From IMG/VR virus record IMGVR_UViG_3300045988_135371, positions 1 through 63,256 of that record: a DNA stretch of 63,256 bases. One strand, written 5' to 3'. Both the position numbers and the translations under genes were made by a program. This DNA comes from a virus. Below, in pieces: positions 1 through 63,256 of the stretch. The notes beneath the pieces were generated by a model. It saw only the letters and a list, made by a program, of their open reading frames with translations. It was not told the origin of the DNA and made no database searches. Positions within the stretch are counted from its first letter, which is position 1. Each line of letters starts with the position of its first letter.

Positions 1-47
1 GAGCGGAAAACGGGACTCGAACCCGCGACCCTCAGCTTGGGAAGCTG
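1..47. repeat. Left copy of the att core (displaced 3' fragment of tRNA-Gly)
   Basis: Identical to 63210-63256. The reverse complement reads anticodon arm, variable loop, T arm and acceptor 3' strand. The sequence after pos 47 does not continue as tRNA (A27-A43 mismatch). Confidence 0.9.
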
Positions 48-348
48 TATTTTATCACATATATAATACTGTATATCAAATATTTACACTGTATATAAAA
101 ATCATTTGCACACAATTTACATAATAAATATCCGCATATATTTTAATTCAAATGGTTGGATTCTATCGAACATTTACATAATCATTTTTGCAGTGGTCGA
201 AATAAAACAACACGAGTCACTAACAATTCTCCCCTCTCCAGTAATTTCACGCATGGGAGGATGCTTGACTTCGCTTCGCAACGTCCATCCCAGTCTATCA
301 CCTTTGAACTTTATACAACGCTGACGCCTTACAAAAGCTTTCATTTTC

Positions 349-813
349 TTATTTTCTTCCATGGTCATATATATCACCGAATTTATTCTCTATGAAAAAT
401 ATATAGAAAATCTTACCTCTTTGAAGTCCAACGAAAGACCTATTGTCCCCTGAAGCACGAAACGCATGAAGGTCGACTTCCCTTGTTACAAAAGAAGGCA
501 ACTTATCTTTCGGCTTAATGTCATTGTACGGAATAGGCTCCATGCCATATGAATGTCTATGTGACAACCGTATTCCATTCCATCCAAGCTCACACAGTTT
601 TTGAAGTCTTAATATAAAGTTAAGAAGGAACGAATGGTCTTTACAATCTTTTATATACTCATCCGATAGGTATTTAAAAGAGAACAGAGGATGGTCTATT
701 TCGGATAAATCACTTATTTCCCCTACGCTGACCTTATTGGAGTTTATAATACTCTGTATAAAAGAAAGCCCATCATCACTTTTCTTTTTCTTGCTTTTAC
801 CCTTTCCACTCAT
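349..813 (-). CDS. Unassigned 154-aa protein, putative toxin partner of the upstream Panacea-domain antitoxin
   Basis: 4-bp ATGA overlap with the DUF4065 gene. The lysine-rich N-terminus and a C-terminal LHAFRASGDNRSFVGLQRGKIFYIFFIENKFGDIYDH segment resemble a RelE/ParE-type strand-turn-strand core (weak, by eye). Confidence 0.45.
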   Translation of the reverse strand: MSGKGKSKKKKSDDGLSFIQSIINSNKVSVGEISDLSEIDHPLFSFKYLSDEYIKDCKDHSFLLNFILRLQKLCELGWNGIRLSHRHSYGMEPIPYNDIKPKDKLPSFVTREVDLHAFRASGDNRSFVGLQRGKIFYIFFIENKFGDIYDHGRK

Positions 814-1259
814 TTCTTCAACCGAGTTCTAAAAAATGTCTTAATTTTACTCTTTGGAATCACATTTCCTTCCCCGGTCTTAGTGTTTTTCCAAGGAGCT
901 TCACTGTGTGTCATATTCATAAGGCCAAGAGCGGAATATACTCCATACACCTTAAATACTTCATTGAATAGTGCTTCTTCTTCCTTGCTCTTAAATTCAA
1001 ATTCAAATTCGGATTCCAGGCGAATACCATTTTTACCGTTGCTTTTATATTCGTCATATACAGAAGGAACAACCGGACCATACATCCATGCTTCAATTTC
1101 CTCATCAAAGAGAGGTTCGCCGAAATATGCCAAATGAAATCCCTGTTGGTAGTATAACATCTTTTGGAGTTTCATGTTTGTCATAAACTCTTCTCCGTAA
1201 CTAACTTGTTCTGCTTTCTTTATAAGAAGCTTTGCTATATCTGATGCCTTGTATGCCAT
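810..1259 (-). CDS. Panacea / DUF4065 (SocA/GepA-like) antitoxin-domain protein
   Basis: NMKLQKMLYYQQGFHLAYFGEPLFDEEIEAWMYGPVVPSVYDEYK matches the DUF4065 signature. Confidence 0.85.
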   Translation of the reverse strand: MAYKASDIAKLLIKKAEQVSYGEEFMTNMKLQKMLYYQQGFHLAYFGEPLFDEEIEAWMYGPVVPSVYDEYKSNGKNGIRLESEFEFEFKSKEEEALFNEVFKVYGVYSALGLMNMTHSEAPWKNTKTGEGNVIPKSKIKTFFRTRLKK

Positions 1260-1271
1260 AATACATTTTCA

Positions 1272-1427
1272 TTACATTAAATATGAATATACGGGTATTC
1301 TTCTTTTATCAAGTTCCTCTTTGGAAATATCAGACAATACAGACTTCTTCCCTGAATTGGATTTATTCAAATCAGAGATGTTCTTTTTAGAAGAACGAGG
1401 TTCTTGTTTTAATCTTATATTACCCAT
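1272..1427 (-). CDS. Possible 51-aa basic small protein upstream of the Panacea gene
   Basis: ATG-started ORF below the track cutoff (MGNIRLKQEPRSSKKN...), ending 12 nt before the PanA-like start. No family recognised. Confidence 0.2.
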   Translation of the reverse strand: MGNIRLKQEPRSSKKNISDLNKSNSGKKSVLSDISKEELDKRRIPVYSYLM

Positions 1428-1613
1428 ACCACCTTTATTCTATAATATTGTAGAACGATAGAACGAACGACGCAATTTAAACATAACACTACCTAACAAT
1501 GTTTACTACATTGTTAATAATATTACTTTCGATACAAATTAAAGCAGAAATAAGGATGCAACCAAAATGTGAGACAGATTTCTTTGTAATTTAGACTGGT
1601 TATAAATAGTTTA

Positions 1614-1895
1614 TCACTTCTTTTTCCCAAATAGTTCAGAGTGGCTTCCAAGTCTAAGGATTTCAATAACATCGCTCCCCTCGTCAAACCATATAAGGAG
1701 AAAATCTCCCTCGATATGGCACTCCATGCAATCCTTGTACTCACCAATCAGGACATGAGCCTTATATTTCTCCGGAAGTTCTATTTCATTCTCCAACATA
1801 CGAAACACTTCCAGTAACTTGCTCAATTTGGATGGGTTGTTCCGGTATCGCTTAAAATCTTTTTTATACTGTGTTGAATAGTGCAACTGCTTCAT
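1614..1895 (-). CDS. yafQ: YafQ-family (RelE superfamily) type II toxin
   Basis: YSTQYKKDFKR ... LPEKYKAHVLIGEYKDCMECHIEGDFLLIW ... LGSHSELFG follows the YafQ pattern. Confidence 0.85.
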   Translation of the reverse strand: MKQLHYSTQYKKDFKRYRNNPSKLSKLLEVFRMLENEIELPEKYKAHVLIGEYKDCMECHIEGDFLLIWFDEGSDVIEILRLGSHSELFGKKK

Positions 1896-2147
1896 CTACT
1901 CACAAGATTTTATAAAGGCTTCCATGCTACTGGTATCAATAACCCCGGCATATTTACCGGAACGCGCCTCGTTTATGGCTGCAACCGTCTCTTCATTAGG
2001 TTCTGAATACATTGCATCCATTAAGGTGCTTTCTACAAAATTATTAAGGCTTCTGTTTGCCTTCTTAGCATGTTCCTGCAAGATTTGTAATAAATCCTCA
2101 CGCAAGCGGAACGAAGTTTGTTTTCTTACTACTGCTTCCATTTTCAT
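1896..2147 (-). CDS. Ribbon-helix-helix antitoxin (DinJ/RelB-like) cognate to YafQ
   Basis: Abuts the toxin start. N-terminal RHH-like segment KQTSFRLREDLLQILQEHAKKANRSLNNFVE. Confidence 0.7.
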   Translation of the reverse strand: MKMEAVVRKQTSFRLREDLLQILQEHAKKANRSLNNFVESTLMDAMYSEPNEETVAAINEARSGKYAGVIDTSSMEAFIKSCE

Positions 2148-2202
2148 ATTATTATTGTACTACATTGTATTGCAAATATAATACAATGCTCCAAATAATC
2201 AA

Positions 2203-2451
2203 TCATTCCGCCTTTATTTTTATACTTTTTCCACAGTTCGGGCACGTGATAGAGGCTCCATCGCTTTTGGGCTTTTCAAATAGTTCAGTTACCGAGCAAC
2301 CTATGGCATCCGCAATCTTGTTTAATGTTTCAACTGTCGGGTTACCATTAACCATATTGGATAAATTTACTCTATTTATTCCCATCTTATCGGCAAGTTC
2401 TGTTATAGTCATACCTTTTCCTTTGATAACTTCTTTGATTCTTAAATTCAT
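2203..2451 (-). CDS. XRE-family helix-turn-helix regulator with C-terminal CPNC motif
   Basis: MNLRIKEVIKGKGMTITELADKMGINRVNLSNMVNGNPTVETLNKIADAIGCSVTELF. The track start is TTG, so it was moved to the in-frame ATG at 2451. Confidence 0.8.
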   Translation of the reverse strand: MNLRIKEVIKGKGMTITELADKMGINRVNLSNMVNGNPTVETLNKIADAIGCSVTELFEKPKSDGASITCPNCGKSIKIKAE

Positions 2452-2509
2452 AATGTAATGTTTTGATTTACGATACAAATATACAAAATTTATTTATTGT
2501 AATGATATT

Positions 2510-2571
2510 ACGGTACATTTTTGCGTTAAAGTAATGTTAAACACTTCTTTTGATTTGCTCAAATGTACCGT
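2510..2571. promoter_or_regulatory. 11-bp inverted repeat pair (ACGGTACATTT / AAATGTACCGT) in the divergent region between the XRE gene and 2618
   Basis: Perfect reverse-complement 11-mers at 2510-2520 and 2561-2571. Confidence 0.35.
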
Positions 2572-2617
2572 TTTATATTACATTTGCTACATAAATGAAA
2601 TATAAAACATTACATAT

Positions 2618-2932
2618 ATGAAACGCTACAATTTATCAGAGATAATGAAGAGGGCTCACAACTTCTACAAGACAAGCAAATACACTTGGTCTGAAAGTTT
2701 GAAGAAGTCCTGGAAAATGGCGAAGTTCTCGGTACGCGTCGAGGAAGATATAGCCAATATCGTAGACTACAAGGCTGCCGATAATAAATCATTCGCTGAT
2801 AGATTGAGAGAAGAAGCAAAAGGATATAAGCCCGCCGGAAGAAGCTCTTATGATGATTTGTCAATCTCGGCATCCGCCTACTACAATCCGTACAGCTACG
2901 GGCGTTTCGGTTCTCATTACGTAGGTGACTAA
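2618..2932 (+). CDS. Hypothetical protein
   Basis: ATG ORF of 104 aa, first gene of a short rightward unit. Confidence 0.5.
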   Translation: MKRYNLSEIMKRAHNFYKTSKYTWSESLKKSWKMAKFSVRVEEDIANIVDYKAADNKSFADRLREEAKGYKPAGRSSYDDLSISASAYYNPYSYGRFGSHYVGD

Positions 2933-2948
2933 CTTAACTATTAATATC

Positions 2949-3131
2949 ATGGAAGAAAACAAACAACTTGTAGGCGATATTTGCGCCTCTATCGAGGAAC
3001 TTGGTAATGTGATAGCAAATAATGTAGCCGCATCACACAAAGATTATGAAATAATGATTGCTTCTTTGGATAATTCGATAGCTGAAATGAAGAAGAGATT
3101 AGGAAATGTATTGCCACATAAACAAGCATAG
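2949..3131 (+). CDS. Hypothetical small protein
   Basis: The track start is GTG, so the in-frame ATG at 2949 is used. Followed by a terminator. Confidence 0.4.
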   Translation: MEENKQLVGDICASIEELGNVIANNVAASHKDYEIMIASLDNSIAEMKKRLGNVLPHKQA

Positions 3132-3171
3132 ACGCACGTTGAGGTTTCGACCAACGTTCACGTTGTGATGC

Positions 3172-3201
3172 CCCGTCAGCAATACGGCTGGCGGGTTTCT
3201 T
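3172..3201 (+). terminator. Rho-independent terminator
   Basis: 9-bp stem CCCGTCAGC/GCTGGCGGG (one G-U), 6-nt loop, TTTCTT tail. Confidence 0.6.
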
Positions 3202-3457
3202 GAATATCAATTATTCATTGTTCATAAGAGGGGCACATTTGCACCTATATTTTAATAGGAAAAACATAACTCTTAAACATTACTTTTTGAGAATTATTGC
3301 TATATTTGCATTGCATTGGGTTGTTCTTATGGAAATTAGAATTAATCAGAGAATTAAGATATAGAAAGCTGTGTAGGTCACAACCCCCTGCATGGCTTTC
3401 GCCTTTTTATCTCCGTATAAAGAAATACGGTACATCCTCGAACGAAAAGACTTTATT

Positions 3458-4153
3458 ATGGACAGCATTCAAATTTTTAAGAATGAGGCTTTCGGCGAAG
3501 TTAGAGTAGCCGGAACAAGTGAAAAACCTTTATTTTGCCTTGCAGATGTTTGCAAATCTTTAGGGTTGCGAGTAGATGCAGTGCAATCAAGATTATCAGA
3601 TGCCCCCATTCGGATTGGGGTCACTGATTCTCTTGGAAGAGAACAGCAAATGAATTTCGTTAACGAAAAGAGCTTGTACAAAGTTATCATGCGTTCAGAC
3701 AAGCCGCAAGCGGAACCTTTTCAAGACTGGGTATGCGGTGAAATCCTTCCTTCAATCCGCAAACACGGCATATACGCCACTGATAATGTTATAGACCAAA
3801 TACTGAATAATCCGGATTTCGGTATTGAACTTCTCACTAAGTTAAAAGAAGAACGGTCGGCACGCATCGAAGCGGAAAAGCAAGTAGCTGTGCTTACTCA
3901 TGTTAATAAGACCTATACATGCACGGAAGTAGCTAAAGAGTTGGGGCTTAAATCGGCAATTGAACTCAATAACCGTTTAAAAGAACTTGGTGTACAGTAT
4001 AAAGTTAATCAGACATGGGTTCCATACACCAAGTACGCAACTCTTGGTTGGTTTGATATAAAGCAAGAGGTTGCCGACAACGGTCATATTATCTACCATA
4101 GAAAGATTACTGGAATTGGCAGACAAGGCATAATCAACCTTATTAATTATTAG
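3458..4153 (+). CDS. Phage antirepressor, Bro-N domain plus KilAC/ANT-like C-terminal domain
   Basis: MDSIQIFKNEAFGEVRV...LFCLADVCKSLG...NEKSLYKVIMRSDKPQAEPFQDWVCGEILPSIRKHGIY is a clear Bro-N signature. The start was chosen at the domain boundary. Confidence 0.85.
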   Translation: MDSIQIFKNEAFGEVRVAGTSEKPLFCLADVCKSLGLRVDAVQSRLSDAPIRIGVTDSLGREQQMNFVNEKSLYKVIMRSDKPQAEPFQDWVCGEILPSIRKHGIYATDNVIDQILNNPDFGIELLTKLKEERSARIEAEKQVAVLTHVNKTYTCTEVAKELGLKSAIELNNRLKELGVQYKVNQTWVPYTKYATLGWFDIKQEVADNGHIIYHRKITGIGRQGIINLINY

Positions 4154-4159
4154 TTAAAT

Positions 4160-4194
4160 GTACTGCCGCTAAATCATTAGTTTAGCGGCAGTAC
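4160..4194. terminator. Bidirectional terminator hairpin between convergent genes
   Basis: 14-bp perfect stem GTACTGCCGCTAAA/TTTAGCGGCAGTAC with a 7-nt loop. Confidence 0.7.
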
Positions 4195-4210
4195 GTTTGC
4201 TGTATAATCT

Positions 4211-4576
4211 TTATTCTGTAACTTTCCGTATCTTATTAATTGCGTCATATTCAGAAAAGTCGATGCTATATCCTTCTCCTAACTTAGACAATTCATATTT
4301 GTATTTTTCAACCAACTTAGGGTAATTTTCTTCAAAGTCCAGCTTTAATTCAGAAATCTTAATTAATTCCTCAACATATAAGCGTTGATATATTTCAAAA
4401 GCCCTATCTTTATTCCCAAGTATAATTTGTTTATGAGCTTCATTAAAACTATTAACAGTTTTATTTTTAATTTTTCTTACATCATTAGTCATTCCCCATA
4501 CTTTGAAGAATAAAATAATTTGTAATGCCCCAAATACAATAACGATGATTGAAGTAAAAAATGCAATATTTTCCAT
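4211..4576 (-). CDS. Single-pass membrane protein, last gene of the repressor-AbiH operon
   Basis: N-terminal TM segment IAFFTSIIVIVFGALQIILFFKVWG, helical C-terminal part. Confidence 0.6.
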   Translation of the reverse strand: MENIAFFTSIIVIVFGALQIILFFKVWGMTNDVRKIKNKTVNSFNEAHKQIILGNKDRAFEIYQRLYVEELIKISELKLDFEENYPKLVEKYKYELSKLGEGYSIDFSEYDAINKIRKVTE

Positions 4577-4631
4577 AATGATATATTTTTAAATTATATG
4601 ATTTTTATTGTTTTCTAATTTGGAGATAAAT

Positions 4632-5198
4632 TTACTGACACGTATTCTTGTTTGCACGTTTTTCCTCTTGCTTTTTCTCATATTCTTTCGCTTTTTTCCT
4701 TTTTTGGGCTAATATTTTATAGCACTTATCAATAGATTTCGATTTAAATTTTATTTTATCAATTTCTGATTCTATACTATCAATTGTTCTAATATCATTC
4801 CCCAAACCCCATAAATAAGATTCTATAATTTCTAAGAAATATGCCGCTTTTTCCTCTGTGAAGTTTAGATTTAAAGCTGCCACACAAGTCCTCATCGTCG
4901 GAAAGAAAGCATTCCCATTACCACTTATCCCGTTACTGTATCCTCTATAAAACATATCCTCGGCAATGGCATCCCGGCTACTATTCGACATCATAGCTAT
5001 TTTCTTATCAACATCAATCGTTTTATAGATTTGCCATGCAACTAAGAAGCCAACCAATAGAGCCAAAAGTCCAACAATTACTCCCATATAATCAAAACCT
5101 AAACTTTCTCTTGGATAAGCTCGGCATAAAGCAAATATTGAAAACACAAGAGAAATACCCAATATACTATATATTATAATACGTTCAAATTTCCCCAT
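4632..5198 (-). CDS. Two-TM membrane protein with soluble C-terminal domain
   Basis: TM segments IIIYSILGISLVFSIFALC and VIVGLLALLVGFLVAWQIY. The track start is TTG, so it was moved to ATG at 5198. Confidence 0.6.
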   Translation of the reverse strand: MGKFERIIIYSILGISLVFSIFALCRAYPRESLGFDYMGVIVGLLALLVGFLVAWQIYKTIDVDKKIAMMSNSSRDAIAEDMFYRGYSNGISGNGNAFFPTMRTCVAALNLNFTEEKAAYFLEIIESYLWGLGNDIRTIDSIESEIDKIKFKSKSIDKCYKILAQKRKKAKEYEKKQEEKRANKNTCQ

Positions 5199-5214
5199 AT
5201 CATTATTCTTTTTA

Positions 5215-6033
5215 TTATAGTTTAATTTCTTCGCTATCCATATCAAAAGAATCTTCTTTAAACTTCATTTGATATAACTTTATGTTACAATTTCCCATAG
5301 ATTTTATGGTTTTCAATATAAGATTTTTATCAAAATCAGAACATCTTGCCCCGATGTATATACCCGTAACAGCGTTATCTGGAATGTCTATATATTGAGA
5401 CTCTTTTATTGGTTGTAATGTATATCTAACTTCTTCTTCTTGCTCCCACGACTTACTTTTTGAGGCAAAAATTCCCTTTAAGGTATCTATGGGGTTACTC
5501 TTTGCTAATAACATGAACTCGTCAGAATCTGGCGTCATCCGTTCATTGGAATATTTCACTTCAAAATTATTTGTAAATATATTCTTGTCTTTAAAACAAT
5601 TCCGTAATATTTTTGCATCATACTCTATACAAAATCCCTTATGTCCATTTGCATAATACGACCACATGCATTCTGAATCATACCTTTTTGATACAGAAAA
5701 AATCCCGACACTATCAACCATCATATTTAGCATGTTAGTGGTAGCTGAGATTTGCTTCTCCAATGATGCGGCTTGCTCCTTCAATGATACGATTGGGTTC
5801 TCCACAGCTACCCGCCGATTGTATTCTAACTCCTCATAAATTCGTTTCAAAGAGACGCAAGATTCATTGGGGTCGTTTAATCCGTCTTTCGTAGGAATAA
5901 ATAATTGATAGTTTTTTAGAGCGAGTAAATCACGATATATATTTCCCCTGTATTTATATAGGAGTTGAATGTCTCTTGAAAAGAAATCACGCTCCCAATC
6001 AGTAAGTTGTTCTTTCAATGCTTCTTCATCCAT
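5215..6033 (-). CDS. DUF2971-family protein
   Basis: LLYKYRG...LFIPTKDGLNDPNE, IFSVSKRYDSECMWSYYANGHKGFCIEYD and WEQEEEVRY match the DUF2971 blocks. Confidence 0.75.
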   Translation of the reverse strand: MDEEALKEQLTDWERDFFSRDIQLLYKYRGNIYRDLLALKNYQLFIPTKDGLNDPNESCVSLKRIYEELEYNRRVAVENPIVSLKEQAASLEKQISATTNMLNMMVDSVGIFSVSKRYDSECMWSYYANGHKGFCIEYDAKILRNCFKDKNIFTNNFEVKYSNERMTPDSDEFMLLAKSNPIDTLKGIFASKSKSWEQEEEVRYTLQPIKESQYIDIPDNAVTGIYIGARCSDFDKNLILKTIKSMGNCNIKLYQMKFKEDSFDMDSEEIKL

Positions 6034-6072
6034 ATTTATTTCCTTTAAATTTTTATCGTTTGTTAGCTGCTT

Positions 6073-7002
6073 CTACATTATGGTGACTTTATTGTAAAAG
6101 TCATTTAATCCATTGTCATTTACTGAATAAAAATGTATATTATTAAATTCTCTAATTTTTGCAACGTCTATTTCCATGTCAACTAATTGCCCATAAAATG
6201 CAGATGAGTTACTGATATTAAAAATACTTATTGAGGTATCCAATTCCCTTTTTTCTATCATTTTGAAAAATTCCCTAAAATAAGGGTGATCCGTTTTTCC
6301 CATCCCAAATCCAAAAAATATTACATGAGTAGAATTAGATAAATCAGATATAATCCCGCTATTGTATGAAGAACGAGCGGACTTTATCATGCACCTAAAT
6401 TCTTCTTTTACATTAATATCATCAATCCCCACTATAATAGGTGCAATTCTTCCATCGTATGAAGAACAAGTTTCTCCGTGGATATATCTTATATCCAAAT
6501 CTTTTATATTAAGATTCTGCTGTTCATTTAATGAGCAAGCTACATCGTTCAAATTAGTATAATTAAATGAATACACCCTACTATTTGATTGAACAGAAAT
6601 CCACTTCAATAGCTTAGATGATATGCTGCCAACATTATAAATGTATTTACCAAGATAATTTCTTTTATTATCGAAATATTTGTACTGTGACATAAATATG
6701 TTTAAGTCGTTAGATAATTTCTTATATTCAAGCTCAATATTTCGATTTTTTTCGATATTCATATTTCCGTATGAAAGAGCGTAATCCCTTAGGAACAGTT
6801 CAATATCAATCCAACCTGACTCTACACATTTTTTTATCATGGCATCAATCAATGTATTCGTAGGCTCAGGATGTTGCGTTTTTATATACATTTTATCAAT
6901 AAATGCCTTATACGAAGTATTTAACCCTAAATCAAGGTCAAACCCATTACCTATTACCAATATTATGCTTGGGTTATTATTTGTATTTCCCATAACATTC
7001 AT
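6073..7002 (-). CDS. abiH: AbiH-family abortive-infection protein
   Basis: IILVIGNGFDLDLGLNTSYKAF, FNYTN, YIHGE, IIVGIDD and IFFGFGMGKTDHPYF follow the AbiH (PF14253) block order. Confidence 0.8.
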   Translation of the reverse strand: MNVMGNTNNNPSIILVIGNGFDLDLGLNTSYKAFIDKMYIKTQHPEPTNTLIDAMIKKCVESGWIDIELFLRDYALSYGNMNIEKNRNIELEYKKLSNDLNIFMSQYKYFDNKRNYLGKYIYNVGSISSKLLKWISVQSNSRVYSFNYTNLNDVACSLNEQQNLNIKDLDIRYIHGETCSSYDGRIAPIIVGIDDINVKEEFRCMIKSARSSYNSGIISDLSNSTHVIFFGFGMGKTDHPYFREFFKMIEKRELDTSISIFNISNSSAFYGQLVDMEIDVAKIREFNNIHFYSVNDNGLNDFYNKVTIM

Positions 7003-7301
7003 TGTTTTAGTTTCAAATACCCATCTTTATCTACTATTACTGTGAGCTCCCGCAATTTTTCTGCACTATCCTTACTCTCTTCTATTAGCATATTGCCTTT
7101 CCCACGTAGTAGCCATTCGGATGAGATTTCGGGAAAGGCTAACAGTGTATTTAGTATTAGGTCAATTGACACACCCCTCTTCCCTATTAACTGATTATTC
7201 ACTGTAGTTTGTTCCATATTTATTTTATTTGCAAACGCATTTTTCGATAACTTATAGCTATCTATTAATTCATTAATCCTTTGTAAAACAAGCGATTTCA
7301 T
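6999..7301 (-). CDS. CI-type HTH repressor (Phage_CI_repr-like), probable prophage repressor
   Basis: LSKNAFANKINMEQTTVNNQLIGKRGVSIDLILNTLLAFPEISSEWLLRGKGNML. ATGA overlap with abiH. Faces the operator-bearing early promoter. Confidence 0.7.
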   Translation of the reverse strand: MKSLVLQRINELIDSYKLSKNAFANKINMEQTTVNNQLIGKRGVSIDLILNTLLAFPEISSEWLLRGKGNMLIEESKDSAEKLRELTVIVDKDGYLKLKQ

Positions 7302-7328
7302 ATTTAATTATTTAGAATGTTTATAAAT

Positions 7329-7342
7329 AAGTCATTTGACCT
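7329..7342. promoter_or_regulatory. Operator half-degenerate palindrome AAGTCATTTGACCT
   Basis: 13/14 match to the perfect palindrome 43 bp downstream. Confidence 0.5.
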
Positions 7343-7361
7343 AAAATAACTCATAATACAT

Positions 7362-7392
7362 TTTGTATATTAGGTCATTTGACCTATATTTG
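7362..7392 (+). promoter_or_regulatory. Rightward early promoter (Bacteroides-type -33 TTTG, -7 TATATTTG)
   Basis: TTTG at 7362-7365 and TATATTTG at 7385-7392 with a 19-nt spacer, 79 nt upstream of the first early gene. Confidence 0.6.
7372..7385. promoter_or_regulatory. Operator, perfect palindrome AGGTCA-TT-TGACCT
   Basis: 6-2-6 dyad lying between the -33 and -7 boxes of the rightward promoter. Confidence 0.6.
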
Positions 7393-7470
7393 CACTGTGA
7401 TTTAAATCAAACCATAAATCACGAGTGAAAAATTAAAGAAATAAACAAAGGTATTTTATTTAGTTTGCAA

Positions 7471-7683
7471 ATGGAGAAAATAATAGTTAAAAGAATTAAA
7501 GGCAGGGAACTTTCCGAGACATTGCGTTCAATGAAAGTAGGCGAAGAATTGACTATCAAAGAGAAAGATTTTCGTCCTACGAGTGTTTTCAACGCATGTT
7601 ACCGACTGAAAAAGGAAGGGTTCTTGTTTTCGTGCTCTGCGAAAAAAAATATTGACGGAAGTATAGTAACAAGATTAAGTTAA
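7471..7683 (+). CDS. First early gene, small protein in the Cro position
   Basis: The track start is TTG, so ATG at 7471 is used. No HTH recognised by eye. Confidence 0.45.
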   Translation: MEKIIVKRIKGRELSETLRSMKVGEELTIKEKDFRPTSVFNACYRLKKEGFLFSCSAKKNIDGSIVTRLS

Positions 7684-7704
7684 TTTAATAAGGAGGAATA
7701 AACT

Positions 7705-8178
7705 ATGGATAATACCCAAAAAAAGAATGAAGGATTGTTTGATGAGTTTTGCAATAATGCGAAATCCTTAACTATGGAAATTCGCAGATTAATACTACGG
7801 GCTGAACAGCGTGATAACGCTATGAATGATACAAAGGGCGTTATAGGACGTCCACTCCAATGTTTGAGTGAGATGTTGGAAATTGGAATGGCGAAGGCGG
7901 ACGTTGAAGCTGGGAAAGGTATTGATATGACTGTTGATTTTACAATAAAAACCGACAATGACAAATATAAAGTCAATGTTTGTGCTTTAGACAAAGAGCT
8001 AAGCGGAAAAATTCTTACTATGCTTTTAGAACTTAGAAAAGAAAAATTGCTTTCGATTTTACATTTCGGAAAATCAAAAAAGGAAGAATTAGACGACCTT
8101 ACATCATCCCTTTTCGACTTTTTAATGATTTTTCCAAAAGAAAATGAAACAATCAATAAACAAAGCAAGGGGGAATGA
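7705..8178 (+). CDS. Hypothetical early protein
   Basis: 157-aa ATG ORF, co-oriented and tightly packed. Confidence 0.55.
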   Translation: MDNTQKKNEGLFDEFCNNAKSLTMEIRRLILRAEQRDNAMNDTKGVIGRPLQCLSEMLEIGMAKADVEAGKGIDMTVDFTIKTDNDKYKVNVCALDKELSGKILTMLLELRKEKLLSILHFGKSKKEELDDLTSSLFDFLMIFPKENETINKQSKGE

Positions 8179-14551: not shown

Positions 14552-15025
14552 ATGACTTTAAATGTAGATAAAAAGAACGCTTTAAAGGCTTGGAGAGAAG
14601 CGGACAATAAAGGAAAGCAGATGCTCGAAAATCTATACGGCAAAGAAATATTTGCCAATCAAAACGTAATGGATAGAATCAAAACGTTTGAAGACGCAAT
14701 GGAAGAAACAGGAAGAAAAGATGTCCCTGATTTTTCAGATTTGCCCAAAGACATGCGCAAGCGTTTCATTGCGTTATATAAAATGGAAGTTATTACGGAA
14801 GCTCTAAATGAAGGCTGGAAAGCAGACTGGGATAACTCGGATGAGAACAAGTATTATCCCTATTTCTTTATGTCTCCTTTCTCTTTCGCTTTCCGCGATT
14901 CGAATTACGGTGCTGCGTATGCGCGTGCGGGTAGCGGGTCTCGCCTTTGTTATAAAACACGCGAACTTGCGGAATATTCGGCAAAACAATTTATTGACAT
15001 TTGGAAAGACATCCAGATAGGATAA
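14552..15025 (+). CDS. Hypothetical protein, paralog B of a tandem pair
   Basis: See paralog A. Confidence 0.6.
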   Translation: MTLNVDKKNALKAWREADNKGKQMLENLYGKEIFANQNVMDRIKTFEDAMEETGRKDVPDFSDLPKDMRKRFIALYKMEVITEALNEGWKADWDNSDENKYYPYFFMSPFSFAFRDSNYGAAYARAGSGSRLCYKTRELAEYSAKQFIDIWKDIQIG

Positions 15026-15073
15026 GCATACAAAGGTCGTCTGCCCTTGTCTCCTTCCTCTTAAAAATAAATT

Positions 15074-15637
15074 ATGGAACAAGAAATTTGGAAAGATATA
15101 ATTGGATATGAAGGGATATATCAAATATCCAGTTTAGGTAGAGTAAAATCTGTGAGCAGATATGTAAACCATATAAATGGAGTAAGACATGTTCATAGTA
15201 AAATTTTAAAGCCTAATAGTTGTTCTCTTTATTTAAATATTAGTCTTAGTAGAAAATGTGTAATGAATAGATTCACTATACATAGGCTTGTAGCTAAAGC
15301 TTTTATTCCTAACCCTAATAATCTTCCACAAGTTAATCATAGAGACGGCAATAAATTTAATAATAAAGTAGAAAATCTTGAATGGTGTTCTTCCTCTGAT
15401 AATCAAAAACACGCATATAGAATTGGGTTAAAAAAATCTCCTAATTTAGGCAGATTCGGCAGTCTAAATCATTCATCTAAAGTTATAATACAATATAGTT
15501 TAACAGGAGTGCCAATTCAAGAATACGGAAGCACAAGAGAGGCTTCCAGAGTTACTAAAATAAATCAAGGAACTATAGCAGCATGCGCAAGAGGGGAAAG
15601 AGCATCAGCCGGTTCTTATAAATGGAGATATAAATAA
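15074..15637 (+). CDS. Free-standing HNH homing endonuclease (NUMOD4 + HNH_3 + NUMOD1-like)
   Basis: IWKDIIGYEGIYQISSLGRVKS, HRLVAKAFIPNPNNLPQVNHRDGNKFNNKVENLEW, C-terminal IENR-like repeat. Confidence 0.85.
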   Translation: MEQEIWKDIIGYEGIYQISSLGRVKSVSRYVNHINGVRHVHSKILKPNSCSLYLNISLSRKCVMNRFTIHRLVAKAFIPNPNNLPQVNHRDGNKFNNKVENLEWCSSSDNQKHAYRIGLKKSPNLGRFGSLNHSSKVIIQYSLTGVPIQEYGSTREASRVTKINQGTIAACARGERASAGSYKWRYK

Positions 15638-15750
15638 CCAAATTCAGCCGCAGAAAAGGTCAGAGCTATTACCGTACTAAAAGCCGTGAGAGAAGCGAAG
15701 TGCGCACCGTTTCCCTTTAACCTTGTGCGGGCGGTCTAAAAAAATTATTT

Positions 15751-15936
15751 ATGGAAAATAAAGTGAAACAGTCTTCAAAGAATAAAGAGGAAAACCTCTT
15801 GAACGAAGATAGAAAAGCCTCTAATAAAAGGCTGAAACAATATTCCGCTCGTATTTCATTGGGATATACAGAAGAGAGCCTGGAAGAAGAAAGAAGAAAC
15901 CTCTGCCTTAGTCAGGGATTATCAAGACGTTGTTAA
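15751..15936 (+). CDS. Hypothetical small protein
   Basis: 61-aa ATG ORF, charged. Confidence 0.4.
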   Translation: MENKVKQSSKNKEENLLNEDRKASNKRLKQYSARISLGYTEESLEEERRNLCLSQGLSRRC

Positions 15937-15955
15937 ATTTAAAATTTATTATATT

Positions 15956-16843
15956 ATGCCAATCGTAAAAAAGAACGACGTTCTACCTGAACGTCCTGTT
16001 ATTATTGTACTTTATGGAGTACCGGGAAGTGGAAAGACAAGTGTTGCTACAACAGCTGATACCCCCTTACTGATTGATTGTGACAGAGGCGCCGACCGAG
16101 CAGTGCAGCGTTGCGATACTATAATGGCTAAAAACTGGAAAGACATAGACAGCGAGCGTGAATCAATGAAAGACTATAAAACAATTGTGGTTGATACAGC
16201 CAAGTCTATGCTTGACGATTATTTGAGCCAGTATGCCATTGAAAATAACTATAAGTTAAAAACAAATTCTTTAAAACGCTTCGGACAGATGGGCGAAGAT
16301 TTTAAAGAGTTCGTCAACTTCCTTCGTTCAAATGGTTCTGATATTATATTTATCTGCCATGATAAAGAAACAGCAGACGGTGATGTGATAAAGCACTCTC
16401 CGGATTGTACCGGACAATCTAAAGACCTTCTTGTTAGAATTGCAGACCAAGTGGGATATGTATTTATCCAAAATGGAAAACGCTGTATATCTTTTGCTCC
16501 GTTAGATAATTTTGTAGGGAAAAATGTTGCCGGGCTTGAAACTGTTACGATTCCAGATTATGGCACAGCCCAATTTGATACTTGCATGTCTGACATCGTT
16601 TCAAAAGTCAAAATATCTATTCAAGGAAAAGGAGAAGCACAAGTAAAAGCTAATGAGCAACTTGCGGCAATACGAGAGCAACTTGCGGCTGCAATGACTG
16701 ACGAAGATATTATCGCATTAATGGAAGCGACCAAGACGCTACCTAAAATCATGCAATTACCGTTCTTCTCTGAAATGCAAAAAAATCTTGCTACAAAAGG
16801 ATACGCATTCGACAAGGATAAAAAAATGTTCATTAAAGCATGA
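15956..16843 (+). CDS. Sak4-like / AAA_24 RecA-fold ATPase (single-strand annealing protein)
   Basis: Walker A YGVPGSGKTS, LLIDCDRGA, IVVDT, FICHDKE. Confidence 0.65.
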   Translation: MPIVKKNDVLPERPVIIVLYGVPGSGKTSVATTADTPLLIDCDRGADRAVQRCDTIMAKNWKDIDSERESMKDYKTIVVDTAKSMLDDYLSQYAIENNYKLKTNSLKRFGQMGEDFKEFVNFLRSNGSDIIFICHDKETADGDVIKHSPDCTGQSKDLLVRIADQVGYVFIQNGKRCISFAPLDNFVGKNVAGLETVTIPDYGTAQFDTCMSDIVSKVKISIQGKGEAQVKANEQLAAIREQLAAAMTDEDIIALMEATKTLPKIMQLPFFSEMQKNLATKGYAFDKDKKMFIKA

Positions 16844-17580
16844 AACCACTTATAAGGGTAACACAACTGGAAGCATTTCGAAAATACATAGAGCAAAGCG
16901 ATTACGCCAGTTATGAGATAACAGAGCAGTCTGTTATTGACAGTATAACTGGTGTTTTCACTGGAAATTTCTATACGAAAATCGGGAAGGCTTTCCATAA
17001 AATTATAGAAGAGGGTGCGCCGAAATGCGAAAAGGTTGACGCTGGGGAACGCACCTTTCTATATTACAGTAAAGAACAAAAAGAACCTGTACCTTGCGGA
17101 AGGTCATTTGATATAGAAGGCGATAAAGTTATTATGGATATTCCGCAATGCAAAACCGCACTTGCTTACCGAGGCGAATATCCGAATGCCTTCCATGAGA
17201 TACGGTTATATAAGGATTTTGGAGATGCTATTATAACAGGATGTGCCGATATGATAGATGGTATAGAAATAAGAGATATTAAAACCAAATATTCTCATCC
17301 CACTGATGCCGATTACATAAATTCTTGCCAATGGAAATTTTATCTCCAATTATTCAATGCAGATATATTTCATTTTGATTTGTTCATATTTGAAGGATAT
17401 GATAAAGAGAAGCATGGATATGATGTCAGAGGTATTCCGTTGAAACGTTATGAGCCTGCAATAACATGTTATCGCTACGATGGCATGGAGCAAGATAATT
17501 ATAACCTGCTTTACTTATTTCTTGAATGGGTAGAGCACAGAGATTTAACCAAGTATTTACTTAAAGAAACAATAGAATAG
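16840..17580 (+). CDS. Putative PD-(D/E)XK-family nuclease (recombination exonuclease)
   Basis: GCADMIDGIEIRDIKTK fits D...(D/E)xK. ATGA overlap with the Sak4-like gene. Confidence 0.45.
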   Translation: MKPLIRVTQLEAFRKYIEQSDYASYEITEQSVIDSITGVFTGNFYTKIGKAFHKIIEEGAPKCEKVDAGERTFLYYSKEQKEPVPCGRSFDIEGDKVIMDIPQCKTALAYRGEYPNAFHEIRLYKDFGDAIITGCADMIDGIEIRDIKTKYSHPTDADYINSCQWKFYLQLFNADIFHFDLFIFEGYDKEKHGYDVRGIPLKRYEPAITCYRYDGMEQDNYNLLYLFLEWVEHRDLTKYLLKETIE

Positions 17581-17584
17581 CATT

Positions 17585-17884
17585 ATGATTTTAACAGGAA
17601 GCATTTGTCTTAGTGACATTCCCCGTGAGCAAATGAAGAAAGTAGTCTGCAAAGACGGGAAAGAGAGAATTTATTTAAATGTGGCGGTTATCGAACGCAA
17701 GGAGCCTTCACAGTTTGGGCACACCCATTTTATTACGTGCGCCCCCAAACAGGAAGAACGCAAAGAGGGCACGCAATATATTTTTGGAGATTTCAAGGAA
17801 TATAGGCCTGTTCAGAGCAGTCCAACGCCGGAACAAGTTGCGGAAGCTCCGGGATTATCCCCGCAAGATGATTTGCCATTCTAA
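17585..17884 (+). CDS. Small non-canonical SSB-like protein with acidic C-terminal tip DDLPF
   Basis: The C-terminus PQDDLPF mimics the SSB tail DDDIPF. Sits in the recombination module. Confidence 0.4.
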   Translation: MILTGSICLSDIPREQMKKVVCKDGKERIYLNVAVIERKEPSQFGHTHFITCAPKQEERKEGTQYIFGDFKEYRPVQSSPTPEQVAEAPGLSPQDDLPF

Positions 17885-17890
17885 AATATT

Positions 17891-18328
17891 ATGCAATACG
17901 ACCTATCCAACCCACTCCACAAAGAGCAGTTCAAAATACGATGTAACCATCTATTCTCAAAGGGTTGCATTGTGGAACTGACGGAAAAGAAGCCTAAAAG
18001 GACAACGCAGCAGAACAAATACCTGCACACCCTTTTAGGCTTCTTCGCTTGTGAGACGGGGAACACGCTGGAATACGTAAAACAGAACTATTACAAAAAG
18101 TTAGTAAATCCTGCAATATTCACCCGTAGGATTAATGATAAGTTTTTGGGAGAAATGGAAGTTTTACGTAGTTCCACTGATTTAGATACAGCGGAAATGA
18201 CGACGAGCATTGAACGTTTTCGTAATTGGGCGAGTGCCGAATGCGGCGTTTATCTTCCAAGTCCTGATGAAGAGAGGTTATTGCAATTAATGGAGATTGA
18301 AATAGACAGAAACAAAACGTTTATTTAA
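17891..18328 (+). CDS. NinB/Orf-like recombination mediator
   Basis: KRTTQQNKYLHTLLG and SSTDLDTAEMTTSIERFRNWA parallel lambda Orf RSLDQNRKLWACLG and STSRMRVGEFAELLELIQAFG. Confidence 0.5.
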   Translation: MQYDLSNPLHKEQFKIRCNHLFSKGCIVELTEKKPKRTTQQNKYLHTLLGFFACETGNTLEYVKQNYYKKLVNPAIFTRRINDKFLGEMEVLRSSTDLDTAEMTTSIERFRNWASAECGVYLPSPDEERLLQLMEIEIDRNKTFI

Positions 18329-18423
18329 AGTAGAAAATTATGAATACATGGCTTAAGGTGAAACTCATTACAGGGGAACAGCAGGAAATAAGATTAATAG
18401 AAAACAAGAAAGAGAAATAATCT

Positions 18424-18990
18424 ATGAGCGAACAGAAAAACAACTTCGACAAGAAAGTACAGATGCACTTGGCTTGCTCAAAAAATGAACTGAGAAAAGA
18501 AATGCAATGCGTCTATTTCAAAGATGGATTTGCATACGCAAGTGATGGTATCATTCTCGTTAAAAACAGAATATCCGAAATATCAGGATTGGAAGGATAC
18601 GAGGCAGAAGCACTTAACGGGAAATTCCTTCATGCCGACTTATACAAGGATATGTTGAAATACGACAATATTATGATTGCGGAAGATGGTATCGAATGCA
18701 GTAAAGGTGATGATAAGGTATTCTTCTACTTTTCTAAATTTGATAAATTTCCAAATGCAGAAAAAGTATTGCAGAATGCGCTTAATATGAAGCCTGTACC
18801 ATTGCCGCAGTTTAGCTTTGATATGAAAGTTATTCAACGGCTTAATAAGGCCCTTTATGAAAGTGACAAGTGTACCGCTATGTTCAAAGGTACTAACCAA
18901 CCTATTGTATTTTACAGCATGATAGAAAATATCAGTAGCGTAGGATTATTCATGCCTTGTTATACTGATGAGGAAAATGGAGATAAATGA
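18424..18990 (+). CDS. Hypothetical protein, weak resemblance to a sliding-clamp (DnaN) domain
   Basis: ACSKNELRKEMQCVYFKDGFAYASDGIILV resembles the DnaN rp-L-gV...ATDGhRL block. Low certainty. Confidence 0.3.
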   Translation: MSEQKNNFDKKVQMHLACSKNELRKEMQCVYFKDGFAYASDGIILVKNRISEISGLEGYEAEALNGKFLHADLYKDMLKYDNIMIAEDGIECSKGDDKVFFYFSKFDKFPNAEKVLQNALNMKPVPLPQFSFDMKVIQRLNKALYESDKCTAMFKGTNQPIVFYSMIENISSVGLFMPCYTDEENGDK

Positions 18991-19499
18991 TTATATCCCT
19001 AATAAATAACCATACTTATTAACTAAAAGCCCTCTACTCGCGTAGAAGTCCCGTGAAAGGTTCGGGTTAAGTGAAATCAGCTAACAGTTAACTATCCCGG
19101 TGTGGATTGACCGCCTATCCGGGAGCAAATTTGTTGACCTGCCTGCCCGGTCTGTGAAGATATGGTAGGAAAACGGGGAATATGGTAGCGTTGAACGTAT
19201 TGGACGGTTATTCTTTTTGATTGCCAATTATTTTGTTTTAAAATTAGTATTAGTTATTCATTAGTTTATTATCCTTTACCATCCAGCAAAACAACGTGTT
19301 CTGTTCGATTCGGAACTTCCCCACTAACTACAACTCATTATGAAACTTACAATAACCAAATCCGAAGGTGCAATCATTCAGAAGCTTATTGCAGACCGAA
19401 AGTCAGACATTCATAATTTGGAGGTGACAGCAAACAGGCAGAGCGTCTAAGTAAGCTGAACAAGAAGATTGCAAGGCAGATAAAGAAACAATATAAGAC

Positions 19500-19685
19500 A
19501 TGAGTCCTTACGTAATAACTTCTGCGGTTCTTATTACCTATGACGGAAAGAAGATACCGTTGGAAAACATAGAGAGTGAAATAATGACCCGACCTATCCA
19601 GTTGACTAAGGAGAGGATACTTGATGCTTTCTCCATGATGAAAGATAAACCGGTGGATGTGGAACTTAAAATCAAATATATATGA
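19500..19685 (+). CDS. Hypothetical small protein
   Basis: ATG ORF; the next gene overlaps its stop by 4 bp (ATGA). Confidence 0.45.
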   Translation: MSPYVITSAVLITYDGKKIPLENIESEIMTRPIQLTKERILDAFSMMKDKPVDVELKIKYI

Positions 19686-19972
19686 AGAAAAAAAGAGAGT
19701 ATATTACAATCACAACCGAGACGGACATATATATAGACGATTATCTCGATGATTTTATGACCGTTGCCTCTGATGAAGATTTGATTGAAGAAATAGAAAA
19801 ACGAGGGCATGTGGTATATAAAAAAGGAATTCCTATTACTCCTTTTGGAGAGCAACCTATTGAATTTAACAATCCAGCCGATTTAAAAAGGCATTTATGC
19901 GACATAGCCAATGTAGGCTATTGTATATCCAATGAAGAACTTATCAATGAAATAAAATCAAAACTACCATAG
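19682..19972 (+). CDS. Hypothetical protein
   Basis: 96-aa ORF, acidic. Confidence 0.5.
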   Translation: MKKKREYITITTETDIYIDDYLDDFMTVASDEDLIEEIEKRGHVVYKKGIPITPFGEQPIEFNNPADLKRHLCDIANVGYCISNEELINEIKSKLP

Positions 19973-19982
19973 ATTTGAAGAA

Positions 19983-20444
19983 ATGAAATCAAAATACTTT
20001 GCAAGGAAAACAATAAACAAATACGGAACATTCGACAGTTCTCACGAATATCAATATTACATTTCTCTTTTGGACAGGCAGAAGAAAGGCGAGATATATG
20101 GGCTTAGAAAACAAGTAAGCATAGAAATTATACCCAAACGTGTTGTGGATGACATAAAGCATCTAAAAACGAAAGACAAAGCGATAAAACGTGTGGATGA
20201 GCATAATGCGGTTTACACTTGTGATTTTGCCTATTACGACAATGTGATAGACAAATATGTAATGTTAGAATTTAAGTCGCCAATAACGGCAAGACTTCCC
20301 GATTATATTTTGCGAAGGAAGCTTGTCAAACAAGCAATAGATAGACACAACAAGCGTAAGGCGCTTAAGCATTGGGTGTTTGTTGAGGTAATTATGGATG
20401 ACAAGGGAAGGAAGAAAGTAAGCAAATATAAAGGAAAAGATTGA
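19983..20444 (+). CDS. DUF1064-family endonuclease (putative Holliday-junction resolvase)
   Basis: KYGTFDSSHEYQYYISL...GEI..L...VYTCDFAYY...MLEFKS follows the DUF1064 pattern. Confidence 0.65.
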   Translation: MKSKYFARKTINKYGTFDSSHEYQYYISLLDRQKKGEIYGLRKQVSIEIIPKRVVDDIKHLKTKDKAIKRVDEHNAVYTCDFAYYDNVIDKYVMLEFKSPITARLPDYILRRKLVKQAIDRHNKRKALKHWVFVEVIMDDKGRKKVSKYKGKD

Positions 20445-20466
20445 CAAATGGTTATTTGAAAGATGT

Positions 20467-21174
20467 ATGACAATGGCAAAAGATAGCTTTATACTATATA
20501 AGTCTTTCTACAAACCTATATCAAGATTATCAGATAAACAGCTTGGACGATTATTCCGTGCAATTTTCAAGTATCAACTTGGCGAGGAGGTTACGGTAGA
20601 GGAGGACATTGAAATGGCATTTGGTTTCTTTATCAACCAATTTGAGATAGACGAAACTAAATATCATGGCATTGTCGAGAGAAACCGGAACAACGGGCGT
20701 AAAGGTGGTGCTCCGATTGGGAATAGCAACGCAAAATCGAAACAACCCAAACAACCCAGTGGGTTAAATTCAACCCAAACAACCCAAAACAAGCCTAATG
20801 AAAATGATAATGAAAATGATATAGAGAAAGAATCTCCTAACGGAGATAAGAAAGCGATTCCCAAAAACAAGGAAGTTGATTTGTCTTTTGTTGATGAGGA
20901 TTTTAAAGATGCATTTAGGGAATGGCTTGAATATAAGCGCGAGCGAAGGGAAAACTATAAATCTGCTAAGTCGCTAAAAATGTGCTATAATCATCTATTA
21001 GAGTTAAGTGACAACAACCCACAAAAAGCAAGATGTATTGTTGAGCAATCAATAGCAAACAACTATTCCGGATTATTTGAACTAAAAAATTATGGAAAGA
21101 ATCGGAAACCTGATACTGAACCAGACAAAAGCTCCGCCGGTATCAAATCAATTGTCTTCGGTAAACAAAGCTAA
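20467..21174 (+). CDS. Putative replication initiation / replisome-organiser protein (DUF6291-like N-terminus)
   Basis: SFILYKSFYKPISRLSDKQLGRLFRAIFKYQLGE. Lies directly upstream of the helicase-loader-like gene. Confidence 0.4.
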   Translation: MTMAKDSFILYKSFYKPISRLSDKQLGRLFRAIFKYQLGEEVTVEEDIEMAFGFFINQFEIDETKYHGIVERNRNNGRKGGAPIGNSNAKSKQPKQPSGLNSTQTTQNKPNENDNENDIEKESPNGDKKAIPKNKEVDLSFVDEDFKDAFREWLEYKRERRENYKSAKSLKMCYNHLLELSDNNPQKARCIVEQSIANNYSGLFELKNYGKNRKPDTEPDKSSAGIKSIVFGKQS

Positions 21175-21205
21175 TCAGAAACAATGGAGCAAGGAACAGG
21201 CTGAT

Positions 21206-21793
21206 ATGTACTGGCGCAACCAACTTGTAATTTCTATGAAATCCATTTCACCGACCTTTACAATTGATGACAGCAACCGCCAACTGTTGAAAGCTCTTTA
21301 TCAATGGATATGGGGAATGCCTGGAATACTTGATTTAGATAAGGGACTGTTATTACACGGTTCTATCGGGGTAGGCAAATCCACTTTACTGAAAGGGTTA
21401 CAGAATTATGCGGCGAAAATTGCCCGCTATTGTATTGGCGGTGCGGATGCCGGATTGACCTTTCAATTTACCAGCGCTGCCGAGATTGCCTTACAGTTTG
21501 CCGAGAAGGGAATTGCCGGGTTAAACCAATACACAGACAGGTCATGTATGCACAATCTTGCCATTGACGAAGTAGGTAGGGAGCCAATGGATGCCAAGCA
21601 CTTTGGTACGGGCATCAATGCCATTCAGACCGTTTTGCAACTGCGCTATGAGCAGAGATATTGTTTCTACACCCACATGACTACCAATCTTGACCCGAAC
21701 ACGGAGTTTTCCGGGCGGTATGGGGATTATATTGCCGACCGGGTTAAGGAGATGTTCAATGTGGTTAAAATTGAAGGTAAAAGCCGAAGATAG
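21206..21793 (+). CDS. DnaC/IstB-like AAA+ ATPase (helicase loader)
   Basis: Walker A HGSIGVGKSTL and Walker B AIDEVGRE. An alternative ATG at 21092 would overlap the previous gene by 83 nt. Confidence 0.7.
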   Translation: MYWRNQLVISMKSISPTFTIDDSNRQLLKALYQWIWGMPGILDLDKGLLLHGSIGVGKSTLLKGLQNYAAKIARYCIGGADAGLTFQFTSAAEIALQFAEKGIAGLNQYTDRSCMHNLAIDEVGREPMDAKHFGTGINAIQTVLQLRYEQRYCFYTHMTTNLDPNTEFSGRYGDYIADRVKEMFNVVKIEGKSRR

Positions 21794-21952
21794 ATGGCAA
21801 AGAAAAAAGAACCCCTCTCCCCCGTCCACTGCTACCAATGCTCATACGCCAAAGACTTTATCGGAAACTCATGCCTCTGTAAGGCTAAAGGTCATAGGGT
21901 ATGCGCATGTGACAGGTACGGAAGGATATGTGAGAATTTTAAGAAAAAATGA
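21794..21952 (+). CDS. Cys-rich 52-aa protein (zinc-binding?)
   Basis: Below the track cutoff. CYQC...CLC...CAC...C pattern. Its start abuts the previous stop. Confidence 0.4.
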   Translation: MAKKKEPLSPVHCYQCSYAKDFIGNSCLCKAKGHRVCACDRYGRICENFKKK

Positions 21953-21954
21953 TT

Positions 21955-22122
21955 ATGGACACAGAACTTGAAAAGAAAATCGAACAATTGGAGCAGCAGC
22001 GTGATAATGCGATGCGCATACGCTGCCCGTTAGTGGCAAAGAAGTTTCAGCGCATGATTGACGAGCTTGCCAAAGAGAGCAGAAACAAGAGTATGGATAA
22101 GGCAGAATACGCAAAGCAATGA
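21955..22122 (+). CDS. 55-aa coiled-coil protein
   Basis: Below the track cutoff. ATGA overlap with the next gene. Confidence 0.4.
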   Translation: MDTELEKKIEQLEQQRDNAMRIRCPLVAKKFQRMIDELAKESRNKSMDKAEYAKQ

Positions 22123-22751
22123 CTACCGATACAGCAACCAAGATAATCAGCAAGTATGAGAGCCTTGTGGTACTCTGCACTTACAACATTCTCTTCACGA
22201 ACGACATCTGTTGCGGGCAGGTTATCGAGAGCCTGCATGCGATGAAGAGAACGCCTTATTACAGACAGGCATTCAAACGGCATTTGAATGATGCCGACAA
22301 GGCAAGAAAGGAATATGAGCGTACTGTAAACAGCGTTATCGGTTCAGACCGGAGCGAGTTCTTCGCTGACTGCAACGACAAGTACACGGAAGAAGTGAAC
22401 AAGCACGTGGATATGTTGTACTGGCAGTTCAAGCAGGTTCTTGACGATAACGGCGTATCTCATTCCGCAGAGATTGCAAGATTTGAACTTGCAAGGACAT
22501 TGTGCGATTACTCCTGTATTCAGTTCGACGAAAGGATTAAAGAACTTCGGAAGAAAGATGCACGGTTCAACGGGTTTACGTTGGAATATTTGAAACTTTC
22601 CAATGTGGCAAGGATGATGAACCTTGCTTCCGACAGTTTGAAAATCGGGAAAACGGTCAATATGAACACAGAACGATGCACATCCGCATTTGATGTGCTG
22701 GTAAGAAAACTGTCGGATGCCGATAATATTGCCAATGCGATAAAAGTTTAG
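22119..22751 (+). CDS. Hypothetical protein
   Basis: 210-aa ORF, no motif recognised. Confidence 0.55.
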   Translation: MTTDTATKIISKYESLVVLCTYNILFTNDICCGQVIESLHAMKRTPYYRQAFKRHLNDADKARKEYERTVNSVIGSDRSEFFADCNDKYTEEVNKHVDMLYWQFKQVLDDNGVSHSAEIARFELARTLCDYSCIQFDERIKELRKKDARFNGFTLEYLKLSNVARMMNLASDSLKIGKTVNMNTERCTSAFDVLVRKLSDADNIANAIKV

Positions 22752-22863
22752 TGAAATGAAACTGATTTATAACCTTATAACTCTCCTCATGGACTGGCTT
22801 TCGGTAGAGGTCGGAAAGGATGAAGAGTGGTTCTGAGATACGAAAACGGAAAAATATCAAACT

Positions 22864-23553
22864 ATGCCTATAAGTGAAGTATATAACTGTGATAGAATGG
22901 ATTTTCTATCTAAGTTTCCAGATAAGTTTTTTGATTTGATAATAGATGACCCGCCTTACGGAATTGGAGAAGATGGCGAAAAGAATGGTACTCGAAGCAA
23001 GATTGCCATATCAAAGTCATATATCTGTTATTCCGGAAACGATAAAGATGCACCACCCAAAGAGTATTTTCAAGAACTTATTAGAGTTTCTAAAAAGCAA
23101 ATAATATGGGGAGCCAACCATTTTATAAGCCGTATTCCTTTTGATAGCAGTTGCTGGATAGTTTGGGATAAAGATAATGGAATGAATGATTTCGCCGATT
23201 GTGAATTGGCATGGACTTCATTTCCGACTGCCGTCAGAAAATTTAAATATAGATGGCACGGAATGCTACAGGAAAACATGAAGAACAAAGAAATACGCAT
23301 TCACCCTAATCAGAAACCTGTTGCGTTGTATGGATGGTTGCTTAATAATTATGCGAATCCCGGGCATAAGATTGGAAGTCCTCACATGGGTAGTCAGAGC
23401 GATAGGATTGCTGCCTATAAACTTGGGTTTGATTTCTGGGGATGCGATAAGGATAAACACTACTTTGAAGCGGGTAACATTCGTTTTCGTCAAGAGTGTT
23501 TCGGAGAAACAAAAACGAGTAAAGGCACTTTGGTTCAGGCCAGCCTATTTTAA
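22864..23553 (+). CDS. DNA methyltransferase, N4/N6 class (DPPY)
   Basis: DLIIDDPPYGIG, HPNQKPVALYGWLL, GSQSDRIAAYKLGFDFWGCD. Confidence 0.85.
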   Translation: MPISEVYNCDRMDFLSKFPDKFFDLIIDDPPYGIGEDGEKNGTRSKIAISKSYICYSGNDKDAPPKEYFQELIRVSKKQIIWGANHFISRIPFDSSCWIVWDKDNGMNDFADCELAWTSFPTAVRKFKYRWHGMLQENMKNKEIRIHPNQKPVALYGWLLNNYANPGHKIGSPHMGSQSDRIAAYKLGFDFWGCDKDKHYFEAGNIRFRQECFGETKTSKGTLVQASLF

Positions 23554-23566
23554 TAGTAATAGAAAT

Positions 23567-23890
23567 ATGAATGTTCATCAGACAGTCCCCCGCTCCGATT
23601 GCACCTCTTTCGCGAAATGTGGCAAGCATTCCCTTGCTTATTGCCGGAAGTACGGTGCATCCGAATGCGGCCAGTGTGAGATAGTGAAACGGAAGCCGAG
23701 AAACCGGGTGATGGTGGACGGTGTAGAACGCAAGGTATGTAGCCGCTGTAAAAGACTGCTTTTGCTATCCTGCTTCTATGACAGGACAATCTATCGTAAT
23801 GGGAAAGCATACCACATCAAGACCTCATGGTGTAAAATGTGTGTTTCGGAAGACAATCGGGAACGGAATGAAAGGAAGAAATCGAATTAA
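23567..23890 (+). CDS. Cys-rich hypothetical protein
   Basis: Several CxxC pairs (CGQC, CSRC, CKMC). The start was taken at ATG 23567 after the methyltransferase stop. Confidence 0.5.
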   Translation: MNVHQTVPRSDCTSFAKCGKHSLAYCRKYGASECGQCEIVKRKPRNRVMVDGVERKVCSRCKRLLLLSCFYDRTIYRNGKAYHIKTSWCKMCVSEDNRERNERKKSN

Positions 23891-23901
23891 AAATAATCTA
23901 T

Positions 23902-24696
23902 ATGATAATAGCATGGTTTTCTTGCGGTGTAACATCCGCAGTAGCTTGTAAGATAGCACTAAGTCTGTATGATGATGTGCAGATTTACTATATCGAAACA
24001 GGTTCCGGTCATCCTGATAACACCCGGTTCCTATCTGATTGTGAAAGATGGTATAATCGCCCGATACATACTATCAGAAGCGATAAGTATCTCAACGTAG
24101 AGGATGTGTTGGCTAAGAAAAGATTTATTAATGGTCCTACTGGCGCAGCTTGTACATTTGAACTAAAGAAACAAGTCCGTTACAAGCTGGAAAAAGAGTT
24201 GGGGAATTGGGACGGTCAAGTCTGGGGATTTGATTTTGACCCAAAAGAGATTAACCGTGCCATTCGCCTAAAGCAACAATATCCGGATACAAAGCCGTTA
24301 TTCCCGCTTATTGAAAGACAGATAACCAAAAAGGATGCAATGGGTATGCTATGGAAAGCTGGCATTGAAATCCCTACCATGTACAAGATGGGTTACAATA
24401 ACAACAACTGCATCGGTTGCGTGAAAGGTGGTATGGGTTACTGGAACAAGATACGGAAGGACTTTCCAGAAGTGTTTGCTCAGATGGCGCAGATTGAGCG
24501 TGATGTTGGAGCCACCTGCTTGAAAGATAAAGACGGGCGCATCTTCTTAGATGAACTACCAACGTGGCGAGGTGACCCAGTGGAAGAAATTATACCGGAT
24601 TGCTCTCTTATCTGCCAGATAGAGTTTCAAGAGATAATCGACAGGCAGGTAGAACGGGTTTTGAAAGGAGAAATTCACATTAATGACGTAACATGA
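23902..24696 (+). CDS. PAPS-reductase-like / PP-loop ATPase family protein
   Basis: N-terminal AWFSCGVTSAV (degenerate SGGxDS PP-loop) and a C-terminal Cys cluster NNCIGC. Confidence 0.5.
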   Translation: MIIAWFSCGVTSAVACKIALSLYDDVQIYYIETGSGHPDNTRFLSDCERWYNRPIHTIRSDKYLNVEDVLAKKRFINGPTGAACTFELKKQVRYKLEKELGNWDGQVWGFDFDPKEINRAIRLKQQYPDTKPLFPLIERQITKKDAMGMLWKAGIEIPTMYKMGYNNNNCIGCVKGGMGYWNKIRKDFPEVFAQMAQIERDVGATCLKDKDGRIFLDELPTWRGDPVEEIIPDCSLICQIEFQEIIDRQVERVLKGEIHINDVT

Positions 24697-24857
24697 AGAA
24701 AAGAATAGAAAAAAAGATGCAGAAATACCAGCATAGATACAAATTACATCAGTATTTGAAGTATGCCCGCCAATGGTGTTGTGCTCTGGCCTATAAGGGT
24801 AAAATATACACGTTGTTAGATGATGGTAGAATTGTAAAGAAGGACGGTCAATTATGA
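24693..24857 (+). CDS. 54-aa hypothetical protein
   Basis: Below the track cutoff. ATGA overlaps at both ends. Confidence 0.35.
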   Translation: MKKRIEKKMQKYQHRYKLHQYLKYARQWCCALAYKGKIYTLLDDGRIVKKDGQL

Positions 24858-25066
24858 ATATAAAGAAAATAAAGGAACATAACCCTCAATCCTTTTTAGA
24901 CGATTTGAAACGGGTAAGAGAAATCATGGTCTATGCAGCGCATACCAACTCCTACTATAAGACTCTTAAACATGAATTGTTGAGAGATGCCGAAGAGAAA
25001 ACCATCATGTACTATATGACGGATTCCATATTCGCCAGGAAGCGTGATGTCATGGTAATAATTTAA
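24854..25066 (+). CDS. Hypothetical protein
   Basis: 70-aa ATG ORF. Confidence 0.45.
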   Translation: MNIKKIKEHNPQSFLDDLKRVREIMVYAAHTNSYYKTLKHELLRDAEEKTIMYYMTDSIFARKRDVMVII

Positions 25067-25077
25067 TCGAGAAGAAT

Positions 25078-25470
25078 ATGAAACAAACAGTAAAAGAAGC
25101 AGCAAAAGGATTTGCAGAATCAGTAATTGATTCATTCGGAAGAAGCGGAGTTCCGAGTGGTGTTTCCGATATTAAGGAAATGATTGCTCTTGGTTTTGAA
25201 AACGGCTCTGAATGGCGCATCAATAGCGTGTGGCATAAGACCAAAGATGAAGTGCCACAAGCTCATGGTGAATACAAAAATGAACATTATCCACAGATAC
25301 CGTGCCTTGTCTATGGAAAAATAAGCACTGGAACTGGTTACGGTGTCCGCTATTGGAATGTAACAGAGCAGTGCTGGGACGATGAAGAGTGCGATGACTA
25401 TGAGTGTTCCAAAGATGCCATTGAAGAATGGGCGTATTTGGATGATTTAATACCTAATAAAAAGCAATGA
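25078..25470 (+). CDS. DUF551-like protein, paralog 1
   Basis: Shares MKQT..EAA...F..G.EW and a W...E.P core with the next gene. Confidence 0.45.
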   Translation: MKQTVKEAAKGFAESVIDSFGRSGVPSGVSDIKEMIALGFENGSEWRINSVWHKTKDEVPQAHGEYKNEHYPQIPCLVYGKISTGTGYGVRYWNVTEQCWDDEECDDYECSKDAIEEWAYLDDLIPNKKQ

Positions 25471-25473
25471 TTT

Positions 25474-25839
25474 ATGAAACAGACATTAGAAGAAGCTGCC
25501 CAAAGCATGGCTTACAATAAGATGCCAGATTGGGGAGGATTGCCAGCATTGGCGAAAAAATATTTTATAAAAGGTGCCGAATGGCAGGCAAAGCAATCCC
25601 CGTGGATAAGCGTTGAGGAGCGGTTGCCGAAAGATATTCCTGGTGCTCCTTTGGTAGTTATATTGGAAGACGGCAAAACTGGATATTACAACGCAAGATA
25701 TACAGATAATTACGAGTTTGTAACCATGGATGGTCAGTTGTTGCACAATGTAGCATATTGGCAACCCATCCCCTCTTTCGATGAGATACTCGAAGCCAAC
25801 AAGGATGTACTGGAACGGATTAAAGAGAAAGGAGATTGA
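25474..25839 (+). CDS. DUF551-like protein, paralog 2
   Basis: PWISVEERLPKD is typical of DUF551. Confidence 0.5.
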   Translation: MKQTLEEAAQSMAYNKMPDWGGLPALAKKYFIKGAEWQAKQSPWISVEERLPKDIPGAPLVVILEDGKTGYYNARYTDNYEFVTMDGQLLHNVAYWQPIPSFDEILEANKDVLERIKEKGD

Positions 25840-25842
25840 ATT

Positions 25843-26028
25843 ATGTTTAGGACAAAAAAAGATGAAAAATTAAGATTGGACTTAGTGAAACAAGCTGGGT
25901 TCACATTAGACGAAGTACCATTGGTTTATGCTTTCATAAAGGGGGCTGATGAAGCACTGTCGGAGTTGCAAGAGTTCCGACAGTGGAAAATGTACAAAGA
26001 AAAGCAAAAGGTTGGATACAATCTTTAG
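25843..26028 (+). CDS. Hypothetical small protein
   Basis: 61-aa ORF. Confidence 0.4.
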   Translation: MFRTKKDEKLRLDLVKQAGFTLDEVPLVYAFIKGADEALSELQEFRQWKMYKEKQKVGYNL

Positions 26029-26234
26029 GCTTTTTCTACAAGCAATGAGATAACAAATACTGGATAAGGCTGTCCGTCTTTTCCGATTTGATGGTTGAAT
26101 GTAGTAGAAACAATCTGTTTCACAGTCCACCCATTTTCGTTTAATTGCTTGGTTACATCATCTAAATTCATTCCATAGGAATCAATGACGTTGAAACGTC
26201 GAGAGAAAGTTAGAACTCTTTGTTGCATAATCAT
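26025..26234 (-). CDS. Isolated reverse-strand small protein (moron-like)
   Basis: The only minus-strand ORF within the 22-kb rightward early arm. Has its own upstream repeat-rich region. Confidence 0.45.
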   Translation of the reverse strand: MIMQQRVLTFSRRFNVIDSYGMNLDDVTKQLNENGWTVKQIVSTTFNHQIGKDGQPYPVFVISLLVEKA

Positions 26235-26238
26235 AAAT

Positions 26239-26349
26239 GTTTAAAATTAGACAAAAACAAAAGTAGAAATTAAAAGGGGTATATCCAATATTCATAATGA
26301 TTAAGTTTAAAATTAGACACTTTACTCCTTTTCATAGGATATACCCCTT
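26239..26349. promoter_or_regulatory. Repeat-rich divergent control region
   Basis: 15-bp direct repeat GTTTAAAATTAGACA (26239-26253, 26305-26319) interleaved with a 13-bp inverted repeat AAGGGGTATATCC / GGATATACCCCTT (26274-26286, 26337-26349). Confidence 0.5.
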
Positions 26350-26367
26350 GTTTAAATTTGGTTAGGT

Positions 26368-26562
26368 ATGGAAGTAAAGAACGGAATAATAATAGACGGA
26401 GTGCTGCATGAACTGGTGAATACTAATTCAGAGGCTTGTTGTGATGGTTGCTCTCTTTATAGTATTTGTTATCAATCAATATTAATATGCTACACGTTGG
26501 GTGGAGATATATTTGTCAGTCGTGGTAAAGTGACAGATATTAAGATAGATAAGGAGAAATGA
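26368..26562 (+). CDS. Cys-containing small protein
   Basis: 64-aa ORF. Confidence 0.45.
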   Translation: MEVKNGIIIDGVLHELVNTNSEACCDGCSLYSICYQSILICYTLGGDIFVSRGKVTDIKIDKEK

Positions 26563-27026
26563 CTATGGGATTTACAACACCGTGTTTTATACGCAAAAAT
26601 ACAAAGGAACTTAGAAAGAAACTGGAAGAGTTGGGATATGAAATCCTTAATTCTGGTGATACAACTTTAGATGCACATAATTATGACGGCAAGGGAAGTC
26701 ATAAAAGTATCGAAGAGGGAAAGGCTATCATAACGTCTTATGGTAATTTATATGGAGTGGTATATGATGTAGATACTGTCACCAAGAAAGGAAGAATTGA
26801 TTGTGGAACCAACGAGGAGTTTTTCTTAGCTATCGTTTCATTGAGAGATGATACAGATGATAATCAACTATTCACCAATGGCAAGGGCGATTGGGGTATA
26901 TACCGGGATGGCTCTGACGGCGGTTTACCTGGAATGGATTTCTATGGGATGCCTAATGATTTTAACTTATCATATTATCATAAGGCTACCGTAAACGAAC
27001 TGATTGAACACTTTAATAAAAGTTAA
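26559..27026 (+). CDS. Hypothetical protein
   Basis: 155-aa ORF, ATGA overlap. Confidence 0.55.
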   Translation: MTMGFTTPCFIRKNTKELRKKLEELGYEILNSGDTTLDAHNYDGKGSHKSIEEGKAIITSYGNLYGVVYDVDTVTKKGRIDCGTNEEFFLAIVSLRDDTDDNQLFTNGKGDWGIYRDGSDGGLPGMDFYGMPNDFNLSYYHKATVNELIEHFNKS

Positions 27027-27028
27027 TT

Positions 27029-27409
27029 ATGACCGAAGAACTTGTAACATTAGAGACAGCGAAGCTGCTGAAAGATAAGGGCTTCAATTGGAAGTGTGAA
27101 CACCTAATAGACCGTAATAAGGTTATTACAAAATATGACCTTCCGCAAAGTATGTCGTGTTGTACGGAAATAGATGACGAACCAGTTGAATTTTTGTGTC
27201 CAGTGTTGTATATCGCCCAAAAGTGGCTACGTGAAACCAAGAAGCTGCACGTTGAAGTATCCTATATGTATGGGAATTATTGGATATACGATATACTAAC
27301 AATACCGAACCATGATTTGATAGGGTTATCCGACAGACCTTTGGTGCATTATAAAAGCTATGAGGAAGCACTGGAAGCCGGAATACAAGAAGTATTAAAA
27401 CTTATATGA
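27029..27409 (+). CDS. Hypothetical protein
   Basis: 126-aa ORF. Confidence 0.55.
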   Translation: MTEELVTLETAKLLKDKGFNWKCEHLIDRNKVITKYDLPQSMSCCTEIDDEPVEFLCPVLYIAQKWLRETKKLHVEVSYMYGNYWIYDILTIPNHDLIGLSDRPLVHYKSYEEALEAGIQEVLKLI

Positions 27410-27585
27410 CTATGAGAAGATTTATATATATACTGGTTCCTATCATTATATCATATCTAATTTGTGTATATGAGTATAATACGTGGAATTTCATAGCCGG
27501 GTTAGAGCCTTCACAAGCTTGCGAAAGATTAGCCAAATACGCTTTTTATTTCGTGATATGGTATTGGGTTGCGAATAATGATTAA
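27406..27585 (+). CDS. 59-aa membrane protein
   Basis: Below the track cutoff. ATGA overlap, two hydrophobic segments. Confidence 0.35.
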   Translation: MTMRRFIYILVPIIISYLICVYEYNTWNFIAGLEPSQACERLAKYAFYFVIWYWVANND

Positions 27586-27734
27586 TAGAATTATGGATAA
27601 AATAGGATTAAATATAGGCACTCTAAATAAATGCTGCTCCAAATGCAAGTTTGCAAAAGAAGCGTTTGACAACCAATTTGTAAGGTGCACATTTTATCGT
27701 TTTTATCCCTTTAAACAATTTGTATGTAATAACC

Positions 27735-27935
27735 ATGAATAGAAACGAATACCGGGAACGCTACAAACATTACAGTCCATACAGTGGGCAGTGTTATAAG
27801 AAGTCGTTCATATCGGGAATAGCAAACAATGTGCATGTGAACATGAGATGTGACGGGAAATGCCCCCGTATGAGGAATTATGATAAGAGAAACGGAGTAT
27901 TAACAGATAAAGAAAGAACAGATGAATCTAAATGA
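27735..27935 (+). CDS. Hypothetical small Cys-containing protein
   Basis: The track start is TTG, so the in-frame ATG at 27735 is used. Confidence 0.4.
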   Translation: MNRNEYRERYKHYSPYSGQCYKKSFISGIANNVHVNMRCDGKCPRMRNYDKRNGVLTDKERTDESK

Positions 27936-28485
27936 ACTGCGCGACCGCGCCTATAAAACCGCTTGCGACCACGGTTTCCATGATGAAGAATTGAGTAACG
28001 AACATTGCCTTTGCCTCGTAATATCCGAGTTAATGGAAGCTGTGGAAGCGGACAGAAAAGGGAAGCAACCCAACATAATGCAATTCGAGAGAGGTATTTC
28101 ATATCCTATGAACGATTTTAAGCAGGTGTATGATTATTGCATTAAAGGCACTGTAGCAGAAGAACTTGCCGATGCTGCCATCCGCTTGCTTGACCTTGCC
28201 GGATATAGAGGCATAGCCATTGAGACGTTTACAGAGGAAATGATATATGAATCAACAGAAAGTTGTAATGATGAATCGTTCACCGAAAGCATATACGCCA
28301 TCGCTACGATTCCAGTAAGATTTAAGTATGAATACGACTACTCCTTTGACAAGCAGTTAAATAGTATGTTACTAAACATTATCGGTCTATCCAATTATAT
28401 GGGTATAGATTTGCTTTGGCATATTGAGCAGAAGATGAGATACAATGAACTCAGGAGTTTTAAACACGGAAATAAAAAGTATTGA
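27922..28485 (+). CDS. MazG-like nucleoside triphosphate pyrophosphohydrolase
   Basis: LVISELMEAVEADRKG and AEELADAAIRLLDLAG helices are typical of the MazG fold. Confidence 0.6.
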   Translation: MNLNELRDRAYKTACDHGFHDEELSNEHCLCLVISELMEAVEADRKGKQPNIMQFERGISYPMNDFKQVYDYCIKGTVAEELADAAIRLLDLAGYRGIAIETFTEEMIYESTESCNDESFTESIYAIATIPVRFKYEYDYSFDKQLNSMLLNIIGLSNYMGIDLLWHIEQKMRYNELRSFKHGNKKY

Positions 28486-28489
28486 AAAG

Positions 28490-28801
28490 ATGAAAGCAAA
28501 AGTAAAAGCAACAGGGGAAATAATCGAGGCTACCATGAATGCCAACGCACAACCGACAGCAGGAACAGGTGCGCGTTATGTGTATGAAGGCTCTGACGGA
28601 AACACTTATTTTGATACAGAATTGGATTTCGACAAGGTTTTTCCCGACTGGCAGCAAGTCCGCATACAGGCGGCAATAGCGGCGATGAACACATTGATAA
28701 CCTGCTATGAAGGCACTTCTGACAAAGAACAGAAAATCACAAAGCGGGCTGTACAGTATGCTGACGCTTTAGTTGAGGAACTTAAGAAGAAAGGAGAATG
28801 A
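28490..28801 (+). CDS. Hypothetical protein
   Basis: Start moved to ATG 28490, just after the previous stop. Confidence 0.45.
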   Translation: MKAKVKATGEIIEATMNANAQPTAGTGARYVYEGSDGNTYFDTELDFDKVFPDWQQVRIQAAIAAMNTLITCYEGTSDKEQKITKRAVQYADALVEELKKKGE

Positions 28802-29307
28802 CAATGGACACATCGTTAACCATTCAGCAAATCCATTTGGCTCTACGCAACAGCGGAATATGGAACAAGCGTAGCGATATAATGATACCCAACGTATCAT
28901 GGGGGCTTCTTGACTACGAGGCGGATTTCCTCGTCCTCTCGAAAAGCGGGTATTTGACGGAAGTTGAAATCAAACGCTCGTGGGAGGATTTCAAAGCCGA
29001 TTTCAAGAAGAAGCATGCCCATGATGACGAGCGTGTATATTACTTCTATTACTGTGTACACGAAAGCTTTGCCGATAAGGCTATTGAAATGCTGAAAGAG
29101 AAGCACAACGAAAAAGAGGTTGCATTCATACCTGCCGTGCTGATATACGATGACAACGGCATCATTATAAAGCAAATCGGCAATAGGTATAATGCAGGAC
29201 ATCATCGCAAGCTCTTCCTAGAAGAACAGCTTACGCTTACCCGATTGGCTCAACTGAGGTATTGGAATTTGCTTGAAAAACAATTGAAAAGTAAAGAATA
29301 TGAGTAA
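28798..29307 (+). CDS. MmcB-like / PD-(D/E)XK-fold protein
   Basis: EADFLVLSKSGYLTEVEIKRSWEDFKAD fits D...ExK. Confidence 0.4.
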   Translation: MTMDTSLTIQQIHLALRNSGIWNKRSDIMIPNVSWGLLDYEADFLVLSKSGYLTEVEIKRSWEDFKADFKKKHAHDDERVYYFYYCVHESFADKAIEMLKEKHNEKEVAFIPAVLIYDDNGIIIKQIGNRYNAGHHRKLFLEEQLTLTRLAQLRYWNLLEKQLKSKEYE

Positions 29308-29812
29308 AAAGAAAATAATCTTCCTTGATATAGACGGTGTTATTTCCACGCAAAAATCTCATTATGCACTTGATAAAGATGCGTGTGATTTACTTGGAAA
29401 GATTATAGATGCTGCGGATGCCAAGATTGTAATTTCTTCGTCTTGGAGAAGAAACACGGTAGAAGATACAAAGGAAGAGTTGACAACTGTGAGGCCTTTA
29501 GTTCCTTTCCCATTTCCATACGCTGACAGAATTATAGGAGTAACTATAAGGGCGTATGCCTACGTTATGCAAGGCGTTCATCTTGGTATCCCTCGTGGAG
29601 TTGAGATAAAACAATGGATTGACACTCATATCTACTCTGACAACGGTAAAAACTGGAACTATAAAGAGATTGGAGTTGATTTTAATTACGTGATACTTGA
29701 CGATGATAGCGATATGCTTCTTGAGCAGGCTGAACACTTTGTCAAGACCGACACCCGTTTAGGCTTGACGGAAGACGATGTTGAACGAGCAATTAAAATA
29801 TTGAACCAATGA
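29300..29812 (+). CDS. HAD-superfamily hydrolase
   Basis: N-terminal IIFLDIDGVIS (DxDG motif I). Confidence 0.5.
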   Translation: MSKKKIIFLDIDGVISTQKSHYALDKDACDLLGKIIDAADAKIVISSSWRRNTVEDTKEELTTVRPLVPFPFPYADRIIGVTIRAYAYVMQGVHLGIPRGVEIKQWIDTHIYSDNGKNWNYKEIGVDFNYVILDDDSDMLLEQAEHFVKTDTRLGLTEDDVERAIKILNQ

Positions 29813-30207
29813 GAAAAGCAGACAGAATAATCAGAGACAAACATACCCGCATTCCAGACAAATACAAGAAGATTGACACTACTGTCAACGGGAATGCGGA
29901 AAGCCTTGCCGAACAACACAAGGAAGTGGAGAGACAATTGTTTCCTTTACGCCTTAACAAGACCACCATTATTTACGTCACAAAAGACAAGCAAAACGAA
30001 ACATATGCTGCAAAAGCACGTAAACGGATGGGGATAGCAGAGCCTAAGAAAACGTTTGTAGACCCGCTTTCGGAAGAGAACATTACCAAATTGTACAAGG
30101 AAGAAAACATACCACCCCGCAGAATGGCAGAAATGCTGAATGTAAGTGTAAGGACGATATATCTAAGGTTGGCTAAGTATGGACTTACGAAAGTGAAATG
30201 CAGATAG
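29809..30207 (+). CDS. Protein with C-terminal HTH, last gene of the early arm
   Basis: RRMAEMLNVSVRTIYLRLAKYGL. Confidence 0.5.
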   Translation: MRKADRIIRDKHTRIPDKYKKIDTTVNGNAESLAEQHKEVERQLFPLRLNKTTIIYVTKDKQNETYAAKARKRMGIAEPKKTFVDPLSEENITKLYKEENIPPRRMAEMLNVSVRTIYLRLAKYGLTKVKCR

Positions 30208-30520
30208 CAAGCTTACAGACACAACGATATAACCCTTGCCAAAACAGCAAGCGGTATTACCCAATGGATGAATCGTTCAAGGCGTTCTAAACGTTCCATT
30301 GGATAACCCGGAAAAGGCGGCAATAGTCCATGTAAAGGACATTGTCCGCCAATTCAAGCAGTTCGTCTATGTAATCCCTTTTTCGCATCACGTTCAAGTT
30401 TTCTACGTTGTTTACGATTTATGCCGTTTGTTGCGGCGAGACTATTCAGCGTCTCCTTTTGTTCGGGAGAAAGCATGCTATATACTTCTTCCCGTGATTT
30501 GCCTGATAAGATGGCTTGTA

Positions 30521-30943
30521 CTATTTTCCACATAAGCTACGTCTGCAATGTTCACACAAAAATTTCTTTGCTACCGGAAACATCTTCTGCCCCACATACC
30601 CACTAAGATACTGCGCCTCTTCCCCATACGGGTCGACGCCAAATGCCCGTGAGATATGCCGGCATAGATGCCCCTTTTCATGGTCGAAAGAGTTCTGAAA
30701 CTCTTCCGGCGAAGAAGTAAGAGCAATAACCATTACGGTCTCTCTGTTCCGGATATTGGAATAGGTGATGCCTGTGTTCAGATTACATGCGCGCATGTTC
30801 TTATAGGCATTCACCAAATCCAATCCCCTGCATCCTACCCGTTGAAGGTCGGCGATGATGCGGTCGGTATAATAGCAGTCCACTGCGTAATATACCCTCA
30901 CTTCCCAATCATAGTCCGGTATGTAAAACTCCTGCACTATCAT
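30521..30943 (-). CDS. Hypothetical protein with HExxH (HEKGH) zincin motif
   Basis: FDHEKGHLCRH. Last gene of the leftward late arm. Confidence 0.45.
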   Translation of the reverse strand: MIVQEFYIPDYDWEVRVYYAVDCYYTDRIIADLQRVGCRGLDLVNAYKNMRACNLNTGITYSNIRNRETVMVIALTSSPEEFQNSFDHEKGHLCRHISRAFGVDPYGEEAQYLSGYVGQKMFPVAKKFLCEHCRRSLCGK

Positions 30944-31764
30944 GTTTTAAATGTTTCTTTTTGTTCTTTATATCTAAATCCATATTTACCTTTCGGTTTT
31001 TTAGTTTTAGTAGCTCTTGCTATATGCGACTTTGAAACACCTGTAAAACGGCTTGCTTCGGACACAGAACCAAATTCATTTATAAAATTCCATTGATTAT
31101 CATAAACCAAAACTTTCCTTGCATTGGCAGTAACAGGTAATTCTCTGATATTAACGTTATCCTTATCATATCCCCAAAAATAACCTCCAGCTGTATTTAA
31201 TTTTCCATTACATACATCTATTATACTGCTATGATCTATTCCTGTTTTCCTTGATGCTTCCGCTCCAGAATAATACTTAGCGATAAAATTACCTTGCTTG
31301 TCAAATTGGTAGACTGTCTTAGGAGCTCTTTTCTTATTGTTTTTCTTTTTTGTTTCTAAGGCTTTTCTAATTGAATCCTTTGAATAAGTATTTTGCTTAC
31401 ATCGAGAATATGTTATATTATTTAGAGCATTTTCTTTATATGTTACCCATCTTAAATTTTCAACATTATTATCGTTCCTTATAGTATTAATATGGTCAAT
31501 GCAAGGCTTATTTTCAGGGTTAGGAATAAATGCTTCTGCGACTAACCGATGCACTCTTTTCGGGTATGTTTTACCATTCATATATAAGTTTACATAAGAA
31601 TATCCATGAGTACCATCAGAAGCAACAGCAGACATAAGGTGAGATTTTCTTTTTTCAAAGCAATTCCCTCTTTTCACAATCCTGTCAACAGACCTTACAT
31701 TTCCCATATTAGATACTTCATAAAGTCCTTCAAATCCACTAATTGGTTTCCAAATTTCTTTCAT
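30940..31764 (-). CDS. Free-standing HNH homing endonuclease (NUMOD4 + HNH_3 + two NUMOD1-like repeats)
   Basis: IWKPISGFEGLYEVSNMGNVRSV, HRLVAEAFIPNPENKPCIDHINTIRNDNNVENLRW. The track start is TTG, so ATG 31764 is used. Confidence 0.85.
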   Translation of the reverse strand: MKEIWKPISGFEGLYEVSNMGNVRSVDRIVKRGNCFEKRKSHLMSAVASDGTHGYSYVNLYMNGKTYPKRVHRLVAEAFIPNPENKPCIDHINTIRNDNNVENLRWVTYKENALNNITYSRCKQNTYSKDSIRKALETKKKNNKKRAPKTVYQFDKQGNFIAKYYSGAEASRKTGIDHSSIIDVCNGKLNTAGGYFWGYDKDNVNIRELPVTANARKVLVYDNQWNFINEFGSVSEASRFTGVSKSHIARATKTKKPKGKYGFRYKEQKETFKT

Positions 31765-31798
31765 ATAGCACAAATTTTAGTTTATGCAAATATATGAA

Positions 31799-32218
31799 TT
31801 ACATTAATTCAGACCAAATAATCGGGTTTCCAGAACCAATACAATCTGCATAAAAACGGGTAAACGGAAGTCCGTCGTATCCATCCGGATCATCTATGTA
31901 ATCCTTGATAAACAAGGCAAGATGAGCTTCGTCCACTATTGAACTCTTGTAGTAATCCGACTTCGCCATGTTGGCCACGTAAACGCAATCATACCCTGCG
32001 TCCTTTTCCAGTTTTACGCCATATTTCTTTAGCAGTTCTTCCACCTGCTCTTTACTGATTGGCTCCAGTTTTTCCTCTTTACCCGTAGCTTTATTTTCCA
32101 CTTTCATGCGGGAAACAGCCCATAAGCACATTTTTTTGCTGAAATGCCAACCATACTGGCTAAGATAATCAGCCATTGCCGGCGGTATCCTGTCGTATGT
32201 ATCTAATCTTTGTTTCAT
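31799..32218 (-). CDS. Hypothetical protein
   Basis: 139-aa ORF. Confidence 0.55.
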   Translation of the reverse strand: MKQRLDTYDRIPPAMADYLSQYGWHFSKKMCLWAVSRMKVENKATGKEEKLEPISKEQVEELLKKYGVKLEKDAGYDCVYVANMAKSDYYKSSIVDEAHLALFIKDYIDDPDGYDGLPFTRFYADCIGSGNPIIWSELM

Positions 32219-32269
32219 ATTTTTCTGATTTTAAGTGATTGGCAAAAGAGGGGAATAATCCCCTCTCCA

Positions 32270-32602
32270 TTACATGAACTCTCCGTTGGCGCGTCTGCGT
32301 CTGCGTTCGCTCATATCTTCGCCATAAGGCTGTGCGCTGCGGCGTTCGCTGTAAATCGGATATTCCGGGAAGTAACCCGGCATACGGCGTTCGCTCATAT
32401 CCGAACCACCGCTATAACTTCCGCTGCGTGAGCCACCGCTATTACGATAACCTATTTCGCCGCCCTGCATCTCACGCATGGCTTTCTCGTAACCATGACG
32501 GCAACCCTCTCTATAGGCTTCTTCCATAGGATTACCGCCTCTCATACCGAAGTCACGGTCATATTCTCCGCGTCCTTCTTCCAATATTTCCCACATTCCC
32601 AT
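32270..32602 (-). CDS. Low-complexity Gly/Arg/Ser/Glu-rich protein with internal DMSERR repeats
   Basis: SDMSERRMPGY...YSERRSAQPYGEDMSERRRRR. The underlying DNA repeat GCGTTCGCTCATATC occurs twice. Confidence 0.45.
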   Translation of the reverse strand: MGMWEILEEGRGEYDRDFGMRGGNPMEEAYREGCRHGYEKAMREMQGGEIGYRNSGGSRSGSYSGGSDMSERRMPGYFPEYPIYSERRSAQPYGEDMSERRRRRANGEFM

Positions 32603-32603
32603 A

Positions 32604-33146
32604 TTATTTCTTTGTTTTAGATGTTTCAGCCACTCCGAGCTGCTCCATAAGCCGTTTGTTCAAATCCATAAGGTCGGACATGTTCTTGCTCATTTCTGCC
32701 ATTTGCCCTTTCAGAGAGGATATTTCCTGCTCCTGACGTTGTTTTTCTGCAAATTCAGGGTTCAAGAGCGTCAGTATCTTGTCACATCCCGCAATGACAG
32801 AGTTATGAAAGTCCATACTGTTGATGATGTCTATGCTTTTCTGCTTCATAGAAGCGACTTCGTTATTCATCGCATCACGAGAGCATGACACTACGATATT
32901 GCCGTTCTGTCCGAAGTCGGCTATATCCATGCCAGCAGGTAGATTTTGGAAAGTCGTGTTCTGCCCGTTGATGCAGACAACGACATCCACAACCATTTCC
33001 ATTTGAGGCAACTGCCCCATAGGGGGTGCCATAGGATATTTCGGCTTAGGAGCGGAAACGCTGACTACCGGACCGTATTCGATAAACGGGTTAGCATCCT
33101 TATGAAGTATATACAACTGGTTATTGGTACGAAGTGATTGAAACAT
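32604..33146 (-). CDS. Hypothetical protein with C-terminal coiled coil
   Basis: 180-aa ORF. Confidence 0.55.
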   Translation of the reverse strand: MFQSLRTNNQLYILHKDANPFIEYGPVVSVSAPKPKYPMAPPMGQLPQMEMVVDVVVCINGQNTTFQNLPAGMDIADFGQNGNIVVSCSRDAMNNEVASMKQKSIDIINSMDFHNSVIAGCDKILTLLNPEFAEKQRQEQEISSLKGQMAEMSKNMSDLMDLNKRLMEQLGVAETSKTKK

Positions 33147-33212
33147 ATTGGTTTGATTTTAAAAGGGTGTGGCTATTTCCATTTTGGAAACAACCACAAA
33201 GCCCCATGTTAA

Positions 33213-33629
33213 CTACTTGCTCTTTTGAGCGGTTGCTTCTGCTGTCGGCGCCGGTGTGGTGGTCGGACGATACCCGCCATTTACAAGGTACAGCTCATTG
33301 GTGTACTTGTTGTAGTGGATTTCGTAGATACCCATCCCGGCAAGGTTGCCGACAGTCACCGGCTCATTGTTGTAAGCCAGTAACGGTCTCGTGTCCCCAT
33401 TAGTCCCTATCAGTATCGGGAGCGTAGCGGTCGTGCCGGCAGGTATTGCCTGACGGAGACTTACATAGAAACCACCTACATAGTCCCTGTTACGGAACGC
33501 ATGATTAGGAAGTTCCAAAGTCACGTTCTCCGTGCCGACCGTTACGGCTACCGTAGGAAGGGTATTGTAGTTCACCCTGCCCAGTGAAGGAAATGGGAAG
33601 GGAAATCCTGTAAAAAAGTTAGGCCACAT
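33213..33629 (-). CDS. Hypothetical beta-rich protein
   Basis: Start taken at ATG 33629 (MWPNFF...). The track start at 33680 overlaps the upstream gene. Confidence 0.5.
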   Translation of the reverse strand: MWPNFFTGFPFPFPSLGRVNYNTLPTVAVTVGTENVTLELPNHAFRNRDYVGGFYVSLRQAIPAGTTATLPILIGTNGDTRPLLAYNNEPVTVGNLAGMGIYEIHYNKYTNELYLVNGGYRPTTTPAPTAEATAQKSK

Positions 33630-33652
33630 AATTACCTCCTTTCTTACCGGAA

Positions 33653-34645
33653 TTAACCCCAGTAGTTGTTGCATCCGCATCCGTAACCGACGCGACCGTA
33701 TGCGGCATCGCCGGCATAGGCGCCGAAAGCGGCTGCACGGTATGTGTCAAGGTTTACGCCGACAATGTTCGGGTATTGCACGGGAACAGTGTTGGGCAAC
33801 TTACATTTGATACCGTCAACGTCGCTCTGCAATGCCTGCAAGCCTGCTGCCAGAGGAGCAATCTGTTGCCCTACCGCATTCAGAATAGTGGCGTTCTGGT
33901 TACGTTGAGAGATTTCGGCAGTCAGAGTGGCTTTCTCTGCCGTGAGAGCGGCAATCTTGTCCTGCAATGCCTGGTTCTGCATGGCATCCAGCTTGGCAAT
34001 GATAGCCTGCGTATTGGCTGTTGCACCGTCACGCAATGACAAAGTGTTCTGGTTGGCCGTGTTGACCAAAGTGTTGGTCTGGTTGCACATGGCAAGCTGG
34101 TTCTCGTAGCCCATCGTCGTGATGGCATTCTGTGTCTTGCAGCAGCAGTCGGCCAACTGTGTCAGTACGGCCTGATTACCTGATTGGAAGGCGTTGATGA
34201 TTTGCTGCGAGGACATGCCGACCTGGTTGCCGACATTGGCGATAAGCCCCTGAATGTTGCACAATGCGCTTTGTAACTGTTGGGTAGAGCAGTTCAAAGA
34301 AGAAGCAAGCTGGTTGATGGCATTGCCATTGCCCTGAATGGCTGACATCAGGTATTCACGACCGACATCACCGTTAAGCTCGGCAGGCAGACCGCCGCCA
34401 TTGCCCAAGCGGTTACCGAAGCCGTTACCGCCCCAACAGAACCACAAAAGGATAATCCAGATGAACCACATTCCGCTTCCACCCCACATGTCTTGGTTGT
34501 TACGTCCCTGGTTCAGTAAAGCGAGAAGTCCGGGGTCTACACCCTTGCTTCCCATCAAGTTGGGCAACATAGCCATGATGTCGAACTTGCTTCCGCCACC
34601 ATTTCCGTTGTTCCCGTCTTGATTGAAGACATACGTTCTTTCCAT
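33653..34645 (-). CDS. Gly/Asn/Gln-rich membrane protein with long helical region and Cys clusters
   Basis: TM segment MWFIWIILLWFCWGG, Q/N/A-rich helices, CCC triplet, C-terminal GYGCGCNNYWG. The local GC is much higher than the phage average. Confidence 0.55.
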   Translation of the reverse strand: MERTYVFNQDGNNGNGGGSKFDIMAMLPNLMGSKGVDPGLLALLNQGRNNQDMWGGSGMWFIWIILLWFCWGGNGFGNRLGNGGGLPAELNGDVGREYLMSAIQGNGNAINQLASSLNCSTQQLQSALCNIQGLIANVGNQVGMSSQQIINAFQSGNQAVLTQLADCCCKTQNAITTMGYENQLAMCNQTNTLVNTANQNTLSLRDGATANTQAIIAKLDAMQNQALQDKIAALTAEKATLTAEISQRNQNATILNAVGQQIAPLAAGLQALQSDVDGIKCKLPNTVPVQYPNIVGVNLDTYRAAAFGAYAGDAAYGRVGYGCGCNNYWG

Positions 34646-34718
34646 AGAGATTTATATTTTGTATTACGGTCAAAATCAACCGCATCACAAAAGTATAAAT
34701 ACGTAATCTGCCATGAAA

Positions 34719-35012
34719 TCAGTTGTTTCCCAACGATTTCTTTATATTTTCCCAATATATTCTCAACATTTTCCCACCTTCCATACGCTCCTGGAAATTG
34801 GAAATCATGTAGTTTATCGCACGCTTGGTCTTGTGAATTTGTAAGGCTATCTGCGACGGATACATGCCCCTTTCAACCAATAGCCGGACAAGCAGATAGC
34901 GGGCGTCTACGGTTTCCGTATCCTTATCCGAGGATAGTATTCGGCTGGCGGGTATTTCGGTCTCCTGCGAGACGAGATTAAGTGTTTCGGCAAAGATTTC
35001 TGATTTACACAT
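34719..35012 (-). CDS. Small DnaA-C-terminal-like HTH protein (possible regulator)
   Basis: EIPASRILSSDKDTETVDARYLLVRLLVERGMYPSQIALQIHKTKRAINYMISNF resembles the DnaA domain IV pattern. Start taken at ATG 35012. Confidence 0.45.
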   Translation of the reverse strand: MCKSEIFAETLNLVSQETEIPASRILSSDKDTETVDARYLLVRLLVERGMYPSQIALQIHKTKRAINYMISNFQERMEGGKMLRIYWENIKKSLGNN

Positions 35013-35243
35013 AGTTTTTCTGAATTTTATATTTATCTTTGCCCTGCCACATAGAACATGAGATTCAATGAACAAAGCATAAGACAATGCGTTGAAGATA
35101 TTAAAGCCTCCAACGTGCATTGTCTTATGCTTATCATGTTTTTATGTGGCAATATTAACGTGAAACGTTGGGGGCTTTCTTTTTACTCTAAGCCCCCGAA
35201 AGAGCGCCAGCTTAAGCCGACTTCTACATCGTTAATTTCTTTC

Positions 35244-35705
35244 TTACCATACGAATATATTATAGCTCACCCCAACCCCGCCATACCAACCACCCGGATA
35301 ACCATATCCGGCTTGCAACCCCAATCCCCAACGCTTCTTCTTCGACTTGACAACCACCGGATGATAGATGTCGTTCGTCACAGTCTGATAGACCGTCCTC
35401 GGATATACAGTCATACTATCCATCCGAGGGTCTACATATCCGCTCACCACTGCCCGATACAGACTATCTTCATACACAACCCGTTTGCGATGAAGCAAGG
35501 TATCACCTATCCGTATAGTATCATTCGGCAATATCTGCCAAAAGACGGCTATCGGTGCAGAGATAAGAACCGTATCAAGTTCGACAACCGTCTGTATCTT
35601 CGGCTCGGTACGGATTTCCGCCGACAAAGGCTCGAGCGGACGGAACCAAGCCGCCACACAAGCGATTACCAGCAACACAACTAATATCCACGGTAACTTT
35701 CTCAT
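35244..35705 (-). CDS. Signal-anchored protein with Gly/Tyr-rich C-terminus
   Basis: MRKLPWILVVLLVIACVAAW, C-terminal WGLGLQAGYGYPGGWYGGVGVSYNIFVW. The track start is TTG, and the ATG at 35705 gives an ATGA overlap. Confidence 0.55.
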   Translation of the reverse strand: MRKLPWILVVLLVIACVAAWFRPLEPLSAEIRTEPKIQTVVELDTVLISAPIAVFWQILPNDTIRIGDTLLHRKRVVYEDSLYRAVVSGYVDPRMDSMTVYPRTVYQTVTNDIYHPVVVKSKKKRWGLGLQAGYGYPGGWYGGVGVSYNIFVW

Positions 35706-37087
35706 ATCTTTTTCCAATTATCCTTTAACCAAGTGATTTCATCTTCGGTAAAGCTGCGGTCGGCGATGATGATTTTGCCGTGGCAGCCGACATACTCTCC
35801 TTTCAACTGTCCACCTATAAGCAATATATCGCCATCTGATGAAGTGCCTACACCAATAACTTTCCCGTTATAAGATTGCTTTGTCTGGTAAGTTATACCA
35901 CTCTTACCTATTAAATCATCAATATTGGTACTTTGTGAGTATGAAAATGTCTCACTAGATAACGAAGCATTAACCTTCTCAAAATTAAATGCACAATTAG
36001 GCCAGATATTACCTTTAGTAATAAAAACTCGATTACCCTCATTATCAAACCACGTCCTATCCGCCATCACCGTGTAATCCGTTAATATCGGGAAGCCGTA
36101 GCACACTGCGTACATCTTGCCGTCGTAGCAGAGCTGGTCGGGGCAGTCGGGGATTTGCTCAATTGTAATATTAAAATCTACATCTTTACTGATAATAAAC
36201 ATATTTGTCGCGGCAATGCTACCATCAGCATTTGTATAATCAATTTCATTTATTCCATTATGTAATAATATAGAAACGTTTTTCTTATTAATTCTATCAT
36301 AATATTTATAATATAGATTTGTTCCATCCGGTATATTACTAATTTTAGCAGTAAATTTATCTGTAAAAGTATGAGCACATAGATTTTTAGTATCAGGAGC
36401 TTTTTTAATTACAAGTTTGTTATGATAATATTCAACAGTATTAAATGATGGGTAAAATCTCCATGATGTAAAATCAACCTTATAAAGCCCCATCCCGCTA
36501 TTCAACTTCCCCTTGCCACCGTACAGGTAGGCGTGGTTGCCGTTGCCGCTAAGGTCTTGGAGTATAGAGGTGGGGAGTTGGGTTATAGTAATGTTACAAT
36601 TATCAGTTATATAAGTTCCAAATCCAACATACAAGTTTCTATTTTTTATAATATAAATGCCATCAGTTGTATAAGTATGTAATCTAACCCATTTATTATC
36701 TACATATTGATTAACCGTTAAAGGATTATCTTTACTAATTCCTGTAACATAGATTTTAATATCATCATACGGTGATTTATTATCTTCAATAATATTTTGT
36801 ATATTACTGAATGATTTTGTGATGATAATTTTATTTGTAGTAACAGTTGCGGTTCCTCTACTACTAAGATAATGCCAAGTTGTAAAATCTTCTACATACG
36901 CCTCTATCACATCATAGTTAGTCATACCTTGCTTCGCGGGGTCATAGATAGCCTTGATAGATTCTTTTAAACCCGCCGGCCATGCAAGGCCACCGCCCGA
37001 AGCAGAGGGGAAACCGACAGACGGGATGCCGATAGCAGGCAAGCCGATTACGGGGATAGTGATGTTGGGGATCGTGATTGGGTTCAT
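35702..37087 (-). CDS. Putative receptor-binding / LamG-like jelly-roll protein
   Basis: The DLSGNGNHAYLYGG motif is typical of LamG-type phage proteins. Ile/Pro/Gly-rich N-terminus. Confidence 0.4.
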   Translation of the reverse strand: MNPITIPNITIPVIGLPAIGIPSVGFPSASGGGLAWPAGLKESIKAIYDPAKQGMTNYDVIEAYVEDFTTWHYLSSRGTATVTTNKIIITKSFSNIQNIIEDNKSPYDDIKIYVTGISKDNPLTVNQYVDNKWVRLHTYTTDGIYIIKNRNLYVGFGTYITDNCNITITQLPTSILQDLSGNGNHAYLYGGKGKLNSGMGLYKVDFTSWRFYPSFNTVEYYHNKLVIKKAPDTKNLCAHTFTDKFTAKISNIPDGTNLYYKYYDRINKKNVSILLHNGINEIDYTNADGSIAATNMFIISKDVDFNITIEQIPDCPDQLCYDGKMYAVCYGFPILTDYTVMADRTWFDNEGNRVFITKGNIWPNCAFNFEKVNASLSSETFSYSQSTNIDDLIGKSGITYQTKQSYNGKVIGVGTSSDGDILLIGGQLKGEYVGCHGKIIIADRSFTEDEITWLKDNWKKI

Positions 37088-37090
37088 AGG

Positions 37091-37381
37091 CTATTCCTCT
37101 TTAATCATCTTAGCTTCTAATACTTCGGTAGCACTTCCGATTGTAATGTTTATGCCATTTGCTATCCCTACGATACGGAAAATCGTATTGGACGCACCGT
37201 TATATTGGGATGCATTGGGGTAAAGAGGAGCAGGCTCCAAATCATCGATTCCCGCAAAGGCGGTAACTAACCCGCCCTTATTCTTTATCTGTATGGTAAC
37301 GGGATTGCCGTCGCTGACAAATGTTGCGTAATACGCGTTCTCGCTTTCGTTCTTTTCAAATGATAAAATTTCTGCTGCCAT
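37091..37381 (-). CDS. Hypothetical protein
   Basis: 96-aa ORF. Confidence 0.5.
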   Translation of the reverse strand: MAAEILSFEKNESENAYYATFVSDGNPVTIQIKNKGGLVTAFAGIDDLEPAPLYPNASQYNGASNTIFRIVGIANGINITIGSATEVLEAKMIKEE

Positions 37382-37386
37382 GATGT

Positions 37387-37974
37387 TTACTTTTTAGAGT
37401 TATTCAAATAGTTCATAATTCCCTGTACATGCAGGTTAACTATTGCCCGTTTGCCCTCTTCCGATAATAAGAAGTCAACATCTTCTCTATTGTCTTGGAA
37501 CAGGTTCTCTGTAAGGACTGCTGGGCACTTTGTGTGCTTCAGGATATAAAACCCACTTTCCTTATCAGGGTCGCCGTCTGACATATCCTTGCGTATCTTC
37601 GTGCCCGGCAAAAGTCGTCCGGCTGCCGCATATAAGCTATCAGCTAATTTATCAGCTTTCGTCTGACCTATGGAAGTCCATGCTTCCCAGCCACGTGCCT
37701 GCATCCATTCCGAACCGTTACCCGCTGCATTGCAATGAATAGAAACAAGAAGTGTATCACTCGCTTTGTATTCGTTTGCCCGGCGGCAGCGTTCGGATAA
37801 AGGAACGTCTATTTCTTCTTTGACGATGCGTTCGGCATCAATGCCTTTCTTTCGCAGTTCCGCTTCCAATCGTACGGCAATCTCACGAGCATACGCATAT
37901 TCTTTCAATCTTCCGTCCGGTGAACACTTGCCCGGAGTGTTGCTTCCGTGTCCGTTATCAATCAATACTTTCAT
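37387..37974 (-). CDS. N-acetylmuramoyl-L-alanine amidase (Amidase_3) endolysin
   Basis: MKVLIDNGHGSNTPGK, SIHCNAAG and ILKHTKCPAVLTENLF. Start taken at the domain-consistent ATG 37974. Confidence 0.85.
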   Translation of the reverse strand: MKVLIDNGHGSNTPGKCSPDGRLKEYAYAREIAVRLEAELRKKGIDAERIVKEEIDVPLSERCRRANEYKASDTLLVSIHCNAAGNGSEWMQARGWEAWTSIGQTKADKLADSLYAAAGRLLPGTKIRKDMSDGDPDKESGFYILKHTKCPAVLTENLFQDNREDVDFLLSEEGKRAIVNLHVQGIMNYLNNSKK

Positions 37975-38155
37975 CCTGTACGTCCCCCTTGAAGTATTTG
38001 TCATAAACCACACGAGCCACCCAACCGACAACAGCGCCGACACCGAATGACACAACAGTAGTCAAGTTTACCCAAAACGGAGTGTAGTGCATGTAAAGCA
38101 TAACTCCCACGATGATAGCGATAACAATCGCTGCGATAATCAATTTCTTTTTCAT
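37958..38155 (-). CDS. Small two-TM protein (holin/antiholin-like)
   Basis: Two hydrophobic segments. Lies between the holin and the amidase. Confidence 0.5.
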   Translation of the reverse strand: MKKKLIIAAIVIAIIVGVMLYMHYTPFWVNLTTVVSFGVGAVVGWVARVVYDKYFKGDVQDESID

Positions 38156-38159
38156 TTTG

Positions 38160-38618
38160 TTACTCCTTATCTTTAGTTATTATTTCACTCATATCTTCTT
38201 TCTCAACATCGAGTACTTTTTTACCGAATAGTCCTAATGCTTTTAGTAAGTTGAAATTATATCCTTTGGGCTTTAGAATGTTACTTATAATAGAGCAGAA
38301 CTCTATAAAGCAGACAAACAGGCATGAATACACATCAATATTCCACTTGCTTCCGGAAGCGATGTTTATCATCACCACCATACATACAAAAGCGAAGTAA
38401 GTCACCATCTTACCCATAGTCCTGCGGATAGCACTGGAAAAGCGCACTTCTTCGCCCATCAACAGGCTTTTCCTCACTCCAAATGCCAAGTCACACACTA
38501 CGACTGAAAATGTCACTATCAGCCACGGTATCATGTGTTCCAATGACTGCATAATAAAGCTACTCGCTATTACCGAAAATCCCCCAGGTATGCTTTGGGT
38601 AATAATGTTATTCTGCAT
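38160..38618 (-). CDS. Phage holin (holin_4 family-like)
   Basis: Multiple TM segments and CDLAFGVRKSLLMGEEVRFSSAIRRTMGKMVTYF, as in the holin family 4 signature. Confidence 0.65.
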   Translation of the reverse strand: MQNNIITQSIPGGFSVIASSFIMQSLEHMIPWLIVTFSVVVCDLAFGVRKSLLMGEEVRFSSAIRRTMGKMVTYFAFVCMVVMINIASGSKWNIDVYSCLFVCFIEFCSIISNILKPKGYNFNLLKALGLFGKKVLDVEKEDMSEIITKDKE

Positions 38619-38717
38619 CTTATCGTTACTTTTACAATTATCCGTATCTTTGTGCCGTTCACAGCGGTATGTAATTACCGCTATTCCCGTTTTGCTCGTG
38701 AGAGTAGGACGGGATTT

Positions 38718-39170
38718 TTATATCTTGCCGTAATAATGGAACCACGCTCCCCACTTCCGTTCCTTCAGGTAGTTTGGATTGTCTTGGTTAAGTTTGGCTT
38801 CCATCTCAAATGCGCTCGCTCGATAGGCGTTATTGTTTACCTTGCCGCCACCTATCCGTTCATCCGTGGACAAGTGGTACACGAAGCTCACAAACCATTC
38901 AGCAAAATACAGAATGTAATAGAATAGCGGGATAAGGAGCAACCACCACGCACTGACATGGAACGCCAACAATACGGACGGGATAGCCGCTATCTCCATG
39001 CACTCGAAGAACTGTTTCTGATGTGTACGCTCATGGCGTTCTATCTCGGCGGTTATCTCTTTCAGAATGGATAAGATAAAGCCGAAGAACATTATCGTTG
39101 TGTAGTTACCAAACAAAATCATTTTGGCGAGCCAGTTGTCTAAGTAGATTGTTTTCATATCAAATAGCAT
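38718..39170 (-). CDS. Polytopic membrane protein with HExxH (HERTH) motif
   Basis: EIERHERTHQKQ precedes further TM helices. An alternative start is at 39158. Confidence 0.45.
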   Translation of the reverse strand: MLFDMKTIYLDNWLAKMILFGNYTTIMFFGFILSILKEITAEIERHERTHQKQFFECMEIAAIPSVLLAFHVSAWWLLLIPLFYYILYFAEWFVSFVYHLSTDERIGGGKVNNNAYRASAFEMEAKLNQDNPNYLKERKWGAWFHYYGKI

Positions 39171-39597
39171 TAAATATTAATAGCACTGTGAAATACTTTG
39201 TCCAGTTTATACAATTAAATCCATTTTCAACTGTTACATCTTCAAATACAATTTGGGGATTACCAGCCCCATTGTCAACATGAGCCGATAAACATCTAAC
39301 GTCTATATCACCGTCATTATAAACATTATAGTCCATTACTTCTGCATTTAAACTATACCATTCTATGTGGCGTGCAGGAATGATAGTCGGAGAGCCTTCT
39401 CTTTCAAGAGTTATTCCATCATTATCACTAAAGTTGGCAATCAAAATCCTACTTGCATAGGCTTGATTTTCAAAATCAGATGCAATGGTAATCTCCTTTA
39501 GTAAATTTGCTACTCCACCACCCAAGATTTCAGTACTACCCACAAACAGCCCAGCTCCAGCCGAACCAACTCTAAGATTACTATTTTCGTTACTCAT
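39160..39597 (-). CDS. Hypothetical structural protein (fibre-associated?)
   Basis: 145-aa ORF directly after the fibre gene. Confidence 0.5.
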   Translation of the reverse strand: MSNENSNLRVGSAGAGLFVGSTEILGGGVANLLKEITIASDFENQAYASRILIANFSDNDGITLEREGSPTIIPARHIEWYSLNAEVMDYNVYNDGDIDVRCLSAHVDNGAGNPQIVFEDVTVENGFNCINWTKYFTVLLIFNAI

Positions 39598-39607
39598 AAT
39601 TGTTGTT

Positions 39608-41566
39608 TTAATCGGTTACACAATATGCTGTATTGGCATCCTTAGAGCCAATAGCCTCGTATTCGGTGGCGGTTTTCTTGGTGATGGTGGTGAGGTTGTC
39701 GGAAGTCACAAGTTTTCTTCTTGTTAAATCTACACTATTAGAAAAAGCATAAATGACACCATCTTCTATCATCAGATAAAGAGAAAGAGTTGCCACTATG
39801 GTTAAACCGTTAAAAACTATACCTGTATAGTAATATTCGGGACTGCCTCCGGGTTGACAGTAAAAATAACGAGTAGCAAAAGCGTCATATTCTTCTTCTA
39901 TATAATTTCCATTATCTTCATAACTAAGATAATAAGTCAAAGCTAAATTCTTATTAGATTCAGCAATTTCAATAAGTTTTTCTTTTTGCTGTTCTGTAAG
40001 GTTATCAAGTGTAAGATTCGGTACAATACCCCAGGCTTGTACATCATGTTCATCCACATACTTCTTCGTCGCTGGCTGATAAGGCTTCGTAGGCGTATAT
40101 TCCGTTTCATTGCCTTTGGTGAGCACATCTGACTTTTCGGGAACTTTCACCCAATCCCCATTCTTACGACCGTAGGCGTTACCGTTAGAGGGGGCTTCGG
40201 TCAGTAAAGTTATCTCATTCTTAGCATACGTTGCGTTTCCACTCGATAAAGTGATAATAACGGAAAATGCACTATTAGCGGCATTAAATGTAACTCCTAT
40301 ACTTGCATTGTCGTTATCCGTATACGAAGCCATGACCAACGAAGAAATATAGCTTACTTTCCCGGAAGATATCACGGGTACCACCACAACAACATCTTCA
40401 TTATATGCTTTTTTAGCAATTTCCAAGAATGCGTCCTTTCCACCGAAAGCATTCAAAATTTCATCGGATGTAGATTGACTTGTCAGCCTCATAGCTTCAG
40501 CAGGAATAACTACCACATTCCCAGAACCGCCGCCCGCTATCTTCCCTTGATTAGCCCAGTCGCCGTTCACCCATGCGTAGTAATCGTAAGGAGCTTCCGT
40601 ACCTACGGCCATGAAACCGTCAACTGCCGAACCATCGGGTACGGCAGACTTCAAGGCTTCAAGGGTGGCGTATTCGCCGGAGACACGGAAAGGAGCACCG
40701 GGATTACCGCGGGGAATGGCGAAATTCAGCTTGTATTTCGGGTTTCCGCCTTCATCCGTTCCGTCACTTGACACCGTGGCTGTAGCGGATGCCCCTGCTT
40801 CAAGCGTAGTAACCGTCCCCATTGAAAACTGTGGTGTCTTGCCCGTAAAACCGATAGCACCGGACATATCGACAAGGAACTCAAAGTCACCATCAGCCTT
40901 GACATACAATTTTGCATTGTCGGGGTCTTCAACATCACCCGTATTCACCAATACAAAATCACCTTCTGTAATATCCGGATTGCTCTTATCGGCTTCCATG
41001 TTAGCAACTGAAGCATATACCTTCTTGATAGAGAAAGCATCGCCTTTGGTGTAGATGTCTGTCTTGTCGTATGCTTGGGCGGTCTTGTTCCATTTGTAGA
41101 CATAGTGGTCTGTACCTATATAGGTAGGGTGTTCTGCGGTGTCGTTAGCATTGGCCGCTGCGGTATCAGCAAGTACCGCCTTTTCATTGGCATTTGAGGC
41201 GGCGTTGTTTGCGGATTGAGTAGCCACTTCCGCTCCTTCTTTAGCTGCGTTGGCATCGGACGCAGCTTGTGCCGCCAGCTCTGCTTTCTCATTGGCCGTA
41301 TTTGCGGCTGTCTGTGCTGCGGTGGCGTTACTTTCTGCTTCAGTAGCGGCTGCATTTGCCTTATCAGCGGCATCCAAAGCGGGAGCGGCTAACAATTCAA
41401 GTGGGGCACGTACAATGCTCGGCATGTCCTGCCCCTCTACCTCTTGATATGCAGGTAATGATGTAATACCGTCCAAGCTCTCTGCTTCCGGTACATCGCC
41501 AACGCCTTGTGAACCTTTTTTTAATTCATCTTCTATTTCTCGTAAATCCTGTTCAGTCCAAGCCAT
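39608..41566 (-). CDS. Tail fibre protein
   Basis: Ala/Asn-rich repeats AAATEAESNATAAQTAANTANEKAELAAQAASDANAAKEGAE, typical of fibre shafts. 652 aa. Confidence 0.65.
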   Translation of the reverse strand: MAWTEQDLREIEDELKKGSQGVGDVPEAESLDGITSLPAYQEVEGQDMPSIVRAPLELLAAPALDAADKANAAATEAESNATAAQTAANTANEKAELAAQAASDANAAKEGAEVATQSANNAASNANEKAVLADTAAANANDTAEHPTYIGTDHYVYKWNKTAQAYDKTDIYTKGDAFSIKKVYASVANMEADKSNPDITEGDFVLVNTGDVEDPDNAKLYVKADGDFEFLVDMSGAIGFTGKTPQFSMGTVTTLEAGASATATVSSDGTDEGGNPKYKLNFAIPRGNPGAPFRVSGEYATLEALKSAVPDGSAVDGFMAVGTEAPYDYYAWVNGDWANQGKIAGGGSGNVVVIPAEAMRLTSQSTSDEILNAFGGKDAFLEIAKKAYNEDVVVVVPVISSGKVSYISSLVMASYTDNDNASIGVTFNAANSAFSVIITLSSGNATYAKNEITLLTEAPSNGNAYGRKNGDWVKVPEKSDVLTKGNETEYTPTKPYQPATKKYVDEHDVQAWGIVPNLTLDNLTEQQKEKLIEIAESNKNLALTYYLSYEDNGNYIEEEYDAFATRYFYCQPGGSPEYYYTGIVFNGLTIVATLSLYLMIEDGVIYAFSNSVDLTRRKLVTSDNLTTITKKTATEYEAIGSKDANTAYCVTD

Positions 41567-41574
41567 AACGCAAA

Positions 41575-41844
41575 TTATTTATTTAGTATTTCGACAGAGT
41601 CATTGATTGCATTGTCAAATATCTGTTTCATTTCTTCTGCTGTCAATTCATTATTCTCTCTAAAAGAAAGCCCTAAAACACCATTGGCGGAAACATTGTA
41701 GAACCCCACAATAGTATCTCCCTTTACTATATTGGCTGTCATAGCACTAACTTTTTCAGATTTATCTACAGACATGTTGTATTTGATACGTATGTCATCA
41801 GAAACTCTTGTTGTTCCTTTTTTATTAACATTTGTAATTTCCAT
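41575..41844 (-). CDS. Hypothetical tail-region protein
   Basis: 89-aa ORF. Confidence 0.5.
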   Translation of the reverse strand: MEITNVNKKGTTRVSDDIRIKYNMSVDKSEKVSAMTANIVKGDTIVGFYNVSANGVLGLSFRENNELTAEEMKQIFDNAINDSVEILNK

Positions 41845-42149
41845 TATTTCCCCTCAATTAAATTAATTACTTGTACATAGCCGCCGGGATTAAGAGATGC
41901 AACTGCCTCTTTAATCATTGCTGCTTCTTCGATGTTTAATTCCATTTCGTCTGTAGCTTTATAAATACGTATACTTAAATCGTATGCCATAACCTTTTCT
42001 TCCGGCTTAGCATTTGCTTTTTTTTCAAGCCATTTCCCGCTAAATAACAATGCGGAAACTACATTTTTAATTAATTGCGGAGTACCATTATCTTCTATAA
42101 TAACTTCTCCTTTGTAATTTTTGAAGGGTTGATTAAAATTGACTTTCAT
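41844..42149 (-). CDS. Hypothetical tail-region protein
   Basis: 101-aa ORF, 1-nt overlap with the next gene. Confidence 0.5.
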   Translation of the reverse strand: MKVNFNQPFKNYKGEVIIEDNGTPQLIKNVVSALLFSGKWLEKKANAKPEEKVMAYDLSIRIYKATDEMELNIEEAAMIKEAVASLNPGGYVQVINLIEGK

Positions 42150-42169
42150 ATATTGTAAAGTTAAAGTGT

Positions 42170-44446
42170 TTAATAATATCTATCTACAGAACCATCAGAG
42201 TTGTAGAAAACCAAACCGTCTGCTGATAGCTTGCAATAAGGAGAGGTAAGTCTTACGAACTCTCTTATTATTATATACCCACCATAAGTATTGGATACCG
42301 TTTCAGTTCCCATTTCAATTGCAGCACCTAAATCCGTGTTTATACGAAATCCTTCATAATCTATTTTCACCCTACCTCTCCCATCAGTTAACCCGGCTTC
42401 TAAAGTGTCTACCTTTATGAAATTAGAGTTTAAATACCCGCCAACAATGATAGTACTTCCTAATTGAGATGCTTCAACTGCATCTTCGTATGCAAGTCCG
42501 CCAAGAGAGGACGATGAAACCTTCTCATTAATAGTGTTTTGTAAGGTGCTATTCAAGGAGTCAAATGTAACAGCTCCGGATATATCTATTTTTTCTGCAT
42601 TAATCTTAATTCCTTCATCTCCTAAATTTATGGCAGCGATAACTCCATTTTTAGGGGTGTATGCTTCTAAATTGATTTTATTGGCATTTATAACTATTCC
42701 TTCATCACTGACGTTTATAGAATTAATGATGTCGTCCTTTTTAACGAATAATGAAATTTCATCATTTATTCCGTCAATTTTAATACCCAACTCTTTTACA
42801 CTGTCTCCGATTTCGGAAACAGACAACTCAATGCTATCAGACCGCTGTTCAATCTGTGAGAACCTTTGATTGTTGCTTTCAGAAAGCTCCTTTACTTCCA
42901 ACCTGATACTTTCCGCAGTCTGCTTTATTTCGGAACTCAATTTAGTATACAAATCCTCGAATGCGTTTTCGGCAAGAGCCAACGAATGTATGTATATGTC
43001 CCCCGTAAACTTCAATTCAAAATCGCCCGTTCCGTCCCATGTGCCGGAATACTCCTTCATTGTATATTCCTCACTCGGTTCAAGATGTTCTGTGAAATGC
43101 AGGTTCTGACCGGGAAAGCCTATCGTAAGTGTTCCGGCTGTAGCTACCTTATACCGGAAAGAGATAAAGAACTTCTTCGGTTCTTCTCCTTCCTCATAGG
43201 TCGGCTTATTGGCTAAATCAGCATTTGACTGTTTTATTCCGGAAGAAAGAATACGAAGCACGTTTCTGTCTCCATATCGTACTACTGCCGCCATAGCATC
43301 CTTACGGGAATAGAACTCCCCATTCACCAATAAGAATTTTCCGTTTACGGTGAAAAAGTGAATGTCGTTCTTCGCTTCCCAACCGTTCGTATTGGATGCG
43401 AATGCCGAGTTGTACAGGTAGTTATCCTCTGCCTGTATTTCGTCAAGCACTTTGGAGATTTCCGAATAAATAAGGTCTTCCAATATCTTGAACTGGGTCA
43501 TAATATTTATGCCGGTCTTCAAAATAAAGTCACCCATGAACTTGTTACCTTGCGGACTGATAACCGTCACTTCCTTGCCCGCCATTGAATAGGAATCTAT
43601 TCCGGCGTATTGATGAATACTTGGCGCATCATCGCCATACACAGACAAGGTGATTGCGTTCTGACGCTTCTTGTCTGTGCGGTTACCGAGCTGTACGAGG
43701 CTGTCACCTTCCTGCGGTATGTCGCTGTTTGCATCGCAGTCCGTCTTGCTAAGGTCTATGTAATCCTCGCCGACACCTACGCATAAACGCCAATAATAAC
43801 GGTTGGACACATTCTCATAGACACCCGGCTTGATATTGAAGTCTTGAAACCGCACCTGGTCGCCTTCATTGAACGGGTTTTCAATAGCCGTCTCCCCATC
43901 ATCAACCAGCAGATAGCACCGCCAAAAATCCTCGTGTTCCTCAACCTTGCCGCATTTCATTCCAGCAGCGGTGAACATGTAGTTACCCCCTGCATAAGAA
44001 AGCTTCTTTATCTCCAGCTCAGAGAACATCGCTTTGATGCGGACAGACAGTTCATCTACTTCAATATAGGATTTACCCGTCTTGCTGTCTACTTTGATGA
44101 CAAACCCCTCACCGAGAGCACCGGAAGAAAAGTTCATGGACTGGATGTAGTCTGAAAACAATCCGCCTAAGAACTTTATTAAAAATCCTGCTTCGTCTGG
44201 CCTGTCCTTTCTTATAAAGAACTTTGATAGAGCCTCTATATCAAGAGCCTTAAAGTAGACAATCCGGTCGGCAGAAGTTCTGATAAACAATGCAGGGTCG
44301 GCATCTGCAACACAGATATATATTTCCCCAATATTTAACCCTTGCAGATGCTCTTCGTCACTCGGAGATAAAGCAGGGGGTATCGCCTGATGGTTTTCAT
44401 CAAGTGCGTCACCAAACCACAATATTTTACTAACCCGCTTTTTCAT
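42170..44446 (-). CDS. Large tail/baseplate structural protein
   Basis: 758 aa, in the tail module, ATGA overlap with the upstream gene. Confidence 0.6.
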   Translation of the reverse strand: MKKRVSKILWFGDALDENHQAIPPALSPSDEEHLQGLNIGEIYICVADADPALFIRTSADRIVYFKALDIEALSKFFIRKDRPDEAGFLIKFLGGLFSDYIQSMNFSSGALGEGFVIKVDSKTGKSYIEVDELSVRIKAMFSELEIKKLSYAGGNYMFTAAGMKCGKVEEHEDFWRCYLLVDDGETAIENPFNEGDQVRFQDFNIKPGVYENVSNRYYWRLCVGVGEDYIDLSKTDCDANSDIPQEGDSLVQLGNRTDKKRQNAITLSVYGDDAPSIHQYAGIDSYSMAGKEVTVISPQGNKFMGDFILKTGINIMTQFKILEDLIYSEISKVLDEIQAEDNYLYNSAFASNTNGWEAKNDIHFFTVNGKFLLVNGEFYSRKDAMAAVVRYGDRNVLRILSSGIKQSNADLANKPTYEEGEEPKKFFISFRYKVATAGTLTIGFPGQNLHFTEHLEPSEEYTMKEYSGTWDGTGDFELKFTGDIYIHSLALAENAFEDLYTKLSSEIKQTAESIRLEVKELSESNNQRFSQIEQRSDSIELSVSEIGDSVKELGIKIDGINDEISLFVKKDDIINSINVSDEGIVINANKINLEAYTPKNGVIAAINLGDEGIKINAEKIDISGAVTFDSLNSTLQNTINEKVSSSSLGGLAYEDAVEASQLGSTIIVGGYLNSNFIKVDTLEAGLTDGRGRVKIDYEGFRINTDLGAAIEMGTETVSNTYGGYIIIREFVRLTSPYCKLSADGLVFYNSDGSVDRYY

Positions 44447-45321
44447 ACTTCAACTTTATCAACATTAGTAAATGCAGCTTTCTCCGCACTGAATTGTAAC
44501 ATTTCCCCATCTTTGGCATGGTCTATCAGAAATGCAGGGAAAGAGGCGGAAGAACCCGCTTCAGGAGAGCCGCCGATACCCGCAATGTCGTTATTCTGTA
44601 ATTCAAGAGCCATGCTTATTTGGAATAATTGGCTATCTTCAATAACTTGCGTCATTTCAGGCACAGAACTTTCCGAACGGACATATCTTGTTCCATCAAT
44701 TTCCACCATAGAAAGGCATAGGATACGGTTTATGTGTTTTGCGAACCAATAAGGAACACCGCTCGAATTTCCTATCGTAAGATTATACACATCATAGGGC
44801 ACTGCATATAATTCTTCTATTTCCTGCATTTGATTACGGTATTGCTCGTTATCTATCTGAGACGAATATCCGTTCGGCTTAAAACCAGCTTCTACACGAA
44901 AATTAAATATCTGCTGAATATCATCAATCCAGAATATATTATCAAAAGAGGAATTGTTACTTTTATGAGAATAACGAATAAGTACTGTTTCCTCTAATAG
45001 AGCGTCAGAGGAACATACGATAAAAGGTTCTGAGGTACTTCCATTGATTGTTACTGTATATACGGCATCTTCCAATTCCCGAAGAATGGCGTAATACATC
45101 ACTACGTTATCATTGTGATTATATGTAGAAAGTGGTATTGATGTGGAATTGCCAGTTGCAAGGTCGTTTAGGCTCGCTGATACTTCCTCTGAAGCATTAG
45201 CAAATACCTGTATATGGATTTTGTCAGAAGAGTGAAACTTCTGAATATAGTCCATATCAAGCCCAAACTTATCTTTTATAGGTGAGAAAAAAAGAGGGCA
45301 AACATCACCAACTTTTACCAT
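44443..45321 (-). CDS. Tail/baseplate structural protein
   Basis: 292 aa. First gene after a repeated late promoter. Confidence 0.55.
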   Translation of the reverse strand: MVKVGDVCPLFFSPIKDKFGLDMDYIQKFHSSDKIHIQVFANASEEVSASLNDLATGNSTSIPLSTYNHNDNVVMYYAILRELEDAVYTVTINGSTSEPFIVCSSDALLEETVLIRYSHKSNNSSFDNIFWIDDIQQIFNFRVEAGFKPNGYSSQIDNEQYRNQMQEIEELYAVPYDVYNLTIGNSSGVPYWFAKHINRILCLSMVEIDGTRYVRSESSVPEMTQVIEDSQLFQISMALELQNNDIAGIGGSPEAGSSASFPAFLIDHAKDGEMLQFSAEKAAFTNVDKVEV

Positions 45322-45368
45322 GTCTTTTCGTCCTTTTTACAGTGACGTGTAACTTCACACATCTTGCG

Positions 45369-45400
45369 CAAATATACACACTATTTAGACTAATTCCAAA
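45369..45400 (-). promoter_or_regulatory. Late promoter copy P1 (-33 TTTG, -7 TATATTTG on the minus strand)
   Basis: Minus strand reads TTATTTGGAATTAGTCTAAATAGTGTGTATATTTGC with a 20-nt spacer. A 22-nt block is identical to P2. Confidence 0.65.
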
Positions 45401-45418
45401 TAATTATTTTAAAAATAA

Positions 45419-47380
45419 TCAATTCACATCCTTTACTATCAAAATATATTTTACCGCTTCCGGTCTGCCGTAGTTATAGCTTGCACTTTTTACATAACCT
45501 TTATAAATATGCCCGTTCTTCTCTACCCGAATATAGCCGGATAAGTCGGAAGGAGTTTCCAAATCGCCAGTTTCAACGGACAATTCACCCACCGAGAATA
45601 ATCTGCTGCCTAATACAAAATCGTCTTTCACGCTCTCCCCATTGAACGAGACATCGCTATTCCCGTCAGATGAAGCGAAATTGAGTGTCTGGGCAAATGC
45701 AGCTAAAAAACCTTTATTGGCATCAATCATATAGAAAGGCGCATACATAACGTTAAACATAGTGGAAGGCGATATAACCCCTGAAACGTTCCACCGAATA
45801 AGCTTGTACTTTGAATCGCTAAGTAAAGCTCCTACAAAGAACACGTCGTTATCACTGTCGCTATCGGTAGTCTTTTCTCCCTGTTTTGCAGCAAGGAACT
45901 CAAATCCGTATGCATCTGCACGGTAAGGGCTTATCATCTCAAAAACATTATCAGTCAGTGTAACTCCCGTAGTGTATTCATTTGTAAAATGAAACTCATC
46001 ACGCCCATTTACGCTGTCATAATCCTGCTTGTCATATCCGACTTTTACCCTTGAATAAACCATTGATGAATCTACATTATATGAAAAGTCTGTAACAGCA
46101 TCCCCTAAATCTTTAACTTCCCTGTCTTGAAATAGGGTATCACGAGGCACAAATGTAACCTTGTTCTCACCGATTACAGGCACAAACCCGAAAACGGCAC
46201 TCATCCAATTTGCAAATTTCGTGTATGAGGTATATACCTTTGCTTTTTCCAACCCTCTTATACTTTCTGCCGGAACAATCAATGCGTTGTTTATACCGAT
46301 ATATAAATTGGGATTATCGGGCACAGCTATTTCTCCTATGACACCCTCCTTTATAGACCGAAGCAATCTGTTTAATAAAGTAACAGGCTTAATTACATCC
46401 ACATCTATCGGCTTATCCCTTGCAATAAATTCTATCGTCATTGGAATAGTCATGTTGGATAAGGTCACGGTTACATTCCCGCCGGTAGTCGTTTTTACCG
46501 CATGGAAAAATAAGGATAATTTTTCTCCCGGTTCCAATGTAACCGTCTTGTCTATATCAACAGTATGTACAGTCGGGTTTCTATCAGGAAGAGAGAGATT
46601 GTATACATTTGTGTGATTTCCGCTTTTATCTATTTTATGTAATACCAATTCTGATACGAACAATCGATGCGCTATATCAAATTTACACTTAACGGAAACA
46701 GTCAGCGGCCTTGCGGATATATTATCAAAGAAATAAGGAAATTTATTTTTTACACTGAGTTCATTCTCTTTTTCTGTTATCTTCTCATATTCCACATCAT
46801 CAACTTCTATTATGTTTTTAACGGCAATTTCCGGATTTCCTTTTATATAAAGCGGAACCATATAAAAATCTTTCCCGTTACTTGCCGTAAAATCATAGAC
46901 AATATCACTACTGTCGCTTTGGCTGGGTATAAGCCATTCTATATGGCTTGTCATTTCCAACCTATCATAGTAAAGAGGGGTACTATCTTTCAATTCACTA
47001 ACCGGATATTCATACTGCGTACCTTTCTTGGACTTAATCAAGCTTGCGAGGCTGTTATCAACGGCATTTATTTCGCACGTTGTATTGCTATATGTGAATG
47101 TAGAGAAGTCAAGCGCACATCTGAACTTTTCGTTGAGAAGCCATGAGTTATTACGTATATAGAACACTATTGTGGCGGAAGAATTTAAATACTGCTCCAG
47201 ATATTCTTTCAGCAACAATGAAAAAGCCCCGTTAGCAAACTCAAATTTTGTGGAAAAACTGCGGACTACCCCGTCATAGTCTCCTCTTTTGAACGACATT
47301 TCCACATCAGCCCAATTTACAAGTTCATTCGTAGCATCATACGCCATTCCGTTTACCAATAACTCACATCTGTAATACAT
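45419..47380 (-). CDS. Tail protein (distal tail / tail-tip region)
   Basis: 653 aa, downstream of the tape measure. Confidence 0.6.
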   Translation of the reverse strand: MYYRCELLVNGMAYDATNELVNWADVEMSFKRGDYDGVVRSFSTKFEFANGAFSLLLKEYLEQYLNSSATIVFYIRNNSWLLNEKFRCALDFSTFTYSNTTCEINAVDNSLASLIKSKKGTQYEYPVSELKDSTPLYYDRLEMTSHIEWLIPSQSDSSDIVYDFTASNGKDFYMVPLYIKGNPEIAVKNIIEVDDVEYEKITEKENELSVKNKFPYFFDNISARPLTVSVKCKFDIAHRLFVSELVLHKIDKSGNHTNVYNLSLPDRNPTVHTVDIDKTVTLEPGEKLSLFFHAVKTTTGGNVTVTLSNMTIPMTIEFIARDKPIDVDVIKPVTLLNRLLRSIKEGVIGEIAVPDNPNLYIGINNALIVPAESIRGLEKAKVYTSYTKFANWMSAVFGFVPVIGENKVTFVPRDTLFQDREVKDLGDAVTDFSYNVDSSMVYSRVKVGYDKQDYDSVNGRDEFHFTNEYTTGVTLTDNVFEMISPYRADAYGFEFLAAKQGEKTTDSDSDNDVFFVGALLSDSKYKLIRWNVSGVISPSTMFNVMYAPFYMIDANKGFLAAFAQTLNFASSDGNSDVSFNGESVKDDFVLGSRLFSVGELSVETGDLETPSDLSGYIRVEKNGHIYKGYVKSASYNYGRPEAVKYILIVKDVN

Positions 47381-47382
47381 AC

Positions 47383-47961
47383 TTATTTCTTTTTTGAAGT
47401 TGAACGTATCATAGCATCTATATCATCACACATACGCCTAACCATATAGGCATATTCTTTAGCAGAAAACGTACTCTCGTCAATGTGCATTTTTACATAA
47501 GACATCAACGAAACACGTTCTTTGGTAAAGTATTCCCTATCCATTTTTGTTTTCCCCATATCGGAAGATGTTTCAGCTAATTTTACAAGGCGATATTTAT
47601 CAGAGGCGGAAACGCTGCTTATCCGGTTTCTTATCTTGTCGTGTTCGTCCTCTTTGAACTTATAGCCTAAAGTAGACATAACATCTACAACATCACTCCA
47701 ATCACCTGATAAAATCAGCCCTTCGCATACAGCAAGGCAGTTTAATCGAATTTGAATTTTAAGAATTTCGTTTCTCCGGCTTATCAAGAAAATTGTAGAT
47801 TTTCCGCCGACTATTGACAGATATTCGTTACACAGTTTCTCGGCGGCTAAAATCTTCTCTTTAGTACTATATTTACCACCTTGCACCACTTTATCAATGT
47901 CTCCCAAGAATATGTCTATAAAACGGGAAAGGCATATTTTATCCAAATCATTATATATCAT
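47383..47961 (-). CDS. Hypothetical tail-region protein
   Basis: 192 aa, directly after the tape measure. Confidence 0.5.
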   Translation of the reverse strand: MIYNDLDKICLSRFIDIFLGDIDKVVQGGKYSTKEKILAAEKLCNEYLSIVGGKSTIFLISRRNEILKIQIRLNCLAVCEGLILSGDWSDVVDVMSTLGYKFKEDEHDKIRNRISSVSASDKYRLVKLAETSSDMGKTKMDREYFTKERVSLMSYVKMHIDESTFSAKEYAYMVRRMCDDIDAMIRSTSKKK

Positions 47962-47964
47962 ATC

Positions 47965-50900
47965 TTATACTCTATTTGAAATCCAATTATAATCCGCACG
48001 TTGATTGGCTTTTTTCATCATTCTTCCGATGCTTTGCAATTGTTTGGTATTGCTTTCCATCTTCTTTTCAAGTCGGCTGTAATCATTGCTTACATTGACT
48101 ACAATTCCCTCTTCTCTCATATTTTTTAGTCGTTGCTCCAATAATCCGTAATCAGATGTAAGCCCTCTGCGGTCATAGATATATGACAAATCAGGGATTA
48201 CCTGTGCATGCGCCGGAAGGTCTACCAAAGTCGGCTTATCAGGAGTGATAAAAAGCCCGTTATCAGTAACAATCCCCTCTTTCTTGCCACCGTCACCGAC
48301 AATAGCCAAGCCGCCGGGGTGGTCTTTTGTTCCTTTGGCGTATTTGGGGATAGGCTGGGCGGCTATAATGGCAACTTGTGCGGCTCCCATAGCACCAACT
48401 AAAGCAGCAAGGACTAAATTAGGCAAAGCCTTTGTTATAGCTAAGGCTGTAGCTATTCCCGCCTGAACAATAGAATTGGCTTTATCCCATCTTGCTTGTT
48501 TTTCTTGTAATGCGGCCTTTTTCTTTTCAAGTTCCTCATTTTTAGCAGCTGTCTTATCCTCGGCTGCACGCTTGCGAAGCTCTGCTTCTTCCTTGGAGAT
48601 AGCCCCGTTCTCTTCAAGGGCTTCTATACGTTCTATTTCTTTATCGTATGCTTCATCATTGGCGTCCTGTTCTTTTTCAATATTTTCAATTCTCGCATCG
48701 TATATATCTGTCATTAACGAAGTTATTCCGTCAACAATTTTCCCTACACTTTTTAAAAGAGCTTCAAAACTTAATTTCCCGTTTTCTGCAACATCCGCAA
48801 TTATATCGGAAAGCCCTTCAAAAATCCCAGCTGTTTCACCAAGAGAATCTCTTGCGGCGCTATTCATTTCTAATAAACCTTCCTTGAATTTATCAGCCCA
48901 CTCCTCTCGCTTCTTATTTGCATCATCGTAGCTTATTCCGTCTATTTGCGCTTGCAGATTGACTAACCTATCTTCTAAATCCTGATATTTTTCATCAGCA
49001 GGGTCAAGTAATGACATCTCTGATTCAACTTCTTTTATAAGAGCCTGCAAACGTGCCTTAGAATACTTAACTCCAATATCATATAATTTCTTTTCGTAAT
49101 CCTCTTTACTTATTTCGCCTTCCGCATACTGCTTCTTTACAATATTAGCTTCTTCTAATGAAGACGTCTCTTGCCTGTCTACAATCCTATCTGTACTTGC
49201 CTCAATCAACCCAATCCTTTCTTGAAGATTTCTCATTATGAGAGAATTTTCCCGTTGCATGTACTTCATGCGTATCGCCACAACATCCTCTCCATTCTTT
49301 TCAGCGTCCTTTATTTCCGCATCACGCATCATATTATTGAGTTGTATTTGGAGATTAAGCCTTTTGTCTAATTCTTCATTCGAGTTTTCCCCAATGGAAG
49401 CCAATCTGTTTTCAAGATTTGTTTTTTCTATTTTAAGCAGTTCCTTATCGTACTTGTTGTTTACTTCCGCAATAGCCTTGTTTTTAAGTATTTCAAGGTT
49501 TTTCCGAAGTTCTATCTCTTTTTCGGAATTGCCTTTTATCTCTTTTATTTTGCCTTCATACTCCTTGTTGATTTCAGCTATCTCCCTTTCTCTACCGTCA
49601 GCAATCAATTCTATCCGGGATTTGGATAAGTCCTCTGTTATCCTCTTGATGTATTCAGCGTATTCTTCCGCTTTTCTTTTTTGCTCTTCATAAGCTTTAT
49701 CATTCTTACCTGGGTCATTAACCAATGCTGTAATATCAATAGAGGAAATGAGAGATTCTTGTCGTTTTTTTGCGTTGTCAATTTCCGTATTAGATATTGA
49801 TAATTTATCATTAATATCATCTACCTCATCCTTTAATCGCTTGATTCGGCTGCTATATGCAGCAATATAGTCCTTATTTTCTTCTTTCTTACTGTATTCT
49901 TCTAATTGATTTATTTCCTTTTGAATTTGATACCTATCTACAAGAAGTGAATTACGTTTACTCTCCATGTCAATAATTAATGAAGCACTTTCATATACCT
50001 TTTCGCTAATTGCTCTTGCTTGAGCTGTTGCAATAATTGCATTTTTAAGATTTTCGTATGATGTCGCTGCTTTTCCTGCTAATATTTGCTCTTTATCCAT
50101 GCCCTCAAAATAAGAAGGGTATTTATTTTGTAACTCGTCAACAGCGGCAATTCGCTCTTTCATAGAGCGTTTATTATTTTGTGTAGCATTGTATAACAAA
50201 TCCAACTCAGCTCTTTCCTTAACGCTATCAGAAATTCCCTTTCTCCGAGCATCTTCCAATTGTTTATAGGCGCTTGTTGTTTCTTCAAGCGCCTTTTTGC
50301 CCTTGAACAAACTTGCGACCCAGCCAATAACCTCATTCCCGTATGCAGACAGAAGTGTGATGCCTATTACCAACGCAGACTGCCAAGAAAACAAGCTCCC
50401 CAATAGCTGTTTCCAAACTGGAACAGCTTCTTTACCCTGCGCTTTCAAGGACTTAAACTCTTCACTTGCTCTTTTAAGCTCATCCGCAAACATGGGTAAG
50501 TTATTGGAAATAGCAAGGAAAAACTGATTGAAACTCATTGTTAAAGATGGTAGCTCTCGTAATAATTGATGTGTCTGTACGTTCAATCCGTTCCACAAAG
50601 ATGCATAATTCCCCACGTTCCTCTGATAATTGCCAAATTTGGCGTCAATTTCCTTTAACTTATCGTTTAAAGCGTTGGCCTGAGTTATTAAATTCTTTCC
50701 GATATTACTTTCCCGGTCAGCTTCACTTAAGGCCTTATATCGCTTCTGCAATTCGAGCATGGCGGCATTCATTTCATAATAGCTGCCGGAAGCTGAAATA
50801 ATTGCCGTGGAATGATTTTTTATCAAAGCTGAATATTGTTGATTTTGCGCCATCAGTTCCGTGTGCCTCTGTTTTAATAGCGAAGACTGCCTTATATATT

Positions 50901-51537
50901 CAGACAAAGTAATTTCCCCGTCTTTATAAGATTTTCCAAGAGCTTTAATATCTGCATCAATCTTTTTCATAGCCTCTTTATTGGCTATGGTATCAGCCGT
51001 TAACTTAGTAACTTCGCCATCATACGCTTGTACCGTATCAATAATAGCGGTATAGCTCATATTTGCCGCCTGCAATTGAGTGGATGCCTGGCTCATTATA
51101 TTACTTGCTGTTTGGGTGCTTTTAGCCGCATTATCCTGCGCCGAAGACACCTGGTTGGATGCGGAAGATAATCCGGCAAGCATATCACTTGCATTCTTGA
51201 TATTTTTGGCGAACTGTTCGAACAAAAGATTTAACTTTTGCAAAGATGACATTGAATTTAGTTGCTGGGATACTTGACGTAGCACGGTAAGTTGTTTCGC
51301 CTGAATAGATGCCATATTTTCCTGCGTCTTATTCAATTTCTCCAACAGCGAGGTATAATTACGTGCTTTTTGGGAAAGTTCATCAAATGTTTTGGGATTA
51401 GTTTTTACTCCTTGCGCCAACTCCTTAGCAAGCTCCACATAAGACCCTTTTGTACTATCAAATTCAAGACGGAGTTCCTTTAATTGTTGTACGGCTTTTT
51501 TGTCGACTACATCGGTAATTACATATTCGTTTGCCAT
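47965..51537 (-). CDS. Tape measure protein
   Basis: 1190 aa, long coiled coils with internal hydrophobic segments (LGSLFSWQSALVIGITLLSAYG, LVLAALVGAMGAAQVAIIAA). Confidence 0.85.
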   Translation of the reverse strand: MANEYVITDVVDKKAVQQLKELRLEFDSTKGSYVELAKELAQGVKTNPKTFDELSQKARNYTSLLEKLNKTQENMASIQAKQLTVLRQVSQQLNSMSSLQKLNLLFEQFAKNIKNASDMLAGLSSASNQVSSAQDNAAKSTQTASNIMSQASTQLQAANMSYTAIIDTVQAYDGEVTKLTADTIANKEAMKKIDADIKALGKSYKDGEITLSEYIRQSSLLKQRHTELMAQNQQYSALIKNHSTAIISASGSYYEMNAAMLELQKRYKALSEADRESNIGKNLITQANALNDKLKEIDAKFGNYQRNVGNYASLWNGLNVQTHQLLRELPSLTMSFNQFFLAISNNLPMFADELKRASEEFKSLKAQGKEAVPVWKQLLGSLFSWQSALVIGITLLSAYGNEVIGWVASLFKGKKALEETTSAYKQLEDARRKGISDSVKERAELDLLYNATQNNKRSMKERIAAVDELQNKYPSYFEGMDKEQILAGKAATSYENLKNAIIATAQARAISEKVYESASLIIDMESKRNSLLVDRYQIQKEINQLEEYSKKEENKDYIAAYSSRIKRLKDEVDDINDKLSISNTEIDNAKKRQESLISSIDITALVNDPGKNDKAYEEQKRKAEEYAEYIKRITEDLSKSRIELIADGREREIAEINKEYEGKIKEIKGNSEKEIELRKNLEILKNKAIAEVNNKYDKELLKIEKTNLENRLASIGENSNEELDKRLNLQIQLNNMMRDAEIKDAEKNGEDVVAIRMKYMQRENSLIMRNLQERIGLIEASTDRIVDRQETSSLEEANIVKKQYAEGEISKEDYEKKLYDIGVKYSKARLQALIKEVESEMSLLDPADEKYQDLEDRLVNLQAQIDGISYDDANKKREEWADKFKEGLLEMNSAARDSLGETAGIFEGLSDIIADVAENGKLSFEALLKSVGKIVDGITSLMTDIYDARIENIEKEQDANDEAYDKEIERIEALEENGAISKEEAELRKRAAEDKTAAKNEELEKKKAALQEKQARWDKANSIVQAGIATALAITKALPNLVLAALVGAMGAAQVAIIAAQPIPKYAKGTKDHPGGLAIVGDGGKKEGIVTDNGLFITPDKPTLVDLPAHAQVIPDLSYIYDRRGLTSDYGLLEQRLKNMREEGIVVNVSNDYSRLEKKMESNTKQLQSIGRMMKKANQRADYNWISNRV

Positions 51538-51579
51538 AAGTCCTAATATTGGGTGTCATGCAACATCACATGATAATGC

Positions 51580-51611
51580 AAAGATATAAAATTATTTAGA
51601 ATTTGTCTAAA
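51580..51611 (-). promoter_or_regulatory. Late promoter copy P3 (weaker, -7 TATCTTTG)
   Basis: Minus strand reads TAATTTAGACAAATTCTAAATAATTTTATATCTTTGC and shares TCTAAATA and the -7 box with P1/P2. Lies upstream of the tape measure. Confidence 0.45.
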
Positions 51612-51692
51612 TTACGCTCCTATATTTACAATCTCTTGCAAGTACAAAAACAAGTACCTATATTTGTATTAAACAATAGAAACAAGTAGATT

Positions 51693-51953
51693 ATGAGAAC
51701 AGCTAACTATTCAGAACTAAGGAATAACCTTAAGCACTATCTTGACGGTGTGATAAATGACAGTGAGCCGTTGCTGGTACATCGTTCAGGTAGCGAAAGC
51801 GTGGTTGTAATATCGCTGGACGAATACAACTCCATTAAGGAGACCGAGTATATAATGAAATCCCCCGCAATGATGGATATTATACGCAAGGGGAAAGAAG
51901 AAATCGAGAAGGGAAAAGGGAAGCCTGTAAAAATTGAAGAATTATGGAAATAG
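51693..51953 (+). CDS. yefM: YefM/Phd-family antitoxin
   Basis: MRTANYSELRNNLKHYLDGVINDSEPLLVHRSG...VVISLDEYNSIKETEYIM. Confidence 0.9.
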   Translation: MRTANYSELRNNLKHYLDGVINDSEPLLVHRSGSESVVVISLDEYNSIKETEYIMKSPAMMDIIRKGKEEIEKGKGKPVKIEELWK

Positions 51954-52216
51954 TCTTTCTTGAACAGGCTGAAAAAGACCGGGAATATTGGAAAAAGTCG
52001 GGAAATAAGGCTATTATGAATAGAATAACAGCCTTGCTTGAAGACATTATAGCTCATCCATATACAGGAATAGGCAAGCCTGAGCCTTTAAAATATGAAC
52101 TGGCAGGATGCTGGTCTCGAAGAATAAATTCCGAGCATCGCATCATCTATTCAGTCAATGACGAGATAATCACAGTCTACGTACTCTCTATGAGGTATCA
52201 CTATGGTAAAAAATAA
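51944..52216 (+). CDS. yoeB: YoeB/Txe-family toxin
   Basis: GIGKPEPLKYELAGCWSRRINSEHRIIYSV...MRYHY closely follows E. coli YoeB. Confidence 0.95.
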   Translation: MEIVFLEQAEKDREYWKKSGNKAIMNRITALLEDIIAHPYTGIGKPEPLKYELAGCWSRRINSEHRIIYSVNDEIITVYVLSMRYHYGKK

Positions 52217-52245
52217 AGCCCTAAACGGGATGGTTTAGGGCTTTT
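52215..52245. terminator. Bidirectional terminator hairpin
   Basis: 12-bp stem AAAGCCCTAAAC/GTTTAGGGCTTT flanked by A and T tracts. Confidence 0.65.
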
Positions 52246-52247
52246 AT

Positions 52248-52481
52248 TCATTTCTCCATAAACTCTTTCAATCTATACAACCTATCAATCGCCGGATTAT
52301 AAAACGGGTCGGGGAAATGCTGGTTTATATCGTGTATATTCGCTTGTATGTACTTCTGAACATCTAATATATTCTCCGATTCGCTCAACTCTATTTGAGC
52401 GGGCAATTGAGCTGTTAAAGCCCAATGAACGATAGCCTTTACACTATCCTCATCGTATGCGTATTTACTTTCTTGTGCCAT
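52248..52481 (-). CDS. Hypothetical protein
   Basis: 77-aa ORF. Confidence 0.45.
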   Translation of the reverse strand: MAQESKYAYDEDSVKAIVHWALTAQLPAQIELSESENILDVQKYIQANIHDINQHFPDPFYNPAIDRLYRLKEFMEK

Positions 52482-52519
52482 ATAAGAGTATTTTTCAGCA
52501 AAGATATATTTTCTCTAAA

Positions 52520-52702
52520 TTAGAACCAAACATATTCAATCAGTTTCCCGTTGAACATTTCGCCTCTCGGGCAAAAATTGAAAACCCCGCCTTTCTCATA
52601 AAGGATATATACTTTCCTCTCCATCTTTGCGGCTTTTCTTGCAAGCGAACGCATCTTAGCTATATCTGCCATTCTCTTTTTGTTTTCACACGCACATCCC
52701 AT
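52520..52702 (-). CDS. Hypothetical small protein
   Basis: 60-aa ORF, 1-nt overlap with the upstream gene. Confidence 0.4.
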   Translation of the reverse strand: MGCACENKKRMADIAKMRSLARKAAKMERKVYILYEKGGVFNFCPRGEMFNGKLIEYVWF

Positions 52703-53226
52703 TATAAACCGAATTTTCTAAAATAATCCGCAATACCTTGCTTTATATGCCTTTCCATGAATGCCTTTCTCGCATAAGAACCGACCTTGTAAATCGCCTG
52801 TCCGTATTTCTTTTCTATATCATTGCTAAAACTTATTCCTACACTTTCAATCCTTAATCCCTTATCTGTTGGTACAGCTGTAATAGAATTGTGAAAATCT
52901 CCTGTTATCACAAGATTTGGGGTTCCCTTAGAACTTACCGGAGCATTTATTAATGAAGAATACATAAGCGGAGCTACCCTTTGCTTGAAAGCTGCATAGC
53001 CTTTGGCATTCTTGTACCAATGTCCTGCTTCTTTGGTGTTGAAATACGGGTCATTGAGGTAAGTGGGGCGTAATGGCTTATCATTGCCATTAATACCAGA
53101 CCATAATTGCTCTACGATGTATTGCGAAACTTCCTCTTTATTTTTTACCATAATATCCCGTATCATCGGTTCAAATCCGGTAGCAAACCGTCTGAAATTT
53201 TCTTCTGCTTCAATAATATTCGCCAT
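52702..53226 (-). CDS. Hypothetical head-tail/tail protein
   Basis: 174-aa ORF in the structural module. Confidence 0.5.
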   Translation of the reverse strand: MANIIEAEENFRRFATGFEPMIRDIMVKNKEEVSQYIVEQLWSGINGNDKPLRPTYLNDPYFNTKEAGHWYKNAKGYAAFKQRVAPLMYSSLINAPVSSKGTPNLVITGDFHNSITAVPTDKGLRIESVGISFSNDIEKKYGQAIYKVGSYARKAFMERHIKQGIADYFRKFGL

Positions 53227-53279
53227 AACAGATATAACTTAGGGGCGTTTATTCGCCCCTAATTGAATACACAACACAG

Positions 53280-53474
53280 TTACAATATATAATCATCCTT
53301 CTTTTGCTTGGGTGCATTAGAGGATGTTATATCGTCATAGATGGACGAAAGGGTCTTCTCCCTTTCTTCGGGCGGGCGGTCAAGAAAGAATACATTCTTA
53401 TAAATGTTTATGAAGTCCCTCTTCTTCATACTCTTTACCCTTTCTTCATTAAATGAGATTCCTTCTACTATCAT
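53280..53474 (-). CDS. Small acidic protein (tail assembly chaperone position)
   Basis: The track start is TTG. The ATG at 53474 gives an ATGA overlap with the tail tube-like gene. Confidence 0.4.
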   Translation of the reverse strand: MIVEGISFNEERVKSMKKRDFINIYKNVFFLDRPPEEREKTLSSIYDDITSSNAPKQKKDDYIL

Positions 53475-54304
53475 ACCCAAGCCTCGATACCTGTAATCCC
53501 GGATTCTTGCAATACAGAGGGAGATGCAAGTTTCGCAGTACCTTCGTTTATTGTTATAATGCCGTTTGCATAAGTAACATCTGTTGCATTGGGTAATACA
53601 GTAGTTGCATTCTGTTGCAGCAACTCACCGTAGAATTCCGTAATATCCAGCTTTCCGAAGTGCTCAATAAGTTTGTATTTTTTTTCTTCTATTGATACCA
53701 AATCAACATATACCAATCCCTTCAATGCGTCAACGACATCAAAATCATAGGCTCTCACATCCGCATTCTTGACATATTTCTCGTAGTCCTTGAACATAGT
53801 CGCGATAGTCAGGTTGGCTTCTGTACCGGAAGAATCCCAATCCTGACCGCCCGGATAAACACCTGACAATGGGATGCCTGCCAATGCGTTCGTCCCGTCG
53901 TTCATTCCGTAAATGACATTATTTTCATCGACAAAATAAGCATCGAACGCCACGTTCTTTACCGCCATGAGGTTGGCTTTCAAGCTGGCATCATAGTCCT
54001 GCAAAGTCCATACGTCATTCTTTGCTGAATAGCTCCCGACTTTTGTAGGGCCGTATCCGGTGGCGGAAGGCTGCGCTTCGCCACCGGAAGGAGCGTATTC
54101 CACAATTGTTTTAATCGGGAATATTCTTCCCGGACGGTCTGCATGGCAAGCCTTTTCAAAGGCTTCCGCTGTTTTCTCTGTAGGTATCTTATGACCGTGA
54201 ATAGTCAATATGATAGCTTTTATTTTACCAGGGTCAAGCACACACACGGAACTACCCGTATTAAAAGTTGCAACGCCTGGGCATTTTCTATAGTCTATTG
54301 CCAT
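53471..54304 (-). CDS. Putative major tail protein
   Basis: 277 aa, at the expected position between the head-completion genes and the chaperone/tape measure. Confidence 0.5.
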   Translation of the reverse strand: MAIDYRKCPGVATFNTGSSVCVLDPGKIKAIILTIHGHKIPTEKTAEAFEKACHADRPGRIFPIKTIVEYAPSGGEAQPSATGYGPTKVGSYSAKNDVWTLQDYDASLKANLMAVKNVAFDAYFVDENNVIYGMNDGTNALAGIPLSGVYPGGQDWDSSGTEANLTIATMFKDYEKYVKNADVRAYDFDVVDALKGLVYVDLVSIEEKKYKLIEHFGKLDITEFYGELLQQNATTVLPNATDVTYANGIITINEGTAKLASPSVLQESGITGIEAWV

Positions 54305-54809
54305 AACATTTTACTTCTTTAATGGTTAAATTTACATTTTTCATCTCGATAGCATCAATAAAATCGCTGAAAGGTTTGCCGTCTTCACCTATAACACCAA
54401 CCCTGCCATATCGGTAATTTTCAATATAGGAGTGTGGAACCACATTATCGTAATGACAAACAATATTTATATCTTTCTTGATTTCGTCCAAGAAAAGGCG
54501 ATATATAGGTCGCAAGACCTGTTCAAAGGAAGTCTTTTGCCGGTCTTCGTTTGAATATTCTTTCAAAGTGTTCACCATGATAATAAACTCCAATCCAACC
54601 TCTGTTTGGGCAGAACTTCTATCTTCCGTAAATGGAGAGTAAAGACATATTATAGGAAACTTCAATTTGCTTGTCTTAGGACTTTTGCCCCATAAAGTTA
54701 GTTGATTGCTTATGTAAGCCCAGTCTCCGAATAAAAACGACACATTGCTTCCGTATCTTTTTGATACCTTTTTTACAATGTCCGCAAATATATCATTTAC
54801 TGATTTCAT
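54288..54809 (-). CDS. Head-tail joining / tail completion protein
   Basis: Assigned by position. ATG at 54809 with an ATGA overlap (the track start is TTG). Confidence 0.45.
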   Translation of the reverse strand: MKSVNDIFADIVKKVSKRYGSNVSFLFGDWAYISNQLTLWGKSPKTSKLKFPIICLYSPFTEDRSSAQTEVGLEFIIMVNTLKEYSNEDRQKTSFEQVLRPIYRLFLDEIKKDINIVCHYDNVVPHSYIENYRYGRVGVIGEDGKPFSDFIDAIEMKNVNLTIKEVKCYGNRL

Positions 54810-55300
54810 ATCCCCATACAATTTATTTTACGCAGCATACATGGGTTGAAACATATACCGGCATATTCCTTGCCTTGTAAAAGTTGATAAACACGTTTGT
54901 TCATATTTACCATATCATTCCATGCCCTAATTTGCAAAACTTGTGGAGAAACAGTATCTCCATCAGCAGAGGTTACCGTTCCTACATTTGTAACACTGTA
55001 ATTTCCGTCCGCTATATACTTGAAAAATATATAGCAAGCAATAGGGCTGTATTTTTCTGATAAAAGAGCAAACAGTCTATCCCATTTATTATCAACGCTA
55101 TCGTCTTTTGAATTAAGATAATCGGTAAACGCCTTGCACATATCCTCACCAAGTATAAGAATTAGATATTCCTGTTCATATACAGAAATATATGATTCTA
55201 TTTTATCCAACTCCGCATCTCTTGTTATAGAGGGAGCGCCAGTGTCAGGATTTATCCCGACACTCAGCAACCCAGTGAAAGATTTGTAGTCAACTATCAT
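54806..55300 (-). CDS. Head-tail connector/adaptor protein
   Basis: Assigned by position downstream of the capsid gene. Confidence 0.45.
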   Translation of the reverse strand: MIVDYKSFTGLLSVGINPDTGAPSITRDAELDKIESYISVYEQEYLILILGEDMCKAFTDYLNSKDDSVDNKWDRLFALLSEKYSPIACYIFFKYIADGNYSVTNVGTVTSADGDTVSPQVLQIRAWNDMVNMNKRVYQLLQGKEYAGICFNPCMLRKINCMGI

Positions 55301-55527
55301 ACCGTATCTTTTCTTGCAGATTTACGTTTGGTAAACAACTCCTCGCAACCCAACATTTTGGCGTCGTTAATCAGTTCGTTTGTCGCTTCAATTTTACCTT
55401 CCGCATAAAATTTGCTTGCAAGCGCCATACCGACTGACACTTCATCACCAGCCTTATATTTCACACCATCTTTGATAAATGTTACTTTATAGCGTTTCGT
55501 CAAATTAATTCTATATTCTTTTGCCAT
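55297..55527 (-). CDS. Small head-associated protein
   Basis: 76 aa, directly after the capsid gene. Confidence 0.45.
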   Translation of the reverse strand: MAKEYRINLTKRYKVTFIKDGVKYKAGDEVSVGMALASKFYAEGKIEATNELINDAKMLGCEELFTKRKSARKDTV

Positions 55528-55530
55528 TTT

Positions 55531-56874
55531 TTATCCTCCTACTCCTTGAGTGATACCTTCTATTACAGTAGCAAATGTGTCCTTTACAAATGCGGTCTTA
55601 TATTGCGACTTGATATAACACATCAGTCTCTTCTCTGCGATTACAGTCACGATATTCTTACGGAAATCGTCATTTTCCCATCCCATAGTAATAGACAATG
55701 CCCACAAGTCGCGAATATTCAAATATGAGAAATCTCCCATGATAAAATCACCTTGTTCTATCGCCGTAGTCGTTTCGACACGTAATCCTTGAATAAGCTC
55801 ATCTCCATAACGGAACGGGCGCAGATACTGCCCATTAGCATCCTTAGCTAACTGCATAGCCGCATAATCCAATGGGTTCATCAATACAAGGTTGGGACGA
55901 TATGCCATTTCGCTGGTAGATACAATTTGCGAATAAGCCGCCACAAGAGCATCAAACATGTTCGGTCTTTCAACGTAGAAAGTGGAAAGAGAAAATGCCG
56001 GCATATCTGAAGCAACTCCTTTTATTTCCCCACTGGAACCATTGCCTGACAAAATACCCTGTTCTTCTTTTATACCAAGTTTGTTTATCATTTCCGTTTC
56101 AACTTCATTGACGAAACTTGGGAAGTCAGACAAGGTTTCTTCTGTAAACTTGGCGGCAATTGCAACTTTGGCGGCCGTCACCGTTTTTTCCGTCAATGTC
56201 GCATCCATAAGGGGCTTTAATCCACCCTCAGGAACCCATGCAGCATCCCCATCCTTGCTTGTGTATTCCGCATAAACCAAAGCCCGATTGTTGGTGCTCG
56301 ATACATTTGCATATTTCCGAATGACAGTCTGCGCTCTCGGATTGACTGATAAATTTGGGTCAACCTCAATCCCGTAATGCGGAGCAAGAGACCCGGAAGT
56401 AATAGTCGCGGCATCTTTCTTTTCCAACACAAGATTTAATCCCAACTTATTGCCGGGAGCCGCCTGGCAAGCCGATTTCAAATCGAGGGACATAATACCT
56501 TTCTTGTCTGCGGTAATATACTCCTTGAGCTGTTCGTGTAGCTGCTCATAAACGGATTTAATCTTTACCTCTCCGTTTTTACCCACTTCAGTAGAAGCCT
56601 TTACACGTAAAATGGCATTCTCCAGTTCATTAACCTTCTCCTCGAAAGTCTTTTTGTCAATGCCGGCAAAATCCTTTTCCTTGATGTCGTTTATGGAATC
56701 AGCGGCATCCTTTATGGATTTGCGCAAATCTTCCAGTTTAACTTCATCCGAAAGATAGCCTTTCACTTGTTTTTCAAAAGCTTCTCCCATTTTTTCGTCC
56801 AAAGATTCAAAAAACTTTTTGTTTTCTTCAGACAGACCGGATGTGTCCATAAGTTCTAAAAATCCTAATTTCAT
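55531..56874 (-). CDS. Major capsid protein (HK97-fold family)
   Basis: 447 aa after the prohead protease, with an N-terminal coiled delta-domain-like region. Confidence 0.8.
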   Translation of the reverse strand: MKLGFLELMDTSGLSEENKKFFESLDEKMGEAFEKQVKGYLSDEVKLEDLRKSIKDAADSINDIKEKDFAGIDKKTFEEKVNELENAILRVKASTEVGKNGEVKIKSVYEQLHEQLKEYITADKKGIMSLDLKSACQAAPGNKLGLNLVLEKKDAATITSGSLAPHYGIEVDPNLSVNPRAQTVIRKYANVSSTNNRALVYAEYTSKDGDAAWVPEGGLKPLMDATLTEKTVTAAKVAIAAKFTEETLSDFPSFVNEVETEMINKLGIKEEQGILSGNGSSGEIKGVASDMPAFSLSTFYVERPNMFDALVAAYSQIVSTSEMAYRPNLVLMNPLDYAAMQLAKDANGQYLRPFRYGDELIQGLRVETTTAIEQGDFIMGDFSYLNIRDLWALSITMGWENDDFRKNIVTVIAEKRLMCYIKSQYKTAFVKDTFATVIEGITQGVGG

Positions 56875-57617
56875 ACCGATTTTAGTTTTAATAAATTACA
56901 TAATGATTTTTCTTCCGTTTTGCCATTACTGCCGGCTTCCTTCTCTTTGGGTGGAACTGGTATAACACTGTCCGGCCTAAAAGATGCAAGTGACATTGCT
57001 TTGGCTATAATTTTTTGCAAACGCAGTTGCTTAGACATACTCATATTTTTACATAACGAGGAAATTTCACTGCTTAAATCCTTATAAGAATTTTCATAGT
57101 CTTCAATTGACTTCAACCCCAGATACTCGGTTTCCCCATTGCAACCTATCGACACGATGGAAACCTCATAAAGTTTCACTTCGCCAACAAGGAAGTCATC
57201 TCCGGTCTCATTGTAACCGCATTTTTCCCACACATAACTGAACCCTATCGAGAACTGGTTGAGTGTCCCGGATTCCAGCTGTTTTATGGCACGGTCTCCA
57301 AGGTCAATCTCATCTATCCGCGCCTCGAAGTAGAGACCCTTATCGTCTTCCCTCAGTTCTGTAATGGCACCGATAGGCTCGCTCATGTCATGCATCCACA
57401 ACAGCAGTATCTTGTCATTCGCACCGCTCTGCGGCCCACGTTCCTGGATGCTTTTTGCAAAACAACCTTTCAGAAGGACATCGCCCGCCTTGTCCCGGTT
57501 ACCGAACACCGCCGCATATCCGCTTATCGTCCGGCTTCCGGGGCTATATTGGACATCTTTTGAGTTAATGGAGAATAATTTATATTGCATCCCCATTTTA
57601 TCTTTGTATTTATTCAT
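56871..57617 (-). CDS. HK97-family prohead protease
   Basis: ISGYAAVFGNRDKAGDVLLKGCF ... LLWMHD ... PIG. Start placed at ATG 57617, overlapping the portal stop (the track start is TTG). Confidence 0.8.
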   Translation of the reverse strand: MNKYKDKMGMQYKLFSINSKDVQYSPGSRTISGYAAVFGNRDKAGDVLLKGCFAKSIQERGPQSGANDKILLLWMHDMSEPIGAITELREDDKGLYFEARIDEIDLGDRAIKQLESGTLNQFSIGFSYVWEKCGYNETGDDFLVGEVKLYEVSIVSIGCNGETEYLGLKSIEDYENSYKDLSSEISSLCKNMSMSKQLRLQKIIAKAMSLASFRPDSVIPVPPKEKEAGSNGKTEEKSLCNLLKLKSV

Positions 57618-58974
57618 CTTTGTTTCCATTCTCTTTGCTGTTATTGATGTTGTTCTCAGAAGATACGCTGCTTGCTGTATTGTTGTCAAAATCTCCCTTG
57701 GGATTATCCGGATCAATGTCTATATATCTTGCGATTTCTACACGGGCTTCATCATGCGTTATCAAAGACTTGTCCAATAACCTTTGCATGGCATCGGCCA
57801 CTTTAACCAATGTATTCGCTTCTGCTTCTTTGTTAGTTTGAAGACATTCAACGTCTGCAAAATCAATCTTAATAAAAACACCCTCTGGGCATATAGCTTT
57901 TGAAAGACATTCTGCTATCTTTCGGCTATCTGGAATAATCACATCTTGATAAGCCTTTTTTCCAGCGCTTTCAAGATTATCATATTTGGCATCCGTGAAC
58001 AGGTTGGCATTTATTCCCATTGCATTGGCAATCTTATCCGTACATCTTTTATCCTCTTCATGAAGCTTTAATTTATCGGCATCAAAATCAAGGGGAAGCC
58101 ATCCTAATTTATAACGTGTCACCAAAATGGGGTATTCCTTGTTCACCAAGCCGTAATCGCGTTTAAAACTGTCTTTTATCTCCTTTTCATCTTCTGAAGA
58201 AAGAGCAACATTACCCATTTGGTCTGTGTAGTCGTTATAGAGTACGCCTTTGGGGCCGCCGTTTACAAGTAATGTATAGCTTGCCGACATGGAAGCTATC
58301 CAGTTGGATATAGGCTGAGACAAACTGTCTGAAACTGACTCGAATTTAACATCTGCACTCCTGCCGCTCTCAACAAGGATATTGCTGTCATATACTATTA
58401 TGTATTCATAATCTTCCAATTCCATCCGCCGTCCGTTGCAGTCAATATATGCACTCGATACAATGTCCCTCAATTCATACTGACGAAACACTTTACCCGT
58501 TCCCTCTATATGGAATATTTCAGGGGGAACTATCCACATCGCTTTGGGAACGCTTTTTCCTGTGGCCCTCACAAGAACAATAGGACAATATCCGAAAACT
58601 TTAAGGCATATCTCAGCCTGCTTTACAAACGAAGAAAATGTTTGCAACGGATTGGGATTGTGGAGAATATTTCGTATATCAGCATAAGTTCTTTTTTCAT
58701 TCCCGTCTTTATCAACAACGTAAGGAACACCACGGGACATCATGGAACCGATTTTATCAACTACAGTAAAAAAAGGAGTGCAAGAAATAAGCGCCTCAGC
58801 TTTATCTGAATTATTAGTCATGTCATAATATACTTTCCATCTGGAACGAGTACCAAATAAATCAGATAAAAACCAGTAGTTTCCTGCTGCATCCTTTTCT
58901 ACCCGATTTACACTGTCATACATCGGAATAGATTTTCTATTTTTCGGCTTCCAAATTTTAGTAAATATGCCCAT
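57610..58974 (-). CDS. Portal protein
   Basis: About 454 aa between the terminase and the protease. The track start is TTG, so ATG 58974 is used. Confidence 0.8.
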   Translation of the reverse strand: MGIFTKIWKPKNRKSIPMYDSVNRVEKDAAGNYWFLSDLFGTRSRWKVYYDMTNNSDKAEALISCTPFFTVVDKIGSMMSRGVPYVVDKDGNEKRTYADIRNILHNPNPLQTFSSFVKQAEICLKVFGYCPIVLVRATGKSVPKAMWIVPPEIFHIEGTGKVFRQYELRDIVSSAYIDCNGRRMELEDYEYIIVYDSNILVESGRSADVKFESVSDSLSQPISNWIASMSASYTLLVNGGPKGVLYNDYTDQMGNVALSSEDEKEIKDSFKRDYGLVNKEYPILVTRYKLGWLPLDFDADKLKLHEEDKRCTDKIANAMGINANLFTDAKYDNLESAGKKAYQDVIIPDSRKIAECLSKAICPEGVFIKIDFADVECLQTNKEAEANTLVKVADAMQRLLDKSLITHDEARVEIARYIDIDPDNPKGDFDNNTASSVSSENNINNSKENGNKDE

Positions 58975-59086
58975 ATACAAAGCAGGAGTGACAGCAAATG
59001 AATGCGGCCACTCCCATATATTTAGTGTTTTAGTCCATTTATACGGTTGCGTGCAACTTCACACGCTTGTAGTGACCCTACGGGTG

Positions 59087-59118
59087 CAAATATATATATT
59101 ATTTAGACTAATTCCAAA
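59087..59118 (-). promoter_or_regulatory. Late promoter copy P2 (-33 TTTG, -7 TATATTTG)
   Basis: Minus strand reads TTATTTGGAATTAGTCTAAATAATATATATATTTGC with a 20-nt spacer. Lies between terL and portal. Confidence 0.65.
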
Positions 59119-59139
59119 TAACAAACAATCTTTTTTCGA

Positions 59140-61020
59140 TTACTTTTTTAATTTTCTTTTTATCCTATCCGCTATACAGCACAATACATACATTGCTTCA
59201 TATACGTCCTTGCCATCGTAATCCATTAGATTACGCATAAACAATGACATCTTATTGTCTCTCTTAAATTTAAATCCTCGGACTAATCCTCGAAAGGCTT
59301 CAATATAAGCTATTTTCCCTGCATTCTCCTGTCTTGCCCAGACATCTCCTATTTCTGCTCTATAATCGCGTACATAATGAAGCATCGCCTGCGAAACCTC
59401 AATGTTCACATCTGCACCTGATACAAATGTCTTAACCGCTTCGATAGGAAGCGGCTCTCCTATGTATGCGTCGTCCACATATACCGCCCCATCCACTATG
59501 TACGCTTTAGCATGGACGAATCTTCCATTAAGCAGTGGATGTATTTCTACAATCGGAATACCGGAGAGAACCGCCGCACCGTCATCATAACTGTCATATT
59601 CAAATTCCCCACGCTTTTCAACAGTTCCGGTAAGAGCATCCGCACCGTCATCATGTGCATTCTTCCCGAACTTCCTGAAAGACTTTATCTCCGCATGAAA
59701 TTCCGGGAAAAGAGTTTCCCAGCCTTCAGGCATGTATGTGAGGTTCATCACTTCGGCAGAGCGGGTGAAAATTCTCACCTCTTTATTTCCGGATTGGTGG
59801 AACCATTTTATTTCTGTTTCATCATTTCCGATGATACGTGATTGCTTCTCCACGTTTCGGGCAAAGCCACGCCCGCCGTTATTGCTTTCGATATTAGCCA
59901 CGGTTATTCCGTCCTTAGCAAGCATGGTTGCAACTTTCGGCTCCGTAACTTCCATAGGAGCATCCGTATATAGAACATTTAAAATGAAGTTGCCGATTTC
60001 TGTATCTATGTAATCTATGGAACATAGCTTGTCTATGCCTGTATCAGCAGTATCGGTGTAGTTCTTCCGGATAGCCCGGTTGGTGTATGGTATTTCCTTA
60101 TAAGTTTTGAATACGCCATACATAAGTCCCACCATCGGGGTGGGATTTTGCATGTATTGCGTCTCAAAGGTAAAAGGGTTTATTTTATTAAGGTGGTGCA
60201 ATTCATTTAGCGTATGCTTGAAATCCCATAGAGGCACTTCCTTCCCATTCGCTTCATTCTCTATGGCAGGCAGTGAGAGGACAGTCCATTCGCCGGGTTC
60301 TGTCTTCATAAGATAACCGCACAAGTCGTTTTCATGCAGCCGTTGCATAATGATAATAATAGGTGTGTTCCTGCTGTTTACACGGTTACGTATGGTTGTT
60401 TCAAACCGCTGGTTGATTTTCTCTCTCTTTACATCAGATAGAGCGTCTTCCGGTTTGATTGGATCGTCTATCACAATAGCACCGGCAAATTTTGTTCCTT
60501 TTGATATGCTGTCTATTTCCGCCCCTATTTCCTTATCATCTATATCGTCTACCTCTCCGGCGCCAAACCCCGTTATCTGCCCGCCTGTTGATACGGCATA
60601 TACACCACCGCCAGCAGTGGTATTCCATTTCTTCTTACTATCCGTACCTCGCTTTATCTGAACATACGGAAATAGCCGCTGATACTCTTCCGATTTAACG
60701 ATGTCCCTTATCTCTTCTGAATTATCATGGGCTAAATCGTCAGAGTATGAAAGGTGGATGAATTTGGAAGAAGGGTTGAGCGCCAGCCCGTAAGATATGA
60801 AGTTTTTTACAGCCAGTTCCGTCTTCCCATAACGTGGTGCAATATTGATTATCAGCTTTCGGATTTTTCCGGAAATGACATCATCCAGCGCATTGCATAT
60901 ACGTTTGTGATGCCTGCTTACCACAAATTTGCGCCCTGTTTTACTTTTAAAGAAAAATTTTGTGTAATTGAGAACGCCCGACATACAAAATGCTTGTAGA
61001 TACCGTACACCGTCCATCAT
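59140..61020 (-). CDS. terL: Terminase large subunit
   Basis: 626 aa, Walker-A-like APRYGKTE, followed by the portal gene. Confidence 0.85.
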   Translation of the reverse strand: MMDGVRYLQAFCMSGVLNYTKFFFKSKTGRKFVVSRHHKRICNALDDVISGKIRKLIINIAPRYGKTELAVKNFISYGLALNPSSKFIHLSYSDDLAHDNSEEIRDIVKSEEYQRLFPYVQIKRGTDSKKKWNTTAGGGVYAVSTGGQITGFGAGEVDDIDDKEIGAEIDSISKGTKFAGAIVIDDPIKPEDALSDVKREKINQRFETTIRNRVNSRNTPIIIIMQRLHENDLCGYLMKTEPGEWTVLSLPAIENEANGKEVPLWDFKHTLNELHHLNKINPFTFETQYMQNPTPMVGLMYGVFKTYKEIPYTNRAIRKNYTDTADTGIDKLCSIDYIDTEIGNFILNVLYTDAPMEVTEPKVATMLAKDGITVANIESNNGGRGFARNVEKQSRIIGNDETEIKWFHQSGNKEVRIFTRSAEVMNLTYMPEGWETLFPEFHAEIKSFRKFGKNAHDDGADALTGTVEKRGEFEYDSYDDGAAVLSGIPIVEIHPLLNGRFVHAKAYIVDGAVYVDDAYIGEPLPIEAVKTFVSGADVNIEVSQAMLHYVRDYRAEIGDVWARQENAGKIAYIEAFRGLVRGFKFKRDNKMSLFMRNLMDYDGKDVYEAMYVLCCIADRIKRKLKK

Positions 61021-61565
61021 AGCTTTTCTATCAGTTTCTTTGCTTCCTCGACACTTATAGGTTTGCTGGTATTCATCTCTATTTCGGTGGGTTCATCAAA
61101 TCCGAGCATCTTACATATACGCTCAATAGCCTTTATCTTATCATAAAGTTCTATCTTCACATATTCAACATCTACAATCTCCGGGTTATCACTTGTTCCG
61201 ACATTCTTTTTCAATATTTTGGTTGAAATGCTTTTTATGGCTGATTTCTCTTTGTCAGAGAGTTCATCAAATTCTTTACGCTCTATCCATGTATTGTGCA
61301 TGCTGGCAATGGATGAGAAAGCTATACCGGACAATTCTTGCAAAATGCGTTCTTTGGTTATGTCTGACTTGTTTTTTTGTTCTTCCTGCAACTCTTTGAC
61401 CCTTTGGGCTACCTTTGGGTTGGACAACAACTTACAAGATTCTTCCCACACTTGTTTATCTTTCATCTTCTCGCACGAATAGGCACGACGATAGGCATCG
61501 GAAGTATTACCGCTTTCGATGTAGTAGTTGCAAAAATTCTCTTGTTTGATTGTAAGTCCTTTCAT
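61017..61565 (-). CDS. terS: Terminase small subunit (P27-family-like)
   Basis: LTIKQENFCNYYIESGNTSDAYRRAY...LLSNPKVAQRV. ATGA overlap with terL. Confidence 0.75.
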   Translation of the reverse strand: MKGLTIKQENFCNYYIESGNTSDAYRRAYSCEKMKDKQVWEESCKLLSNPKVAQRVKELQEEQKNKSDITKERILQELSGIAFSSIASMHNTWIERKEFDELSDKEKSAIKSISTKILKKNVGTSDNPEIVDVEYVKIELYDKIKAIERICKMLGFDEPTEIEMNTSKPISVEEAKKLIEKL

Positions 61566-61651
61566 GTCTTTTCGTTAGTATGGGAAGCATGCCACTTGAC
61601 ATGCTTTTGCAAAGATAATAAATCATTACCAATAATCCTACTTTTTTACAT

Positions 61652-62860
61652 TTATAAATTATTAGTGATATTCACATAATCAATAACCTTACGATTGGCT
61701 TCGTCCACCTTCCGCATATCGAATCGGATATAGATGTCGGTCGTAGTACTGTTCGCCCAGCTATGCCCAAGTGCATGGGCTATTACTTCCTTTGGAATAT
61801 CAAGTTCCGCCGCTATTGTAGCCCAAGTATGGCGGCTCCAGTATGAGGACAAATCAGGGAATAGGGGATTTCTGCTCTTTTTCCCGCCCAATCCTTTCCT
61901 CTCTGTCTCTCCAATCTGTTTTAACCCTATTCCCATACGATGCAGGAAATCCTTGTAATTTCCGTATTCGTCCATTATATTAAGAAGATAATCCTTCCCT
62001 TTGTATTTCTCGATTATAGCCTGCGCTTCCGGTTCCACTTTTATACTGTATAATTTCCCCGTCTTAACCCTTTTATATTCAAAACGGCCATTTACCAATG
62101 CGGAATGTTTTGCGTTGAACAAATCGGCTGCATTTACCCCTATAAGGTAAAACATGAGCATGAACATATCCCTATATCTAATCTGGTATTCCTCACATGG
62201 ATAATCTCTCAATAACCTAAGTTGCTCTGCTGTAAGACTACGTTTCCGGGTTTCCTCTTTCTTTATTGAAAATCTTCTGAATGGATACAATGTTGTGTAC
62301 TCCTCATCAATGGCGTAGTTGAATACACTACGTATGTTCCGTAAATGAATAGCGTAGGCATTAACCTTCATCGTCTTTGCCATCCACGCTTCAAAGTTTT
62401 CCAGCCATGATTTATCCATGCTCTCAAAAGTACAATGACTATCGTATTCCTCAATCTTGTTTCTTGTGGTTGCATATATAGACTTAGTCCCCTGATTGGT
62501 TTTCTTGGAAACGAATTCATCAAGATAATAGAGAAACGTTTTTTGATTTTCAACCTTGCTACTTATAGCGTCCTCTATCAACTTCTTCAACGTTTTGTCT
62601 GTAGTTGATTTCAACTTTCCTTGTTGCTCTAAAGTAAATATTACCATTTCCGCCTTATTGATTATTTCACGAGCGACTATATTTCTCGGCTTGTAATTCC
62701 GTGCACGTGCGGAATATTCGTTCCCGTTCCATTCTGTTTCCAATGCGCTTAACTGCGTGGCTATCACCATTCGTTTGTTATGGGACACATTCAACTTTAT
62801 AGGATAAGTACCATCATTTTTTTGCCTTCTTTTGTCAAGGAAGAATTTAACTGTTGCCAT
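61652..62860 (-). CDS. int: Tyrosine integrase (Bacteroidetes IntDOT-like architecture)
   Basis: N-terminal arm-binding-type MATVKFFLDKRRQKNDGTYPIKL. Catalytic WSRHTWAT, LGHS...TTDIYI. Adjacent to att. The track start is TTG, so ATG 62860 is used. Confidence 0.9.
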   Translation of the reverse strand: MATVKFFLDKRRQKNDGTYPIKLNVSHNKRMVIATQLSALETEWNGNEYSARARNYKPRNIVAREIINKAEMVIFTLEQQGKLKSTTDKTLKKLIEDAISSKVENQKTFLYYLDEFVSKKTNQGTKSIYATTRNKIEEYDSHCTFESMDKSWLENFEAWMAKTMKVNAYAIHLRNIRSVFNYAIDEEYTTLYPFRRFSIKKEETRKRSLTAEQLRLLRDYPCEEYQIRYRDMFMLMFYLIGVNAADLFNAKHSALVNGRFEYKRVKTGKLYSIKVEPEAQAIIEKYKGKDYLLNIMDEYGNYKDFLHRMGIGLKQIGETERKGLGGKKSRNPLFPDLSSYWSRHTWATIAAELDIPKEVIAHALGHSWANSTTTDIYIRFDMRKVDEANRKVIDYVNITNNL

Positions 62861-62880
62861 ATAAACATAAATTTTAGTTT

Positions 62881-63256: not shown

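Follow-up and report, generated by a model that had tools for sequence, protein, structure and literature searches.

The 154-aa protein encoded beside a Panacea gene at one end of a Bacteroidales prophage falls within PanT cluster T1 as defined by Kurata et al. (2022), to which it is tied by three independent links. Together the two genes probably constitute a PanAT type II toxin-antitoxin (TA) module, in which a standalone PanA accompanies a T1 protein that would be a divergent endoribonuclease of the RelE fold, and which is carried by the prophage as a moron. The window, by which is meant the whole stretch of DNA that was analyzed, is 63,256 nt in length. A sequence-only reading of this DNA had put the partner forward as possibly a new toxin family, save if it were to fall into a PanT family already described; it does fall into one, and the suggestion of novelty is withdrawn. 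It is worth mentioning that a protein with no match in Pfam, NCBIfam, PADLOC or the PDB can nonetheless belong to a family that is catalogued only in a supplementary table.

Gene organization and prophage context

The putative antitoxin gene is panA (810..1259, minus strand), whose 149-aa product is a standalone Panacea (DUF4065) protein lacking any accessory domain at its N-terminus. It is followed by panT (349..813, minus strand), coding for the 154-aa T1 member, the putative toxin with a predicted RelE/ParE-like fold. The two genes are coupled by an ATGA stop/start overlap (810..813, minus strand), which was read directly from the sequence: the TGA stop codon of panA overlaps the ATG of panT by 4 bp and the junction reads ...AAGAAATGAGTGGA..., with the triplets ...AAG AAA TGA closing panA and ATG AGT... 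opening panT. A basic 51-aa ORF (1272..1427, minus strand) lies 12 nt upstream of panA. The sequence-only reading had reported these three minus-strand ORFs and the 4-bp overlap, and its coordinates for all of them were confirmed.

A 47-bp att direct repeat, corresponding to the 3′ end of a tRNA on the minus strand, occupies positions 1..47 and is repeated exactly at 63210-63256, where chance would be expected to provide no such copy. No complete tRNA was found in the window by ARAGORN. The far end of the window carries the integrase (61652-62899) as well as small terminase, portal and capsid genes. As the att repeats bound the window and phage genes are present, it represents a whole prophage of 63 kb. 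The att core shows 96% identity over ~50 nt to a site in Bacteroides phage BS-TP2. The panA-panT pair sits ~300 bp inside the integrase-distal att repeat, and the earlier placement of the module just inside an att site is thus borne out by the repeat at both ends; its naming as attL is not, however, since by the lambda convention the integrase-distal site is attR, which is a matter of naming only.

Directly upstream of panA-panT is a second TA pair, formed by a YafQ-family toxin (1614-1895, minus strand; PF15738, E=2e-28) and the RHH/RelB-like antitoxin with which it pairs (1896-2147, minus strand), so that two TA cassettes are stacked at this end of the prophage. An exact TAnnTTTG box, the Bacteroides-type promoter consensus, is found at 2180 before this second pair. 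Beyond it lies a gene for a 91-aa XRE-type HTH protein (2203-2478, minus strand), a candidate prophage regulator, with a C-terminal CxxC...zinc-ribbon-like tail (weak Zn_ribbon matches, residues 62-88) and a TAnnTTTG box of its own at 2483, and then a Bro-N/ANT antirepressor gene (3392-4153) on the strand opposite to panA-panT.

Between the stop codon of the YafQ-family gene and panA no exact TAnnTTTG box is present, the nearest on the same strand being that at 2180. Scans for sigma-70 promoters, terminators and inverted repeats gave nothing above background in the window, and no operator. Unlike the window, the relatives L073, L078 and L079 have TATCTTTG at 20-30 nt upstream of panA. We infer that panA and panT are co-transcribed in the window.

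The 51-aa ORF has no family match in Pfam, NCBIfam or PHROG. Its C-terminal SKEELDKRRIPVYSYLM resembles TSKELLDRRIDVYPYMI of a 53-55-aa ORF occupying the same position in loci L074-L077 (3325-3492), which represent a second phage lineage, the two having in common the motif S-K-E-L-x-D-[KR]-R-I-x-V-Y-x-Y; the T1 proteins of the window and of L074-L077 are only 62% identical. None of the 72 loci of the genome scan described below has the motif upstream of PanA, nor do the closer relatives L073 and L078-L082. The ORF, which the sequence-only reading had listed with the module, does exist, but it is not part of a conserved module and was rejected as a third component, since neither the 72 genome loci nor close relatives have it. 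It is perhaps a genuine small phage gene, unannotated and occurring in a sub-lineage.

The PanA protein

The identification of 810-1259 as a Panacea gene was upheld, its product scoring 81.3 bits against the Pfam family SocA_Panacea (PF13274; gathering score 25.7, E=1.3e-22) over residues 31-124, with no additional Pfam domain present. It also matches phrog_1281 (2e-46). Against the NCBIfam family SocA_antitoxin (NF047745) it reaches 71.7 bits, and as the equivalog cutoff of that family is 190, the protein is not a SocA orthologue. No PADLOC match was obtained for either PanA or the 154-aa partner. The PanA of the window has a pI of 6.8, the median of the PanA family being 5.0. The partner is basic, with a pI of 9.15 in the window and a family median of 9.29, and it is more basic than its PanA in 60 of 62 pairs.

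Membership in PanT cluster T1

The survey of Kurata et al. (2022) (PNAS 119:e2102212119, PMC8832971) predicted 1,268 PanAT loci, with toxins sorted into 88 clusters. The first link to cluster T1 runs through Flavobacterium hydatis, in which an exact-sequence look-up places the partner homolog WP_035617271.1 next to the PanA protein WP_035617273.1; Dataset S1 (PMC8832971) pairs the latter with a T1 toxin in the order A|T with a gap of 24, a figure that is accounted for by the existence of a 124-aa version of the gene starting 8 codons later. The partner of the window shares 45% identity with WP_035617271.1 (E=5e-37), and its PanA 40% with WP_035617273.1 (E=2e-34). The second link is Spirosoma oryzae (GCF_003002825.1), listed in Dataset S1 (PMC8832971) as T1 with the order A|T and a gap of 5. 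In the locus analyzed from that assembly (L085) the last base of panA is 2495 and the partner begins at 2501, in agreement with both the listed order and the gap. The third link is a phage: a tblastn search of phage genomes with the window partner identified Salmonella phage vB_SemP_Emek (E=3e-5), the matching protein being YP_006560566.1, whose gene follows that of the DUF4065 protein YP_006560565.1, overlapping it by 62 nt, and which is a T1 entry of Dataset S1 with the same gap (PMC8832971).

Cluster T5 was also considered as a home for the family, with Barb4 and Capnocytophaga having T5 entries, but was rejected, as T5 is MazF-like by HHpred and the three links lead to T1. The supplement of NetFlax (PMC10440598) contained none of the accessions that were looked for.

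T1 is apparently the largest catalogued group of Panacea partners. In the available part of Dataset S1 the T1 rows bear no HHpred or nuclease annotation, while SI Table S1 labels the tested T1 members as 'mRNase' (PMC8832971). Three such members were assayed in E. coli (PMC8832971): that of C. cadaveris was toxic and its PanA failed to neutralize it, whereas those of E. coli MOD1 and phage Emek were not toxic. With one member toxic but non-neutralized and two non-toxic, no T1 pair stands validated as a TA system. Both of the non-toxic members are phage- or prophage-borne, as is the copy in the window. In the same source the PanT clusters T14, T28, T58, T59 and T76 are given as RelE/ParE-like by HHpred or CDD, and T5, T6, T8 and T25 as MazF-like (PMC8832971). 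A Panacea antitoxin paired with a toxin of the RelE fold would therefore be no novelty, since other PanT clusters are already RelE/ParE-like.

Conservation of the pair across genomes

A genome scan yielded 72 partner loci distributed over the Bacteroidales, Chitinophagales, Flavobacteriales and Sphingobacteriales. In 70 of these the gene directly preceding the partner, in the same orientation, codes for a homolog of the window PanA (phmmer E 2e-6 to 9e-89), and in both exceptions the partner lies close to a contig end. The upstream PanA is a standalone protein of about 148 aa. With few exceptions the gap between the two genes lies in the range of -11 to +9 bp, with -4 (19 loci), 0 (9 loci) and +3 (7 loci) being the most common values. 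The pairing of PanA with the partner is far beyond chance. The same gene order is found in Chroococcidiopsis, Aerosakkonema and Spirosoma, which extend it to Cyanobacteria and Cytophagia, as well as in Salmonella phage Emek and Pseudomonas phages. The range of T1 thus takes in prophages of gut Bacteroidales, Cyanobacteria and phages of enterobacteria. When compared pairwise over 62 loci, the identities of PanA and those of the partner show only a moderate correlation (Pearson 0.52, Spearman 0.19).

The genes flanking the pair vary by locus and include prophage genes, an integrase neighborhood, glycosyltransferase/epimerase loci and housekeeping genes. As these contexts are unrelated between loci, panA-panT behaves as an autonomous mobile cassette. 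In L078-L080 a pair whose partner is 80% identical to that of the window is found inside a capsule-type glycosyltransferase/epimerase locus, with a ParE-family TA pair ~1.1 kb downstream and the TATCTTTG promoter box just upstream of panA.

Antirepressor-type genes (Bro-N/ANT, pRha/ANT) repeatedly adjoin PanA-T1 cassettes in unrelated phages, these being at 3392-4153 in the window, 2345-3169 in L073, 196-987 and 4565-5667 in L074, and 3757-4336 in L087. In Salmonella phage Emek the neighbors are mnt, arc and ant, the cassette being placed within the immI region. Such recurrent neighbors hint at a favored site for moron insertion.

Two further loci deserve mention. L006 and L013, from MAGs labelled Gastranaerophilales and Pseudoflavonifractor, have pairs that are 52-55% identical to Bacteroidales ones, which points to mis-binned contigs or recent horizontal transfer. 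In Flavobacterium, one cluster at 90% identity mixes T1 proteins of 132 aa with PanA proteins of 148 aa, and is probably an artefact that arose where the two adjacent genes were called as one, by read-through or fusion.

Predicted fold and conserved residues of the partner

Searches of Pfam, NCBIfam, PADLOC and PDB sequences with the partner were all negative, and the earlier impression that it lies outside known families is correct with regard to curated domain libraries. Its sole library match is the unannotated phage family phrog_8366 (4e-20). It has 60 close homologs, all annotated 'hypothetical' and mostly from Bacteroidales, and an exhaustive profile search with it extends to 851 representative clusters (E<=1e-3). 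Pfam searches with 46 diverse members of the family revealed no RelE/ParE-superfamily family at E<=1 and no recurring family of any kind, and PDB profile searches with two alignments of the family returned noise or nothing. With hhalign no signal was obtained between the partner family and the YafQ-like toxin of the window, nor against YoeB, RelE and YafQ of E. coli or HigB of P. vulgaris. Given the lack of an hhalign signal, homology of the partner to RelE/ParE is not demonstrable by sequence.

An AF2 model of the partner, built from a 34-sequence alignment, has a mean pLDDT of 79.6, with confidence of ~90 for residues 41-150 but low for residues 1-40. The model has strands at 43-45, 92-94, 115-119, 126-132 and 135-141 and helices at 51-55 and 60-83, preceded by a lysine-rich N-terminal extension of ~40 aa which is predicted with low confidence. 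Foldseek searches of the PDB, which had been proposed with the sequence-only reading, gave no significant match (best E=0.18, none <=0.001; target-normalized TM 0.45-0.65), although RelE/ParE-superfamily toxins dominate the list, holding ranks 1 to 13 and ~37 of the first 50 places. The superfamily matches named are HigB, YoeB, YafQ, RelE, ParE, HP0892/HP0894 and the Cami1 RelE-like domain, and the alignments are of 100-119 columns, covering the whole of these 84-96-aa toxins. A second AF2 model, that of a family member (P0060) 43% identical to the window protein, has a pLDDT of 79.4 and a pTM of 0.73; its top 19 Foldseek matches all belong to the RelE/ParE superfamily (best E=0.27), and over the two lists such toxins take ~37-41 of the top 50 places. 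Because the alignments behind the two models are largely the same, the second replicates the first only in part. A Foldseek search against BFVD returned nothing informative.

The proposal that the C-terminal strands of the partner are RelE/ParE-like agrees with the model. The likeness is not confined to the C-terminal third, however, as β1, two helices and β2 of the AlphaFold model lie within residues 43-94. The N-terminal 100 aa had been considered unrelated to such toxins, yet the surplus amounts to no more than roughly the first 40 residues, the Foldseek alignments running over 100-119 columns.

In an alignment of 15 sequences spanning Bacteroidota, Cyanobacteria and proteobacterial phages, residues W78, H87, G90, E92, R119 and Y149 of the partner are invariant and H151 is nearly so, while position 142 is acidic in all 15. 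YoeB has the set E46, R65, H83 and Y84, and P. vulgaris HigB the set H54, D90, Y91 and H92. The His/Glu/Arg set of the partner and its Tyr-x-His at the extreme C-terminus resemble, by analogy, these two sets, and a pattern of this kind is typical of catalytic RNase members rather than of ParE. Judging by the predicted structures, the T1 partner most likely has a divergent RelE/ParE-superfamily fold. The conserved His, Glu, Arg, Tyr and His residues, together with the RelE-like model, offer concrete targets for mutagenesis.

Possible function of the cassette

As a type II module, which is the reading favored here as the probable one, PanA and the small basic T1 protein would be produced in a translationally coupled manner. 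The T1 protein would probably act as an endoribonuclease, ribosome-dependent by analogy with YoeB and HigB, with His87, Glu92, Arg119 and the C-terminal Tyr149-x-His151 as candidate catalytic residues. The acidic PanA, which has no accessory domain, would bind and mask the toxin directly by means of its globular Panacea domain. As a moron, the cassette would occupy that end of the Bacteroidales prophage which is distal to the integrase, with the YafQ/RHH pair and the antirepressor for neighbors, and would serve either to stabilize the prophage or to abort or exclude superinfecting phages.

It is possible, though unlikely, that the pair functions primarily in phage defense or superinfection exclusion instead of addiction. 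PanA would in this case sense infection and then set free or switch on the T1 effector, which would be harmless or inactive until triggered. Such a role would suit the position of the cassette in the moron region of a prophage, beside another TA pair and antirepressor genes, and that of its relatives, which in other phages adjoin Bro-N/ANT, pRha or ant genes, including in the Emek immI region. It would also suit the finding that two of the three T1 proteins tested are non-toxic on simple over-expression (PMC8832971), and NetFlax proposes a sensor role for Panacea (PMC10440598). However, neither PanA nor its partner is matched by PADLOC, and many members of the family are found in ordinary chromosomal contexts without phage genes. 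Moreover, defense of this kind is compatible with the biochemistry of the type II module and differs from it mainly in the biological role. In a related and similarly doubtful scenario, T1 would be a latent nuclease of the RelE fold that needs a trigger, PanA a sensor or activator and not a simple inhibitor, and the prophage copy would serve for superinfection exclusion. A latent nuclease would explain both the two non-toxic phage-borne members and the toxic one that was not rescued.

It seems rather improbable that the partner is no toxin at all but a benign phage or cellular accessory protein, for instance a regulated enzyme that has PanA for a partner subunit. The T1 proteins of E. coli MOD1 and phage Emek were indeed 'not toxic' (PMC8832971), T1 pairs stand without validation and no curated toxin family was matched. 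Non-toxicity in a heterologous host is, however, weak negative evidence, and one T1 member is toxic (PMC8832971), while the strict bicistronic pairing, small sizes, charge complementarity, patchy distribution and mobility of the pair are hallmarks of TA systems. Least probable is a protein of RelE/ParE fold that is not an RNase, i.e. a ParE-like gyrase poison or one with another non-RNA target, for although members of this fold are known as RNA cleavers or as gyrase inhibitors (PMC10440598) and the ParE structures 6xrw, 5cw7 and 8c26 occur in both Foldseek lists, ParE ranks below HigB, YoeB, YafQ and RelE in both, and the family has invariant His, Glu and Arg residues and ends right after its last strand with a Tyr-x-His terminus in which H151 is nearly invariant.

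For the type II module, the copy in this abundant gut prophage provides a native system in which the T1 family can be tested.

Comparison with known systems

Like the RelE/ParE mRNases YoeB, HigB, YafQ and RelE, the partner is small and basic, with conserved residues of the acid/base type including a Tyr/His pair at the extreme C-terminus, and has a predicted β-α-α-β-β-β-β topology (TM 0.5-0.65 per target). Unlike them, it shows no detectable sequence or profile similarity to the group, and it has ~40 extra aa at the N-terminus as well as an insertion of ~20 aa (95-113) between β2 and β3. The antitoxins differ also, being putatively a Panacea protein for the partner family as opposed to the RelB, YefM, HigA or DinJ types that accompany the RelE/ParE mRNases. 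The same toxin fold either cleaves RNA or inhibits gyrase (PMC10440598).

With SocAB of Caulobacter crescentus, a type VI TA system, the module has in common the SocA/Panacea domain of the antitoxin. However, the PanA of the window falls far under the SocA equivalog cutoff and the partner bears no sign of SocB. SocA serves ClpXP as an adaptor, while direct binding to the toxin is the mode of action of validated PanAs (PMC8832971), and NetFlax likewise describes standalone Panacea as binding and neutralizing toxins directly (PMC10440598).

The closest system is PanAT T1 itself, which is without a published fold or mechanism. As in that group, a standalone Panacea gene comes first and a small 'hypothetical' partner follows immediately downstream, the proteins of the window are homologous to the pairs of F. 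hydatis, S. oryzae and Salmonella phage Emek, and the spread across phyla is the same, taking in Bacteroidetes, Cyanobacteria and phages. There is no categorical difference between the two, the Bacteroidales prophage copy being 30-45% identical to the listed T1 members.

Follow-up and report, generated by a model that had tools for sequence, protein, structure and literature searches.

Layout of the repressor-linked block

The window, i.e., the whole stretch of 63,256 nucleotides that was analysed, belongs to a temperate Bacteroidales siphophage, and is recognised as phage by its terminase, portal, major capsid protein, tape measure and integrases. The block considered here lies in the lowest-GC stretch of this genome. 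It is bounded by an operator-controlled divergent promoter region and, at its far end, by a hairpin, and encodes on the minus strand, in this order, an HTH protein, an AbiH-family protein, a DUF2971 protein, a two-TM protein (TM2) and a one-TM protein (TM1). The features of the locus are as follows:

3392–4153, plus strand: Bro-N/KilAC antirepressor (Ant); Bro-N 3e-18 and ANT 1e-14 (Pfam), PHROG 130 1e-63
4160–4194, no strand: hairpin, probable bidirectional terminator, where the TM1 and antirepressor genes converge
4211–4576, minus strand: TM1, 121 aa; one N-terminal TM helix and a helical C-terminal domain
4632–5198, minus strand: TM2, 188 aa; two N-terminal TM helices and a soluble, Lys-rich C-terminal part of about 130 aa
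5215–6033, minus strand: DUF2971 protein, 272 aa; PF11185, PADLOC PDC-S31
6073–7002, minus strand: AbiH-family protein, 309 aa; PF14253
6999–7301, minus strand: HTH protein, probable immunity repressor, 100 aa, allele 'A'; PHROG repressor families 8 and 2328, 1e-7 to 3e-6
7331–7343, no strand: operator O2, second repeat copy TAGGTCAAATGAC, 29 nt 5′ of the HTH start codon
7371–7386, no strand: operator O1, 16-bp palindrome TAGGTCAAATGACCTA, in the early-promoter spacer
7362–7392, plus strand: early (rightward) Bacteroides-type promoter, exact match to TTTG-N19-TATATTTG

An earlier note on this DNA had described five co-oriented, tightly spaced genes of low GC, and both observations are borne out. 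All five ORFs lie where that note placed them, the HTH stop codon overlaps the AbiH ATG in the sequence ATGA, and the remaining gaps measure 39, 16 and 55 nt. The GC fraction is 0.310 for the cassette and 0.394 for the window, with 0.7% of equal-sized windows being as low. The hairpin has a perfect 14-bp stem with a dG of −25.4 kcal/mol (z = −7.55; 0 of 200 shuffles as stable) and a U/T tract that is weak on both strands; it is taken here as a probable bidirectional terminator, which the earlier note had called strong. Beyond it, the antirepressor gene is convergent with the cassette and delimits a variable slot on that side; this gene is present in only some relatives.

The HTH protein gives only weak matches to Pfam (HTH_37, weak). 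It does face an operator-controlled early promoter, as had been proposed. The Bacteroides-type promoter pattern occurs nine times in the window against 2.5 expected, and the occurrence at 7362–7392 is predicted to drive orf7465 and the early genes. The palindrome TAGGTCATTTGACCTA lies within its spacer, a second copy is found at O2, and the GCAAATATA (−7 box) junction is kept in all related loci. O1 is restricted to loci with the HTH_A allele (the window, L001, L003, L004, and L094), other HTH alleles being accompanied by other repeats, and O2 co-varies with the allele in the same manner. The related phages have at least four HTH alleles, and a distinct set of operator repeats goes with each; this co-variation with the repeat sets of the divergent promoter region supports the view that the HTH protein behaves as a phage immunity repressor. 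The small repressor would bind TAGGTCAAATGAC(CTA) repeats, and since the spacer of the rightward early promoter contains one of them, binding there would shut off the lytic genes.

As for expression of the block itself, its minus strand contains no complete Bacteroides-type promoter and no terminator-like site between genes; a lone −7-like motif at 5562–5569 on this strand lacks the −33 TTTG. A search for a canonical leftward Bacteroides promoter for the repressor transcript also found none. The Abi gene is positioned 3′ of the immunity repressor and co-oriented with it, with neither terminator nor promoter intervening, and the hairpin that ends the block is the only terminator-like structure. 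From their position, the four downstream genes are most simply expected to be read through from the repressor gene, with which they are probably co-transcribed. Because the cargo is on the same strand, with no internal terminator-like site or complete promoter, it is probably expressed at a low constitutive level in lysogens, and the block would constitute a lysogeny-expressed accessory arm of the phage.

Families and folds of the cargo proteins

The AbiH protein matches PF14253 with E = 1e-25 and 91.8 bits (cut-off 30.9), residues 14–259 aligning with positions 1–259 of the 260 in the profile, and the same domain is present in 97 of 97 homologs. The mechanism of AbiH had been described as unknown, which is out of date: lactococcal AbiH is predicted to be SIR2-like (PMC13064643), and the top PDB fold matches to our AF2 model (pLDDT 89) are the defence SIR2 proteins SIR2-HerA, ThsA, and DSR2 (8sub, 7uxt, and 8y13; E = 1.8e-5 to 3e-3, prob 0.99–1.0, TM about 0.45–0.5). 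GNGFD18–22, N147, and H175 are invariant in an alignment of 43 sequences, and the protein thus has the Gly-rich NAD loop and the conserved Asn and His of a SIR2-like Rossmann fold. N147 and H175 presumably represent the catalytic Asn and His of SIR2. We regard AbiH as a candidate NAD+-consuming abortive-infection effector, which upon sensing of a phage would deplete NAD+ and abort the infection.

With AbiH of Lactococcus lactis (PF14253) the window protein shares the full-length Pfam match, the SIR2-like fold and a stand-alone occurrence in most genomes, but the sequence is very distant, the PADLOC AbiH model covering only residues 14–42 (E = 4e-6), and the gene is here phage-borne and fused translationally to the repressor gene. 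AbiH has precedent as a single-gene system (PMC13064643, PMC12322248). Genomic context, taken as a proxy, supports such independence here too: AbiH follows the repressor with no DUF2971, TM2, or TM1 gene in L001, L261–264, and L271, and 43 of 77 homologs lack a gene close by on the downstream side.

The DUF2971 family can no longer be considered uncharacterised, because the DUF2971 protein of the Lactococcus system Aristaios has been validated as a single-gene system (PMC11381338), for which a block of phage transcription is reported. The window protein matches PF11185 (E = 1.7e-12; 48.9 bits, cut-off 22) and the PDC-S31 model PDLC04990 (E = 1.5e-38; residues 21–268 on profile positions 5–256 of 259). 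Y26/Y28/R34, Y127, H131, and E199-x-E201 are invariant in the alignment, and conserved Tyr and ExE residues of a modified H-Y-E active site are described for the family (PMC12522546). A Foldseek search of the PDB with the model (pLDDT 91) gave no significant match, solved ADP-ribosyltransferases included, a sequence search of the PDB gave no hit, and the matches in BFVD are uncharacterised viral proteins only. Since no solved ADP-ribosyltransferase is significantly matched, the proposed activity rests on two papers together with the conserved Y and ExE residues. The protein is a candidate ADP-ribosyltransferase-like effector, and may act as a toxin of this type that arrests the infected cell. 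Family membership, the full-length PDC-S31 match and the Tyr and ExE residues are in common with Aristaios; unlike Aristaios (316 aa, Lactococcus plasmid, Abi-like), the window protein has 272 residues, resides in a Bacteroidales phage, often has TM2 as the next gene, and gave no significant Foldseek match to an ART fold. DUF2971 is the sole cargo after the repressor in L007, L008, and L091, and close downstream genes are lacking for 49 of 74 homologs.

The ORF of TM2 was listed as 4632–5246 from a TTG codon, but the likely start is the ATG at 5198. Its helices comprise approximately residues 7–25 and 35–58, and the protein is predicted to reside in the inner membrane with a cytoplasmic C-terminal domain. 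No family was found for TM2 in Pfam, PHROG, or PADLOC. The single helix of TM1 (approximately residues 4–25) carries the motif IVFGxLQIILFFKVWGMTNDV, and with 224 relatives in IMG/VR, TM1 represents a widespread phage family, members of which lie directly 3′ of S24-type repressors in L175 and L214. From position and topology, we guess that TM2 most likely serves in superinfection exclusion or another membrane-acting form of lysogenic conversion, and that TM1 is of the same general kind.

Phages also encode ADP-ribosyltransferases for host takeover, e.g., Alt, ModA, and ModB of T4. Such enzymes would suit a reading in which the cargo is not anti-phage, but serves host takeover, counter-defence or addiction, with the TM proteins acting in lysis timing or lysogenic conversion. 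Two toxin-antitoxin modules at the block's end of the element point the same way, in that addiction-type cargo is present there. We nevertheless consider this reading very unlikely. The genes occupy the repressor strand, opposite the early lytic operon and apart from the lysis and structural genes, anti-phage phenotypes have been shown for the homologous families (PMC11381338, PMC12322248), and the slots of sister phages hold other defence-family genes (PDC-S35 TIR, protease domains).

Cargo exchange within the phage lineage and co-occurrence beyond it

We compared about 25 related phage contigs that have the flanks orf7465 and orf2925/orf2618 in common. Nearly every combination of cargo is encountered, with more than ten different ones within 1.5–4 kb. 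Slots with AbiH read HTH-AbiH-other TM protein, HTH-AbiH-TM2-TM1, HTH-AbiH-61 aa-lipoprotein, or HTH-AbiH-lipoprotein; those with DUF2971 read HTH-DUF2971 alone, HTH-DUF2971-TM2(-TM1), or HTH-protease-DUF2971-TM2; and neither enzyme is present in HTH-151 aa-TM2(-TM1) and HTH-TIR(PDC-S35)-TM1. The complete order AbiH-DUF2971-TM2-TM1 is found only in the window among the related contigs. The PDC-S35 cargo of sister phages is a CAP12-type TIR (E = 1.7e-71), and the protease is trypsin-like and related to RT-protease and LmuA domains. Cargo thus turns over strongly in this short interval between conserved phage genes, as expected for an antiviral hotspot, and the slot is enriched in known or candidate defence genes (AbiH, PDC-S31, PDC-S35, and the protease) alongside many cargo genes of no known family.

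The closest relative differs from gene to gene:

HTH: L271, 98%; the AbiH of L271 is only 49%
AbiH: L269, 99%; the TM2 of L269 is only 77%
DUF2971: L005, 99%; L005 lacks AbiH
TM2: L250, 98%; L250 lacks both enzymes
TM1: L010/L171/L267, 98%

This pattern identifies the arrangement in the window as a recent recombinant, and a recombination scar of about 65 nt from the 3′ end of DUF2971 is preserved just 5′ of TM2 in L250 and L171. We suggest that related phages recombine at short conserved junctions, so that the repressor allele moves together with its operators and every cargo gene moves on its own, and that the five-gene order arose when an HTH-AbiH-DUF2971 segment joined a TM2-TM1-Ant segment at the DUF2971/TM2 boundary. 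Acquisition as one cassette, which had been proposed from the low GC, does not agree with genes that come and go independently in the lineage and differ in their nearest relatives.

Outside the lineage, 80 AbiH loci and 76–80 DUF2971 loci from unrelated genomes were surveyed. DUF2971 is found within 8 kb in 2 of 80 AbiH loci, both in obvious defence islands, and AbiH is near none of 80 DUF2971 loci. The TM1 and TM2 families are absent from all 80 AbiH loci, and occur in 4 and 1 of 76 DUF2971 loci, respectively. A TM protein is the downstream neighbour in 2 of 34 cases for AbiH and 6 of 25 for DUF2971, against a background of about 18%, and no membrane partner is conserved for either enzyme. 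Seen from the TM genes, 2 of 23 TM2-family loci contain DUF2971; among 79 TM1 loci, 3 contain DUF2971 and 2 contain AbiH. Neither co-occurrence nor gene order is conserved across unrelated genomes as would be expected for a single multi-gene system. The earlier note had suggested an undescribed multi-gene abortive-infection or superinfection-exclusion system, and had named a lack of co-occurrence elsewhere as refuting it; such a lack, but for the 2 of 80 AbiH loci, is what the survey found. The integrated five-gene candidate is largely refuted by these counts (2/80 and 0/80).

One integrated system from HTH to TM1, acquired as a cassette and with cytosolic enzymes signalling to membrane effectors, would account for the tight spacing, shared orientation, single terminator and uniformly low GC, and the AbiH-DUF2971-TM2 adjacency does recur in L002, L269, and L270. 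With every sub-combination in sister phages, including either enzyme by itself and TM genes that lack both, different nearest relatives for each gene, essentially no AbiH/DUF2971 co-occurrence beyond the lineage, few TM neighbours of AbiH homologs (the 2 of 34 above), and published tests in which both enzyme families work alone (PMC11381338, PMC12322248), such a system is extremely unlikely.

A smaller module, composed of DUF2971 and TM2 with or without TM1, or of TM2/TM1 partnering any upstream enzyme, would leave AbiH as a separate neighbour. TM2 is the next gene after DUF2971 in the window, L002, L005/L092, L010, and L269, and it also follows a 53%-identical DUF2971 allele, P0101, in L267/L268; a 46% allele is accompanied by a distant TM2 in L095, and L188 has TM1-DUF2971 (367 aa)-TM2-family in an unrelated phage context. 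TM1 is near DUF2971 in L098, L100, L102, and L103, and the DUF2971 remnant 5′ of TM2 indicates that these two genes formerly adjoined each other in other phages. Because the association recurs in several lineages, the pair or trio may be functionally linked, and the module could then be a genuine multi-gene variant of single-gene Aristaios. We find it doubtful, however, since DUF2971 occurs without TM2 or TM1 in L007, L008, L091, L096, L265, and most of the 76 loci, and TM2 without DUF2971 in L003, L004, L250, L252, L253, and L255, the last four of which lack AbiH as well. DUF2971 is also infrequent at TM2-family and TM1 loci (2/23 and 3/79), gene order varies, Aristaios protects alone (PMC11381338), and the co-location can be explained by both genes being common cargo of the same hotspots.

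It is rather unlikely that TM2, with or without TM1, acts in the inner membrane as the common effector, anchor or sensor for whichever cytosolic enzyme is inserted between it and the repressor; if it did, Bacteroidales phages would have a two-part defence architecture of the plug-and-play type. The enzymes concerned are the SIR2-like AbiH, the ART-like DUF2971 protein, the PDC-S35 TIR, and the trypsin-like protease.

The likely explanation, in our view, is that the cargo consists of separate, swappable accessory genes in a variable prophage defence/moron slot behind the repressor, in what is probably a lysogeny-expressed arm. Four independent accessory genes (morons) would then follow the repressor on the same strand as far as the hairpin.

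Relation to known repressor-linked designs

Conserved synteny downstream of cI has been noted for BstA and RexAB (PMC8585504). In analogy to lambda cI-rexA-rexB and BTP1-like BstA, the candidate Abi genes of the window share a strand with the immunity repressor and lie directly 3′ of it, with a presumed shared repressor promoter and expression in the lysogen, and the operon includes a gene for a membrane protein, as it does in lambda with rexB. None of the five proteins shows RexA, RexB, or BstA homology in PADLOC or Pfam, and the resemblance is architectural only. The cargo in the window is a string of separately exchangeable genes whereas rexAB is a fixed pair, and the Bacteroidales host has its own promoter type.

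Rousset et al. 2022 (PMC9122126) describe antiviral hotspots in prophages and satellites, namely those of P2 and P4 and a Vibrio K139-like one that lies between cI and integrase. As for P2/P4-type hotspots, the slot occupies 1–5 kb between conserved phage genes, has a high cargo turnover, often more than one system per hotspot, and known defence genes beside unknowns. Unlike them, it belongs to a different phage family and phylum, starts at the repressor stop codon (the ATGA overlap), includes many small membrane proteins and lipoproteins as cargo, and in the relatives of the window the repressor/operator allele is itself swapped. A repressor-linked defence slot of known design, here in gut Bacteroidales phages, is the best reading.

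The block does not reveal a new defence system, but a well-delimited, highly variable accessory slot directly behind the immunity repressor of temperate Bacteroidales phages that form a common family in the human gut. Searches for defence genes can start efficiently from such slots, and because the anchors (repressor, orf7465, and orf2925/orf2618) are short and conserved, even short metagenomic contigs are enough to recover the slot. Among the cargo of no known family are proteins of 151, 206, 221, and 61 aa, TM2, several lipoproteins, and TM1, which is very widespread; in a phylum with few tested defence systems, all of these are reasonable candidates for a new function in exclusion or defence. 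The slot also provides a natural experiment, in which AbiH-like and Aristaios-like genes pass between phages as single units, and the four repressor/operator specificities could serve as a basis for sorting these phages into immunity groups.

The gene block and its repressor

Judged from sequence, the window represents the genome of a temperate tailed phage, or a prophage, with the following genes:

59140-61020, large terminase
57610-58980, portal
55531-56874, major head protein
47965-51537, tape measure
10220-11332, tyrosine integrase 1
61652-62899, tyrosine integrase 2

One phage genome thus carries two tyrosine-integrase genes, the first lying within the early operon and overlapping a DNA-methyltransferase-like gene (11289-12281). 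Megablast of the structural half returned just two unannotated faecal phage contigs at ~75% and no annotated relative, and blastn of the block under study against GenBank phages gave a 55-nt stretch of Bacteroides phage BS-TP2 as the sole match. The block and the gene facing it are as follows:

6999-7301, minus, HTH protein, 100 aa
6073-7002, minus, AbiH, 309 aa
5215-6033, minus, DUF2971 protein, 272 aa
4632-5198 (counted from ATG), minus, TM2, two TM helices, 188 aa
4211-4576, minus, TM1, one TM helix, 121 aa
3392-4153, convergent with TM1, Bro-N/KilAC antirepressor (Ant)

The earlier note had described five co-oriented, tightly spaced genes of low GC that end at a hairpin, all of which is confirmed in the sequence. 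HTH and AbiH are joined by an ATGA overlap, the later gaps are 39, 16 and 55 nt, and a perfect 14-bp hairpin with a poor T tract (4160-4194; dG -25.4 kcal/mol, z=-7.55) closes the block between the convergent TM1 and Ant genes. The GC content is 0.310 vs 0.394 for the window, among the lowest 0.7% of equal-sized windows.

The window is predicted to use Bacteroides-type promoters, as the pattern TTTG-N18-22-TAnnTTTG occurs 9 times vs 2.5 expected. A sigma-70 scan of 3300-8300 (23 sites vs 24.3 expected) is uninformative for Bacteroidales, and the TTTG/TAnnTTTG pattern was used instead. A perfect plus-strand Bacteroides promoter (7362-7392; TTTG-N19-TATATTTG) is located in the 163-nt region between the divergent HTH and orf7465 genes. 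This region holds two copies of TAGGTCAAATGAC, the first of which is extended into a palindrome, TAGGTCAAATGACCTA (7371-7386), that sits exactly in the 19-nt promoter spacer. In related phage contigs, the region is split at a conserved -7 box (GCAAATATA, minus strand), such that the orf7465-proximal half tracks the orf7465 allele and the HTH-proximal half tracks the HTH allele. At least four HTH alleles (HTH_A, the window's own, to HTH_D; 29-41% identical) each have their own operator repeats: TAGGTCAAATGAC in all HTH_A loci, AATCGTTTTCGATT-type repeats in HTH_D loci instead, and still other sequences in the HTH-proximal half of HTH_B and HTH_C loci. Across related contigs, HTH allele and repeats co-vary, a comparison which gives good support to the 100-aa HTH protein as the immunity repressor and as the regulator of the early promoter. 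The -7 box is the junction common to all relatives (7302-7464 region; L001-L010, L094-L096). The immunity region is itself modular: orf7465 and HTH alleles assort independently, and in the window the HTH_A repressor stands next to the orf7465 type that elsewhere accompanies HTH_D.

A weak PADLOC match to 'Control_protein' (E=0.013) suggested that the HTH protein could be a dedicated AbiH antitoxin or C-protein. This is ruled out, since the same allele precedes a TM2'-DUF2971 pair in one locus (L094) and a 49%-identical AbiH in another (L271), and since the HTH operators are placed in the early lytic promoter.

The search for a leftward promoter of the repressor transcript gave nothing beyond an isolated TACCTTTG (7446-7453) that lacks a -33 element. 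Given the short spacing, and as no terminator-like or complete promoter-like site separates the block genes, we infer that the cargo, i.e., the four genes after HTH, is co-transcribed with the repressor. Elsewhere in the window, near-identical Bacteroides-type promoters (TTTGGAATTAGTCTAAATA...TATATTTG) are found on the minus strand upstream of structural-gene blocks (45369-45400 and 59087-59118), and the longer stretch that they have in common suggests joint control of late genes by one element.

AbiH and DUF2971 as members of known families

AbiH has a full-length Pfam AbiH match (E=1e-25). With the PADLOC AbiH model, which is centred on the lactococcal protein, the match is confined to the N-terminal GNGFD region. 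A profile search against PDB sequences gave nothing significant. The AlphaFold2 model computed from 43 homologs is confident (pLDDT 89), and its sole significant matches among solved structures are the defence-associated SIR2 domains of SIR2-HerA/Nezha, ThsA and DSR2 (E=1.8e-5 to 3e-3). The invariant residues G18-N-G-F-D22, N147 and H175-G176 are, by our reading, the sirtuin Gly-rich loop, Asn motif and His-Gly motif, respectively. Lactococcal AbiH has likewise been assigned to SIR2 in a 2026 review, with NAD+ depletion proposed (PMC13064643), and in L. lactis and S. thermophilus the AbiH gene by itself confers protection (PMC13064643, PMC12322248). The AbiH protein described here is a member of this known single-gene family.

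The same holds for the DUF2971 protein, which matches PF11185 and also the PADLOC candidate PDC-S31, the latter along the full length of the protein (E=1.5e-38). The lactococcal DUF2971 protein Aristaios has been validated by experiment as an Abi-like system of a single gene, for which an ADP-ribosyltransferase (ART) fold and disturbance of phage transcription have been reported (PMC11381338, PMC13064643), and DUF2971 has been grouped with the H-Y-E clade of ARTs, close to DarT and AbiGi, in a bioinformatic survey (PMC12522546). Y127 and E199-x-E201 are invariant in our alignment. The model is confident (pLDDT 91); a Foldseek search with it gave nothing significant in the PDB and, in BFVD, uncharacterised proteins alone, and sequence and profile searches against the PDB gave no significant match to solved ARTs. 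The published fold is thus unconfirmed by these searches, and the chemistry of the DUF2971 protein rests on the literature.

A variable slot behind the repressor

Searches of IMG/VR, metagenomes and a gene-position index recovered ~25 distinct contigs in which the flanks orf7465 and orf2925/orf2618 are conserved and the contents of the slot behind the repressor differ. The full cargo order of the window was not found in any other recovered contig.

Slot contents after HTH in related contigs
AbiH, different 206-aa TM protein, lipoprotein: L001
AbiH, TM2, TM1: L003, L004
AbiH, 61 aa, lipoprotein: P0004 (17 contigs)
AbiH (48% allele), lipoprotein: P0007
AbiH, DUF2971, TM2, lipoprotein: L002, L269, L270
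DUF2971 alone, then 61 aa and lipoprotein: L007, L008, L091
DUF2971, TM2, TM1: L010, L267, L268
Trypsin-like protease, DUF2971, TM2: L005, L006, L092
Distant TM2, DUF2971: L094
151-aa protein, TM2, with or without TM1: L171, L250
221-aa multi-TM protein, TM2: L253
Protease, TM2: L255
TIR protein (PF10137; PDC-S35, E=1.7e-71), TM1: L173

Per-gene identities among related loci are incongruent.

Closest relative of each window gene
HTH: L271, 98% (AbiH of L271 only 49%)
AbiH: L269, 99% (TM2 of L269 only 77%)
DUF2971: L005, 99% (without AbiH)
TM2: L250, 98% (without AbiH and DUF2971)
TM1: L010/L171/L267, 98%
Ant: L171/L250/L267/L271, 100%

Furthermore, ~65 nt of the DUF2971 3' end are retained directly upstream of TM2 in L250 and L171, which marks the junction that joined an HTH-AbiH-DUF2971 segment to a TM2-TM1-Ant segment in the window. 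Given the incongruent identities and this remnant, the block was assembled piecewise. Acquisition as one cassette, proposed earlier from the low GC, is not borne out, since the closest relative differs for each gene; low GC is a property common to hotspot cargo.

The locus is best read as a defence/moron hotspot next to the repressor in phages of gut Bacteroidales, and as such of a known kind; two cargo genes belong to known single-gene defence families, and the other two encode uncharacterised membrane proteins. In P2/P4 and other prophage antiviral hotspots, a variable slot similarly lies between conserved phage genes, in one case between cI and integrase in Vibrio phages (PMC9122126). In lambda cI-rexAB and BTP1 cI-bstA, abortive-infection genes lie 3' of the immunity repressor and on its promoter (PMC8585504), as do the putative Abi genes here, presumably on a common promoter. 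PADLOC found no homology to RexAB or BstA; the locus would resemble those systems in how it works, without belonging to their families.

Sister phages carry other defence-type genes in the same slot or in a tail-module moron island:

L173 5170-5934, CAP12/Pycsar-type TIR protein (PF10137; PADLOC PDC-S35, E=1.7e-71)
L255 5260-5979 and L005 5269-5988, stand-alone trypsin-like protease, similar to protease domains found in RT-protease and LmuA
L098 7148-7963, Aga helical-REase-like protein (E=1.8e-32)

Co-occurrence and the membrane proteins

The suggestion of one undescribed AbiH + DUF2971 + membrane-protein system finds no support in loci outside the lineage. Among 80 AbiH-family loci from different GTDB species (8 kb flank each), DUF2971 is present in two, once 4.8 kb from AbiH inside a type I R-M island (L017) and once separated from it by a recombinase gene (L089); conversely, AbiH is found in 0/80 metagenomic DUF2971 loci. 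Iterative searches placed the TM1 and TM2 families in 0/80 AbiH loci, and in four and one, respectively, of 76 DUF2971 loci. A co-directional gene follows within 150 nt for 34 of 77 AbiH anchors and 25 of 74 DUF2971 anchors, and has a predicted TM helix in 2/34 and 6/25 cases, the background rate of TM proteins in the surveyed loci being ~18%. Since the homologs are almost never found together elsewhere, an outcome that the earlier note itself named as refuting, a novel multi-gene system is not supported by these comparisons.

Neither TM2 nor TM1 matches a family in Pfam, PHROG or PADLOC. In each, the helices lie at the N-terminus, and the C-terminal remainder is soluble and probably cytoplasmic. 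TM1 occurs very commonly in phages (224 relatives in IMG/VR, spread widely over gut phage contigs); its N-terminal TM segment (IVFGILQIILFFKVWGMTNDV) is highly conserved, its C-terminal domains vary, and it often lies directly 3' of CI-type/S24 repressors (L175, L214). Co-occurrence for TM1 and TM2 was assessed from 90 viral loci; among 79 TM1 loci, 23 have a TM2-family gene within 6 kb, two have AbiH and three DUF2971.

The sole part of the original idea that survives, as a hypothesis, is a functional module of DUF2971 with TM2 or TM1. These recur together more than other pairs, also where DUF2971 identity has dropped to 53% and 46% (P0101, L095). The strongest hint that DUF2971, TM1 and TM2 might be functionally linked comes from L188, a different phage context, where co-directional genes (4190-8272) encode in turn an ATPase-like protein (577 aa), TM1 (46% identity), a DUF2971 protein (367 aa), a TM2-family protein (244 aa) and a lipoprotein. 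We nevertheless consider such a module improbable, because the same hotspots commonly carry both partners, and either is also found without the other. In metagenome loci of another Bacteroidales phage type (L097-L103), DUF2971 (38-42% identity) occurs in a plus-strand moron island that lies between the gene for the tape measure and other minus-strand virion genes, which probably encode tail proteins, together with TM1 homologs, other small TM proteins and 250-358-aa proteins of no known function. This island looks like a second hotspot location served by the same cargo pool.

As a hotspot with independent cargo, the locus would most likely work as follows. In a lysogen, repressor bound to the operators O1 (7371-7386) and O2 (7331-7343) would shut the early promoter, and its transcript would read on through AbiH, DUF2971, TM2 and TM1 up to the hairpin, with AbiH probably translationally coupled to HTH via the ATGA overlap. 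When another phage infects, the SIR2-like AbiH would be switched on to consume NAD+, and the ART-like DUF2971 protein to modify a nucleic-acid or protein target; as we infer the biochemistry, either would be enough alone for abortive infection. TM2 and TM1 would most plausibly act at the inner membrane, in superinfection exclusion or other conversion functions. For cargo without a known family, the hotspot is a useful discovery handle.

The same element end carries two probable toxin-antitoxin modules and a further small HTH gene (349-2478, minus strand):

810-1259, minus, SocA/Panacea-domain antitoxin (E=1.3e-22)
349-813, minus, its unassigned 154-aa partner, the ORFs overlapping by 4 nt
1614-1895, minus, YafQ/ParE-type toxin (E=2e-28)
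1896-2147, minus, 83-aa antitoxin-like ORF, directly followed by the toxin gene
2203-2478, minus, 91-aa HTH protein

In related prophages, HTH_3 and a YafQ toxin adjoin the host ProRS gene (L265).
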